In this document: one piece after another, positions 1 to 64,000 of the stretch | Numbering within the stretch: position 1 is the stretch's first letter | How the letters are laid out: each line of letters starts with the position of its first letter | Assembly: GCF_036365525.1 (NCBI RefSeq) | Contig: NC_090394.1 | Span: forward strand, 41,313,367-41,377,366 | DNA from: Heterodontus francisci | Lineage: Eukaryota | Direction of reading: 5' to 3' | Length of the DNA: 64,000 nucleotides | The notes under the pieces: generated by a model | Seen by the model: the letters and a program-made list of their open reading frames with translations, nothing else | Database searches by the model: none | What the model was told of the DNA's origin: nothing | Position numbers and translations under genes: made by a program

Positions 1-330
1 TAAAGATTCATCATAACTTTCTTGCTTTCGTACTCCAGGCCTCTATTTATAAAGCTCAGGATCTCTTTTGCCTTTTTAATCACTTTCTCAACCTGCCTTG
101 CCACATTCAATGATTTGAACATATATATTCCCAGATCTTTCTGTTCCTGCACCCACTTTAGAATTGTACCCTTTAGTTTATATTGCTTCTCCTCATTCTT
201 CCTACCAAAATGTATCTTCACACTTCTCTGCATTAAATTTCATCTGCCATGTGTCCACCCATTCCACCAGCCTCTCCCTGTCCTCGAGGTCTATCACTAT
301 CCTCCTCAGTTCGCAATACTTCCAAGTTTG
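1..330 (-). mobile_element. CR1 LINE RT fragment
   Basis: Reverse complement of the CR1 RT C-terminal region; similar to 12250-12570. Confidence 0.8.
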
Positions 331-1111
331 CAGTGGGAGAGTATTTTAGTGATAGTGATCATAATTTAATTAAACTTGGCATAATTATGGAAAAGGATAA
401 AGTGAGACCAAGAGTAAAAGTTTTAAATTCGGAAAAGGCCAAATTTACTAAAGCTGTGATGTGATTGGCAAAAGTGGACTGGAAACAGCTTCTTGAAGGT
501 AAATCCAAGCAATGGGAGGACTCAAGGAGGAAATAGAAAAACTCAGAACAAATATGTTGCCATGCAGAAAAAGGGTGAGACTCCCAAATCTAGACACTCT
601 AGATGTCAAAGAGCATACTGAGTAGGATAAGGGAAAAAAGGGAAGCATATGTTGGATGCCAAGAGCTCAATACTGCACAAAGTCTAGAGGAGTGTAGAAA
701 GTGCAAGGGTGAAATTAAAAAGGAAACTAGGAAAGCAAAGAGAGGACAGAAAAAAAATTAGCAAGTAAAATCAAGGCAAATACAAAGATATTTTATAGAT
801 ACATAAAGAGCAAAAGGATAACTAGGAAAAGAGTAGGGCCAATTAGAGACCAAAAAGGTAACGTGTGTGTGAAGGCGGAAGACATGGGCATGGCTCTTAA
901 TGAATATTTTGTGGCCGTTATCACAAGAGGGGAACAAAGCAGACATTGTAGTTAAGGAAGAGGAATGTGAAATATTGGATGGGATAAACGGAGTGGGGGA
1001 GGAAATATTAAGGTATTTAGCAGCTTTGAAAGTGGCTAAATCACCAAACCCTAATGAAATGTATCCCAGCTGCAAAGAGAAGCATGGGAAGAAATAGCGG
1101 AGGCTCTGACC

Positions 1112-1398
1112 TAAAGCCTGGCTCGGGTATAAAATTAAAACCCAACCCGAGCCAGACACAACAACAGCCAACCTGAACCCAGCCCGGGCCCAAGTCCTTT
1201 AATTTTTCTCATGTCCGACGCTGCCTGAAAATATCAAACATATTACTGAAACATAAAAAAATCATAGATTAAAAAGAAAACAACACAAAACAGTACAGTC
1301 CAGCCCGACCCGACCCAAGCCCGAATGCTGGACCGAGAATATTGACCCGACCCGAACCCGATTCACATAGTCAGGTTTGGTCGGGTAGCCAGGCTTTA
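1112..1398. mobile_element. Non-autonomous hAT-type MITE, 287 bp
   Basis: 12-bp TIRs taaagcctggct / agccaggcttta; perfect 8-bp TSD ctctgacc (1104-1111, 1399-1406); subterminal (a)cccga repeats. Confidence 0.9.
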
Positions 1399-1454
1399 CT
1401 CTGACCATCATTTTCCAATACTCTCTGGCTACAGACATGGCACCAGAGGACTGC

Positions 1455-2712
1455 TAACATACGAATATATGAATTAGGAGCAGGAGTAGGCCACTCGGCC
1501 CCTCGAGCCTGCTCCACCATTTAATAAGATCGTGGCTGATCTAATTGTAACCTCAACTCCACATTCCTGCCTACTCCCAATAACCTTTCAACTCCTTGCT
1601 CATCAAGAATCTATCTACCTCTGACTTAAAAATATTCAAAGATTCTGCTTCCACCGCCTTTTGAGGAAGAGAATTCCAAAGATTCACGACCCCCAGAGAA
1701 AAAAATTTCTCTTCATCTCTGTCTTAAATGGGCGACCCCTTATTTTTAAAGTGACCCCTAATTCTAGATTCTCCCACAAGAGGAAACATCCTTTCCACAT
1801 CCACCCTGTCAAGACCCCTCAGAGTCTTATATGTTTCAATCAAGTCACCTCTTACTGTTCTAAACTCCAGCCTAGCCTGTCTAACCTTTCCTCATAAGAC
1901 AACGCGCTCATCCCAGGTATTAGTCTAATAAACCTTCTCTGAACTGCTTCCAACGCATTTATATCCTTCCTTAAATACGGAGACCAATACTGTACACAGG
2001 ACGGCACAGTGGTTAGCACTGCAGCCTCACAACTCCAGCGACCCGGGTTCGATTCTGGGTACTGCCTGTGCGGAGTTTGCAAGTTCTCCCTGTGACCGTG
2101 TGGGTTTTCGCCGGATTTCCTCCCACAGCCAAAGACTTGCAGGTTGATAGGTAAACTGGCCATTATAAATTGCCCCTAGTATAGGTAGGTGGTAAGGGAA
2201 TTGAGGGAAGGTGGGGACGTGGTAGGAATATGGGATTAATGTAGGATTAGTATAAATGGGTGGTTGATGGTCGGCACAGATTTGGTGGGCCAAAAGGCCT
2301 GTTTCAGTGCTGTATCTCTAAATAAAAAAATACTTCAGATGTGGTCTCACCAATTCCCTATATAACTGTAGCATAATCTCCCTATTTTGTATTCAATTCC
2401 CCTTGCAATAAATTATAACATTCTATTAGCTTTCTTAATTACTTGCTGTACCTGCATACAAACATTTTGCGATTCATGCAGTAGGACATCCAGATCCCTC
2501 TGCATCTCAGAGCTCTGCAATGTCTCACCCTTTAGATAATATGCTTCTTTCTTTAATTCTTCCTGCCAAAATAGACAAGTTCACATTTTCCCACATTATA
2601 CTCCATTTGCTAGATCTTTGCCCATTCACTTAACCTATCAATATCCCTTTGTAGCCTCATGTCCTCTTCACAACTTACTTTCCCATCTTTGTGTCATCAG
2701 CAAGTTTAGCAA
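1455..2712 (-). mobile_element. CR1 3' half inserted antisense into the host CR1
   Basis: VQYWSPYLRKDINALEAVQRRFIRLIPG on minus, with the CR1 3' tail at ~1460-1510. Confidence 0.85.
2000..2330 (+). mobile_element. tRNA-derived V-SINE (HE1-like)
   Basis: A box (cagtggttagc), B box (gggttcgattc), V-domain (gagtttgcaagttctccctgtg...gggttt), CR1-like tail. Confidence 0.85.
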
Positions 2713-3949
2713 CCGTTCTTTAAAAGGGGAGGAAGGGATAGCCCTAGTAACTACAAGCCAGTCAGCCTAACCTCAGCAGTGGGCAAATTATTGGAAACAA
2801 TTCTGAGACACAAAATGAATCATCATTTAGAAAGAATGGATTAATCAAGGATAGTCAGCATGGATTTGTTAAGTGAAGGTAGTGTCTGACTAACTGGATT
2901 GAATTTTCTGAAGATATAACAAAGAGGGTTGATGAGGGTGTTATATTTGATGTAATCTACATGGATTTTAGCAAGGTTTTTGATAAGGTCACACATCGCA
3001 GACTGCCGGAAAATTAAAAGCTTGTGGGATCCAAGACAAAGTGGCGAGTTGGATCCAAAATTGGCTCAGCGGCAGTAAGCAAAGTGTAATAGTTGACAGG
3101 TATATTGTGACTGGAAGGCTGTTTCCAGTGGGGTTTCGCAAGGTTCAGTACAGGCTCCTTTGCAGTCTGCGGTATATATCGATGATTTAGACTTACAATG
3201 ATTTAGGGGGCATGATTAAGAAGCTTGCAGATGATATGTAAATTGGCTGTGTGGTCGATAGTGAAGAAGAAAGCTGTAGACTGCAGGAAGATATCATGGA
3301 CTGATCAGGTGAGTAGAAAAGTGGCAAATGGAATTCAATCCGGAAAAGTGTGAGGCAATGCATTTGGGGAGGGAAAACAAGGCCAGGGAATACATGATAA
3401 ATGGTAGGATACTAAGAAGTGTAGAGAAACAGAGGGACCTTGGAGTGCACATCCACAGGTCCCTGAATGTAGCAGGACAGGTACATAAGGTGGTTAAGAA
3501 AGCATATGGGATTCTTTCCTTTATTGACCGAGGCATAGAGTACTACAGCAGGGAAGTTATGCTGGAATTGTATAAAACTTTAGTCAGGCTGCAGCTAGAG
3601 TACAGCGTCTTGTTCAAACGAATGATCTTTATTATGAGAGTGCAAGAAGTTCTACTCTCACGAATGATCGTAGAGATTCTACCAACGTTTGAGCAGTCAA
3701 TTTATACAGTTACAGGTTTACTTGACAAGCGGGTTCTTTATTTACATCATCTTCCCATCTTACTCTCTTCACTAATTTCATCTTTCCTTGATCATATCAT
3801 ATGACTCCCTGTTCCTTCTCCCCTGACCTCGTCTACCTCTTGATTAGATTATTCATGTGATTCTCTGTCTCACAGACAAGCTTTTCTCAAGTTTTAGGCA
3901 GCTTTGGTTTTACACCAAGTATCCCATGCTGCTGTACGCCAGTCTCCCT

Positions 3950-4985
3950 TACACTGGGGTTCTTTTCTTTGGAACAGAAGAGTCTGAGAGGAGATTTAAT
4001 TGGTGTATAATATTGAGGGGCCTACAGCAGATAGGAAGGATTTATTTCTTTTAACAGAAAGTTCAATAACCAGGGGCCATAGATTTGAAGTAATTGATAG
4101 AAGGATTAGAGGGGTTGAGAAGAATTTTTTTCACCTGGGGGGTGAGGATCTGGAACTCAGTGCCTGAAAAGGTGGTAGAGACAGAAACCCTCATTGCATT
4201 GAAAAATACTTGGATGTGCACCTGAAGTTTCATAACCTTACAGGGCTGTGGACCAAAAGCTGAAAAGTGGGATTAGGCTGGATAGCTCTTTTATTGGCCA
4301 GCACTGACATAATGGGCTGAATAGCCTTTTCTGTGCTGTAAATTTTCTATGTTCCCTGATGAAAATCATAAAGGCTAATGGAATACTAGCCTTTATATCT
4401 AGAGGGCTAAAATATAAAGGGGTGGAAGTATTGCTACACCTATATAAAACCCTGATGTTCAATTTTGGGCACCACACATTACAAAAGATAGATTGGCCTT
4501 GGAAGGAGTGCAGTGCAAATTTACCAGAACGTTACCGGGGCTCCAAGGATTAAATTAAGGAGAAATTACATAAACCAGACTCGTGCTCCCTGAAATAAAG
4601 AAGGTTTTAAGAGATGATATGATTGATGTTTTTAGAATTTTGAAAGGAATCGATGGAGAAACTTTTTCTGATGGTGAGCAGGGGAGGGGTGGGTCTAGGT
4701 CAAGGGGACATATCAAAATCAGAGCCACACCATTCAGGAGAGAAGTTAGCGAACACTGCTTCATGAAAGGGTGATAGAAGCATGGAACACTCTCCCAAAA
4801 AAAGCAATAGATGCTAGCTCAATTAATAATTTAAAATCAGAGATCAATAAGATTTTTGGTAGCCAAGGTTATTAAGAGACATGGACCAAGGCAGGTGAAT
4901 AGAGTTATAGTACAGATCAGCCATGACATCATTGAATGACAGAATATGCTTGCAAGGCTGAGTGGTCTACTCCTGCTTCTATGTG
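3950..4985 (+). mobile_element. Two tandem CR1 3'-end fragments
   Basis: KANGILAFISRGLKYK and RDDMIDVFRILKG motifs; tails at ~4350 and ~4980. Confidence 0.75.
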
Positions 4986-5595
4986 ATCCACAGTAACAAT
5001 GCTGCCAGGATAAGAGAGATTATAGACTCAGGTGAATTCGGAACATGCGTGAAGACAGATCCAACAGGATACTGGGCATGTAAAATAGACCCAGAATTAT
5101 AAAGTGCACATATTTTCAACAGCCTTCTACATTTTTATTAGTGTCACTAAAATTTTTTTAACAATGGTAGATTCAAAGTAGATATGAGCTGGGATTTATG
5201 AGTGAAAATGTGGCGTACAGGATGAAGGAGTTTAATCAGAGTAGGCTAGGTTTTTTTATCCATTTCTGAGAGTCAAAGATTTTTTTAAAAAACGCTTGAG
5301 ATTTAAGCAATTATACTGTCAAAAAGCACATGGTGCAATCTGAGGTAATGATAAAGTTTCATGGTTCCAGGTGTAGACAGACCCAGAGAAATGGAGAGTT
5401 CAGAGATCTTCTGTTTGCTAATACAAGTTCCAACAGGAAGAGTTCCACGTTGACTGTTGCGGACCAAATTGGTATGGCTTGCTTTGCTGCTGCTACTATT
5501 GTGTATTAATCCAAAATGTCTGCACAAAGGCCAGGAAAAGGTAATTGGTCTAAGATGTATTATATTCTACATTGTCTCTCACTCTCTGGCACCCA

Positions 5596-5640
5596 GAGAG
5601 AGCGAGCGAGAGAGAGGCAGAGAGAGAGAGCGAGACAGAG
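5596..5640. repeat. Imperfect (GA)n microsatellite
   Basis: agagagagcgagcgagagagaggcagagagagagagcgagacagag. Confidence 0.85.
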
Positions 5641-5869
5641 TTGGAGCATCGTTTATTATTTTACTTAGATTGGTTTAAGTACAATAAAGCCAACCTCTTT
5701 CTTTGTTAAACTCAAGAAAACCTATCCGATTGGTTCTTATGATCATAGCACGTAAATACTTAAACACTCAATGAATTGGCAAGTATATCCACTTTAAAAA
5801 AAAACACAATCTTGTTGTGGTCAAACAAGGAGAGGGACAAGAGGGGAGCCCTTCGACCCCTCCTCACAG

Positions 5870-6830
5870 GTTTGTAACAGTCGTCACTGTTGTAATGTCG
5901 AAAATGCAGCAGCCGACTTGCACACAGCAAGCTCCCATAAAAAGCAACATCATAATGACCAGATAATGTTTCTTTGTGATATCGATTACGGGATAAATAT
6001 TGGCCAGGACACTGGCTAGTTCCCCTGCTCTTCGTTGAAATAGTGCCATGGGATTTTTACATCCACTTGAGAGGAGACAGGGCCTCAGTTTAATGACAGC
6101 AACTCTAAAGTACAGCACTCCCTCAATACCGCACTGGGAGTACAGCCTTGATATTTATGCTCAAGCCCTGGAGTGGAATGTGAGCCCACAACCTTCTGAC
6201 AATCTTTTTTTCCCTTTTTCTAATGCTGGTAGACCAGCTGTGTATTTCCAGCATTTTCTACATTTATTTCAGGTTTTCAACATTTCAAACCATTTCGGTC
6301 AAGGTCTTGCCAAAAGTCAGAGCTTGGGAAGCAGACAGCTTTTTACTTCAACTGCGCCATTAAGAACAAACGTGCATTGAAATAGTGCATTTCATAACCT
6401 CACGACAAGTCAAAGCACTTCAAAGCCAATGAAGTATTTTTGAAGTGCAGTTACTGTTGTAATCTAGGAAATATGGCAGCCAAACTCTCAATCATCAAAT
6501 GTGATACCAGATCTTTGAAAAGAATGTTGGTTGAGGGATAAATATGGCCAGGACACTAGGGAGATGGTGATGCAGCAAAACAAGGGAGGAAAGGCTTCAA
6601 TGGTGAATTCAAAAGGAATGCTGTATGCTGAGACAGAAAAAGCCTTTATTCAAGTAACACTTCATTTGTCAGGCAGCTTCACTTTTCAGGGTCTCCAATT
6701 CCCCTGCTCTTCCAAATAGTGCCATGGGATCTTTTACGTTCACCCAAGACAACAGACTGGGACCTTGATTTAAATTCTCATCTGAAAGCTAGCATAGCTT
6801 TCAACAGTGCACCAGTACTGTCAGAAGCTG
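5870..6830 (-). mobile_element. Cluster of Deu-domain SINE copies (SacSINE1-like)
   Basis: Reverse complement of taaaagatcccatggcactatt...gtcctggccaatatttatcc at ~5990-6060, ~6540 and ~6720. Confidence 0.75.
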
Positions 6831-7339
6831 CAGCATCTCTGATAGATGACTGGCATGAGATTTGACCTAGCCTTTTATGTAACACTGTCATTTTATTATC
6901 CATATAAGCTGCAAGACCCAACCTCCAATATCTAAGTCAAGATCAGACAGCACAGATGGTTTCAAACTCTTCTCTTTACAATTACAACGTAGAAGAGTGT
7001 TCTCTGCTCTGCATCCTGCAACTCCTGAAAAAGTTGTGTCATGTTCTTATCTGACCAGGTGAGTAGAGGTGGGATTATGTGGTTTGGTATTAAATGAGAG
7101 GCTCAATGAGCAGACTTGCTAGATGCTTTGATGAAGCTCATGCCAACTATACAGAATACTTACTGTCAGCCCATGAATCAGGCATTCACTGCCAACTAAT
7201 CCACCAAATGAATACAGTTCCAGGATTATCCACTATAAAAGGGACCATTTTAACAAGTCACATGGTGTCCCATTACATAGAACTATAGTCTTTAAATAGA
7301 TTTGTACAATAACATACATCACTGACAATGAACAACAGG

Positions 7340-8175
7340 TACTGTAGTGCAGCACTTCTGCTACTGGACTAGCAACCTAAAAGGAGAGTGTGTTCAATTT
7401 CCATTATGGCAAATTTTGAAACTGAATTCAATAAATCTTTATGGGGTAGTACTAAGAAAATGATCAAAGCTCCCAGACTATATAAAAACTTTACTAGTTC
7501 ATTAATGTACTTCAGAGAAGGAACCTGCCACCTCTACTGAATCTGGCCTACATTTGAAAAAAAAACTTGCATTTATATAGTACCTTTCACGACCTCAAGT
7601 CCCAAAGCACTTTACATCCAATGAAGTACTTTTGAAATGTAGTCACTGTTGTAATGTAGGAAACGTGGCAACCAATTTGTGCAGGCTCCCAAAAACATCA
7701 ATGTGTTAATAACCAGATAACCAGTTTTAGTGTTTGTTGAGAATAAATATTGGCCAGGACATCAGAAATAACTCCCTTGCTCTGCCTCAATAAAGTGCCA
7801 CGGGATCTTTTACGTTCATTTGAGGGCGGACAGGGGTTTAATGTCTCATCCAAAAGATGAGACCGCCGACAGAGCAGCACTTACTCAGTAATACACTGGA
7901 TCGTCAGCCTAGATCTTTGTGCTCAAGTCTCAGAAGTAGGACTTGAACCGGCAACCATCAGATTGAGAGAAAAAAGAAAATAGTGCTACCAACTGAGCCA
8001 CGGAAGGCACTTAACCCCAATCCCACAATATATGGTTCCCCCTTAATGCTCTCTGTGTAAAGCAATCACTACAGATTACATGGACTATAGTAGTTCAAGG
8101 CAACCTACCAGCATTTTAGGGAAACCAAGGATTGGCAATAAATGTGGCCTTGACAACGTTACCCAAACCCCCAAA
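7340..8175 (+). mobile_element. Old copy of the tRNA-headed SINE (family of 46583-47307), interrupted by a Deu SINE
   Basis: ctggactagcaacc head, gaattcaataaatc, gttcattaatgtacttcagagaaggaacctgcc body, ggcaataaatgtggcc tail. Confidence 0.6.
7560..8005 (-). mobile_element. Deu-domain SINE (SacSINE1-like)
   Basis: Same Deu core as ~5990-6130 with an L2-like tail (aacttgcatttatatag). Confidence 0.75.
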
Positions 8176-10583
8176 GTCAAATATAAATTTAACTTATTCT
8201 AGGGCTTTAGATTCATTAACTTGATCATTCACACTTATGCTTCATTAGATTAGTGAATTAAATTGGAGTAAAAAGGGCAGAACTATAAAATCTCATTTGT
8301 CCCTGTAAATTAAATGTGAAAACATTCCACTTAGCGAATTGCTTGAATTTTTTCTTCAAATCATAAATGACAAAGCTATCATACAATCACTTGATTGTTC
8401 TAACTGGGTTCATTTAGGGCAAATAATTACACTAACAACTCTTTCTACTTCCTCTCAAGTCCTCAGTTGTGACAGCCAACTTCACAAACTTACACAGATG
8501 TCATCAATGTCATTCCGCAGGCGAGTAACCAGAGACTAAACAACTATAATCCAACCACACCGAGGCTAGCAAACTATCTTCTAGGACAAGATCAAGTCTG
8601 CAAAGGTACTGATTTGACGTCAGGTCTCCTAAGCGAGAGCTCAAAAATCTATTATAAATTATACTCGAGAAGGAATGGAAAGTTATCAGATTACAATCTA
8701 TAAAAAATAAAAGTCATATGCTTGTACTTCTTTCACTCAAAAAACTGCCTCATCTAATAGGGTAGCCCTGTAATATTCTACCCAGTCATCTGGTCAATAA
8801 GTTATACAACCCACATAAACAAGCAAACATTTAGGTCTCATTTCCAGCCTATCTTTAAAAATGCAAGATCCTGCATATTATGAGCAAATTACAAATTCTA
8901 ATGCAGGATATTGTGCCATAGGCATGGCAGGATGAGGCCTGTAATTCCTTACACAGAAAAATTCGGGATTCTAGCCATATCAGGGAAGGCAAAACGTGGG
9001 CTAGGCTCAAGCTGTATGTACTTCCTAAACCAAGCTCATATTAAATTACAAAAAGTGATGGATTACTTCTGATCAGCAGCCAATGAAAAAAGAATGTAGA
9101 TCGCAATAAGTTAATTACATTAGTTGAGAAGCTCTCCAGCAGCTGGATAACCTGAAATTCTAGATTACGTGAGGGAAGAGAGCAATTTAAATGACCTTTT
9201 TCCCACTCTACAGAAGACTTTCACGTGAGGCCTGAGGGAAGAGAGGATATTATGTACTGCCGGCACTCTGCTCAGCCTCAATATTACACTATATTTGATA
9301 TTATAATGAACTCTTTGTTTTTATACTTCATAGCATCTTAATGAACAAGATATTGTTTTAACTATTATCTAGATTTTCTGGTATTTAGATATAAAAAACT
9401 TCTCTACATCAGACAAACGCTTTCTTTTGCAGTACCTCAAAATTGTGGTACTCTACCTCCCTTACTTCTTTAATCCACAGGCATCTGAACCCAAACTTAT
9501 TACCTAACCACTGATTTATCTTGTATTGTGGTGAGGTTGAGATGTTCATGATTTTTTTTCATGGTTATTTGGAAGATAAGGTAGCAATGAGAAAACCCAG
9601 GTGATTTGGTAAAGATCCAAAAAAGGAGAAAGGAAGAAAAATTATCCTTAAACCCCTCAGCAGCAAAAATAAAACTACATCTGACTCCGGCTCTGTAGCT
9701 AGTGTTCTAAGTAGAATACACAGCACCATCATGTTGGTGTCAAAAATGGAAGACATCTAATGTGCACAAGAATTCAATAAGGAAAAACCATATACAAGGG
9801 AGACATCTGCAGCACATGTTGGAACACCAGCACATTACACCACAGAACAGTAAGATGAGCTCATCCTTCTAATTCTCCACTAAATGAGTTCCTAACTTCA
9901 GCAGCACTGATACGAAAAATTGCTGTCAGGCAGTTCAGCAATGTATGAAGCTAAGCAACTAGAAGCAATACACTGGCACAAATACTTTAGCAAAGCAGTA
10001 ACATACTTCGGGGTTCAGATGACTCAGGCTCTCAAACCTACAAAGAATAACAGTCTCCTCTATATACATTATCTAGTTGTAGAAAAGTTTGAACTGATCA
10101 AAAAAAATCAGAATGGTTTATTTCTTCCGTTTAATGAGGTACCATATCCCACTGAAACAAAACTAGTTTGGTTCTATTGTAAAGACTGCTGTGTTGAATG
10201 CATAGACAAAATAATATTCTAAAGGGTATTCATTCTGTGTGTTTTTTCTTCTATTACATATGTTCGAAATATTGATTTTTCTGTGCAGGCAGAACAGAAG
10301 AATCAATTTCAATTCCTGCCCGAGGGATAAATTGGCACCAAAAGTTAAGACAAGACAGTCTGATTTTGCTGTTCAGAAACTAAATTTATTCAATACATTT
10401 ACAGAGGATGTACACTCAATTCAAAAGTTGTTCTTATGAAGGACAACTGGACCATACATTTGACAATTACATGAATATTTATATATTTTGTACTACTATT
10501 TCACAGTTATGGCGTTGATATTTATTTGTAAATAAAGATATTAAGTAGGTTAACGTCTGAACTTCTCGGCTGAGAGACTATAA

Positions 10584-10597
10584 CTGCCACCTAGAGG
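10584..10597 (-). promoter_or_regulatory. Candidate CTCF site
   Basis: ctgccacctagagg = CCTCTAGGTGGCAG on minus, close to the CTCF core consensus; motif match only. Confidence 0.4.
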
Positions 10598-11689
10598 AGA
10601 GTTCATCATAATTCAATACTCAAGTTTAAAAAAAAAGAGTAAGCAGGTTATTGTAAGTGGGGAAGTGACTAGTCCCTCAAATATGCACAACTTTAGAAAT
10701 GTACTGCATCCGGATCTTAGGGGGGCCAAAATACTTTACAGAGCTACTGTTGGGACTCAGGACAGTTTGTAAAAAGAATACACTACTTGTGGTAAAGCCA
10801 TCTGGGGTTGTAGATCTTCAAGTTCCACATATCACAATAGTCAAAGTAAATGGAGAGCTCAAAATAACTAAAATCATCATGCATTGAGGGGAATAAAATT
10901 ACATAATTATTTTCCTAGACTCCGTTTCTAGTCTGTACAGTAATATAAAGGTAACATATTGATGCCAGATTCTTAGAATTATTTTACTAATGTATAATAC
11001 AGTAGTGTGGGATACACTTTCAGATATCCTACCCTAGCCTGGTATTGTGTAAGGTAGTCTCTATCACACTGGATAAAAAGTGATTTAAAAAAAGGATTAA
11101 TGTAAAATTAATATTCCACCACATAACATGAAATGCCAATGTCCAAGTAAGTTTAAGGCAATCTTTTGTCTCCTTCGAATCTTGGGTTTATGCCAGATAC
11201 ATTTTAAACTTACTTTACAACTTGAATGTTGCAACAAAAATAACTATAAATGGGGGCTATGAGATTGTAGGTTTGAATCTGCAGATCAATCACTGCTTCC
11301 AGCTACACATTCTTGGTCGGATATCTGTACAATATCATTTCTGCAAGCCTGACATGGCCATGGGATTAGAAAAAATAAGCAGGAAAATACCTATTGTTCA
11401 GTACCAGCTTGCCACTACCAGCTGGCATCCTACCGTAAATGCTGAAAATTCACAACAGGTCAATCAGTATCGATAGAGGCATTAGACTATTTCAGATTTT
11501 CAATTTTTTTCCCTCTTTAATCTCCATGCATATTCTATTGCAGTCATGTGACATTAAAGCTGGTTTTCATTTTATCCAGGACAGTCTAGTGCATAGATAA
11601 AGTGCTTTCATTCAAGGTTCTCTCACCAAAACAAGTCTCTATACTGAACAGATTAGAAAAACAAGAAGTGACAAGCAAGTTTTAGATAG

Positions 11690-14010
11690 AATCACAGAAT
11701 AGTTACAGCACAGAAGGAAGTCATTTGGCCCATCGGGTCTGCACCTGCTCTCCAAACAAGCACTTCATCTATGCCACTCCCCCGCCTTCCACGTAACCCT
11801 ACACATTCTTCCTTTTCAGATAACAGTCTAATTCCCTTCTGAATGCTTCAATTGAACCTGCCTCCACCAGACTCTCAGGCAGTGCATCCCAGATGTTAAC
11901 CACTCACTGTGTGAAAGTCTTCCATGTTGCTTTTGCTTATTAACTAATTACTTTAAATCTGTGTCCTCTCGTTCCAGATCCTTTCACGAGTGGAAACAGT
12001 TTCTCTTCTGCCCAGACCTCTCATGATTTTGAATGCCTCTATCAAATCTCCTCTCAGCTTTCTCTTCTCCAAGGAAACTAGATTGAAGAAGGTGGGGCTA
12101 TCCTTATACCTGAAGTTCCTCATCCCTGGAATCATTCTCGTGAATCTTTTCTGCACCCTCTCTAATGCCTTCACATCCTTCTTAAAGTGCAGTGCCCAGA
12201 ACTGGATGCAATATTTCAGCTGAGGCTGAACACATGTCTTATACAAGTTCAACATAACCTCCGTGCTCTTGTACTCTATGCTCCTATTAATAAAGCCCAG
12301 GATACCGTATGCTTTATTAACCACTCTCAACCTGTCCTGCCACCTTCCATGACTTATGTACATATACACCCAGCTCCCTCTGCTCCTGCACCCACTTTAG
12401 AATTGTACCCCTCATTTTATATTGTCTCCCCATGTTCCTACCAAAATGTATCACATCACATTTCTCCACGCTGAATTTCATCTGCCACCTGTCTGCCCAT
12501 TTCACCAACTTGTCTGTCCTTCTGAAGTTCTACACTATCCTCCTCACAATTCACTGTGCTTCCAAGTTTCATATCATCTGCAAACTTTGAAATTGTGCCC
12601 TGTACACCAAGGTCTAGATCATTAATATACATCAGGAAAAGCAAGGATCCCAACACTGACCCCTGGGGAACTCCACTACAAACCCTCCTCCAGCCTGAAA
12701 AACATCCATTAACCACTACTGTTTCCCATCACTCAGCCAATTCTGTATCCATGTTGCCACTGTCCCGTTTATTCCATGAGCTGCAAGTTTGCTCACAGGT
12801 CTGTTGTGTGGAACTGCATCAAAAACCTTTTGGAAGTCCATGTACACCACATCAACAGCATTGCCCTCATCAACCCTCTGTTACTTCCTCAAAAAACTCC
12901 AGCTAGTTAAACATGATTTTTCCTTAAGAAATCCATGCTGGTTTTAATTAAACTGCATTTGTCCATGTAATTAATTTTGTTCCAAATTATTCTTTCTAGA
13001 ATTTTCCCCAAAGTTAAACTGACTGGCCTGCCATTGCTGGGCTTATCTTTAAACCCTATTTTGAACAAGGGTGTAACGTTTGCAATTCTCCAGTCCTTTG
13101 GCACCACCCCCAAGTCTAAGGATGACTGAAAAATTATGGCTGGTGCCTCCACAATTTCCACTCATTTCCCTCAGGATCCTTGGATGCATCGCATCTGGTC
13201 CGGATGCCATATCGAAGTACAGTCAGCCTATCCAATACCTCCCCATTAATTTTAAACCTTCTAGTGTCTGAATTACCTCCTCTTTCACCATTATCAGGGA
13301 AGATGATGCAACTCAGGCAAAGACAGATGCAAAGTATTCATTTAATACTTCAGCTATGCCCTCTCTCCATGCGCAAATCCCCTTTTTGGGCCCTAATCAG
13401 CCCCACTCCTCCTTTTACCACCTTTTTACTATTTATATACCTAAAGACGACTTTGGGATTCCCATTTATGTTAACTGCCAATCTCTTCATATTCCCTTTG
13501 CTTCTCTGATTTGCTTTTTTCACTTCTCTGAGCTTTCTATATTCAGCCTGGTTCTCAATAGTATTTTCTGCCTGGCATCTGTCGCAAGTACACTTTCTTC
13601 TTTATCTTAATCTCTACCGCTTCCATTATCTAGGGAGCTCTGGATTAGTTTATCCTACCTTGTCCCTTTGAAGGAACATACCTTAACTGCGCCTGAACTA
13701 TTTCTTACTGACCTTTGACTCCAATTTTTTCACCCTTGCAAATTTGTTCCTCTACATTCTTCCCATGGTTCCCATTCTTCCTATGGTTGATAGACAACAC
13801 CGAGCAATGTGTTCCTTAGCTCTAGCCAAATCGATTCAGTCCTCGACCCCTCTGGGACATCCTTTTTCTCCAGCACTGCAATATTGCTACCCCTCCCCCT
13901 TTTTTCCCTTTTCTATCTTTCCTGAACACCTTGTATCCAGGAATATTTAACACCCAGTCCTGCCCTTTCAGCCAGATCTCTGCTATAGCCACATATTTCC
14001 AAATGTCAGT
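11690..14010 (-). mobile_element. Decayed CR1 ORF2 (APE to RT to 3' tail)
   Basis: VAIAEIWL...GYKVFRKDR (APE), SGVPQGSVLG, SKFADDMKLG (RT). Confidence 0.9.
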
Positions 14011-14583
14011 CTGTGCATGCAACTCAAATACTTATCAGGAGCAGTCCGAAATCCGGAGGACCAACTGAACAATCTAACAAACTTGTAACTATTCACACGA
14101 ATAGTAGGAATTGGGCGCACAGTCTTTTAATATCCGCTATTTTTAAGTTACAACCTGCCACTATTACTCATGTTTTCAATAACATGGTACTTCTTTACAA
14201 TAAACTCCCAAAACCTTGAATAAATTCAAGGATAAATAGTTGTTTTCATATCCTCCAATTATAGTCCGTCACGTTACATCACATTAACACAATGCACTGC
14301 TCTTCCTTCAGTAAGCTCAACAGGTGTTATTGCGATACAGTATCCAAGTGTGTGCATGATTCACACTGAGCTGTACCATCAGGATCCCCAAAGACGCAGA
14401 GCAGAGTGTAAAATGTAAATTGCCGACTGCGGAGATCACCGACAATCCCCTACAGGGCAGGTGACTCGAGCCCCAGGTCTGGGGCGAGATTTCAGGCCAT
14501 TAAAGGGCCTGTTTCTATGCTGTATAACTTGACTCTATCCCGCATAGACAGGGAAGCGTCCCCAACCCCCCGGACTCACTCAC

Positions 14584-14649
14584 CTGTTTTACTACCAGGA
14601 ACAGTACGGCTAATAGAAAGCGGACTCGGAGCCGCCGGGGCTCAGTCAT
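14584..14649 (-). CDS. First coding exon of an unidentified secretory/membrane protein gene (MTEPRRLRVRFLLAVLFLVVKQ); ERN2/IRE1-like is a synteny-based guess only
   Basis: gccATGA start in a CpG island; basic then hydrophobic signal-peptide pattern; perfect donor CAG|gtgagt, phase 0; no convincing exon 2 found in the window. Confidence 0.6.
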
Positions 14650-14669
14650 GGCCTGGCTCGCTGTCTGGC

Positions 14670-14723
14670 TCAGTGGAAGGTTTCGTAGTGAGGAAATGCC
14701 TCCAATCCGCAAGTTTGCTCCAT
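14670..14723 (-). CDS. Upstream ORF, 17 aa (MEQTCGLEAFPHYETFH*)
   Basis: ggagccATGG optimal Kozak; TGA ends 20 nt before the main ATG. Confidence 0.45.
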   Translation of the reverse strand: MEQTCGLEAFPHYETFH

Positions 14724-14729
14724 GGCTCC

Positions 14730-15090
14730 TACCTCGACCACCAGCGGACAACCCACAGCGCGCGCTCGCACACGTCCGGTCTGGGCGCGCGCGCCGCGGC
14801 CCCGCCGATTGGCTGAAAAGACCAGAACTCAAGCGGAGAGGGCTGTGATTGGGTAGCGTATGCACGTGACTACGCGAGTGTGACATTAAAAACCAATGAG
14901 CAAGGAGAAGGCAAAAATTGGCTGTCGTCTGAACAGACGACCAAGCTTTCAAGCTTCAGCGAATCAGCGGTGGCAGCGCGGTAGGGACGGGGCCGACAAA
15001 GCGAAAGTGACACTCTGACACGTGGAGCTGTTTTGTTTGTAAATGTTGCAGAGACAGGTTCTGGCAACTTCCTGTTCCGGGAGCGTGCTG
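14730..15090. promoter_or_regulatory. CpG-island promoter, possibly bidirectional
   Basis: CCAAT boxes at 14808, 14848 and 14893; E-boxes CACGTG at 14863 and 15019; gcgcgcgcgc run; GC box; ETS acttcctg ~15067. Confidence 0.75.
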
Positions 15091-15835
15091 ACCATGCAAA
15101 AGTCTAGTTTAGTTCAAACACCAGTTTACATAGGTGAGTAAGAATCCAATAGAAAATATGAGTAATTATCTAAATTATTATAGGAACAGGAGTAGACCAT
15201 TCAGCCCCAAGAGCTGGTTCCACCATTCAAATCATGGCTTACTTGTACTTCAACTCCATTTACTCACTTTTATTCGTAGGCAGAAAGGCCTACTCCTTTG
15301 CCAATGTTCCAATACATGACATCTTCAATCAGACAATAGTGAGGGAAAGCCAATCCCAGCAGTCCACAAGAGTGTTTGGCTATATTCCACGCAAACTCAA
15401 CAGAAGACAACACAAATCTAATACTGTAAAGTAACAAACTTTAATTGGCAATAAAGACTAGTCTTTAGAATTAAACATTGGGCTAACTAATGGTCAGCAC
15501 TAAAATCAGAAGCAGTGCAACTCTAAAACCAAGACAACTCCCTCAGATCAACAGATATTGGGGTGCTTGAAACATGCATTCTGCAAGTTCAGTTGTATTA
15601 AAAAGCTGCATGACCCTTTACAATCTAAGCCATAGTATCAGTTTGTGCACATGGAAAACTCCAGAACAGGGCAGAGGATTTTTGTAAAAAGATGGTATTT
15701 ACTTTGAAATATTCCACTTCCTTTCATGGTCATCAGGTCTAATATCTATAAACTTAGCAGAAACTTATTAAATCAAAACATTTCACAATTACCTATACTA
15801 ATCCAAGTCAGGATATCAATGATTAGAAACTGTCA

Positions 15836-15841
15836 TTTATT
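15836..15841 (-). terminator. Candidate UBFD1 polyadenylation signal (AATAAA), giving a 3'UTR of about 1.85 kb
   Basis: tttatt on plus; GU/U-rich tract downstream on minus (aattgtgaaatgttttgatt); alternative ATTAAA at 15440-15445. Confidence 0.5.
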
Positions 15842-15874
15842 GCCACAAGTGCAAGTATTCAGTACTAGTACTGT

Positions 15875-16146
15875 ACAGAGTAAAGCTCCGTCTACACTGT
15901 CCATCAAACACTACCAGGGCAGATACCGCACAGGTTAGAGATGTTTGAACCACTGTTTGGATTCAGATTAAAGCTCCCTCTACACTTAAAAAAAGGGGTC
16001 AGATAAGAGTAAAGCCTTCTCTAAAAGAAAAGAAAAAGCATTAGAGAGTAAAGCTCCCTCTACATTGTCCCATCCGAAAAAAACAGGATAGAGATGTTTG
16101 AACCACTGTTTGGATTCAGATTAAAGCTCCCTCTACACTGTCCCAA
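15875..16146 (+). repeat. Short array of a dispersed satellite-like unit (agagtaaagctccctctacactgtcccatc...) in the putative UBFD1 3'UTR
   Basis: About 5 taaagctccctctac-like cores; ~49-nt exact duplicate at ~15938 and ~16090; same unit at 33950-34100 and inverted at 26060-26140. Confidence 0.75.
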
Positions 16147-17678
16147 ACAGTTAGTATTTTCTGGAAAATTCTGAAGGTGAATGATAGCACAAGCCACTCA
16201 GTCTCCGATGAGAAGTTTACAGGTTTGAGAACTCTCTCCCTTTTCAGCAACTCAAACATAAGAAAACTACACAGCAAACAAGCTGAAAAACCTACACAAC
16301 CTCATCTTACTAATGACCATCATCCTTAATCAAGTGCAAGATATTAACTGGGTTTGAGAACTTGTTCAGTGTTCTAATTTCAAAATTACTCAAACATTTG
16401 CTTGCTGTGAAGGGCAGGGGAAGGAAGAAAAGAAGAATTGGGTTTAATTTTGAAGTTATTTAAAAACATGTAATCACCTTTTACACACAATTCAATTGAC
16501 TATGCCTGTCCTGGCCATGTGCACGCTACCAACTTTACATCGAGAACATGGATAGACAGGACAGCGCACTGAAGAGGTGCTATGGCACTAGAGTGAGGAG
16601 CCTTCAACCCCAAACACTTTCTCTTATATCTCCTCCATCCAGAGTGCCAAGTAAAGCTGTCATCTATCTGGAACAAGTGGTCTCAATATTGGAGGGGAAA
16701 AAACTTTGAAATTATAGACAAAGCTGAAATGTTTTGTAACTCATCCCCTGCCCCCCACACCCTACAGAAACTGAAACTAGTGAAGTGGAAATGGTCATGC
16801 ATCTTAAAATTGGTACCGCATTATGGCAACAGGTTGAAATCACATGGTTCACCCAAATATGGTTTCTTTGTCCCGCAACAGAAATTAGTGGAAGTATAGT
16901 GGGTTCTGCTTAATTGCATAGTGTTGGGCCTGGGAAATTTCTTTATGCAATTAACTAGCAAAGCCAGTTATAAATTGATTAGAAGGCAGACAAACAATTT
17001 ACCTGTGCACCATTTCCTCTCTGTGCTCTCCCTTTTCCTTGGATCTTGCAAACAAGGCAAGTCAAAATTGCTGTTTGGGCAGCACACTAGAAAGGGCAAC
17101 TGGGGAAGTTATTTAAATACAAGGCAACCAAATGTAAAATGTCCTGAGAACAGACATGTGATGCAAGTTTGTCTATAGAAATAAACATTCCAATTAAGCT
17201 TTATACTGGGTTGGTATAACAGATCCACACGTAGATAAATTGGGGGAAGCAGGCAGCTGAGAAGTACAAGTAAGTAGAGGCCCACTGTATTGTGTTAGAC
17301 AGCCCTGGATGGACTTTAGAAACAAGCCTAGGTTATCCATGGTACAGCAGATACAATAAAATGCTTCTAGTGCATCACCTGCGGGTAATCGTGGCTCTTA
17401 CAGAACTTCCTGAATAATTTGGAGTTTTCCTTCTTCGAAACTGTTTTTTTTTTTTAATTTGAAGTTCTAGGTAAAGTCAGATTGAACAGACCACCTCCAG
17501 CTCCAGGTGAGGATCTTCAATGCATTTTTATAAATCTATTTATCATTGTTGGCATCTTCCAAGGTTTGGGGAGGGGAGGAGAGGAAGAATTACAATCCAG
17601 TACATGAGTGTTCCAATTGATCAGTTTTATAGTCCTTTGGTTTCAGTCTATCCTTCACTGCCAGAGGTGGAGGCACAT

Positions 17679-17789
17679 TCAAAAATACTGCCACTTCCCA
17701 AGGACTGTATCTTTGATTGCATCAACATACTGCGTAGGCACCCAGTAAACCCAATAGTACGACGCTTCAGTGGGACCCAGCTGAAATGC
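17679..17789 (-). CDS. UBFD1: UBFD1 exon 7, terminal coding part
   Basis: ttccag|GCATTT...TATTTTTGA; AFQLGPTEASYYWVYWVPTQYVDAIKDTVLGKWQYF*. Confidence 0.97.
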   Translation of the reverse strand, partial: AFQLGPTEASYYWVYWVPTQYVDAIKDTVLGKWQYF

Positions 17790-20700
17790 CTGGAAAGAAA
17801 AATGAAAACAAATATGTTGCTGTTGCAGTTCGGATCTCCAATCAACAGTGGTCCTCTTTACAGCTACAGAAATGAGACTTGTATTTATACAACATCCAAT
17901 ATTTTACATAAAGCATCTCAAAGCACTTCACATACATTGCATTACCATGAAATGAAACGACTGTTTGCAAATTACATGCTGTTTTCTTGCACGAGAGCAA
18001 GCTTCTACAAACGTGAAGATAAGAAATAGGAGCAGGGGTAGGCCATTCAGCCCTTTGAGCCTGATCCACCATTCATAAGATATTGCGGATCTGATTGTGG
18101 CCTTATCACTTTCCTGCCTGCCCCCCCATAACCCTCAACTCCGTTCTTAATCAAAAATCTGAATATGCTCAAGGCTGAGTTCCAATGACCCTACCTCCAC
18201 TGCTCACTGGGGAAGAGAATTCCAAGCACCAACAACCCAGAAAAGACGTTCCTCTTCAACTCAGTCTTAAATGGAAGACACCTTAATTTGAAACTGTGCC
18301 CTCAAGTTCTAGATTCCCCCACGAGGAGAAACATCCTCTCAGCATCCACCCCGTTAAGCCGCCTCAGAATCTATGTTTCAATAAGATCACCTCTCATTCG
18401 TCTAAACTTCAGTGAGTATAGGCCCAACCTGCTGAACCTTTCCTCATAAGACAAACCCTTCATCCCAGAAATCAGCCTAGTGAACTTTTTCTGAACTGCT
18501 TCCAATGAAATTAAATGAGCATTTAAAGAACTAATACATAGCTTACAACAATACATTCCTTTAATGCACAAAAACTCAGGAAGGAAAGTGCTCCAATTGT
18601 GGCTAAAGAAAGAAAGAGGACTGTATTAGATCAAAGGAAGCATATAAAGTTGTCAGAAAAAATGGTAAGCCTGAGGTTTGGAAGCAAAAAGGAGAACCAA
18701 GAAAAAGGGAAAATGGAATATGAGTAAGCTAGCTAGAAACATAAAAGTGGACTGCAAAAGCATATATGTAAAAAAGGAAAAAATTAGCAAAGGCAACTGT
18801 GGGTCCCTTACAAGCAGAGTCAGGAGAATTTAATGGGGAATAAGGAAATGGCAGAGAAACTAAAAAAATACAGTGGCTGTCTTGAGGAAAACACTAAAAA
18901 CCTCCCAGAAATAAATGGAGAATCAAGGGACCAGTATAAATGAGGAACTGCAAGTTTAGTAAAAACAAAAGTAGAAGAGAAATTAATGGGGCTTAAAATA
19001 GATAAATCCCCTGGACCTGATGATCTACATCCCAGAGTGTTGAAAGAGGTGGCTGTAGAGATAGATGCATTGCTGGTCATCTTTCAAGATTCTATAGACT
19101 CTGGAATGGTTCCTGCAGATTGGAAGGTGGCAATTGTAACCAATATTTAACAAAGGAGGGAGAGAGAAAACGAGGTACTACAGTCTTGTTAGTGTATCAA
19201 TTGTAGGGAAAATGCTAGAATCTATAATAAAGGATGGGATAACAGGACACGTAGAAAATAATGGTAGGATTGGGCAGAGTCAACATGGATTTACGAAAGG
19301 GAAATGTTTAACAAACCTGGAGTTTTTTTTTTGAGGATGTAACTCACAGAATAGATCAGGGGGAAACTGGTGGACATGGTATATTTAGATTTTCAGAAAG
19401 CTTTTGATAAAAGGTCCCACACAAGACACAATTGGAGCGTATGGAATGGGGGCAGGGAGAAATATACTGGCATGGATGGAGAACTGACTAAAGGACGGAA
19501 AACAGTAGGAATAAATGGGTCATTTTCAGGTTGGTAGGCTGACTAGTGGGGTACCACAAGGATCAGTGCTTGGGCCCCAGCTATTCACAATCATTAATTT
19601 GAATGTGGGGATTAAATGTAATATTTCCAAGTTTGCAGATGCAAAACTAAGGGGAAGTAACTTTTCTATGGTTCCAAGTGGGAGTTGTGAGGAGGATACG
19701 AAGACGCTTCAAAGAGATTTGGAGAGGCAAAGCCAGTGGGCAAAAATTTGGAATACCCTGTGGAGAAATGAGATGTTATCCACTTTGGTAGGAAAAACAA
19801 ATGCAGAGTATTTCTTAAATGGTGAGAGGCTGGGAAGTGTTGAACTTCAAAGGGACTTGGGTGTCCTTATTCATCAGTCACAGCAAGCAATGAAGGCAAA
19901 TGGTATGCTAGCCTTTATTACAAGAGGATTTGAGTAGAAGAGTAAAGATGTCTTACTGCAATTATATAGAGCGTTGGGGAGACTACATCTGGAGTCGTGT
20001 GTGCAGTTTTGGTCTCCTTACCCAAGGAAAGATGTACTTGCCATAGAGGGAATGCAACAAAGGTTCACCAAACTAGGTGATTGGTTAAGGAAGAAGCTAC
20101 CCATTTGGTGAGTATCTGGTAAGTGATTAAGGTCTATTCTAATCCTAACATTTAAAATAGTAAAGGAATGAGTGGGAAGCTTCAGAAAACATAAAAAAGG
20201 AAAATAAAATAAAATAATTTAGTTAATTAAAACACATTAAGGATGGTGGGGCAAGTGATGTGTCATAGCTGCAGCATGTGGGAGCTCCTGGATGCCAGTG
20301 TGATCCAAATCTGCAGTTCGAAGAGCGTCGGCTCAGAGTCATTGAACTGGAGGCCGAGCCGCAGATACCGCGGAGGGAGGGGGAAAAGTTACCTGGACAC
20401 GGGTACTAGGAGGCGGTCACGCCCTTAGAATAGGGTCTTCTGATTTGGTCAGTGGTCAGGGACAGGAGAGTGTGGCTGCAGCTGAGGCAGATAAGGGGAC
20501 CCAGAGGACAGGAGTGCAGGAGCCTCAGCCTTTGCGATTGTCCAACAGGTTTGAGGTTTTCAGCTTGTTTAGAGGAGAGTGGTGGCTTCAGGGTAGATGA
20601 GCAACCTGACCATAGCACCATGGTACAGGAAGCCATTCAAGTGGAGGGAGAAAAAAAGGAGGAATGTAGCAGTAGTAGACAAACAGTATAGTTCGGGGGA

Positions 20701-23700
20701 TTGACACGGTTCTCTGCAGCAAACAGAGAGTCCAGACGGCTGTATTGCCTACCCGGTACCAGGGTTCGGGTCATCTGCTCAGGGCTGGAGAGGAACAGTG
20801 GGAGAGGGAGGATCCAGTCGTCGTGGACCACGTAAATACCAACGATATAGGCAGGACAAGGAAAGAGGTTCTGCATAGTCAGTATGAGGAACTAGTCACC
20901 AAATTAAGCAAACCTCAAAAGGTAATCATCTCTGGATTACTAGCTGAGCCACATGCAAATTGGCATTGGACAAATAAGATTAGAGAAATTAATGCGTGGT
21001 TCAAAGACTGGTGTGGTTGAAGTGGGTTCTGGTTAGTGAGGCACTGGCACCAGTACCGGGGATAGTGGTGGCTGTACCGTTGGGATACTCTACACTTGAA
21101 CCATGCTGGGGCTGGTGTTCTAGCAATCCATAGAACGAGGGAAGCAGAGAGGGTTTAAAACTGAGTAGTGGGGGTAAGGGATCAAATTTGAGAAGATATG
21201 GTAAATTGAGTAGAGACAAGGCAAGACAGAAAGGTATTAATATGGGAAATGACAAACAGACTGACAGGAAGGTAAAATTGGAGTACGAGAGAAAGCTAGC
21301 TAGAAATATAAAGACAGTAAGAGGTTCTATAGATAATTTTTTAAAAAAAGTTACAAAAGTGAGCAATGGTCCTATAGAAAAGGAGTCTGGGGAATTAATA
21401 ATGGATGAGATGGCAGATGAATTGAACAGGTATTTTACATTGGTCTTCACTATAGAGGATACAAGTAATATCCCAGTATTAGCTGCAAGTCAGGAAATGG
21501 AAGGGAGGGAGGAATTCAAGAGAATTACAATCACCAGTTAAGTGGTACTAAACAAATTGTTGGAGCTGCCGGCTGATTAGTCCCCAGGTCCTGATGGACT
21601 TCATCCTAGGGTGTTAAAAGTAGTGGTTATTGAGATAGTTGATGCGTTAGTTTTAATTTTCCAAAATTCCCTAGATTCAGGGAAGGTTTTGTTAGATTGG
21701 AAAATAGCATATCTAACTCCTTTATTCAAAAAGGGAGGAGACAGAAAGCAGGAAACTACAGGCCAGTTAACTTAGCTTCTAACATTTTCCCTAAGACAGA
21801 TGTTAAAGATGTTATAGCAGGGCACTTAGAAAAATTCAAGGTAATCAGGCAGAGACAACATGGTTTTGTGAAAAGAAAATCATGTTTAATTTATTGGAGT
21901 TCTTTGAGGGAGTTACATGTGCTGTGGATGAAGGGGAACCAGTGGATGTATTGTACTTAGATTTCCAGAAGGCATTTAATAAGGTGCCACATCAAAAGAT
22001 ATTGCAGAAAATAAAAGCTCATTGTGTAGGGATAACATATTGGCATAGAGAGAAGATTGGCTAGCGAACAGGAAACTGCAAGTAGGCATAAATGGGTAAT
22101 TTTCTGGTTGGTAAGATGGAATGAGTGGTGTGCCACAGGGACCGGTGCTGGGGCCTCAACTTTTTACAATTTATATAAATGACTTTGATGAAGGGACTGA
22201 AGGTATGATTGCTAAATTTGCTGATGACACAAAGATAGGTAGGAAAGTAACTTATGAAGAGAACATAAGGAGGCTACAAAGGGATATAGATAGGTTGAGT
22301 GAGTGGGCAAAGATCTGGCAAATGGAGTATAACGTGGGAAAATGTGCAATTGTCCATTTTGGCAGGAACAACAAAGAAGCAAATTATCTAAATGATGAGA
22401 GATTGCAGAGCTCGGAGATGCAGAGGAATCTGGGCGTCCTTGTGCATGAATCGCAAAAGGTTAGTATGCAGGTACAGCACGTAATTAAGATAATAGAATG
22501 TTATCGTTTAGTGTGAGGGGAATTTAATATAAAAAGTAGGAGGTTATGCTTCAGCTATACATGGCATTGGCGAGACCACATCTGGAGTACTGTGTACAGT
22601 ACTGGTCTCCTTATTGAAGGAAGAATGTAAATGCGTTGGAGGCAGTACAGAGAAAGTTTACTAGACTAGTACCTGGAATGGGCAGGCTGTCTTAAGAGGA
22701 AAGATTGGACAGGCTAGGCTTGTATCCACTGGAATATAGAAGAGTAAGAGGCGACTTGATTGAAACATATAAAGATCCTGAGGGGTCTTGACAGGGTGGA
22801 TGTGGAAAGGATGTTTCCCCTTGTGGGAGAACCTAGAACTAGGGGTCACTGTTTAAAAATAAGGGGACGCCCATTTAAGACAGATGAGGAGAAATTTTTT
22901 CTGATGGTCATGAGTCTTTGGAATTTTCTTCCTCAAAAGGTGGTGGAAGCAGAGTCTTTGAATATTTAAGGCAGAGGTAGGTAGATTCTTGATAAGCAAG
23001 GGGGTGGAAGGTTATCAAGGGTGGGTGGAAATGTGGAGTAATCAGTTCAGCCAAAAACTTATTGAATGGCGGAGCAGCATACTCCTGCTCCTAATTTGTA
23101 TGTAACTAATTCCTGGGATGGAAGGATTATCCTGTGAGGGAAGATTAAATAGACTGGGCCTTTATTCTCTGGAGTTTAAAATAATAGAGGTGATCTAATT
23201 CAAACATATAAAAATCTTACAGGGCTCAAAGGGTTGATGCAGGAAGGATGTTTCCACTGGCTGGGGAGTATAGAACCAGGAGATAGTGTCTCAGAATAAA
23301 GGGCAGGCCATTTAGGGCTAAGACGAGGAGGAATTTCGTTACTCAGAGGGTGGTAAATCTTTGGAATTGTCTGACCCAGGAGGGCTGTGAAGGCTCAGTC
23401 GTTGAGTATATTCAAGACTGAGATCGATAGATTAATCCATATTAAAAATATCAAGGGATAGTGCAGGAAAATGGCATTGAAGTAGATCAGCCACGATCTC
23501 ATTGAATAGCAGAGCAGGCTCGAGGGCTGAATGGCCTACTCCTGCTCCTATTTATGTTCTTATGTATATCCGTCCTTAAATAAAGTGACCAAAACTGTAC
23601 ACAGTACTCTAGGTGCAGTCTCACCAATACCCTGTACAGTTGTAGCAAGACTTTGCTACTTTTTTTACTCCATCCCCCTTGCAATAAAGGCAAACAATTC

Positions 23701-26700
23701 ATTTGCCTTCCTAATTACTTGCTGTACCTGCATGCTAACTTTGAGATTCATGTGCAAGGACACAGAGGTCCCTATGTATTCTGCAGTCTCTCTCCATTTA
23801 AATATTCTGCTTTTCTATTCTTCCTGCCAAACTGGACAACCTCATTTTCCCCACATTATACTGCATCTGAAATGACCAGTTACTTTGTTCTTTGTGGTGT
23901 CAAGGAAGTAATGGTGGCCAGGACACCAGGAGAGTTCACTCCTTTTCAATTAATGTTGAGGGACCTTTTTACGTCCACCTGAACTGCGAGTATTCTGAAG
24001 CCTGTTTAACAATAATGGCAATGAAAAAACTCCACCTCACCTCACTCAGCCCAAAAATTAGGACTAACAATATCCCACACTCGCACTAAAAAGGGCCAAG
24101 AATCTTTGGACGTGCCCAAAAACACTGAATTGTGCACTGGAAATCAAACTTGCATTCTTAGGGACAACCCATTCCCTTTTCTCCTCCACTCTCCCTTTTG
24201 CTCTACAATCTAAAAAGACTTTTAAAACCCAAACTTGGTGTCATTTATGTACTGCTTCCTGATTTTCTCCCACTCCATTTTTCTAAACCTTTGTTGTGAG
24301 AGTGGGACAATCTCTCTCCAATCTTTCTTTCCATCTCAGTGTGTCTACTTTTAAGAGTTGAGGTGATGGGAGTGCATTAGAGTAGTCAATCAGTTGTGGC
24401 ACTAATCATGCAAAATTTTAAACTTGGAATTGGGTACTGGATACAGATTGTTGCAGACTGGTCACTGGCCCGGAACATAATGCCATTAATTACAGATCAG
24501 CAGATAAGGGTTTGAAGTTTCTGACAATGCATAAAGGCTGTGTAGGTGCATGTGCCCCCTGGGGGCTGGTTACAGAATGGCATCACTAAAGGTCTGAAAG
24601 TTTGCCCACATGCCTTTGTAGTAACAGGATACAAGGAGGCAAAGAAAAAAAAAGGGATAGCTAGATCACATAGAAATTGCACTCTTCTGCACTGCCCTAT
24701 CCAACAGTAGCCTCTGTCACAAACCATGCCTCATCACTGACTCCATCCACTCCCTAAACACTGTATAAAGTTCAACCAGACTGCATGCAACCCCCACATT
24801 CTATTCCACCACCAAGCTAAGCTTTCATATCTTTTCCATCATGAAGATGCGTCACACCTCCATACCATCACCCAACTCTACCCCTCCTTCAGCTCATACA
24901 TTGCCAAAACTGTCAATTATGGTTTTGTTCTTCCAGACTATTACTCCTGGTCAGCGTCCCATTCTCCATCCTCCAAAAACCAGCTCATCCAACTGTGCTG
25001 CCAATGCCTGATCCAGCATCAAGACTCGCTAAACCTCAAACCCATTCTCACCAATATATACATACACAGCCTAATATTTATAGATCCGTACCCCCAATAT
25101 CCAGAAACCCTGCCCCTCCATATTCAGTTGCTAACCTGTCAACAGGCACTGGCCTCAATACTCACCATCATGTGATAATCTTCATGTCCTTCAATAGGTT
25201 CAGTGATCACATTTTTGATAGAGCCCATAGGGATTTTTTCTGTTCTCTCTATTAAAAACAAAATAACAGTCATCCACCACAGAATCTTGTAGCACTGAAA
25301 GTCCATTCAGCCCATCGTGCCCATGCCAGCTGAGAGAACCATCAAATTACCCACTCTTTCCCCATAGCCTTACAATTGTTTTTTTTGCAAGTATATATTC
25401 CCTTTTGAGGGTGGAGAAAGAAATCAGCTACAATAAAGCCCACTTAACAAGATAGGTGGTCACCAGACAGAACACTGCCCAGGTGCCTTCCCTTGCAACT
25501 AATTGCATTTACATAGTACCTGATGACATCCCTCCTTCAGAGGCTGAACGGACCAGGATGAACTTGCAAGCATCAGTCCCCATACATAGTGGGTTATGGA
25601 GAATGTGATCAATGATTCAAAAGGAACACGTGCTGTTGTAAAACTCACCCTTGGTTCCAATCCAGAGCTGGTCCTGCTCCAGTTTGAAGGTTAACCTTAC
25701 TTTTCCACTTGACTTGTTATACATGCCAGATAATGGTACACTTGGTAAACGTTCCTGCAGAGTTCAGAGGGCAGCAGTTAACAACACAGCAGTGAGTAGG
25801 GAGGCAAAGAAGCAAGATCCCAGCTCCATTTATGAGGGATTGGGGCAGTAGGTCATCACTGTCTCATTACCTTCAGATTGAGTGTTTCAGAATAATTGAA
25901 GAATTAATAGTTGTCTTGGCCACTGGGCAGCCCAAACCAGACCTAAGCACGCACCAATTGAGAGTCACATTTATAAGGCCTACAAGGACAGCTACAATAA
26001 ATTGAAGTGTCACACTGGTGCAGTGCAGGTTACTTTGAAATGGAGGACAAGTGTCAAGGAAGCTTTATTCTGTATCTAATCCATACTGTACCTACCCTGG
26101 GAGCGTAGGATGAGGCAGTGTAGAGGGAGCTTTATTCTATGCGGTCTGAGTGTTTTTATTGGCAGTAAAAGATCAGCACTGATGTTGATGGGCAGTCAGT
26201 GACATTCTTCAGTCTTCCAAACTTCCTCAATCTGCAGAAGGCTTCAGGATTTTCAAAAGGCCTTGCACAAATCATCAACAGGAACTCACTATCTCATTAT
26301 GACCTGGAATGCCATGGATTGCAGCTCTGGCTCATGGGCCTCACACCAACCAAAGCGAGAAGCTGGAGCTGTGGTCTCCTGACAGTACAACACTCCCTCA
26401 GGACTGCACTGGAGAGTCAGCCTGGATCTTTATGCTTAAGTCTCTGGAGTGAGACTTAAACCCATAACCTTCTGACTCAGGGGTGCAAGAGGGCACCATT
26501 GAGTCACAGCTGACAGGGGCAGAAACACCATGGAAAATTTACAAAGCACAGCGAACACCAAAGGCAGCCACTTACCTTAACACCTTTAATGGATGGCATG
26601 ATGTCCTCTGGTTTTCCTTTGTCTAATACTTTCCTGTGTTGCTAGAAGGAAAAAAGCAGCAGTCAAGGAAACCAGAGGGAAAGGACAAGTGTTCAGCAAA

Positions 26701-29700
26701 ATCACTGACAGAACTCCCAACTGAAAATGTTCTTCCGGTAACAGTGCAGTGAAACATGAGCATTCTGTCATCTGCATTTAACAGAACACCCTCCAGTGAA
26801 CTGCAGGAACACCAAAATACAGAACTAGAAAAAAGTTCAATAAATTGCACCCAATGCTGTCTCAAACAATATCCTCACTGAAAAAAAAAAATCTATCCAA
26901 CTCCCTCTCGCATTTCCCCAAAACGTCTCACCCTGGGCAGTCCGCTCCACCTGTTCACTTTCCCTCTTCCGAGCTGGGGTCCATGGCCCGGCCACAGGGT
27001 TTGCGCTTTACTGGGGTTCAATTTATCCATACCACTTACAAATCAAAGCCTTCATTAAAAGATCGCCCCTGAGCTTTCTTTCCACCTGCGTCAACATTCC
27101 TGCTGGAAGCAAACATGCAGTGTTTTATTCACATTCAGCGTACACAAGGAAGGGTAGCGTCGGTAATGCAGAACACTGGATTTTGCTGGGTTCCCTATTT
27201 TAATTCCACCCTGCCCATTGCAGGGAGGGGGGACTGAATGCAGAAAAGAGGGCACAATTTCAAAATTGGAGTGTCTCCTGACAATGCAGAGCAATTACTG
27301 ATGTCATCAACGCATCCGAACATTTGCCAGTACGGGTCCGCCGCCGCACATGTGGGCGGCAATGTCACCACATAATGATATCAGACGCCGCCACCACCCA
27401 CCCCACCCCCATCACATGGTCACTGCCTCAACCACCACTTGTCTTCCCCACTCCCTCCCACTGTTGTCTCCTGTGCCCACTTCTCCATCCCGGTTCTTCA
27501 TAGCTCCATCCTGCTGTCCTCTTCCGCTCTTGACTGCTTGCTGCTCACTTCCCGACTTGTCCCCACCCCCCGCTTGACTGGGCAGCGGGGCAGGGAATGA
27601 ACAGCGGGAAGGAGGACCAAAGAGAAGCAGCAATTGAGAGTGAACAGGAAGCTGCAGCAATTGCAGGAGGGATTGGAGGTGGCAATTGCAGCCATTGAGG
27701 GGTGAGGGTTTGGTTCAATTAGTTTGTGTCAAATTGAGCAGCACTATCTTTATTACTGGCAGCTGCCTGAGACGTCACAGACAGTGATGTTTCAGTCAAT
27801 GAGGCTGCATTTGCACACGTGCCAGTATTGCGTCACCGAGTGGTGGCATTGTCAGCAAATTTTGAAAGGCTGTGTTTGCTAACGACACAAAACAAATATC
27901 GCGAACTGCGAGGATAGTGAGAGACATCAAGAGGACATCGTGGATTAGGTGGACGCACGGCAGATGAAATTTAATGTCGACATGCATGAAGTGATACATT
28001 TTGGTAGGAAAAACAAGGAGAGGCAATATAGAATAAAGGGTGCAATTCTAAAGGGGGTGCAGGAACAGAGGGACCTCGAAGTATGTGCACAAATTGTTGA
28101 AGGCAGCAGGGCAGGTAGAGAAAGCAGTTAATAAGGCATACAGGATCCTGGGTTTTATAAAAAGAGGCATACATAGAGTACAAAAACAAGGAGGTTTTGT
28201 GAATTTTTATAAAACATTGGGTTAGTCTCAACCGGAGTATTGCAACCAATGCTAGGTACCCAACTTTAGGAAGGATGTGAAGACATTGGACAGGGTGCAA
28301 AATAAGATTGGAGAATGGTTCCAGGGTTGAGGGACTTCAGTTATGTGGATAGATTGGAGAAGCTAGGACTATTTTCTCTTTTTTTAAATTCATTCATGGG
28401 GGTGGGCATCGCTGGCTAAGACAGCATTTATCGCCCATCCCCAATTGCCCTTGAAACGGTGGTGGTGAGCCACCTTCTTGAACGGCTGTAGTCCTTGTGG
28501 TGTAGGTACACCCACAGTGCTGTTAAGAAAAGAGTTCCAGGATTTTGACCCAGCGACAGTGAAGGAACGGCGATATAGTTCCAAGTCAAGATGGTGTGTG
28601 GCTTGCAGGTGGTGTTCCCATTCAACTGCTGCTCTTGTCCTTCTAGGTGGTAGAGCTCATGGTTTGGAAGGTGCTAAGGAGTCTTGGTGCATTGCAGCAG
28701 CGCATCTTGCAAATGGTACATACTGCTACCACTGCGCAGTGGCGGAGGGAGTGAATGTTTGTGGATGGGGTGCCAATCAAGTGGGCTGCTTTGTCCTGGA
28801 TGGTGTCGAGCTTCTTGTGTTGTTAGAGCTGCACCCATCCAGGCAAGTGGAGAGTATTCCATCACACTCCTGACTTGTGCCTTGTAGTTGGTGGACAGGT
28901 TTTGAGAGAGTCAAGGGGAGGTACTCGCCCCAGGATTCCAAGCCTCTGACCTGCTCTTGTAGCCATGGTATTTATATGGCTACCTCCAGTTCAGTTGCTG
29001 GTCAATGGTAACCCCCAGGATGTTGATACTGGGGAATTCAGCGATTGTAATGCCATTGAATGTCAAGGGGAGATGGTTAGATTCTCTCTTGTTGGAGATA
29101 GTCGTTGCCTGGTACTTGTGTGGCACAAATGTTACTTGCCACTTATCAGCCCAAGCCTGGATATTGTCCAGGTCTTGCTGCATTTCTACACGGACTGCTT
29201 CAGTATCTGAGTCGTTGCGAATGGTGCTGAACATTGCACAGTGAACATCCCCACTTCTGACTTTATGAAGGAAGGAAGGTCATTAATGAAGCAGCTGAAG
29301 ATGGTTGGGCCTAGGACACTACCCTGAGGAACCCCTCCAGCATCCTAGAGCTGAGATGATTGACCAACAACCACAACCATCATCTTTTGCGCTCGGTACG
29401 ATTCCAACCAGCGGAGAGTTCCCCCCTCCCTCAATTCCCCTTTGACTCCAGTTTTACTAGGGCTCCTTGATGCCATACTCAGTCAAATGCTGCCTTAATG
29501 TCAAGGGCAGACACTCTCACCTCTGGAGTTCAGCTCTTTTGTCCATGTTTGAGCCAAGGCTGTAATGAGCTCAGGAGCTGAGTGGCCCTGGAAGAACCCA
29601 AACTGAGCATCACTGAGCAGGTTATTGCTAAGCACGTGCCGCTTGATTGCACTGTTGACAATACCTTCCATCACTTCACCGATGATAGAGAGCAGAATGA

Positions 29701-32700
29701 TAAGGTGGTGATTGGCCAGGTTGGATTTGTCCTGCTTTTGTGGACAGGACGTACCTGGGCAATTTTCTACATTGCTGGGTAGATGCCAGTGTTGTAGCTG
29801 TACTGGAACAACTTGGCTATGCGCATGGTAAGTTCTGGAGCAGAAGTCTTCAGTACTATTGCCAGAATATTGTCAGGGGCCCATAGCCTTTGCAGTATCC
29901 AGTGCCTTCAGCCATTTCTGGATATCATGTGGAGTGAACTGTATTGGGTGAAGACTGGCATCTGTGATGCTGGGGACTTTAGGAGGAGGCCAAGTTGGAT
30001 CATCCATTCAGCACTTCTGGCTGAAGATTGTGCCTTGTCTGTTGCATTAATGTGCTGGGCTCCCCCATCATTGAGGATGGGGATATTTGTGGAACCACCT
30101 CCTCTAGTTAGTTGTTTAATTGTCCACCACCATTCACAACTGGATGTGGCAGGACTGCAGAGCTTAAATCTGATCCATGGATTGTGGGAATCGCTTAGCT
30201 GTGTTTGTCGCATGCTGCTTACACTGTTTGGCCCGCAATAGTCCTGGGTTGTAGCTTCACCAGTTTGATACCTCGTTTTGAGGTATGCCTAGTGCTGCTC
30301 CTGGCATGCCCTCCTGCATTCTTCATTGACCCAGGGTTGATTCCCCAGCTTGATGGCAATGATAGAGTGGGGAATATGCCCGGCCATGAGGTTAAAGATG
30401 GAGTACAATTCTGCTGCTGCCCCACAGCACCTCAGATACCCAGTTTTGAGTTGCTAGAACTGTTCGAAGTCTATCCCATTTAGCACAGTGGTCATGCCAC
30501 ACAACACGATGGAGGGCATCCTCAATATGAAGATGGGACTTCATCTCCACAAGGACGGTGTTGTGGTCACTCCTATCATGGACAGATGCATCTGCAACAG
30601 GCAGACTGGTGAGGACAAGGTCAAATATGTTTTTCCCTCACCACCTGCCATAGACCCAGTCTTGCAGCTATGTCTTTTAGGACTCAGCCAGCAGTCAGTA
30701 ATGGTGCTACCAAGCCACTCTTGGTGATGGACATTGAAGTCCCCCACCCAGTACATGCTGCACTCATCACCCTCAGGTGCTTCTTCCAAGTAGCGTTCAA
30801 CATGGAGGAGTGCTGATTCATCAGCTGAGGGGAGAGTGGTGGGTGGTTATCAGCAGGAGGTTTCCTTGCCCATGTTTGACCTGATGCCACAAGACTTCAT
30901 GGGGTCTCCCAGGGCAACTCCCTCCCAACTGTATACCACTGTGCTGCCACTTCTGCTGGGTCTGTCCTGCCAGTGGGACATGACATACCTGGGGATGGTG
31001 ATGGCAGTGTCTGGGACACTGAACTGTATTTTTTTCTCCTCTGTCTTAAAGGCACACTGCTTCAAACAGAGAGAGAAGTTTTAGATTTATGAGGCACAGT
31101 GTGCCAGCTGCAGTTGTTACCTAGGCAACAGAAGGAGTGAGGTCACATGGCATAATGTTTCAATTTATCTGTAAAAACCAGCTAATACCAGTTGAGACAC
31201 CAGCAAAGCATGCTTACTGAAGGAAAGAGCTGTCTATTTCTCAGCAGAAATTCTACAATAAGTCACAGGCTGTGTTAATTGCCGGAGGAAAAAACCCTTT
31301 GAAGAGATCATTTGTATTGCTAAAGGTAGCAAAACTCCTTTTCTTTACTTCCAAGAGTCTTGGCTTCAAGATTGACTCTCTTGACTGATTGTGTTTGCTG
31401 GAATTTTCAGTAAAGCTTTTACTAAAAGACTGCCGATTTTTAAAAATTCAAGTAGACCTATTGCTGTGCTCATCTTTGAAAGAACTGTTTGATGCCTGCA
31501 GCAGCCAGAATGTTTTGAATGCCTATCTGTTGAAGGAATGTTTCATCAAATCCATGTGGAGACTTAGAGTGCATTGGATATTTTGTTTTTACACGAAGAT
31601 ATCTCACTCATCAGAAACGTAACCCACAAAGACTAATAACGCAGTTATTTATTCTAAAGAAACAGCTTTTTTTTTTAAAACATTCTTTTTAAAAACCACT
31701 TAACCCTTGATTTGAATGAGAGAATGGGGGAGTTAGGTTAAAATACGAAGTTATAAGATCTTTAGACATGGGTTTATCTTAATAGTATTTAAGATTTAGT
31801 TTTTAATAAATAGTTAATCTGTTGTCTAAAGATACCTGGTTTGTCAGTTTTATATTGGAGTGTGGGGGTGGGGGTTTACTAGAGTGTTTAATTTGTCTGT
31901 TTTCCAGTTGGGTGGGGAAAAAAAAAAACACTTACTTAATATGCTGCGACCTGTGGACTGATGGGACTGAATTGACAGTGCGTTGCTCCCACCTTGGTTG
32001 TAACATCTGTAAAATATGATTTCGTGAGCATGACTACGTCAGGCTACTGCTTGACTAGTCTATGGGACAGCTCTCCCAACTTTGGCACAGGCCCCAAGAT
32101 GTTAGGAAGGAGGACTTTGCAGGGTCGACAGGGCTGAGTTTGCCATTGTCGTTTCCTGTGCCTTAGTCAATGCCGGATTGTCTGTCCGGTTTCATTCCTT
32201 ATTGACTTTGTGGTGCCGAGACACAACTGAGTGTCTTGCTAGGCCATTTTAAGAGTCAACCACATTGCTTTGGGTCTGGTGTCACATGTCGGCCAGACCA
32301 GGTAAGGGCATCAGATTTCCTTCCCTAAAAAAGGACATTAGTGAACCAGACAGGTTTTTACAACAATCGACAATGTTTTCATGGCCACCATTAGACTAGC
32401 TTTTAATTCCAGATTTATTAATTGAATTCAGATTCCATCTTCTGCCGTGGTGGGATTCAAAGCCATGTCCCCAGAGCATTACCCTGGGTCTCTGGGTTAC
32501 TAGTCCAGTGACAATACCATAACACTACCGTCTCCTCACTAATGGCTGTTGCAACCAAAAGTTTGGCCAGGGTTTAACAGAAAAACAGGATAAAAGCACA
32601 GAATGAGAGAATATAGAACACCTGTTTAGTCTGGCAAAATACCCACTCTCATGGACTTTGACTAGTTAGATGTCAACTGTGGACACCAGTAGAAGAAAAG

Positions 32701-35700
32701 GTAGTCCGGCATAGGATAGAGAGAGGGGTCAGGCTGTGCCAATGCATGTAACCCTGACCAGTGGTCAGCTTTCCTCCCAGCAGACCCCCACAACACCACC
32801 CCAACCACCAAGGCATGGGCCCCACAGGCAGCCACAAGCAAGACGGCAGAGAGTCACCGCAGTCAGTCAGCGAGTCTCCTGGGTGGCCAATCCTGTTGAG
32901 TCTCAGCAGATCCACACTTTGCTCGTGTGGCTGGCTGTGCAAGATGGTGACAGCAACACAGTATAAAAACTCGTAGTATGACATGGAGATAATTAATTTT
33001 TGCTTGCTTCCTAAAAAGGGAGAGACAGTCAATTGAAGTTTTGTTAGGGATGGGAGTCAAGGGATATGGAGCAAAGGTGGTAAAAATGGAGTCGAATTAC
33101 AGATGAGTGACAGTGTGATTGAATGGCAGAATGGCCTCCCCCCATTCCATACAAGGGTGGGGGTTCATGGGGCTGAACAGCCACCAGATCAGGTGTTACC
33201 CAATGCTGATTATTGTAAATAAGGTGCTTACCTTTTGCCTACATAGAGGTTCCTTTTTGGGCTCTTCAGCTTTGGCCTCTTGCTGTACTACCTCTTTTGG
33301 CGTGTTTACGGCTAGAACGTCATTAATTGTTGATCCAATTACCATTATCTTTGCACCATTTGTGACTTTAATTTCACGTAAGGTTTTATCTTCTTGGAGC
33401 AGTCCCTTGTACATGACCTTTTGCATAGCAGGAGTGAGACCTGACAAACAAAAGTGTTGATCTTAGACCAGTCCTTGAAAAATCAGATTAAATGTACATC
33501 ACTACTGGGGCCAGTGACACGGATCAGCGCCTGCGATAGGTTATGCAAATGAGAGAACCAATTTGAAATCTCTCCCCCACTCCCTACATCCTTTTTCCTC
33601 TAGTAGGAGATGGTCCAGAGACCTCTTGCTGTGAAACTGCATAATTAGAAAGTACACAAGAAGGCAGAGTACCTCTCCCTTCCTGACAGAACAGATCAAG
33701 AACCCATTGCTTTGGAGGAGTGACAGTGGGTGGTGGGGGCAAGGGAGAATGACAGCTGTAGATCAGCACACCCAGATACACATGGGCTGCCATCTGTGGC
33801 TGCGTACAATACTTAAATAAACTCGAACAGCAATTTTTTTCCCCTCCTGAAGGCACTGACTCCTGCTGGATCAAGTACACTAAAGCTGGCAGTCACTCCA
33901 ATATCACACTTAAAGAATCTATAATTACAGTCACCCTACATGTACAGTATGGGCTAGATACAAAATAAAGCTCCTTCCACACCACTCCAAACACTTCCAG
34001 GACGGGTATAGCATGGGCTAGAGAGAGTAAAGAACTCCTACACCATTCCATCAAACACTTCCAGAACAGCTATAGCACAGGTTAGATACTGAGCTCCCTC
34101 GATTCTTCAGTGTCAGAACAATCCCTCCACCACTAATATTTCCATTTCCCTGAAAAGGTCTTCAAGTGAGAACATAGAAAATTAATACAAAACTTTGCCA
34201 TTTTGCACTGTACCTTTGTGCCAACATCTGGACTGTTACTGTTCCAATCTTTCAGGTCACAGAAAAAATTCTCTTCAGCCCATGGTGCTGGACTGGATTC
34301 AAGCAAGAGTGACAAAAACACCAATTTATATAGTGCCAATCAAACTTCAACTAACAGTTCAGCATGTAGAAATCCAACTGGTTCAGTAGTTCTTAGAGTG
34401 GAGGAGAGAGAAGACTACACAGGTGTCAGGGAAAAGCAAAGGAACAGAAATGCTGCAAAACCAGTTTCCTGCCATTCAAGGGGAGTTCTTTCCACATTCA
34501 CAAAATATGTACCGTTCTTAAATCCAGTAGGGAATTCAGGAGAAACTTCTTTACCCAGAGTTTATCCAACCTCTCCTCATAGCTAATGTCCTCCAGACCA
34601 GGCAACATCCTGGTAAACCTCTTCTGTACCTTCTCCAAAGCCTCCACGTCCTTCTGATTAGTAAATTTGCGGACGACACAAAGGTTGGTGGAGTTGCGGA
34701 CAGTGATGAGGATTGTCAGAGGATACAGCAGGATATAGATCGGTTGGAGACTTGGGCGGAGAAATGGCAGATGGAGTTTAATCTGGACAAATGTGAGGTA
34801 ATGCATTTTGGAAGGTCTAATGCAGGTGGGAAGTATACAGTAAATGGCAGAACCCTTAGGAGTATTGACAGGCAGAGAGATCTGGGCGTACAGATCCACA
34901 GGTCACAGAAAGTGGCAACGCAGGTGGATAAGGTAGTCAAGGCATACGGCATGCTTGCCTTCATCGGTTGGGGAATAGGCAAGTCATGTTGCAGCTGTAC
35001 AGAACCTTAGTTAGGCCACACTTAGAATATTGCGTGCAATTCTGGTCACCACACTACCAGAAGGACGTGGAGGCTTTGGAGAGGGTACAGAGGAGGTTTA
35101 CCAGGATGTTGCCTGGTCTGGAGGGCATTAGCTATGAGGAGAGGTTGGATAAACTCGGATTGTTTTCACTGGAACGACGGAGGTGGAGGGGCGACATGAT
35201 AGAGGTTTACAAAGTTATAAGCGGCATGGACAGAGTGGATAGTCAGAAGCTTTTTCCCAGGGTGGAAGAGTCAGTTACTAGGGAACATAGGTTTAAGGTG
35301 AGAGGGGCAAAGTTTAGAGGGGATGTGCGAGGCAAGTTCTTTACACAGAGGGTGGTGAGTGCCTGGAACTTGCTGCCGGGGGAGGTGGTGGAAGCAGGTA
35401 CCATAGAGACGTTTAAGAGGCATCTTGACAAATACATGAATAGGATGGGAATAGAGGGATACGGACCCTGGAAGTGCAGAAGGTTTTAGTTTAGGCAGGC
35501 CTCAAGATCGGCACAGGCTTGGAGGGCCGAATGGCCCATTCCTGTGCTGTACTGTTCTTTGTTCAGAGTGGCGAGAATGTGGGGCTCATTACTATATGGA
35601 GTGTTTGACGCAAATAGCATAGGTGCCTTTAAAGGGAAGCTAGACAAGCACAAGGGAGAAGGAAATAGAAGATGCTGATTGAGTGAGATGAAGTAGGGTG

Positions 35701-38700
35701 GAAGGAGGCTTGTGTGAAGTACAAATGCCTGCACAGACTTCTTGGATCAAATGGCCTGTTTCTGTGCTGGAAATTCTATGTAATTCAGGGCTATTAGTGG
35801 TAGAATCAAGGGACTCCAGCATTTCTCAGTGCACCATGCTTTGTCATTGTCCTGCTCCTCTGCTATTTAATTCTCAACGAGAAAATCTGGTAAATTAATG
35901 TGGATCCATCCTCCCAGTAAAACACACCTGTGAGCGAGTGAATCTTTTCTTTCAGACTGGCTCCTGTACTATCCAGTGCAACTCTCAGATCATATTTGTT
36001 TTTGTTCCAAATAATTTTCAGGTCTACCATTTCCTTCTCAGCATCCGACTCGCCACCATTGCTGACTGAAGTCTGAGGGAGTGCATTCTCGTTCTCCATT
36101 TGTTCGGTCAGTAAGGACTGAGCGTCCCCTTCACCAGCTGTCCCACAGCTTGGTTTCTCTTTCTGAACGGTTGTGTCTGTGCAAGCCTCTGTTTCCATTC
36201 CACCAGTGTCTGCCCCTGCAATTAAACATTCAATAAAACTCCAAGGTTAACTATCCGAGTAGCAAGATTTATCATTTATCTACGAAATATTAAAAAATCT
36301 TGTGAGCACACTTCATACCTACAGAACCTTACTGCCTCCTTTTTTTACATTTTTGTGTCAACTTACCCCTCATTATAAATTACTACAGGTCCATTTATAA
36401 TAGAAACGACCTATGTAAAAACGTCACACCGCAATTACATCCTTCCACCATTGGTAGGGCTGTAATACCTCAGTTTTGTATCTCCCAACTACCGAGCTTG
36501 TACAGGACAGAAATTCCTTTACACCCACTAACTACTTGACTTGTCAAATTAAACAGAAACGTATAAAATAAGGATAAGATGTGGCCTGCATTACATCCGC
36601 ACCCTAGTCCAATATCTCAGTCACAGCGTTCAATCCCATGGAAGATCAACTAATATTTTACATTTTTCAATTTAACCACTCCCTCATTCCCAAATAAAAC
36701 CAACAGCAAATCTGTTTTTAGTATTAACCAATGCTGCTACACAATCAGCTGCCAGGCCCAGGATAAGGGTCTCTGCCAGGCAGCTTTCTTCATCCAACTT
36801 ACCTCCAAAATCAGCCGAAGATCAAAAACCTCACTGGACACGGGAACAAAAAAACCCACAAATACAAACTGGGGCCCTACCATTCCACTCAGCCTGCAGG
36901 AAAAGCAACCACTTGTGTAGGTACAAAACCTCCCTGTGAAGCTAACAATGCAAAGCTTCCTCTCTAGAACAAATATGAGGCCAAATCACTTAATCCAATA
37001 TAATGAAATTCTTAGTTATATGCACTTTGCTATCTACAGAACATTTGTATTTTATAATCAAAAGCTGTGACAATGTAAACTTTCACATTGGTAGTTAAAA
37101 ATCTAATCAGTGGCAGCACAGTAGTTTTTTTTTTTTTTGCATCAAGCAGCTCCCACAACAAAATTCCTACTCTCCAACCAACTACTGCTCCACTTCCCAA
37201 ATTGGTGAAAGTTTTGCTATTTAACTATAAATATGAAATCAAAGTATTATAAAAGTGATAGAATGTATGACTTTTATTAAATAAAAAAAGTAACTGAATT
37301 TTATCTGCATGCCCTGGTCCTATTATCCCAAGGCTTCTAGCCCTGCTTCACCTGGTCTCAACTGCCCATGTGCATCACTGCAGGAAAAATCTACCAGCAA
37401 ACTTTTAAATGTTTTGAATTTCTAAAGGTATAGATGATTTACTGTACAAGTAAACATAACAGTTGGTCCACAGTAGCTCTGTGGTAGTAGAAAGTACTTG
37501 TTCCTTACAAAAAATGGAAATTCAGCCTCAAATAATAAGCATTACAGGGCGCTGAACAAGAAAGTAATAATCAGCCCACTAACGACAATACCATTTGTAC
37601 TTCACTCCTTTGGTATCAAGCTCGAGAGAACACCAAACTAAGTGCTTGATGGCTACAGATTTGGCATATAATTTATTTTTTTAAATCTAGGGCACACTGT
37701 TCAGTGGTAAATATTGTAGGGGTTTCAATAGTCAGCCTCACAGGTCAGATTCCACCCTCACTAGGGCAAGGATGAGAGTTTTACAATTGGCTGCAGTGCC
37801 CAAACACTTTCACTGGGCACTATCTGCAACAGTAGGTCTGGTGTACATAGAACCACCTGGTACTCAAGTACCATCCTAAGATATTAAGAGGCCCCCAGCA
37901 TGATTTGACGAAAATTGGAGTGTCCTCGTGTCCTGCTGACCCACGAGTCCCTTAGCCAACACCATCACAGACCAGTCGGTCATTCAATTCACTGCCATTT
38001 ACCAGAGCAGAATGGCTACTCTAGATGCTTAACAGTCACTAAGTAATTCACTGAGTAAAACCCCTTCCAACATTTCAATTATTTGATAGGTACTATGTAA
38101 AGCAAGCTCTCTTCCGATTGCTAACCAACAAAACACATATTAGAGTGCATACAGGCACCAGCTAAGGACAGGATCAGGCTCGGCTGTGATAACTCAAGGG
38201 GAAATAGCCTGCTGACACACATTAACTAGTGGCCAGTATAATATTACTAAGGCAAAGGTAAACAGAGTTCACCCCTTCAATAAACTACATACAGCTCTCA
38301 AATGCAATCTACCTCCTAATACACAATGCTTACACGTGAAACTAATCCAGTAGCACCAAGCAAGGAGACCTCGTCTATTGACGAAATTCTGATCGGTTCT
38401 GAGAGAACGGTTGCTCTCCGTAAGCTGAAAACATTCACTCAGACTTTCTTTCCTGTTTAAACAAAATAAAAGCTTATTTAGTTCTAGGAACAAACGGTTA
38501 ATGAACTTCCTTAAGGATAAAGAGGAGGTGGGAGTGGGGGAAAATCAAGAGGAGGGTAATTTTCTCTCATAATTCATTGGGCAGAAAACTTGTGTAAGAT
38601 TTCTGTGTACATACTTGTTTTAAGATGGCCATAAATCAATTTTTGACTGTTTAAAAAGTAGAAAGAGTTTTGCTCAAAATGTGTACACACATACCAGGGA

Positions 38701-41700
38701 AATGACAGCATGTGTTTATAAAGCACACCTTACAACATCTCAAAACATTTTGAAAGCTTTATATAAGTTATTTACTTGATGTGAAGTGACATAGCGAAGA
38801 ATAACAGGGTTTATTTTGCTTTTATGATGGTAGCACTCTCCCCAGCCAGGTGGCGGTAGATTCATCAGCTCATTATTTTGGCTGACACTCCAGTGCAGTC
38901 CTGATGGGGCACTGCACTGCTAGAGGGGCTGTGCATCAGATAAGTCATTAAACTGAGGGCCTTTCCATCTGTTTGCGTGAATGTTTTAGATCCCCACCAA
39001 CGTTTGAAGAGGGATCAATTAGTTTTAAATGGATGAAGCAGCAGATCTTTTAAAATTCTCATCCTTGTGTTTAAATTCAACTATGGTTACGTGTTTCCCT
39101 TTCTCTAGCCTCCACTGGCCCTACAACCCTCCAAGATCTCGGTGCTACTCCATTTCTGGCTAATTACACATCAGATTTTAATCCCTCCACCACTGGAGGT
39201 CACATCTTCAGCTGCCTGGCCCCTCAGCTCTGGAATTCTCTCCCTACTCCTTTAAGGTGCGTTGTAAAATGTACCCCTTTGACCAAGCTTTGTTACCTGC
39301 CCTCATGTCCCCTTAGACGGCTTGGTGTCACATTTTGTCTGATAATAGCTCCCATTAAGAGCCTTGGGGCATTTTCTGTTAAAGGTTCATACAAGTGCAA
39401 CTTATCGTCCTGGTGGATGTCAGCTGCAGAAGGGGACACAGTCCTTCCGGTCTGCACTGAATGGCTGCTATAGGGCACTTTTGCTCTTCATCTTTTGAAA
39501 GGTTGCAGTCAGAGCTTCTGCTATTTCTCTCACCAACTAGCTCCATATTTTAAAAACTCAGTATCTGGGCCGCACGCCATTTCCACTTTTGCTTTCCACC
39601 AATTTTCCAGCATTACCTCCTCATAGAACAATTATCCTATCAAATTGCTCCCATCCACCCCCTTTCCTTCAATTTCCACTACCACATTCTTTTGTGAAAA
39701 ACAAAGCAATGACCTCAGTTTCTCTCCTATTCCTTCATCCTCCAATCTGCCCTATCCATTAACTATTCTTTAACTTTTGTAAAATATTTTACTGTTCCCC
39801 CTTGTCCCCAGTTAGTCCATCATATCTGCTTGAACCCATTCTACTTTTTTACTACCTTTCTATATTCTCTGTTTCACTTGATTAGCCCCAGAATTATCAT
39901 AAGCCTCTAATTTCTCTAATCAAGTAACTAGTTTTTGTCACAACACCTACACGGCTTATGGAAATAGGTCTAGTTTATCCTCTCTGGTTTGAATGCTTCC
40001 CATTGTTTGTGCACTCTTATTTGCCAAGTTTTATCTGGCTACTTCACTTCTAATCTCATGGAAATTGACTTTGGTTTCTCAGTCCAGTACTACTAATTTT
40101 TCTTTCCACTCCTTTTCAAGTTTCCTATCAAATTTAATTATGTTATGGACATCGTTCTTTTATCTAGTCACCCTCCTTCATTTCCTGATACTAGAATACC
40201 CCCTTACCATTTGCCTTGTACCAGCATCCCTTTTGTCATTTAATCTCTCCTGCCTTCCATTCTATCATAGACCTTCGCTTTTGTTCTCTCCACCCCACAC
40301 CCCCACCCCCTTTCCCTGTAATTGCTGAAAACTTGTTACATTTCTAACTTTTTCCAGTTCTGATGAAAAGTTATCAACTTGAAACGTTAACTCTGTTTCA
40401 CAGTCCTTTGATGCTGTCTGAACTGAAATATTTCCAGCATTTGTATTTGTATCCCTTATCTTTTTGGGCTTAACACGTACTGATCTAAGCAGCAATTCTG
40501 GGCATATTGCAGAACCCTTGCCACTTATATTAATTGAACCCATCTAGCTTTGAATAATCATTCTATTCCTATTCTCCTTCTGCATCTTTTGCCCCTCCAC
40601 ACAAAGCACTGCCAGTGGGCAGTGAGACCACTTGACTCAGTCCTGTTCAGACAAACAGCAGCAATTCTGTACATACCACTTCTGTCCCAGGAAGCAAATC
40701 TCCCCCCACCACTTACACCATCTCATCAGTCATGCATCTCTTACCCCACTATTCTATATGAACCAGCACGGGGACATCCTAGGATGACTCCCCTGGAGAC
40801 CCTACCTTTCAGAACTAAATTGCAACAAGTCCCTTTGCTGGTCTCCAATTCTATTGCTATATCTATTCCAATGTAGACTACGACTTCAGGTTGTTCTTTC
40901 TTCTCCAAAATTATTTTGCCTTGGAAGGTATCAGCAGAAGATACCAAAACTGTTCTGTTAAATACAGAGAAGTAATTCTTTTAAAGAAACATTGACAACT
41001 GAAGACAAATCTCAAATTACAGACGTGGTGCTGGTGGGGGGGAAAAATTGGTGCGGTTGTCACAAGTCACTGCAGTCTGCTGGTATTTCCTAGTGGATTT
41101 TTTTCCTCCGTCTCCTGCCTCTGCATGATGTGGCAAGAGACAATGGCACATGTAGGCTACACCATCTCTTGACCAGTTGGTCTTTTTCATTAACTGGTAG
41201 GGCAAGCTGGTTGCACCCATGGATGCCCTGGTCATGGGTATCTGGTACTGAACACCCATCAATTCAAAACCTGCCTGCCTACTCTTTCTCCAATGGATAG
41301 TCACCCATTCTGCATCCTCATTCATCCAAGTGAGTTGACCACCTTCTGATGGATGTGCTCAAAGTATCCTGGTGAAAGTGACAATGTTGGCCTCTGCTTC
41401 TCAACTTCAAACCTTGAGCTTGACTACAAGCATCAACAGTTGATGCATGCATACACACATAAAGCAAGGGAATTACTATAAACAGTAAAGTCTCAGCTCC
41501 AGCTAGTTTGATTTCACCAATCTTGTAGTTGCATAATACAATACTGAAGGAGTCGTTCACTAATCATAGCAATCAATCTTGATGAATTAGTCAATGACAG
41601 ACCCAGCCATAATGGAATGAAAACTCCCAGTTCCTCAGCACCCAAGGTTTCCCAGTTTTGGGAATCACGGTTCAAAGTCATCAGCTCTTCCCAAGCAACC

Positions 41701-42526
41701 TACAATCACGACACATCATGTCACAAATTATTCACATGTTGCATCAAAAAACATTTTCTGAAAGAAATCAATCAAATTTGTATCTAATTCTTACTGCATC
41801 ATTTCTCTAAGGAGCTCGTTCAACAGATTTTAAATATCTTGAATATCCCACATGATGCAGGTACCACAATCACAGAATTTTAGCTGTTGCCACCTGCCAT
41901 CCCCCATAACAACTTAAAATTTATCAAAGATGCCACAAGCATAATTCTGGAATAAATCTTGCTTCCTCACACCACAGTCCAGACCACCAAGGCCCCCCTA
42001 CCCCACCAGAACCCTGGTCTCTTGCCACCCCCACCCCACCTTCCAGCACTGTGGTCCCCTGCCACCAACCCCCCCAAAAACCTCTGGAACCTGGGTATCT
42101 TCCCCAAACCCCCCTCTTCCCCTGCACCCAGGTCTCTTGCCCAACACCTCCCCCCCCCCCCCCCCCACTTTGCACCCAGGTCTCTTGCCCACTCCCCCCC
42201 CTGCTCAGTTACACCTGGGCCTCGTCAACACCCCCCTCCATTACACCCAGGTCACTTGACCACTCTCCCCTCCCTTGCCCAACCTCACCCGCCTTGCCCC
42301 CGGCTCTCCTGCCCGCCTGTACTAGGGTCTCTTGCTAATCTCTTGACCTCATTGGGCCTCGGGTCCCTGTTCAGCGCCTGTCCCATGACGAGAGGTCCCC
42401 TGCAGTGTGGCTGTCGGTCTGTTGCACGGACTGGACAACTAGGAGAGCAGTGTCCCACTGTTACTGTGCCGCAGCCCCGAGTTCCCCGCTCGGCCACAAA
42501 CACTACCTACCATCCCGAGCCGCCAT
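17679..42526 (-). CDS. UBFD1: Ubiquitin family domain-containing protein 1, complete 7-exon CDS, 292 aa
   Basis: Exons 42511-42526, 35928-36215, 33232-33440, 26576-26641, 25649-25754, 25166-25248, 17679-17789 sum to 879 nt; all introns GT-AG with matching phases. Peptides such as VDLKIIWNK, AMQKVMYKGL, KVRLTFKLEQDQLWIGTK and YYWVYWVPTQYVDAIKDTVLGKWQYF match vertebrate UBFD1 as I recall it. Confidence 0.97.
18015..23865. mobile_element. Three-level CR1 nest in UBFD1 intron 6: minus CR1 (18015-18512 + 23564-23865) > plus CR1 (18513-20075 + 23104-23563) > plus CR1 (20076-23103)
   Basis: Flanks rejoin into continuous CR1 sequence; TSD aacta at 20071-20075 and 23104-23108. Confidence 0.85.
20076..23103 (+). 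mobile_element. CR1 with 5'UTR and ORF1 remnant (Cys-rich finger + SGNH esterase) and an internal deletion of the endonuclease
   Basis: MVGQVMCHSCSMWE; DPVVVDHVNTNDIG; KVIISGLL; then a jump to RKVKLEYERKLARNIK; RT AKFADDTKIG. Confidence 0.85.
25166..25248 (-). CDS. UBFD1: UBFD1 exon 6
   Basis: aatag|AGAGAA...ATGATG|gtgagt; ERTEKIPMGSIKNVITEPIEGHEDYHMM. Confidence 0.95.
25649..25754 (-). CDS. UBFD1: UBFD1 exon 5
   Basis: ctgcag|GAACGT...CCAAGG|gtgagt; ERLPSVPLSGMYNKSSGKVRLTFKLEQDQLWIGTK. Confidence 0.96.
26576..26641 (-). CDS. UBFD1: UBFD1 exon 4
   Basis: ttctag|CAACAC...GTTAAG|gtaagt; QHRKVLDKGKPEDIMPSIKGVK. Confidence 0.95.
27895..28380 (+). mobile_element. CR1 RT 3' fragment
   Basis: QMKFNVDMHEVIHFGRKNKERQY. 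Confidence 0.75.
28381..32536 (-). mobile_element. Decayed non-LTR retrotransposon (CR1/L2/Jockey group, distinct family) with tRNA-like 5' head, no ORF1, APE + RT and 3' tail
   Basis: Head 32220-32536; APE ...GELSHRLVKQ*PDVVMLT / VPDTAITIPRYVMSHWQDRPSRSG / VGDFNVHH; RT ALDIKAAFD and QQDLDNIQAWADKWQVTF; tail gggcaattggggatgggcgataaatgctg. Confidence 0.85.
31025..32005 (+). mobile_element. Probable solo LTR inserted in the LINE endonuclease region
   Basis: TGT...TGTAACA termini; AATAAA ~31805; LINE reading frame resumes at 32006; no clean TSD. Confidence 0.5.
33232..33440 (-). CDS. UBFD1: UBFD1 exon 3 (ubiquitin-like domain)
   Basis: gtcag|GTCTC...CAAAAG|gtaagc; LTPAMQKVMYKGLLQEDKTLREIKVTNGAKIMVIGSTINDVLAVNTPK...LCRQK. 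Confidence 0.96.
34561..35562 (+). mobile_element. Young 5'-truncated CR1 with an inverted ~95-bp segment at its 5' end
   Basis: SKFADDTKVG to the 3' tail nearly open (ORFs 34744-35489); TSD ~cagag; inserted into an older CR1 tail. Confidence 0.88.
35928..36215 (-). CDS. UBFD1: UBFD1 exon 2
   Basis: ttgcag|GGGCAGAC...CTCACAG|gtgtgt; encodes ...SVSNGGESDAEKEMVDLKIIWNKNKYDLRVALDSTGASLKEKIHSLTG. Confidence 0.95.
39050..39400 (+). mobile_element. L2-like LINE 3' fragment (similar pieces at 46230-46530 and 59960-60390, minus)
   Basis: ctctggaattctctccct...tttgaccaagcttt type 3' end. Confidence 0.55.
40195..40452 (+). mobile_element. Penelope-like element terminal-repeat remnant
   Basis: Reverse-complement homolog of 43360-43650 and 49570-49870; the latter adjoins a FPCKCRKCNICPF (PLE zinc-linker-like) fragment. 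Confidence 0.65.
40356..40392 (+). ncRNA. Minimal type I hammerhead ribozyme motif
   Basis: AGTT-CTGATGA-A-AAGTT(ATC)AACTT-GAAAC-GTT-AACT: stem I, core, stem II and palindromic stem III. Confidence 0.6.
41980..42335. repeat. Degenerate C-rich minisatellite (cccaggtctcttgccc... unit, ~8 copies) in UBFD1 intron 1
   Basis: Recurrent (c)caggtctcttgccc separated by poly-C runs. Confidence 0.8.
42511..42526 (-). CDS. UBFD1: UBFD1 exon 1 coding part (MAARDG)
   Basis: gcgATGGCGGCTCGGGATG|gtaggt in a CpG-rich region; phase 1 matches exon 2. Confidence 0.85.
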
Positions 42527-42529
42527 CGC

Positions 42530-42880
42530 TGTCCGTGAGATCCCAAAGCCCGCTGGGAAAGCGCTGACAACTTCCGCTTCCTAACCGCGTGGGCCGGTGT
42601 TAAAATATGATTGGCAGCAACTGGGGGCGGGAATAGATGATTGATGGTTACTAGGGGCGGGGCTTTGTTTAGGAACGCCCCGTGGCATCTGTGCAGATCG
42701 CCTTATGTGGGCGTGGTCATTGATTGCCATGATGATGGCCATGGTAGTTCTCGCACAGCTGATTGGTGGTTTACTGCAGCTGGAGGGCGCGGCTGTTGTG
42801 ATTGACTGGGCTAGCACTAAATGATTGGCAGCTGATTCGTCCCCTTAGCAACTGGTGGACGTGGTTAATGGCGCAGCACA
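42530..42880 (-). promoter_or_regulatory. UBFD1 CpG-island promoter
   Basis: Tandem ETS sites (cttccgcttcc ~42571), GC boxes (gggggcggg ~42623, ggggcgggg ~42654), several CCAAT/TGATTGG motifs, CpG-rich. Confidence 0.8.
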
Positions 42881-43119
42881 GCTGATATAATATGAAGCAT
42901 GGGTGCGGTGGAACTGAGAATCCTGCTGGTGCAGATTTATTCCAATGGGCCAGATTTCAACTCATCCAAAACCCATCCACTTGAACAGAGTTAAAAATCG
43001 GTCCGAGTGTATCCTCTGAATTGCAGCCTCGCACCCTGCGTCAGTATTTGTCAGCTTCACATTCTGAATCTTTCACTCAAGCTACAGTAGCAGAGATGGT
43101 GTTGGGGTGTTTTTAATTT

Positions 43120-44070
43120 GTGTCAGCCTTGGATTAGTGATAGAACTCTCCCTTCTGTGTCAGAAAGTCCAGACTTGAGCACATAAACTCAGCCTGACAC
43201 TCCAGTGCAGTATTGTCAGAGGAGCCGTCTTTTGGATGAGACATTAAACCAAAACCTCATCTGCCCTTTTAAATGGACGTAAAAGTTCCCACGGCACTAG
43301 GCAAGTTCTCCCTGTTATCCTGGCCAATACTTTCCCTCAACCAACATCACAAATAGATTAAAAGCAAAATACTGCAGATGCAGGAAATCTGAAATAAAAA
43401 CAAAAATTGCTGGAAATACTCAGCAGGTTTGGCAGCATCTGTGGAGAGAGAAGCAGAGTTAACGTTTCAAGTAAGTGAGCTTTCATCAGAACTGGCAAAG
43501 GTTAGAAATGTAATAGGTTTTAAGCAAATAAAGCGGGGATGGGGCAAAAGAGAACAAATGGGAAGGTGTTGAAAGGACAGAGGGTCACAGAGAATAATTG
43601 ACAAGGGGGTCATGGGGCAAAGGCAAAGAGTGTGTTAATAGTGTTGTGATAGATTATTTAGTCATTATCTCATTGTTGTTTATGGGATCTGGCTGTGCAC
43701 AAATTAGCTGCTGCACCAGAGGTGATATGAGGAAACAAATTATGCAGAGAGTTGTTATGATCTGGAATGCACTACTTGAAAGGATGGTGGAAGCAGAATC
43801 AATCACAACTTTCAAAAGGGAATTGGATAAATACTTGAAGGGAAACCATTTACAGGGCTTTGGGGAAAGAGCAGGGTAGTAGGACTAATTGGTTAGCCTT
43901 TTCAAAGAGCCAGCAAAGGCACAATAGACTGAATGGCCTCCATCTGTCCTGTATCATTCTATGATCCTGTGATTAGTACATTGACTACACTTGAAAATAC
44001 TTTGGTTATAAAGTGCTTCGGGATGTCCTGAGATTGTGAAAGGTGACGTATAAATGCAAGTCCTTCTTTA
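43120..44070 (+). mobile_element. Deu SINE split by a Penelope-like remnant (43360-43650) and a CR1 tail (43715-43965)
   Basis: ctgacactccagtgcagta...cctggccaatactttccctcaaccaacatcac, resuming at agattatttagtcattatctc. Confidence 0.7.
43457..43493 (-). ncRNA. Second hammerhead motif (stem II weakened)
   Basis: Minus strand AGTT-CTGATGA-AAGCTCACTTACTT-GAAAC-GTT-AACT. Confidence 0.5.
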
Positions 44071-44592
44071 ATTTTAATTGAATCAGCAGTTGTTCCCATT
44101 CCATTAAGGATTATTACCCATTTCCTACTTTACTCTGGAAATCATGTGAGCTGAGTTCTATTTCCTGTACATACAGAATAAACTTTGCAGACAGTTAGCT
44201 CCACACTGGTACAGAACTCATGATCCAGCACATGTAGATGCATAATCACCATCCCAGACACTGAGAATTCCAACAAAGAGAGTATCTATGCACAGCAAAA
44301 AGAAACAGAAACCTAACATATACTTTTTTAAAATCAGTTATCGGTCCCAGGAACTGAGAACTGAAGCAGAGCCCTGGTAGGAAGCCTATGCCTTGTGAAA
44401 ATCAATAGTTGCGCTAAATAATATGTCAAACAGTCAGAATATTAAACATCCTTTACTTCAAATAATGTATCCCAAACAGTCAATATTAAACATTCCTTCA
44501 CTCCTACTGGAGAGAATATAAGCATAGGTATATGAAAGTCCAAGGGGATTCTAAATACTGAAGGCACAAAATTACTGCGGTACTGTTAGGAA

Positions 44593-45712
44593 CTCGCACC
44601 CACACTTTTTGGGATTTTCTTCTCCCTGCTGCTTTCACATGCGTTCAAGTCTTCTGAAGAAGGAATTTTCCTCCACACAAGATCAGGGGGCAGGTTATTC
44701 AACCTTGCCCGTCTAAGAGCGAAGTCCAAAGTACGGAAAGTCCTCATCAGGGAACTCCTCTTTGCTGACGATGCTGCTTTAACATCTCACACTGAAGAGT
44801 GCCTGCAGAGTCTCATCGACAGGTTTGCGGCTGCCTGCAATGAATTTGGCCTAACCATCAGCCTCAAGAAAACGAACATCATGGGGTAGGACGTCTGAAA
44901 TGCTCCATCCATCAATATTGGCGACCACGCTCTGGAGGTGGTTCAAGAGTTCACCTACCTAGGCTCAACTATCACCAGTAACCTGTCTCTAGATGCAGAA
45001 ATCAACAAGCGCATGGGAAAGGCTTCCACTGCTATGTCCAGACTGGCCAAGAGAGTGTGGGAAGATGGCGCACTGACACGGAGCACAAAAGTCCGAGTGT
45101 TTCAAGCCTGTGTCCTCAGTACCTTGCTCTATGGCAGCGAGGCCTGGACAACGTATGTCAGCCAAGAGCGACGTCTCAATTCATTCCATCTTCGCTGCCT
45201 CCGGAGAATACTTGGCATCAGGTGGCAGGACCGTATCTCCAACACAGAAGTCCTCGAGGCGGCCAACATCCCCAGCTTATACACACTACTGAGTCAGCGG
45301 CACTTGAGGTGGCTTTGCCATGTGAGCCGCATGGAAGATGGCAGGATCCCCAAGGACACATTGTACAGCGAGCTCGCCACTGGTATCAGACCCACCGGCC
45401 GTCCATGTCTCCGCTTTAAAGACGTCTGCAAACGCAACATGAAGTCCTGTGACATTGATCACAAGTCGAGGGAGTCAGTTGCCAGCGTTCGCCAGAGCTG
45501 GCGGGCAGCCATAAAAGTGGGGCTAAAGTGTGGCGAGTCGCAGAGACTTAGCAGTTGGCAGGAAAAAAGACAAACAAATTTTTCTGCAGCACCTGTGGAA
45601 GAGCCTGTCACTCTAGAATTGGCCTTTATAGCCACTCCAGGCTCTGCTCCACATACCACTGACCACCTCCAGGTGCTTACCCATTGTCTCTCGAGATAAG
45701 GAGGCCAAAGAA
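44593..45712 (+). mobile_element. RTE-clade LINE, 5'-truncated
   Basis: ELLFADDAAL, FTYLGSTI, STLLYGSEAWT, RRLNSFHLRCLRRILGIRWQD; ORF 44938-45699. Confidence 0.92.
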
Positions 45713-45714
45713 AG

Positions 45715-46155
45715 TTAAGAACTAAAAGAGTTCAATTATGAGGACAGGTTGCAGAGACTAGGCTTGTATAGAAGATAAACAGGTGATCTAATCAAGGTGT
45801 TTCAGATGATTAAAGGATTTGATATGGTTGATAAAGAGAAGCTATTTTCTGTGGTGGGAGTTCAGAACAAGGAGACATAACCTTAAATTTAGAGCTATGC
45901 CATTCAGGGGTGATGTCAGGAAGCACTTCACACAAAAGGTTGTGGAAATCTGGAAATCTCATTCCCAAAAACCTGTTGAGGCTGGGGGTCAATTGAAATT
46001 TCAGAATTGAGATTGATCGATTTTTGTTAGGCTAGGGTATTAAGAATTATGGAACCAAGGCAGGTGAGTATTAAGATACAGATCAGCCATGATCTAATTG
46101 AACGGAGGAACAGAGTCGAGGGGCTAAATGGCTGCCTCCCGTTCATATGTTCCTA
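45715..46155 (+). mobile_element. CR1 3' fragment
   Basis: RTRRHNLKFRAMPFRGDVRKHFTQKVV plus tail. Confidence 0.75.
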
Positions 46156-46582
46156 TACATTTCTAAGGGAGTGCCTGGAAAATGTTAAATTGTTTTTAAA
46201 AATTACATGTTAGTTAATTTTAATAACTGGTGCTTTAAAAGTAGCAGCAAATGACCCACGGCACTTCATAGAGAGGTAAGGCAAAAAAGGATGGTGAAAT
46301 AAAGAAGATGATATTCAAAAATAGGTGGGTTTTAACAGTGGTCTCAAGAGAGAGAGATGGAGGGGTTTATGGTGGGAGTTTGAGTCTAGACAGCTGAAGG
46401 CAGTTACCAATGGTAGGGTTAAAGAGGATGATACAAAGGAGGCCGGGGTCAGAGGAATGGAGAACTGTGGAGTGGGATGTAGGGCTGGAGAGGTAATGGA
46501 AATAGGGAGGAGTAAGGCCATTTTACCTGCTCTTTGTCAGTCTCTCCACATGTCACTGGCCTCTGCCACCCTGCTTTCTTTC

Positions 46583-47307
46583 TTTTTTTTATTCGTTCAT
46601 GTCTAGGCCAGCATTTATTGCCCATCCCTAATTGCCCTTGAACTAAGGGTTCAGTGGTTAGCACCGCAGCCTCACAGCTCCAGCAACCCGGGTTCAATTC
46701 TGGGTACTGCCTGTGTGGAGTTTGCAAGTTCTCCCTGTGTCTGCGTGGGTTTCCTCCGGGTGCTCCGGTTTCCTCCCACATGCCAAAGACTTGCAGGTTG
46801 ATAGGTAAATTGGCCATTAGCAATTGCCCCTAGTATAGGTAGGTGGTAGGGAAAATATAGGGACAGGTGGGGATGTGGTAGGAATATGGAATTAGTGTAG
46901 GATTAGTATAAATGGGTGGTTGATGGTCGGCACAGACTCGGTGGGTCGAAGGGCCTGTTTCAGTGCTGTATCTCTAAACTAAACTAAACTAAGTGCTTGC
47001 TAGGCCATTTCAGAGGGCATTTAAGAGTCAACCACATCGCCGTGGGTCTGGAGTCACATGTAGGCCAGACCAGGTGAGGACAGCAGATTTCCTTCCCTAA
47101 TGGACATTAGTGAACCAGATGGTCAATGATACAATTGACAAGGGTTTCATGGTCACCATTAGACTAGCTTTTTAATTCCAGATTTATTAATTGAATTCAA
47201 ATTTCACCATCTGCCATGGTGGGATTCGAACCCATGTCCCCAGAGTATTAGCCTGGGCCTCTGCATGGCTAGTCCAGTGACATTACCATCAAACCACCAC
47301 TTCCCCC
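46583..47307 (-). mobile_element. tRNA-headed SINE sharing both head and tail with the LINE at 28381-32536
   Basis: A box-like tggtttgatgg, B box gggttcgaatccc, shared ~300-bp body, joined directly to caagggcaattagggatgggcaataaatgctggcc. Confidence 0.85.
46648..46986 (+). mobile_element. HE1-like V-SINE inserted in the above SINE
   Basis: V-domain tgtgtggagtttgcaagttctccctgtgtctgcgtgggtttcctccgggtgctccggtttcctcccaca; (taaac)n tail; TSD aactaag at 46641-46647 and 46987-46993. Confidence 0.9.
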
Positions 47308-47317
47308 TTCCTTGCTT

Positions 47318-48592
47318 TTCTTTTGGCCTCCTTGTCTCAAGAGACAATGGGTAAGCATCTAGAGGTGGTCAGTGGTTTGTGGAGCATCGCCTGGAGTGGC
47401 TATAAAGACCAATTCTAGAGTGACAGACTCTTCCACAGGTGCTGCAGGTAAAGTTGGTTGTCGGGGCAGTTACACAGTTGGCTCTCTCCTTACACTGCTG
47501 TTTCTTTTCCTGCCAACTACTGAGTCTCTTCGACTCGCCTCTCTTCAGCCCTGCCTTTATAGCTGTCCGCCAGCTCTGGCGATCGCTGGCAACTGGCTCC
47601 TACGACTTGTGGTCAATGTTGCAAGACTTCATGTTGCGTTTGCAAAAGTCTTCAAAGCGGAGACATGGACAGCCGGTGGGTCGGATACCAGTGACAAGCT
47701 CGCTGTACAATACGTCTTTGGGGATCCCGCCATCTTCCATGCAGCTCACATAGCCAAGCTATCTCAAGCGCTGCTGGCTCAGTAGGGCTGGGGATGTTGG
47801 CTGCCTCGAGGACTTCTGCATCGGAGATACGGCCCTGCCACTTGATGCCAAGGATTCTCCGAAGGCAGTGAAGGTGGAATGCGTTGAGACGTCGCTCTTG
47901 GCTGACATACGTTGTCCAGGCTTTGCTGCCGTAGAGCAAAGTATTGAGGACACAGGCTTGAAATACTCGGACTTTTGTGTTCCGTGTCAGTGCGCCATTT
48001 TCCCACACCCTCTTGGCCAGTCTGGACATAGCAGCAGACGCCTTTCCCATGCGCTTGTTGATTTCTGCATCGAGAGACAGGTTGCTGGTGATGGTTGAGC
48101 CTCGGTAGGTGAATTCTTGAACTACTTCCAGAGTGTGGTCACTGATATTGATGGATGGAGCATTTCTGACATCCTGTCCCATAATGTTCGTTTTCTTGAA
48201 ACTGATGGTTATGCCAAATTCGTTGCAGAGAGCCGTAAGCTTGTCGATGAGTCTCTGCAGACACTCTTCTGTGTGAGATGTTAATGCAGCATCGTCAGCA
48301 AAGAGGAGTTCCCTGATGAGGACTTTCCGTACTTTGGTCTTCGCTCTAAGACGGGCAAGGCTGAACAACCTGCCATCTGATCTTGTGTGGAGGAAAATTC
48401 CTTCTTCTGAAGACTTAAACGCATGAGAGAGCAACAGTGAGAAGAAGATCCCAAACAGTGTGGGTGCGAGAACACAGCCCTGTTTCACATCACTCAGGAT
48501 GGGAAAGGAGTCTGATGAGGCACTGTTATGCTGAATTATGCTTTCATATTGTCATGGGATGAGGTGATGATGCTTAGTAGCTTTGGTGGACA
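47318..48592 (-). mobile_element. RTE-clade LINE, 5'-truncated, same family as 44593-45712
   Basis: KQGCVLAPTLFGIFF...RELLFADDAAL; ORF 47652-48488. Confidence 0.92.
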
Positions 48593-49069
48593 TTCCCCTG
48601 TTCATTATATATTTGACCATATTCATTTTCAGTCTCCCCCACTCACCATCTATCCACTACTCACTGTTCCTCTCCTGCTAACTGCCTGTGTCCCCTTAAC
48701 CTGCACTTGCCTGGATGAGTGCAGCTCTAATGAACACTCAAGCAGTTCGACACCATCGAGGACAAAGCTTGATCGGAAGGCTAAATGTGTCTGTCTGCTA
48801 GGGAGAAGAATTAACCAAGAATTAACTCCTGATGACTATCCTGTAACCCCACACCTGCTGAGAAATGCATATCGATATCAGGTGAGGAAACGAATAGGGA
48901 TAGGCTGTGATGACTCTCACAGTCGAATATTGTGCGATATACCTAGTCTCATTCATGGAGACATGGGTGAGGTGCTGGAGGGTGTCTGCTGCTCCTTCTC
49001 CAGTAAGGAGCCAGAGAGGCTGTGGGAAAGCAATCAGAAGAGAACAAAGTTTCTGCTGCCAGGGTGATT

Positions 49070-49411
49070 GATTGACATCCGGCAAGCCTCTTGCATCAGC
49101 CCCCCCACCCCCCTCCAATATGATATAGACCACCAAAGCCCGCCCCCTGTCTGATTGACAGTTAATGCCCGGCCCCTCTCGATCTGATTGACAACCTGTA
49201 CATGCGATCTTCAGATAGCTAGCGCCACGCCCCTCTCCATGTGATCGACAGCGGGTGCCCCGCCCCTCCCGGTTTGATCGCTAGTGTATGTCCCCGCCCT
49301 TCTCCGTGGAGTTGATCGTCTGTGCCCCGCCCCTCCCTGTGATTGACAGCGGGCGCCCCACCCCCCCCATGTTTCTTTGACCAGCAGCAGCCACAGCCGT
49401 TCGCAGTCTCA
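49070..49411 (+). promoter_or_regulatory. MFSD11-like promoter made of about 7 degenerate GC-box + TGATTGACAG units
   Basis: Repeating gccccgcccc...tgat(t/c)gacag; exact TGATTGACAG at 49152 and 49340. Confidence 0.75.
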
Positions 49412-49501
49412 ATGGGCGATCGCAGGCTGATCAACGTTTACCTTCTGGGAGTGGGCTTCATGCTCATCTTCACCGCCTTCACCACCTGCGGGAACATAGA
49501 G
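49412..49501 (+). CDS. MFSD11-like exon 1 coding part
   Basis: ATGGGCGAT...ATAGAG|gtgagt, 30 codons; FTAFxTCGN motif. Confidence 0.92.
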
Positions 49502-52500
49502 GTGAGTTTTCACCCAGTTTAATGAAGTATAACGGCAGCGAGTACTAGTGCCACAGGATCCAGGATTAAAATAGTTTGGAGGCTGGAAATCTGAAATGAA
49601 GTTAGAAATACTCAGCAGGTCTGGCAGCATCTGTGGAGAGAGAAACAAAAGTTAAAGTTGCAGGTCGAGAACTGGGAGTGCTTTGGGATCTAGTGGTTTT
49701 TAAACAAGGCAGGAGAGGAGGAAAGAACAAACTGGAAGGTCTGATACGGTGGAAGGCAGGAGAAATTAAGTGACAAAAGGGATGATGGTACAAGGCAAAA
49801 AGAGGTGATGGGAACAGAGGATGTGTAAATGGGCAAAGTAGAATCACCGCTGTCCAAAAAACAAAGAGCAGAGGTTATGGTCTGAAGATGTTGGTAAATG
49901 GGCAGATGTTGCATTTCCTGCACTTGCATGGGAAGTTACTGTGGGAAAGGGGGTCTGTTGGGAGTGATTGAGGAGTGGACCAGGGTGTTCTAGAGGCAAT
50001 GGTTGGTTCAGAAGGCTGAAAGGGGAGTGGAGGGGAAGATGTGTTTGGTGTTGGCATCACACTAGAGGTGGGAGAAATGTTAAAGTAACATTGTTTGAGT
50101 TAAAGTGGCATTGTATTGTTTAAAGTGGCACTTTAGCAGCTAAAGTAAGGATTCAACTAGTTTACAGTGTCCCAGGGTGATAGTAACAGTTTACTGGGGT
50201 AAGGTTGTGTTGTATAAGAGTCACTGCAAGGTGTGAAAGGGCTGTGACAACCAGTATCACTGCCCTCAATCAATATCCAGTGACAACCTCTGGAAAGTAC
50301 ACGTGTGGAGATCTTAGGTGAGGACGGAATCAGACTTTGATGTGATGCCCTCCACAGTCGAGCAATCTCCTGACACTCACTGTCCGACTCACTTGTAAGG
50401 AATGCCACTTGGGTGAAGTACTGGAGGAGCAACAGCAAGGGTTCAACTGGAGATGAGGGGAGAAAACCACAGAAGGGAAATTAGACCTTGCAGGAGAAAC
50501 AAATAATTGGCGACTGTTACTATTTACTCATCAACTCTCAGCATGTGATCCCTTGTCTAGGGCACAAACAGAAACTCTGTTCTTCAAATAACTTTATCTC
50601 CCACCAGCAACCCATGATCATGACATCATTTGAACAGGAGTCACAGGGCCCAGCTCTATTAAACTCTCTGTTTGGAACCATAATATGTTTACAGCACAGA
50701 GCAAGCTATTCAGCTTATCATATCTGTGCTGGCTCTTTGGTCAAGCAATCCAACACTAATCACATTGCCCCACTCTGTCACTATAGCCCTGCATCTTCAA
50801 AACTCTTCATAGTTTTATAAACCTCAATAAATCACCCCTTAGTCTTCTCTGCTCCAATACAGATTGTTCCAGCAACTCAAGTCTCTCCTCATAACTATAA
50901 CACACAGCACTCCAACTCTGGCCTAAAGGGCATTTGGACAGATTTATTATTAATTCTTTACTCGTGGACTTCTTTAATCTCTCTCTTTCCTTCACTGTGT
51001 GAAAGCTGCTGTATAGATTCACCAGGATGATTCTAGGAATGAGAAGTTGAGTTACAATGAGTGAGCTGAAATCTAAGTCTGTATTCAAAGGAGTGGAGAA
51101 GGTTAAGTGGAGGGCTAACAACAGTATTCTGGGAAAGCTTGAAAGTAAATAGTGAAACATTAATTCTATTGGTCGATGACAAGAAGTCATAAAGTTAGGA
51201 TTAATACTAGAACTTTCAACCCTCTGGCTTGTTCCACCATTCAATCAGATAATAGCTTAGTTTGAAATAGTCACTCAGAAGAACCATACTGAATGTCAGT
51301 ACTGTTGAAGGAAAAAAGGTCAGTCTGGCTATGTGGGTACCACTCTTGCCTCTGAGTCAGATCATAGGTTCGAGTCATAGGAACATAGGTACAGGAGCAG
51401 GCCATTTAGTCCCTCGAGCCTGTTCTGTCATTCAATGAGATCTGTGACCTAACTCCATATCCCTTAATACCTTTGGCGAACAAATATCTGTCAATCTCAG
51501 TTTTAAAATTGACAATTGGTCTACCATCAATTGCCGTTTGTGGAAGAGAGTTCCAAACTTCTTCTACCCCTTTGCATGAAGGAGTGCTTCCTAATTTCAC
51601 TCCTGAAAGATCTGGCTCTAACGTTTAGGCTAAGACCCCGAGTCCTAGACTCCCCAACTAGCGGAAATAGTTTCTCCCAATCTATCATACATACTTAGTT
51701 TGTTTAATCCCTCCTCATTGCTTAACCCTTGGAGTATTGTATACAGTTCTGGGTGCTGCACTTTGGGAAAGATATGAGGGCATTGGAGAGTGCAGAAAAG
51801 ATTCAGGAGAATGTTTCCAGGGATGATGAACTTCAGTTATGCAGATAGATTGGAGAAGTTGGGACTGTTGGAGAAGAGAAGGCTGAGAGGTGATTTGATA
51901 GAGGTGTTCAAAATCATGAAGGGTCTGGACAGAGTAGATAGAGAGAAATTGTTCCCACTTGTAAAAGGATTGAGAACGAGAGGGCGCAGATTTAAAGTAA
52001 TGGGTAAGCGAAGCAAAAGTGACATGAGGAAAAACTTTTTCATGCAGCAAGTGGTTAAGGTCTGGAATTCGCTGCCTGAGAACGTGGTGGAGGCAGGTTC
52101 AATTGAAGCATTCAAAAGGGAATTGGACTGTTATCTGAAAAGGAAGAATGTGCAAGGTTATGGGGAGAAGGCAGGGGAGTGGCATGAAGTGAATTGTTTG
52201 TTCGGAGAGCCGGTGCAGACACGATGGACCGAATGGCCGTGTCCTGTGCTGTAACAATTCTGTGGGATGTCATTCTCGTGAATTTACACTGCAATCCTTC
52301 CAAGGCCAATACATCCATCCTAAGGTATGGTGCCCAAAACTGCTCACAATATTCCAGGTGTAGTCTAACCAGGGCTTTGTACAGCTGAAGTATGACTTCT
52401 ACCCTTTTGTATTCTAGTCTCTTGATATAAAGGTCAGCATTTTATTAGTCTTTTTGATTATTTTCTGTACCTGTTCATTTCATTTTAATGATCTGTGTAC

Positions 52501-55500
52501 TGTGCCCCCAAGTCATTTGAACCTCCACTGTTTCTAACTTTTCATCATTTAGAAGGTACCCTGGTCTATCCTTTTTAGGTCCAAAGTGGATGACTTCACA
52601 TTTGTCTACATTGAAAACCATTTGCCACAGTTTTTGTCCATTTACTTAATCTACCAATATTTGTAATTTTATGCTTCCATTTACACTACTTACATATCTT
52701 TGTGTCATCGGCAAATTTGGATATTTGGCTTCCTATCCCATCATCTAAGTTCATGAATACTGTAGATAGTTGAGGCCCCCTGCGGGACACCAATCGTCAA
52801 ATCCTGCCAATTAGAGTACCTGTCCATTATCCTTACTCTCTGTCTCCTTCCGTTCAGCCAATTTCCTAACCGGGTCAATAATTTTCCTTCAACCTTGGCT
52901 AACAGTGTTTCATGGGAGACTTGATCAAATGCCTTCTGGAAGTCCATATAAATAACACTCATAGACATTCCCCTGTCCACTACTTTAGTCACCTCTTCAA
53001 AAAATCTAATCAGATTCATCAGGCATGACCTACCCTTTACAAATCCGTACTGACTCTCTGATCAGCTGAAAATTGTCAAGGTGTTCTGTCACCCTATCCT
53101 TAAATACACACTCTCTAGTAATTTCCCAACTAAGGATATTAGACTAACTGGTCCATAATGCCCTGGTTTCCCTCTGTCACTTTTCTTAAATAGAGGAGTG
53201 ACATGCATAATTTTCTCATCTAAAGGAATCTTTCCTGAATCAAGAGAAATTTGGAAGATTGTAGTTCGGGCATCTCCAATGTTCTCACCTACTTCCTTTA
53301 AAACCCTGGATGGAAACCATCTGGTCCTGGGGATTTGTCACTCTTTAGTGCCATTAATTTTTCCATTACTGGTTTCTTATTTACGTTAATTTTGTTGAAT
53401 CTCTGTCCCTGATTGAACACTAGTTTCCTTGGGATGTCTGGCACGCTGACCTCTTCCACTACTGTAAATACTGACAAAGTAATTATTCAGCATATCTGAC
53501 ATTTGCTTATTTTCATTGACAACATCACCTTTTATATATTTACATGGGGCCCACATTGCTGTGACCACCCTCTTCTTCCTAATGTAATTGTAAAAGGTTT
53601 TTGTGTTAATTTTGATATCCCTTGTAAGTTTCTTTTCATACTCCCTTTTTGTAGCTCTTCTACTCTCTGTTTTGTCACCTTTTGCTGTTTTGCGTATCTT
53701 TCACATTTGCAAAGATCTGTGCTTTATTTGCATTCTGTATGCTTTTTCTTTTAGTTTTATGCTATTTCTCACTTCTTTACTTGTCTGTGACTGTCTTTTT
53801 TGGCAAGTAAAACCATTGTCCTTTAGGGTATAGAAACATAGAAAATAGGAGCAGGAGTAGGCCATGCGGCCCTTCGAGCCTGCTCTGCCATTCATTATGA
53901 TCGTGGCTGATTATCCAACTCAGTAATCTGTTCCCGCTTTCGCCCCATACCCTTTGATCCCTTTAGACCCAAGAGCTATATCTAACTCCTTCTTGAAAAC
54001 ATACAATGTTTTGGCCTCAACTGATTTCTGTGGTAGTGAATTCCACAGACTGGGTGACCACTCTCTGGGTGAAGAAATTTCTCCTCATCTCAGTCCTGAA
54101 AGGTTTACCCCGTATCCTTAGACTATGATCCCTGGTTCTGGACTCCCCCACCATCGGGAACCTCCTTCCTGCATCTACATTGTCAAGTCCTGTTAGAATT
54201 TTATAGGTTTCTATGAGATCCCCCCTCACTCTTCTGAACTCCAGTGAATATAATCCTAACCAACTCAATCTTTACTCATACGTCAGTCCCACCATCCCAT
54301 GAATCAGTCTGGTAAACCTTCGCTGCACTCCCTCTGTAGCAAGAACATCCTTCCTCAGATAAGGAGACCAAAACTGTACACAATATTCCAGGTGTGGCCT
54401 GAATAAGGCCCTGTATAATTGCAGCAAGACATCCCTGCTCCTGTACTCGAATCCTCTCGCTATGAAGGCCAACATACCATTTGCCTTTTTTACCGCCTGT
54501 TGGACCTGCATGCTTACCTTCAGCGACTGGTGTACGAGAACAGCCAGGTCTCGCTGCATATTCCCCTCTCTCAGTTTATAGCTGTTCAGATAATCTGCCT
54601 TCCTGTTTTTGCCACCAGAGTGGATAACCTCACATTTATCCACATTATACTGCATCTGCCATGCATTAGCCAACTCACTCAATTTGTCCAAATCACCCTG
54701 AAGCCTCTCTGCATCCTCCTCACAACTCACCCTCCCACCCAGTTTTGTGTCATCTGCAAATTTGGAGATATTACATTTAGTTCCCTCATCTAAATCATTA
54801 ATATATATTGTGAATAGCTGGGGTCCTGGCACCGATCCCTGCAGTACCCCACTAGTCACTGCCTGCCATTCAGAAAAAGACGCATTTATCCCTACTCTTT
54901 GTTTCCTGTCTGCCAACCAATTTTCTATCCATCGCAATACACTACCCCCAATACCATGCGCTTTAATTTTACACGCTAATCTCGAAAGCCTTCTGAAAGT
55001 CCAAATAAACCACATCCACTGTCTCCCCTCATCAACTCTACTAGTTACATCCTCGAAGAATTCTAGTAGATTTGTCAAGCATGATTTCCCTTTCGTAACT
55101 CCATGCTGACTGCCCGATTCTACCATTGTTCTCTAAGTGCTCTGCTATAAAATCTTTGATAATGGACTCTAGAATTTTCCCCACTACCGACGTCAGGCTG
55201 ACTGGTCTATAATTCCCTGCTTTCTCTGTACCTTCCTTTTTAAATAGTGGGGTTACATTAGCTACCCTCCAATCTATAGGAATTGTTCCAGAGTCTATAG
55301 AAACTTGGAAGATGACCACCAATGCATCCACTATTTCTAGAGCCACTTAAGTACTCTGGGATGCATACCATCAGGCCCTGGGGATTTATCGGCTTTCAAT
55401 CCCATCAATTTCCCCAACACTATTTCTCTACTAATACTGATTTCCTTCAGTTCCTCTCTCTCACTAAGCCCTGTGTTCCCCAACATTTCTGGTATGATAT

Positions 55501-58500
55501 TTGTGTCCTCTTTTGTGAAGACAGAACCAAGTATGCATTTAGTTGGTCAGTCATTTCTTTGTTCCCCATAATAAATTCCCCTGTTTCTGACTGTAAGGAA
55601 CCTACATTTGTCTTCACCAATCTTTTTCTCTTCACATACCTATAGAAACTTTTACAGTCAGTTTTTATGTTCCCAGCAAGCTTGCTCTTTTACTCTATTT
55701 TCCCCTTCTTAATCAATCCCTTGATCCTCCTTTGCTGAATTCTAAACTACTCCCAATCCTCAGGTCTGTTGTTTTTTCCGGCAAATTTATATGCCTCTTC
55801 CTTGGATCTAACGCTATCTCTAATTTCCCTTGTAAGTCATGGTTTGGCTACCTTTCCCGTTTTACTTCTAGAATTTTAGTAGGTTTTTCACATTTCTCCC
55901 TTTCAAACACTACATTAAAATCAATCATATTATGATCACTATTGGATAAAAAAATGTTCATGCACAGTTAGGCTATGAACTAAATTTGGCTCATTATTCA
56001 TTACTAAATCTTCTATGGCCACACACCGTTGAGCACATAATCTAGGTTGACACTTCAGGGCAGTACTGAGGAGTTCTACACTGTCAGAAATGCTGTCTTT
56101 CAGATGAGACGTTAAACCAAAGCCCCATCTACCAGTTGGGGTGGATGTTAAAGATCCCATGCCCAGAACTGGAAGAGGAGTCCTACCTGGTACCCTAACT
56201 CAATATTCCTTCCTCAATCAACGCCACCAAAAAAAGATGAATTCATCTCATTGCTGCTTGTGGGATCTTGCTGTGTGGAGATGGCTGCCTTGTGTGCCTG
56301 TGCAGCAATAGTGTGGCTACACTTCAGTGTAATTAATTGGGGATGTTTCTGAGAGATGTATAAATGTAAACCCTTTCAATGTTTGTCTTTTGCAGCAAAC
56401 GGTAATAAGGAGTTTGACCAATACCAGTTTCTCCGGCAGCGGTTACAACAGGTATGAGAGGCCCCAGCTCTTTACTACTGGCTGTTGAATCAGTCTACAA
56501 CCTTTTTCGGGGACTGAGGCCCCCTTCCCCACAGCTGTGTAATAAAAGGACAAAACTAAAGGCTCTGTATCTGAATGCACATAGCATTCAAAACAAAATA
56601 GATGAACTGAGAGAGCAAATAGAAATAAATAAGTACGATCTGTTAGCCATTACAGAGACATGGCTGCAGGATGACAGAGATTGGGCCCTGAATATTAAAG
56701 GGTACCTGACATTTAGGAAAGACAGGAAGCTAGGAGAAGGTGGAGGGGTAGCTCTGTTAATTAATGATGGTATTAGTGCAATAGAGAGGGATGACCTAAG
56801 TTCAGGAGACCAGGATGTAGAAGCAGTTTGGGTAGAGATGAGAAATCATAAAGGCAAGACGTCACTTGTGGGAGTGGTGTACAGGCCACCTAACATTAAC
56901 CACACTGTAGGACAGGATATAAAGGAAGAAATAATGGCAGCTTGTCAGAAAGATACAGCGATAATTGTGGGGGATTTTAACCTACATATAGACTGGAAAA
57001 ATCAGATAGGCGGAGGTAGCCTAGATGAAAAGTATATAGAATGTTTTCGGGATAATTTCTTGGAACAATACATTCTGGAGCCAACCAGAGAGCAGGCTAT
57101 ACTAGACCTTTTATTGTGCAATGAAATAGGATTAATCAATGACCTCATAGTTAAGGCTCCCCTAGGTAGCAGCAATCATAATATGATTGAATTTTATGTT
57201 CAGTTTGAGGGAGCAAAGAGTGGGTCCAAGACTAGTATTTTAAACTTATATAAGGGCAATTATGAGGGCATGAAAGCAGAGCTAGCTAAAGTGAACTGGC
57301 AAATCGGGTTAAAGGATAGGTTAATAGAGATGCAGTGGCAGACACTTAAGGGGATATTTGAGAATACACAGAATAGATACATTTCAACGCGAAAGAAAAA
57401 TTCCAAGGGTGGAACCCGCCATCTGTGGGTAACTAAAACAGTTCAAGATAGTATCAAACTTAAAGAAAACGCCTATTCTTGTGCAAAGATGGGAGGCAGG
57501 TCAGAAGATTGGACAGAATATAAAAAACAGCAAAGAATGACTAAAAGATTGATAAGGAAGGTAAAATTAGAGTACGAGAGAAAGCTAGCTAGAAATATAA
57601 AGACAGATAGTAAGGGTTTTGATAGATATTTAAAAAAGAAAAGTTAACAAAGTGAGCATTGGTCCTATAGAAAGTTAGTCTGGGGAATTAATAATGGATA
57701 ATAAGAAGATGGCAGATGAATTGAACAGATATTTTGCATCGGTCTTCACTATTGAGTATACAAGTAACATCCCAGTATGAACTGTAAATCAGGAAATGGA
57801 AGGGAGGGAGGAACTCAAGAAAGTTACAATCACCAGGGAAGTGGCACTAAACAAATTGTTGGAGCTGCGGGCTGACAAGTCCCCAGGTCCTGATGGACTT
57901 CATCCTAGGGTGTTAAAAGAAGTGGCTAGTGAGATAGTTGATACGTTAGTTTTAATTTCCAAAATTCCCTAGATTCAGGGGGGAAGGTTCCATTAGATTG
58001 GAAAATAGCGAATATTCAAAAAGGGAGGGAGTCAGAAAGCAGGAAACTGCAGGCCAGTTAGCTTAACATCTGTCTTAGGGAAACTGTTAGAAGCTATTAT
58101 TAAAGACGTTATAGCAGAGCATTTAGAAAAATTCAAGGTAATCAGACAGAGTCAACATGGTTTTGTGAAAGGGAAATCATGTTTAACCAATTTATTGGAG
58201 TTCTTTGAGGGAGTTACATGTGCTGTGGATAAAGAGGAACCGGTGGATGTATTGTACTTAGATTTCCAGAAGGCATTTGATAAGGTGCCACATCAAAGAT
58301 TATTGCAGAAAATAAAAGCTTATGGTGTAAGAAGTAACATATTGGCATGGATAGAAGATTGGCTAGCTAACAGGAAACAGAGAGTAGGCAGAAATGGGTC
58401 ATTTTTTGGTTGGCAAGATGTAACAAGTGGTGTGCCACAGAGACCTGTGCTGGGGCCTCAACTTTTTACAATTTATGTAAATGACTTAGATGAAGGGCCT

Positions 58501-61500
58501 GAAGGTATGGTTGCTAAATTTGCTGATGACACAAAGGTAGGTAGGAAAGTAAGTTGTGAAGAACACATAAGGGGGCTACAAAGGGATTATAGATAGGTTA
58601 AGTGAGTGGGCAAAGACCTGGCAAATGGAGTATAATGGAAAGTGTGAAATCGTCCACTTTTGCAGGAAGAATAAAAAAGAAGCATATTATCTAAATGATG
58701 AGAGATTGCAGAGCTCTGAGATGCAGAGGGATCTGGGTGTCCTAGTGCATGAATCGCAAAAGGTTAGTATGCAGGTACAGCACGTAATTAGGAGAGCTAA
58801 TAGAATGTTATCATTTATCATGAGGAGAATTGAATACAAAAGTAGGGAGGTTATGCTTCAGTTATACAGGGCAATAGTGAGACCACATCTGGAGTACTGT
58901 GTACAGTATTGATCTCCTTATTTAAGGATGTAAATGCGTTGGAGGCAATACAGAGAAGGTTTACTAGACTAATACCTGGAATGGGCGGGCTGTCTTACAA
59001 GGAAAAATTGGACAGGCTAGGCTTGTATCCACTAGAATTTAGAAGAGTAAGAGGCGACTTGCTTGAAACATACAAGATCCTGAGGGGTCTTGACAGGGTG
59101 GATGTGGAAAGAATGTTTCCCCTTGTAGGAGAATCTAGAACTAGGGGGTCACTGTTTAAAAAAAGGAGTCACCCATTTAAGACAGAGATGAGGAAAAATT
59201 TATCCTCTCAGAGGGTTGTGAGTCTTTGGAATTCTCTTCCTCAAAAGGCGGTGGAAGCAGAGTCTTTGAATATTTTTAAGGCAGAGGTAGATAGATTCTT
59301 GATAAGCAAGGGGGTGGAAGGTTATCAGGGTTAGGTGGAAATGTGGAGTAATCAGTTCAGCCATGAACCTATTGAATGGCGGAGCAGGCTCAAGGGCCTA
59401 CTCCTGCTCCTAATTCGTATGTTTGTATGTTACACCGTGCTTCTGGTGGGAGTCTTACTGACCACGAGCATTCCTGAAACCCAGTGACTACATCGATTAG
59501 GGTTCTGTAGCTGGGAATCCCGACTGCTGGATCTGCTATCAAGTAACTCCACGTGTGGAGTCGTTTTTTTTTTCCAACTGCTGATCTCGACAAGTCCATG
59601 CCAATCCCAGCGGATTATGAAGTTTGCTTTTCTTTGCTCCAAGTTGGGAGGTCATATTCACTGGATTTGGTTGGCATTAATACTCGTGTGCCACACTGTT
59701 CTCCCTTCTTTCATGGCATGCTGGAAATCTGGTATTGCCCTGGCTGTCGTGATTCAGTGGACCCTGATTTCAGCCTTGAGCCTTGTCCACAGCAGAGGAA
59801 TTCCATGCTGTGTGTGGGGTCATATAGCGAGGCCAGGGTGAACATTCAGAACCATTCCCCACCCCTCAACCCTGCACTGCCATAAAAATAATTTTCTGCT
59901 TGAGTGACCTCACTTGACCCTGTTGCCTTTGGCAGTCAGCCTAACACACCCATTACAACAACAACTTGTATTTTTATATTGCCTGTAATGTAGTAAAACA
60001 TCCCAAAGGGTTTCATACAACAAAATTTGACACCAAGCCCAAGAATAAGTATTTAGACAGGTGACCTTGGTCAGAGGTGGGTTTCAAGGAGCTTCTTAAA
60101 GGAGGTGGAGAGGTTTAGGGAGGGAATTTCAAAGTTTAGGGCCATGGCAGCTGAAGGCACAGCCACCAATGTCAGGAATAAGTAATGTGCCAGAATTGGA
60201 GAGTGCAGAGATCTTGGAGGGATGTAAGGCTGTAGGAGGTTACAGAGATAGTGAGGCATGAGGCCTTGGAGGGGTTTGCAAACAAGAATGAGCATTTTAA
60301 AATCAAGGTGTTGTCAAACTGGGAGCCAATGTAAGTCAATGAGCACAGGAGTGATGGGTGAACAGGACTTGGTGCGAGTTAGGATTGCAGGGCTGTAATT
60401 CTGAGCTGCAGAGTGCTGCTCAGTATCAATGGGCAATGAGCACATCTTGTCTGGTGTCTGCCTGTTCTAATCATCCTCATAATTTTACATGGGGTATGTA
60501 AGACGATTCAGTGGGTGGTTAGCATCTGTGATAGTGTTGCTAGTGCTTGTTGTGGGAGGAACAGGAATGAAGGGCTGAATGACCGGCCCTGCATCATAAT
60601 TCCTTGTGCTTTTTGCCAGCCTCGCCATCATCTATGGGGTATTTTCAGCTTCTAACCTCATTGCACCATCTGTGGTCGCAGTTGTTGGACCGAAGTTGTC
60701 AATGGTATTCAGTGGAGTTGTTTACAGGTAAGACTGGTTGCTCTTGGGTCATCTCCCGCACTCCTGCATCACATCCAAGATAAAACTTATCCCCCTCTAT
60801 TCAATTGATAGTCCCTTGGTCTGTACCCTGAGAATTTTCCATTCTTTTTCCTTCTGAGTTATAAATCCACGCAGGACTATGGGGAAAGGGTGGGGGAGTG
60901 ACATTAATTGTAAAGCGCTTTCAAAGAGCCAGCACAGACCATGATGGAGGATTGGTCACCTTCTGTGCTGTGAGATTCTATAATGACTTGTGTGCCAGTC
61001 TCTGGCCTCCTTTTGCCAGTTTTTTCATCCAGTTGTGTCACTACAGGTGGGGCCTACCCACCCACTTCATGGAAATGGCCCTGACCCATGGGGTGATCAG
61101 ACACCAGACCCTCTCTGCCATGGCACAGCAAAATTGGGGATTGTCGGGGCCAGAATCTGTAGACAGTCAGTGGGTGATACAGAATATGAGCCAATGCTGG
61201 GGGGAGCGAGGTTGCAGGCAAATGTCCTCCTCAGTTCAGTTGAGTGCAAAAATAATTCTGATTATGTGTTTTCAGCAAATTATATTTAATTTAAAATAAT
61301 GAAACACTATGATTATTCAGTTACTCATTGAAGAAAAAAAATGTTGCCTGGGCAGGTTAGCAGTTTCCACCCTATGGAGTGCTGAGCTGGAGCTGCCACA
61401 GGATGGTGATCCAGATGCCTGTGAAAATAGATCATGGCACTGCACAAACTGGGGGGGAAAGGAAGGTTGAGAAAGGGGGATGAATGGTGGTCTCCTATTC

Positions 61501-63391
61501 CTACATAACATGCTCAATGGGCTGAATGGCCTCCTGTTCCTGTGTAACAGGCCCGATGGGCTGAATGACCTACTCCTCCTCCTATGTTCCTAACATGCTC
61601 GATTGGCTGATTGGCCTCCTCCTGTTCCTGTGTAACAGGCTTGAGGGGTGAAATGGCCTCCTCCTGTTTCTGTGTAACAGGCTCGATGGGCTGAATGGCC
61701 TCCTCCTGTGTTTCTATGACTGATTCTGAAGCATAAGCACTTGCAGTGAAGCTCTGACTGGCTGGGCCTCTCCCTGTTCTTTACTGTTGTGTGATTTGTT
61801 TGTTTTTTCCAGCGGTTATGTGGTTTTGTTCAGCAAGCCAATGACTTGGTCGCTCTACCTTGCCTCCATCCTCATTGGATTCGCTGCAGCTGGTGAGTGG
61901 AATGCTCAGCACTTCCTGTCCAATTATTTCCAAATTTCAGTACCAGTGTATCTCCTGTCCTAACCTGAGGGACCTTGTCCCCCTCCCACCCCACCCTGGG
62001 GTACAATTTCACCGGAACCCCCCTCAAGTGCTTTAAGCAAGTGGTCAATCTTTGTGCTTGAGCCTGGACATTGAGGGTCCACAGGCTATTGAACTGGGCG
62101 GGGAGTGGGGGCAGGGGCTGCAGCCAACTCTGTTCATAGCCTCACCAGATGTCCATGCTTCCAATTAACCAGGGCAGCAACAGGATTGGCAATGCTGGCA
62201 GTCTTTCTGTTCCCCGTCCACTTCCCTATGCCAGGGTCTCCAAGCCCAGCTGTAATGTTCTGACCACTATCTCACCACAGATCAGCTAACTATTCTTCCT
62301 GCTCTTTCAGTGCTCTGGACAGCTCAGGGGAGTTTCCTTATCTTGAACTCTGACTACACCACTATCAACAGAAACACTGGCATCTTCTGGGCTCTGTTAC
62401 AGGGCAGGTAAGGGAACTGCAGACCCCAGCAAGAGCTGGGCAACATAGCTCTAGGCAGATCCTTTAGTATTCTTCCTGGAGACCCAACACGGTAAACTAA
62501 TGATTATGGTAACTCAGAGATCATGAGTTCAAATTCTGCCATGGTAAATTGGCAGGATTGAACTCAATAAACCTAATACTTTTCAGATGAGCTGATGGCT
62601 GTAAAATCCCTTAAAGTGCTTCAGCCGGAGCTCTGTTCTGGAGGGGTATGATAGTGAGGGTGAGGGTCAGGGCAGGGTCACAGGTTGTGAGAGTGCAGGT
62701 GGGGTGTGTGGGTGAGGGTCAGGATGGGATTGCAGGGTGTAAGGGTGAGGGTCAGGGCAGGGTCGCAGTGGGGGAGGGTGGGGTTGTGGGGTGTGAGTGA
62801 CGGCAGAATTGCAGGATGTGATGTTGAGGGTCAGGGCAGGGTCGGGTGTGAGAATGAGGGCAGGGTAGTGAGGGTGAGGGCGCGGTCGCAGGTGGGGTCG
62901 GGGGTGATATGGTAAGGATAAGGGTGTCCATGGGGGCAAATTTTCTTCCCCCATTTGGGCTATCATGGAGTGGACCCTCCCCTCCCTTATAGATAGTAAT
63001 TTACAACACAAAAGGAGGCTATTTGGCTCATTGTGCCTGTGCTCAATTTTAATGGGAGGAGGGGCGTGTGGAGCATAAACACCAGCATGGACCAGGTGGG
63101 CCAAATGGTCTGTTTCCGTGCTGTAAATTGTATGTAATTCTACATGTCCTGGAACATTGAAACACGGATCTGAGCGTAAAAGAGATATTGATTTTCCAGT
63201 ATTGTCAATCCTTTTACAGGTGCCTGCCCCATATTGAGCTGCTGTGAGGGGATTCTGAGTCCTGCTGTTTTGCTCTGTGTGACTGATGCAGTCTAGTGCC
63301 TCTAATCTGAATGGTTCAATATATTTTTATAGCATGCTGTTTGGGAACCTCTATGTTTACCTGCAATGGAGAGACGCAACAGTGATCTCAG
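49412..63391 (+). CDS. MFSD11: UNC93-like MFS protein of the MFSD11 family (MFSD11-like), exons 1-6; 3' part beyond the window
   Basis: Exons 49412-49501, 56396-56451, 60620-60727, 61813-61892, 62311-62407, 63333-63391 join in frame with GT-AG: MGDRRLINVYLLGVGFMLIFTAFTTCGNIE/QTVIRSLTNTSFSGSGYNS/LAIIYGVFSASNLIAPSVVAVVGPKLSMVFSGVVYS/GYVVLFSKPMTWSLYLASILIGFAAA/VLWTAQGSFLILNSDYTTINRNTGIFWALLQGS/MLFGNLYVYLQWRDATVIS. Possibly a paralog rather than the orthologue. Confidence 0.92.
49570..50080 (-). mobile_element. Penelope-like remnant in MFSD11-like intron 1 (hammerhead core deleted)
   Basis: FPCKCRKCNICPF-like linker; ctcagcaggtctggcagcatctgtggagagag terminal repeat. Confidence 0.6.
51375..53830 (-). 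mobile_element. Decayed CR1 with a nested plus-strand CR1 3' fragment (~51735-52265)
   Basis: NLIRFFEEVTK...YMDFQKAFD on minus; RRLRGDLIEVFKIMKG on plus. Confidence 0.82.
53830..55865 (-). mobile_element. Relatively young CR1 ORF2 3' part
   Basis: 284-aa ORF with SCLTNLLEFF, FTIYINDLD and SKFADDTKLG; CR1 tail. Confidence 0.92.
56030..56377 (+). mobile_element. Deu SINE directly upstream of the MFSD11-like exon 2 acceptor
   Basis: gtctttcagatgagacgttaaacc...aaagatcccatg core. Confidence 0.7.
56396..56451 (+). CDS. MFSD11-like exon 2
   Basis: ttttgcag|CAAACG...AACAG|gtatga; QTVIRSL...GSGY. Confidence 0.92.
56540..59430 (+). mobile_element. Near-complete CR1 ORF2 (APE + RT) with a few frameshifts
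   Basis: NAHSI, AITETWL, VGDFN, SSNH (catalytic SDH altered), AKFADDTKVG; highly similar to 21260-23103. Confidence 0.95.
60620..60727 (+). CDS. MFSD11-like exon 3
   Basis: ttgccag|CCTCGCC...TACAG|gtaaga; AIIYGVFSASNLIAPSVV. Confidence 0.94.
61507..61718 (+). repeat. Tandem array (~5 x ~40 bp) of a CR1 3'-tail-derived unit
   Basis: aacaggctcgatgggctgaatggcctcctcctgttcctgtgt variants. Confidence 0.85.
61813..61892 (+). CDS. MFSD11-like exon 4
   Basis: ttttccag|CGGTTAT...GCTG|gtgagt. Confidence 0.92.
62311..62407 (+). CDS. MFSD11-like exon 5
   Basis: ctttcag|TGCTCTGG...GGCAG|gtaagg; UNC93-type LWTAQG and GIFWAL motifs. Confidence 0.95.
62650..62930 (+). repeat. G-rich low-complexity repeat (gagggt/cagggc) in MFSD11-like intron 5
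   Basis: Many GGG runs with 6-nt periodicity. Confidence 0.8.
63333..63391 (+). CDS. MFSD11-like exon 6
   Basis: tttatag|CATGCTG...CTCAG|gtaaag; SMLFGNLYVY. Confidence 0.92.
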
Positions 63392-63849
63392 GTAAAGAAC
63401 TGACTTTGCTTCCTGGTTTATGTATGGGGGAGGGTGGAGGAAGTGAGGAATGGAGGGCTTTGACAGGGGCTTTGGGGATAAGTGGGTTTTGGGATCATGG
63501 GAGGGTGGGGCGGAGAGTCATGGTGGGAAAGTGACAGGGTAACAAGGGTGATGGAGGCTAACAGGGTGTTTGGAAGAGTTGGTGGGAGTGGAGGAGTGAG
63601 GGAGCATTTAGGATGCGGGGGCCTTGAGCAAAGGCCCAACTTGGGGCCTCAGCACTTCACTAGACAATGATATTAAATTCAGCCAAGTTAATATGGATCC
63701 ACTCAGCCCCCTCTGACCATTGCGGGGTGTCTGACCCACTCGTGGGGCCATTGCATGATCTGTACATGGCCCCCACAAGCTCAGGCTCTGAGTGATATTA
63801 AAGGGTAACAACTCGCTGCGAGACAGGTTCCACTGGTACAGGATCTCGC

Positions 63850-64000
63850 CTCCTGAAGGTCATGGGTTTGAGCCTGTCACCAGAGACTTGAGTCCATACT
63901 CTATAGTATGACACTCTACAGCAGTACTGAGGAGGTGCTGCACTGTTTTAGGTGCTGTCGTTTGAATGAGCCATTAAACATTTGGGCGGCACAGTGGCGC
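63850..64000 (+). mobile_element. Deu SINE 5' part followed by the start of another HE1-like SINE at the window edge
   Basis: cagtactgaggaggtgctgcactg...; gggcggcacagtggcgc at 63984-64000. Confidence 0.65.

Follow-up and report, generated by a model that had tools for sequence, protein, structure and literature searches.

The long element at positions 28379..32537 (minus strand) of the window, as we call the 64,000-nucleotide stretch of Heterodontus francisci DNA analysed here, is a decayed full-length elasmobranch Zenon LINE made up of head, body, APE-RT and tail. Two observations on this family are new here: the A box of its tRNA-like head varies solely at free positions (7/7 consensuses), and T runs are avoided on the coding strand of this copy. 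We favour, with moderate confidence, the view that the shark/ray Zenon is a protein-coding LINE with a tRNA-like head, transcribed by Pol III.

A Zenon LINE interrupted by a later insertion

The consensus of this LINE is already in print, as CarCar_Zenon-1, RhiTyp_Zenon-1, ScyCan_Zenon-1, SquAca_Zenon-1/2/3 and HypSab_Zenon-1 (Stuart et al. 2026, PMC13343379). These consensuses are >84% alike; in the available part of the source they measure 2886-3314 nt, and their families make up 0.7-6.8% of the genomes concerned (Table S4). The first 400 nt of CarCar_Zenon-1, compared by eye (PMC13343379 supplement), are colinear with the long element. As far as the source is available, the published elements and the present copy share head, body, junction and spacer (400 nt), a single APE-RT ORF, an A tail and a length of ~3.3 kb; unlike the consensuses, the present copy can no longer function and is interrupted by an insertion. 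The terms 'tRNA', 'promoter' and 'polymerase III' have 0 occurrences in the main text of PMC13343379 and 'tRNA' has none in its readable supplement; no matching short element is reported there.

The preliminary description of this locus had assigned it an extent of 4.15 kb. This was in error, as it overlooked a 987-bp foreign insertion (31019..32005, strand not assigned) that splits the endonuclease; without it, the element spans ~3.17 kb. The insertion is later than the LINE, unclassified, and LTR-like on the plus strand, where it ends in TGTAACA with AATAAA ~200 bp ahead of the end. Reads skip it (505 and 327), and depth within it is 7-530 vs 3000-6700 in the surroundings; organisms B and D have next to no reads over it.

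On the minus strand the head (32445..32537) is followed by a conserved non-coding body (32225..32444), which is common to the short element described below and is not the Deu domain. The ~300 bp first attributed to the body are right for head and body together (about 310 bp), the body alone accounting for about 220; ~10 bp were lost at 32249 in this copy. Next comes an Arg-rich spacer of 106 bp (32119..32224), an N-terminal stretch read in the endonuclease frame with no AUG into it. The start of the AP endonuclease occupies 32006..32118, the first motif lying at 32118. The 37 aa encoded there align at 38% identity (E 2e-8) with residues 24-60 of P0054, a full APE-RT protein; they gave no significant match to P0023 and, by themselves, no Pfam match. 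A 54-aa endonuclease piece used as protein search query found no match, and protein searches returned no full-length shark ORF. The remaining endonuclease, linker, reverse transcriptase and C-terminus (28450..31018) have a T-run-depleted sense strand. The ORF is disrupted by many stops and frameshifts; the long copy is dead.

Just 419 bases separate the start of the head from the endonuclease, leaving no space for an ORF1, and no ORF upstream of the single APE-RT ORF exceeds 27 codons. Full-length copies of the family likewise carry no ORF1. The element is thus ORF1-less, as had been claimed, but this is no novelty: the absence of ORF1 is a standard feature of Zenon (PMC13343379). Another Zenon feature, the poly-A tail, is represented by an A7 run (28385-28379), short as in an old copy, that closes the 3' tail (28379..28455) shared with the short elements. 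The long copy has no target-site duplication, the longest word common to both flanks being 4 bases, and no tandem repeats occur within 28000-33500. A hairpin predicted in the tail did no better than shuffles (z -1.32), nor did any fold of the heads, body or tails.

In a 66-row tree, no row of which is a named Zenon reference, the RT piece from the window groups with shark P0002 (100/100). Both fall, with a moth protein, into a 26-row group (98/94) that excludes the window's two other CR1-like copies; L003/L004 is the sole control element in the group of the window piece.

The head-body-ORF junction is a family trait

In the sequences compared, the head-body-ORF junction is family-wide, not a local accident. 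It opens 7/7 elasmobranch Zenon consensuses (5 species) and, in the first 400 nt, 0/3 hagfish and coelacanth Zenon consensuses have head, body and junction, in the available part of the PMC13343379 supplement. Among the 24 contig pieces listed, 2 bridge position 32225 with at least 31 letters per side; they come from organisms B and D, whose runs are without the flank of the present locus. Reads clipped at 32200 (1907 in number) go on with a single sequence (agreement 0.9) ending in the body's last letters. Raw depth is alike throughout, at 2250-4100 over the head, 4000-6700 over the body, 5300-6600 from the spacer into the start of the endonuclease and 3000-3950 over its later part, with a dip to about 1860 in the junction bin because the present copy has diverged there. 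The published consensus has an 18-nt junction motif, which found one match, at 32222-32239, with 2 mismatches (8/100 shuffles match at <=3).

A one-off event, in which a SINE landed beside, or recombined with, a truncated LINE, would fit the presence of a single long copy in the window and the lack of a framing target-site duplication. The preliminary description had named a junction unique to this locus as the outcome that would overturn its reading. Since the same junction recurs in all seven consensuses, contigs from two further organisms have it too, and no SINE tail was found between body and ORF, we rejected such a chimera as vanishingly improbable. Zenons of hagfish, coelacanth and moths are without the head; hence it was the LINE lineage that gained it.

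The tRNA-like head

The head reported earlier, with its hairpin and B-box remnant on the minus strand, is indeed present. In the long copy it comprises a decayed A box (32527-32517), an anticodon-like hairpin CTGGA-CTAGTAA-CCCAG (32508-32492), a second hairpin and a decayed B box (32463-32453). The 5' end of the family extends 18 letters past 32519 and then gives way to mixed flanks (loose read ends), depth past 32547 dropping from about 2250 to 0.2. By these reads, the first base of the element is precisely where a tRNA gene would begin.

The A-box consensus is TRGCNNARYGG. It is fitted by 7/7 elasmobranch Zenon consensuses, with changes confined to R and NN, and the B box is intact in 6/7 (both by eye). 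Six B-box 10-mers gave 6 matches in the first 400 nt of the ~1,003 CR1-group consensuses available from the PMC13343379 supplement, all in elasmobranch Zenons. Within the window, the exact GGTTCRAATCC occurs once, in the short element; with up to 2 mismatches there are 29 matches, which is the chance level (28.9).

ARAGORN called the head of the short element a tRNA. Its Rfam tRNA score was sub-threshold (20 bits vs a cut-off of 29, E 0.26), which leaves the tRNA origin of the head putative and counts against the Pol III reading. Rfam found nothing in the long copy and, at gathering level, had 0 matches in the whole window; shuffled sequences fold as well as either head (z -0.27, -0.23). The 37 metagenome loci of distant relatives yielded 0 ARAGORN tRNAs, and blastn matched none of them to the head or the tail, a weak negative since many of these loci are partial.

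T-run avoidance and the choice of polymerase

Oligo(dT) is described as the Pol III stop signal in the available part of PMC10498592. T runs were counted in 704 in-frame codons of one decayed copy (2112/2571 bases). Runs of 3+ T on the coding strand numbered 6 vs 12.4-12.5 expected (0 and 2/2000 synonymous permutations as low), and runs of 4+ T 0 vs 3.1 (43 and 51/2000). When third positions were redrawn, the expectations rose to 18.3 for 3+ T (0/2000) and 4.7 for 4+ T (9/2000). Runs of A, C and G in the same codons were at expectation, and the window's other LINE copies (2334 codons) showed no avoidance, with 33 runs of 4+ T vs 33.4 expected. Control ORFs were drawn from the 17/37 metagenome loci with an ORF of at least 500 aa (3/37 had no ORF of 150 aa); 16/17 had 0.82-1.47 of the expected T runs, and the T-poor control L021 has no runs of 4+ either. 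A low Phe content (1.8-3.5% in the shark pieces, and likewise in P0023 and P0054) was rejected as the reason, since the deficit persists in codon-preserving nulls with the protein fixed. Counted along the entire copy, runs of 4+ T were not significantly rare, at 3 vs 6.3 (34/300 letter shuffles) or 3 vs 3.4 (164/300 dinucleotide shuffles); two of the three are copy-specific by reads, and the third lies at 28531.

Because the A box varies at its free positions only and T runs, which are Pol III terminators, are avoided, we infer from this one copy that Pol III transcription is to be favoured. Box conservation and T-run avoidance likewise lend indirect support to use of the head as a promoter. 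The missing ORF1 is no pointer to Pol III, since head-less Zenons lack it too, and an uncapped coding Pol III RNA of 3.3 kb would be exceptional, which weighs against the reading.

Alternatively, Pol II could make the long RNA. The head would then be the fixed 5' end of the family and would serve, together with the body, as Pol II promoter or RNA structure, T runs being avoided on account of, say, splice or polyadenylation signals. LINEs are generally regarded as Pol II units (available part of PMC5786205), a capped RNA would allow ordinary translation, the moth Zenon and its deleted derivative function without a Pol III promoter (PMC6740152), and the whole-copy count of 4+ T is not significant. 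Nevertheless, we hold this explanation to be rather unlikely: T runs are not avoided in other LINE copies of this genome, the A box alters at free positions only, the element start coincides exactly with a tRNA gene start, and a scanning ribosome would meet 14 upstream ATGs, every one of which closes before the endonuclease.

Entry into the ORF

No AUG leads into the ORF of the long element. Read-through of an ATG-GCC-TAG at 32247 was rejected as a general start, as it is in the endonuclease frame in this copy and in just 3/7 consensuses (by eye); in Squalus, and likewise in reads of organism A, a further in-frame stop directly follows the body. A conserved ATG at 32195 is in a different frame from the endonuclease, and a frameshift from it may be a route into the ORF.

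The last hairpin of the body, TGGC-CTAGCAA-GCCA, is intact in 6/7 consensuses. A GCTA ~20 nt downstream is kept in 7/7, its GCT being in frame with the ORF, and length changes between GCT and ORF are multiples of three in 5/7 (by eye). These sequences hint that the anticodon-like hairpin could pair with the conserved GCT in an IRES-type initiation, a possibility raised before for non-LTR elements (PMC3894237). The proposed likeness is to pseudoknot I of the dicistrovirus intergenic IRES (PMC3517527), with an anticodon-like stem-loop, a variable spacer, a codon-like triplet and an AUG-less ORF. Unlike that IRES, the putative Zenon arrangement has no Rfam IRES match (E up to 5, long and short elements) and no covariation, the hairpin being invariant; decayed copies do not fold it. 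A fully autonomous shark/ray Zenon, transcribed end to end by Pol III and translated from uncapped RNA through a tRNA-mimic IRES in which the AGC anticodon of the hairpin and GCTA set the AUG-less frame, is a speculative proposal that we judge unlikely. If true, LINE and SINE would be one and the same element here, one that takes up as much as about 7% of shark genomes.

Labour might instead be split, Pol III making the long template RNA and the protein coming from Pol II-made RNAs such as host read-through copies or a head-less master. Box conservation and T-run avoidance would then be explained without translation of an uncapped RNA, and near-full-length copies with an intact ORF are very rare in the available rows of Table S3 (0/2313, 1/1419, 3/612 and 1/294; PMC13343379). 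We consider this arrangement distinctly unlikely, however: head and ORF have been retained together in the sharks and the ray (consensuses >84% alike), which fits selection in cis, a head-less elasmobranch Zenon is absent from the 7 consensuses, and the distance from GCT to the ORF mostly changes by multiples of three.

Under Pol III transcription, TFIIIC would bind the A and B boxes of the head, and Pol III would begin at the first base, cross the terminator-free ORF and halt at a downstream T run. The uncapped Zenon RNA would be translated without an AUG, the body likely helping, and the protein would bind the shared 3' tail, the RNA being inserted by target-primed reverse transcription. Pol III-made RNAs can retrotranspose without ORF1, according to the available part of PMC2666806. 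The head-body module would have joined a head-less Zenon once, before the shark-ray split, probably by template switching, with the short elements as non-autonomous partners having the same promoter and tail. Retrotransposon biology has as one of its basic rules that coding LINEs are made by Pol II and non-coding SINEs by Pol III. If our reading is true, a headed LINE family covering 0.7-6.8% of the shark and ray genomes concerned, with tRNA-type promoter boxes retained and Pol III terminators avoided along its ORF, breaks this rule and provides a natural example of a coding Pol III RNA several kilobases long. The case bears on the AUG-less start of LINE ORF2 proteins, on whether ORF1 is needed or not depending on the polymerase, and on the origin of conserved SINE bodies, the body here being possibly the LINE's translation element.

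Short elements and nested SINEs

A short non-autonomous element at 46583..47307 (minus strand) has the same head, body and tail and measures 379 bp when empty. It resembles the long element at 82.3% over 317 bp of head and body (E 1e-86) and at 88% over 43 bp of tail. Its B box is intact (47232-47222, exact GGTTCRAATCC); its A box is decayed in this copy and intact in family reads. Only an A-rich 8-mer is a possible target-site duplication. The shared parts had been recognised at the outset, but the body-tail junction is not the plain splice then described: a 346-bp V-SINE-like insert (46648..46993, plus strand), with AACTAAG at both ends, breaks it. This insert, which we take to be HE1/V-SINE, has a twin at 2007-2326 (88.6%).

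With a tRNA-like head bearing A and B boxes, a length <500 bp, no coding capacity and a tail shared with a LINE, the short element resembles a tRNA-derived SINE; consisting of only the LINE's 5' and 3' ends, it also has the make-up of a short internally deleted element (SIDE). Capture of the head by a LINE and origin of the SINE by deletion had been posed as alternatives. They are not exclusive: the LINE lineage did gain the head, and the short element could be either its donor or a later internal deletion of the LINE. Relative to the spacer, the body is covered 5-7 fold more deeply in organisms B and D, the ratio being about 1 fold in A; scans of viral_contigs, that for the short element included, gave 0 matches.

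Lepidopteran Zenon and Persaeus (PMC6740152) offer a parallel, an ORF1-less Zenon of ~3.3 kb with a short partner built from its 5' and 3' ends; Persaeus differs from the shark element in lacking a Pol III promoter and any homology to tRNA, 5S or 7SL. The bipartite SINEs Bov-tA, AfroSINE and CoeSINE4 of RTE and Vingi also combine a body from the LINE 5' region with a tail from its 3' end (Kojima 2018, PMC5786205). In these, however, as far as the available part of that source goes, the tRNA head is confined to the SINE, and the body donors identified are RTE and Vingi only. SacSINE1 and the Deu-SINEs of sharks (PMC5499810, PMC4824008) are tRNA-headed with a conserved body, but SacSINE1 has the Deu motif and its partner is given as L2-2_CM. 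A SacSINE1/Deu reading was rejected, the Deu motif being absent from the bodies of the long and short elements.

The 64 kb contain one short element with this junction and one older relative with another. The latter (7340..8175, plus strand), also noted in the preliminary description, is real, with about 70-76% identity in pieces; it has the same body end and joins the LINE 3' end ~45 bp further upstream. Within it is nested a Deu-type SINE (about 7558-8005, minus strand), and the Deu motif (PMC7245038 supplement) occurs in the window at 6043, 6719, 7795 and 43282.

The long element is an elasmobranch Zenon LINE

In the repeat-rich eukaryotic DNA of the window, a tRNA-like head and a body were found directly ahead of an endonuclease on the minus strand, as the preliminary description had claimed. 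The element starts at about 32537, ends in an A run at 28385-28379 and comprises, in order, the head, the body (to 32225), a 106-bp spacer, the endonuclease start at 32118 and the remaining ORF. Its layout had been outlined correctly, but a 987-bp insertion at about 31019-32005, LTR-like, its plus strand ending TGTAACA and carrying AATAAA near 31806, had been overlooked. The insertion is skipped by 505 and 327 raw reads, and depth inside it is 7-530 versus 3000-6700 around it; judged by read depth, it is a lower-copy repeat seen in organism A only, organisms B and D (sources of other runs compared with the locus) being almost devoid of it. Without it the copy measures 3166 nt, and elasmobranch Zenon lengths in the accessible text of Stuart et al. 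(2026, PMC13343379) are 2886-3314 nt.

The ORF is disrupted by many stops and frameshifts. Its endonuclease start matches the N-terminal motif in a 967-aa APE-RT protein with 38% identity across 37 aa (P0054; E 2e-8). In a protein search, the RT piece was 67-72% identical to Scyliorhinus torazame and Heptranchias perlo proteins and up to 80% to others, and also matched a whale-shark protein, so that a shark is very likely the host. In an RT phylogeny of the kind proposed earlier, with 66 rows and no named Zenon among them, the element grouped with a moth protein and separately from the remaining CR1-like copies of the window. Pieces of Zenon RT also occur in three predicted shark proteins (P0004, cystathionine beta-synthase-like; P0007, anoctamin-7-like; P0027) and are probably annotation artefacts or exonised copies.

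Assignment came from the Zenon consensuses themselves. According to the accessible text of PMC13343379, elasmobranchs, coelacanth and hagfish have Zenon LINEs that invariably lack ORF1 and carry poly-A tails, with shark members missing from repeat databases; Zenons make up 0.7-6.8% of the genome in the five elasmobranchs and 0.02% in elephant shark. In the first 400 nt given in its Table S2, the head, body, junction and spacer open all seven elasmobranch consensuses (great white, whale shark, catshark, three of spiny dogfish, Atlantic stingray), and the two hagfish and one coelacanth consensuses do not start this way. Six B-box 10-mers gave six matches in the readable supplement text, every one an elasmobranch Zenon. 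The element is real, recurrent and assignable: it is a Zenon LINE of elasmobranchs that carries a tRNA-like head and has a short partner. The family is already known, and the head is in print as sequence, without remark: in the main text of PMC13343379 "tRNA", "promoter" and "polymerase III" do not occur, and "SINE" appears once, in a reference title. Among the open PubMed Central and bioRxiv papers listed, no title or abstract start described an autonomous LINE that is tRNA-headed or Pol III-made, or the matching short element.

The head-body-endonuclease junction recurs beyond the locus

Four runs supplied reads and contigs, which were aligned to 30840-32640 at 80% likeness. In the raw-read run X21, depth was about 2250-4100 over the head, 4000-6700 over the body, 5300-6600 over the spacer and endonuclease start and 3000-3950 further in, and fell to 0.2 past 32547. 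It dipped to about 1860 in the junction bin because the window copy has diverged at 32201-32221 and is some 10 bp short at 32249. The 1907 reads clipped at 32200 run on as a single sequence (agreement 0.9) that finishes in the body's last letters; 510 reads align across 32217-32218, and 489 carry a letter not expected from the short element's tail. Among the 24 contig pieces listed, at least two, one from organism B and one from organism D, bridge 32225 with at least 31 letters on either side; both organisms have zero depth on the flank of the window locus. These contigs and the seven consensuses show that the junction is a family trait. Beyond 32519, loose ends have 18 letters in common before they disagree (0.51-0.61), which makes the head the 5' end of the family. 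Raw reads cover the LINE's 5' end and its interior to a similar depth, which is unusual for the CR1 group and sensitive to the copy's local divergence; this suggests little 5' truncation or many deleted forms that retain the 5' end.

Candidate promoter boxes and T runs

The A-box consensus is TRGCNNARYGG. By eye, all seven headed consensuses fit it, with changes only at R and NN and variable preceding letters, and the B box is whole in six, that of stingray being one base short. Since T runs on the coding strand stop Pol III (PMC10498592, in part), a LINE made by Pol III would be expected to have none. Across the 2629-bp 3' piece, runs of three or more T numbered 9, versus 22.2 in letter shuffles (0/300 as low) and 14.8 in dinucleotide shuffles (4/300); runs of four or more numbered 1, versus 4.7 (10/300) and 2.5 (83/300). 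Runs of three or more occur at 3.8 per kb in the Zenon copy versus 10.5-16.7 in eight other LINE segments of the window, and none of 34 control ORFs was as low as its observed/expected ratio of 0.41.

The deficit persisted with the protein held fixed (21 in-frame segments, 704 codons, 2112 of 2571 bases). Synonymous permutation gave 6 versus 12.5 for three or more T (2/2000) and 0 versus 3.1 for four or more (51/2000), a second seed gave 0/2000 and 43/2000, and redrawing third positions gave 6 versus 18.3 (0/2000) and 0 versus 4.7 (9/2000). Runs of A, C and G in the copy were at expectation in the second-seed test. The other LINE copies of the window (19 stretches, 2334 codons) had 33 runs of four or more T versus 33.4 expected; such runs stood at 0.82-1.47 of expectation in 16 of 17 control ORFs, the T-poor control locus L021 having 0 versus 1.5. 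Counting against avoidance, the entire copy, non-coding parts included, has 3 such runs versus 6.3 (34/300) and 3.4 (164/300) in the two kinds of shuffle; those at 32332 and 32014 are contradicted by family reads, and the third is at 28531. The Zenon counts come from one decayed copy, and a single control element shares its tree group. Scored by eye over the first 400 nt, a run of four or more T is found in none of the seven headed consensuses and in all three head-less ones.

The best reading, which we hold to be somewhat better than even, is that Pol III transcribes the whole element. It fits the finding that Pol III-made RNAs insert without ORF1 (Kroutter et al., PMC2666806, in part), but ORF1 is also missing from head-less Zenons. 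One review, in the part available, loosely grants non-LTR elements a Pol II "or pol III" promoter.

Start of the ORF

All 14 ATGs upstream of the insertion open frames that close within 27 codons. ATG-GCC-TAG at 32247 was rejected as the general start: it is in frame in the window copy and only three of seven consensuses, and in Squalus and organism A reads the body is followed by another in-frame stop. The ATG at 32195, conserved in six of seven consensuses (by eye), opens a short frame (32195-32060) that overlaps the endonuclease start in another frame.

By eye, all seven consensuses, and organism A reads as well, keep a GCTA about 10 nt beyond the body, surrounded by letters that vary. Five have its GCT in frame with the endonuclease, the exceptions being SquAca-1 and -2, with SquAca-3 in frame only up to a gap. 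In whale shark the stretch after GCT differs in length by exactly three bases. The body ends in TGGC-CTAGCAA-GCCA in six of seven consensuses and in loose ends of all four runs, and UAGC in the 7-nt loop of this hairpin could pair with the downstream GCUA. The layout (stem, anticodon-like loop, variable loop, codon mimic) resembles pseudoknot I of dicistroviruses as described in part of PMC3517527. IRESs of this kind in non-LTR elements would force a rethinking of ORF2 (Luke et al., PMC3894237, in part). A dicistrovirus-like start of this kind is no more than a lead: the pairing spans four invariant bases, both window copies carry mutations in it, Rfam hits do not include it, and folding failed to recover it. 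End-to-end Pol III transcription combined with IRES-type initiation is rated unlikely.

Short elements and other repeats

The short element (47307-46583, minus strand) is 82.3% identical to the long one over 317 bp of head and body and 88% over 43 bp of tail. Its earlier reading as a head-plus-tail SINE held for these parts, each matched by the long element, but the junction also holds a 346-bp SINE (46648-46993) with AACTAAG at both ends, exactly where body meets tail. This belongs to a 330-bp SINE with a TAAAC-type tail, presumably HE1/V-SINE, whose other copy (2007-2326) is 88.6% alike. The older relative described before (7340-8175, plus strand) has the same body end as the short element, but its junction with the LINE 3' end lies about 45 bp farther upstream. 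The two short forms have the same 5' breakpoint and different 3' breakpoints, which is compatible both with a SINE module that already existed and with two successive deletions. The moth Zenon gave rise to Persaeus, a short, internally deleted partner without tRNA homology (PMC6740152, in part). As other Zenons lack the head, we infer that it was acquired on the elasmobranch line, prior to the shark-ray split.

A Deu-type SINE is nested within the older relative. The Deu-domain motif has four matches in the window, at 6043, 6719 and 7795 (minus) and 43282 (plus), versus 0.13 expected; these are likely SacSINE1-type copies, one of them nested in the older short element. The short element itself was rejected as SacSINE1 (PMC5499810, in part) because its body is not a Deu domain.

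CR1-like copies of varied ages, which served as controls, lie at 56535-59422 (endonuclease through 3' end), 21248-23103, 53830-55737, 18626-20074 and 52316-53340. The short element lies between two LINE fragments that form an inverted pair (44593-45713 and 47317-48470; 85% over 1162 bp), and a 68-bp Zenon ORF fragment lies at 48701-48768. A 99-bp inverted repeat (34558-34656 and 35058-35156; 97% identity, spacing 400 bp) is possibly a twin-primed or inverted LINE insertion.
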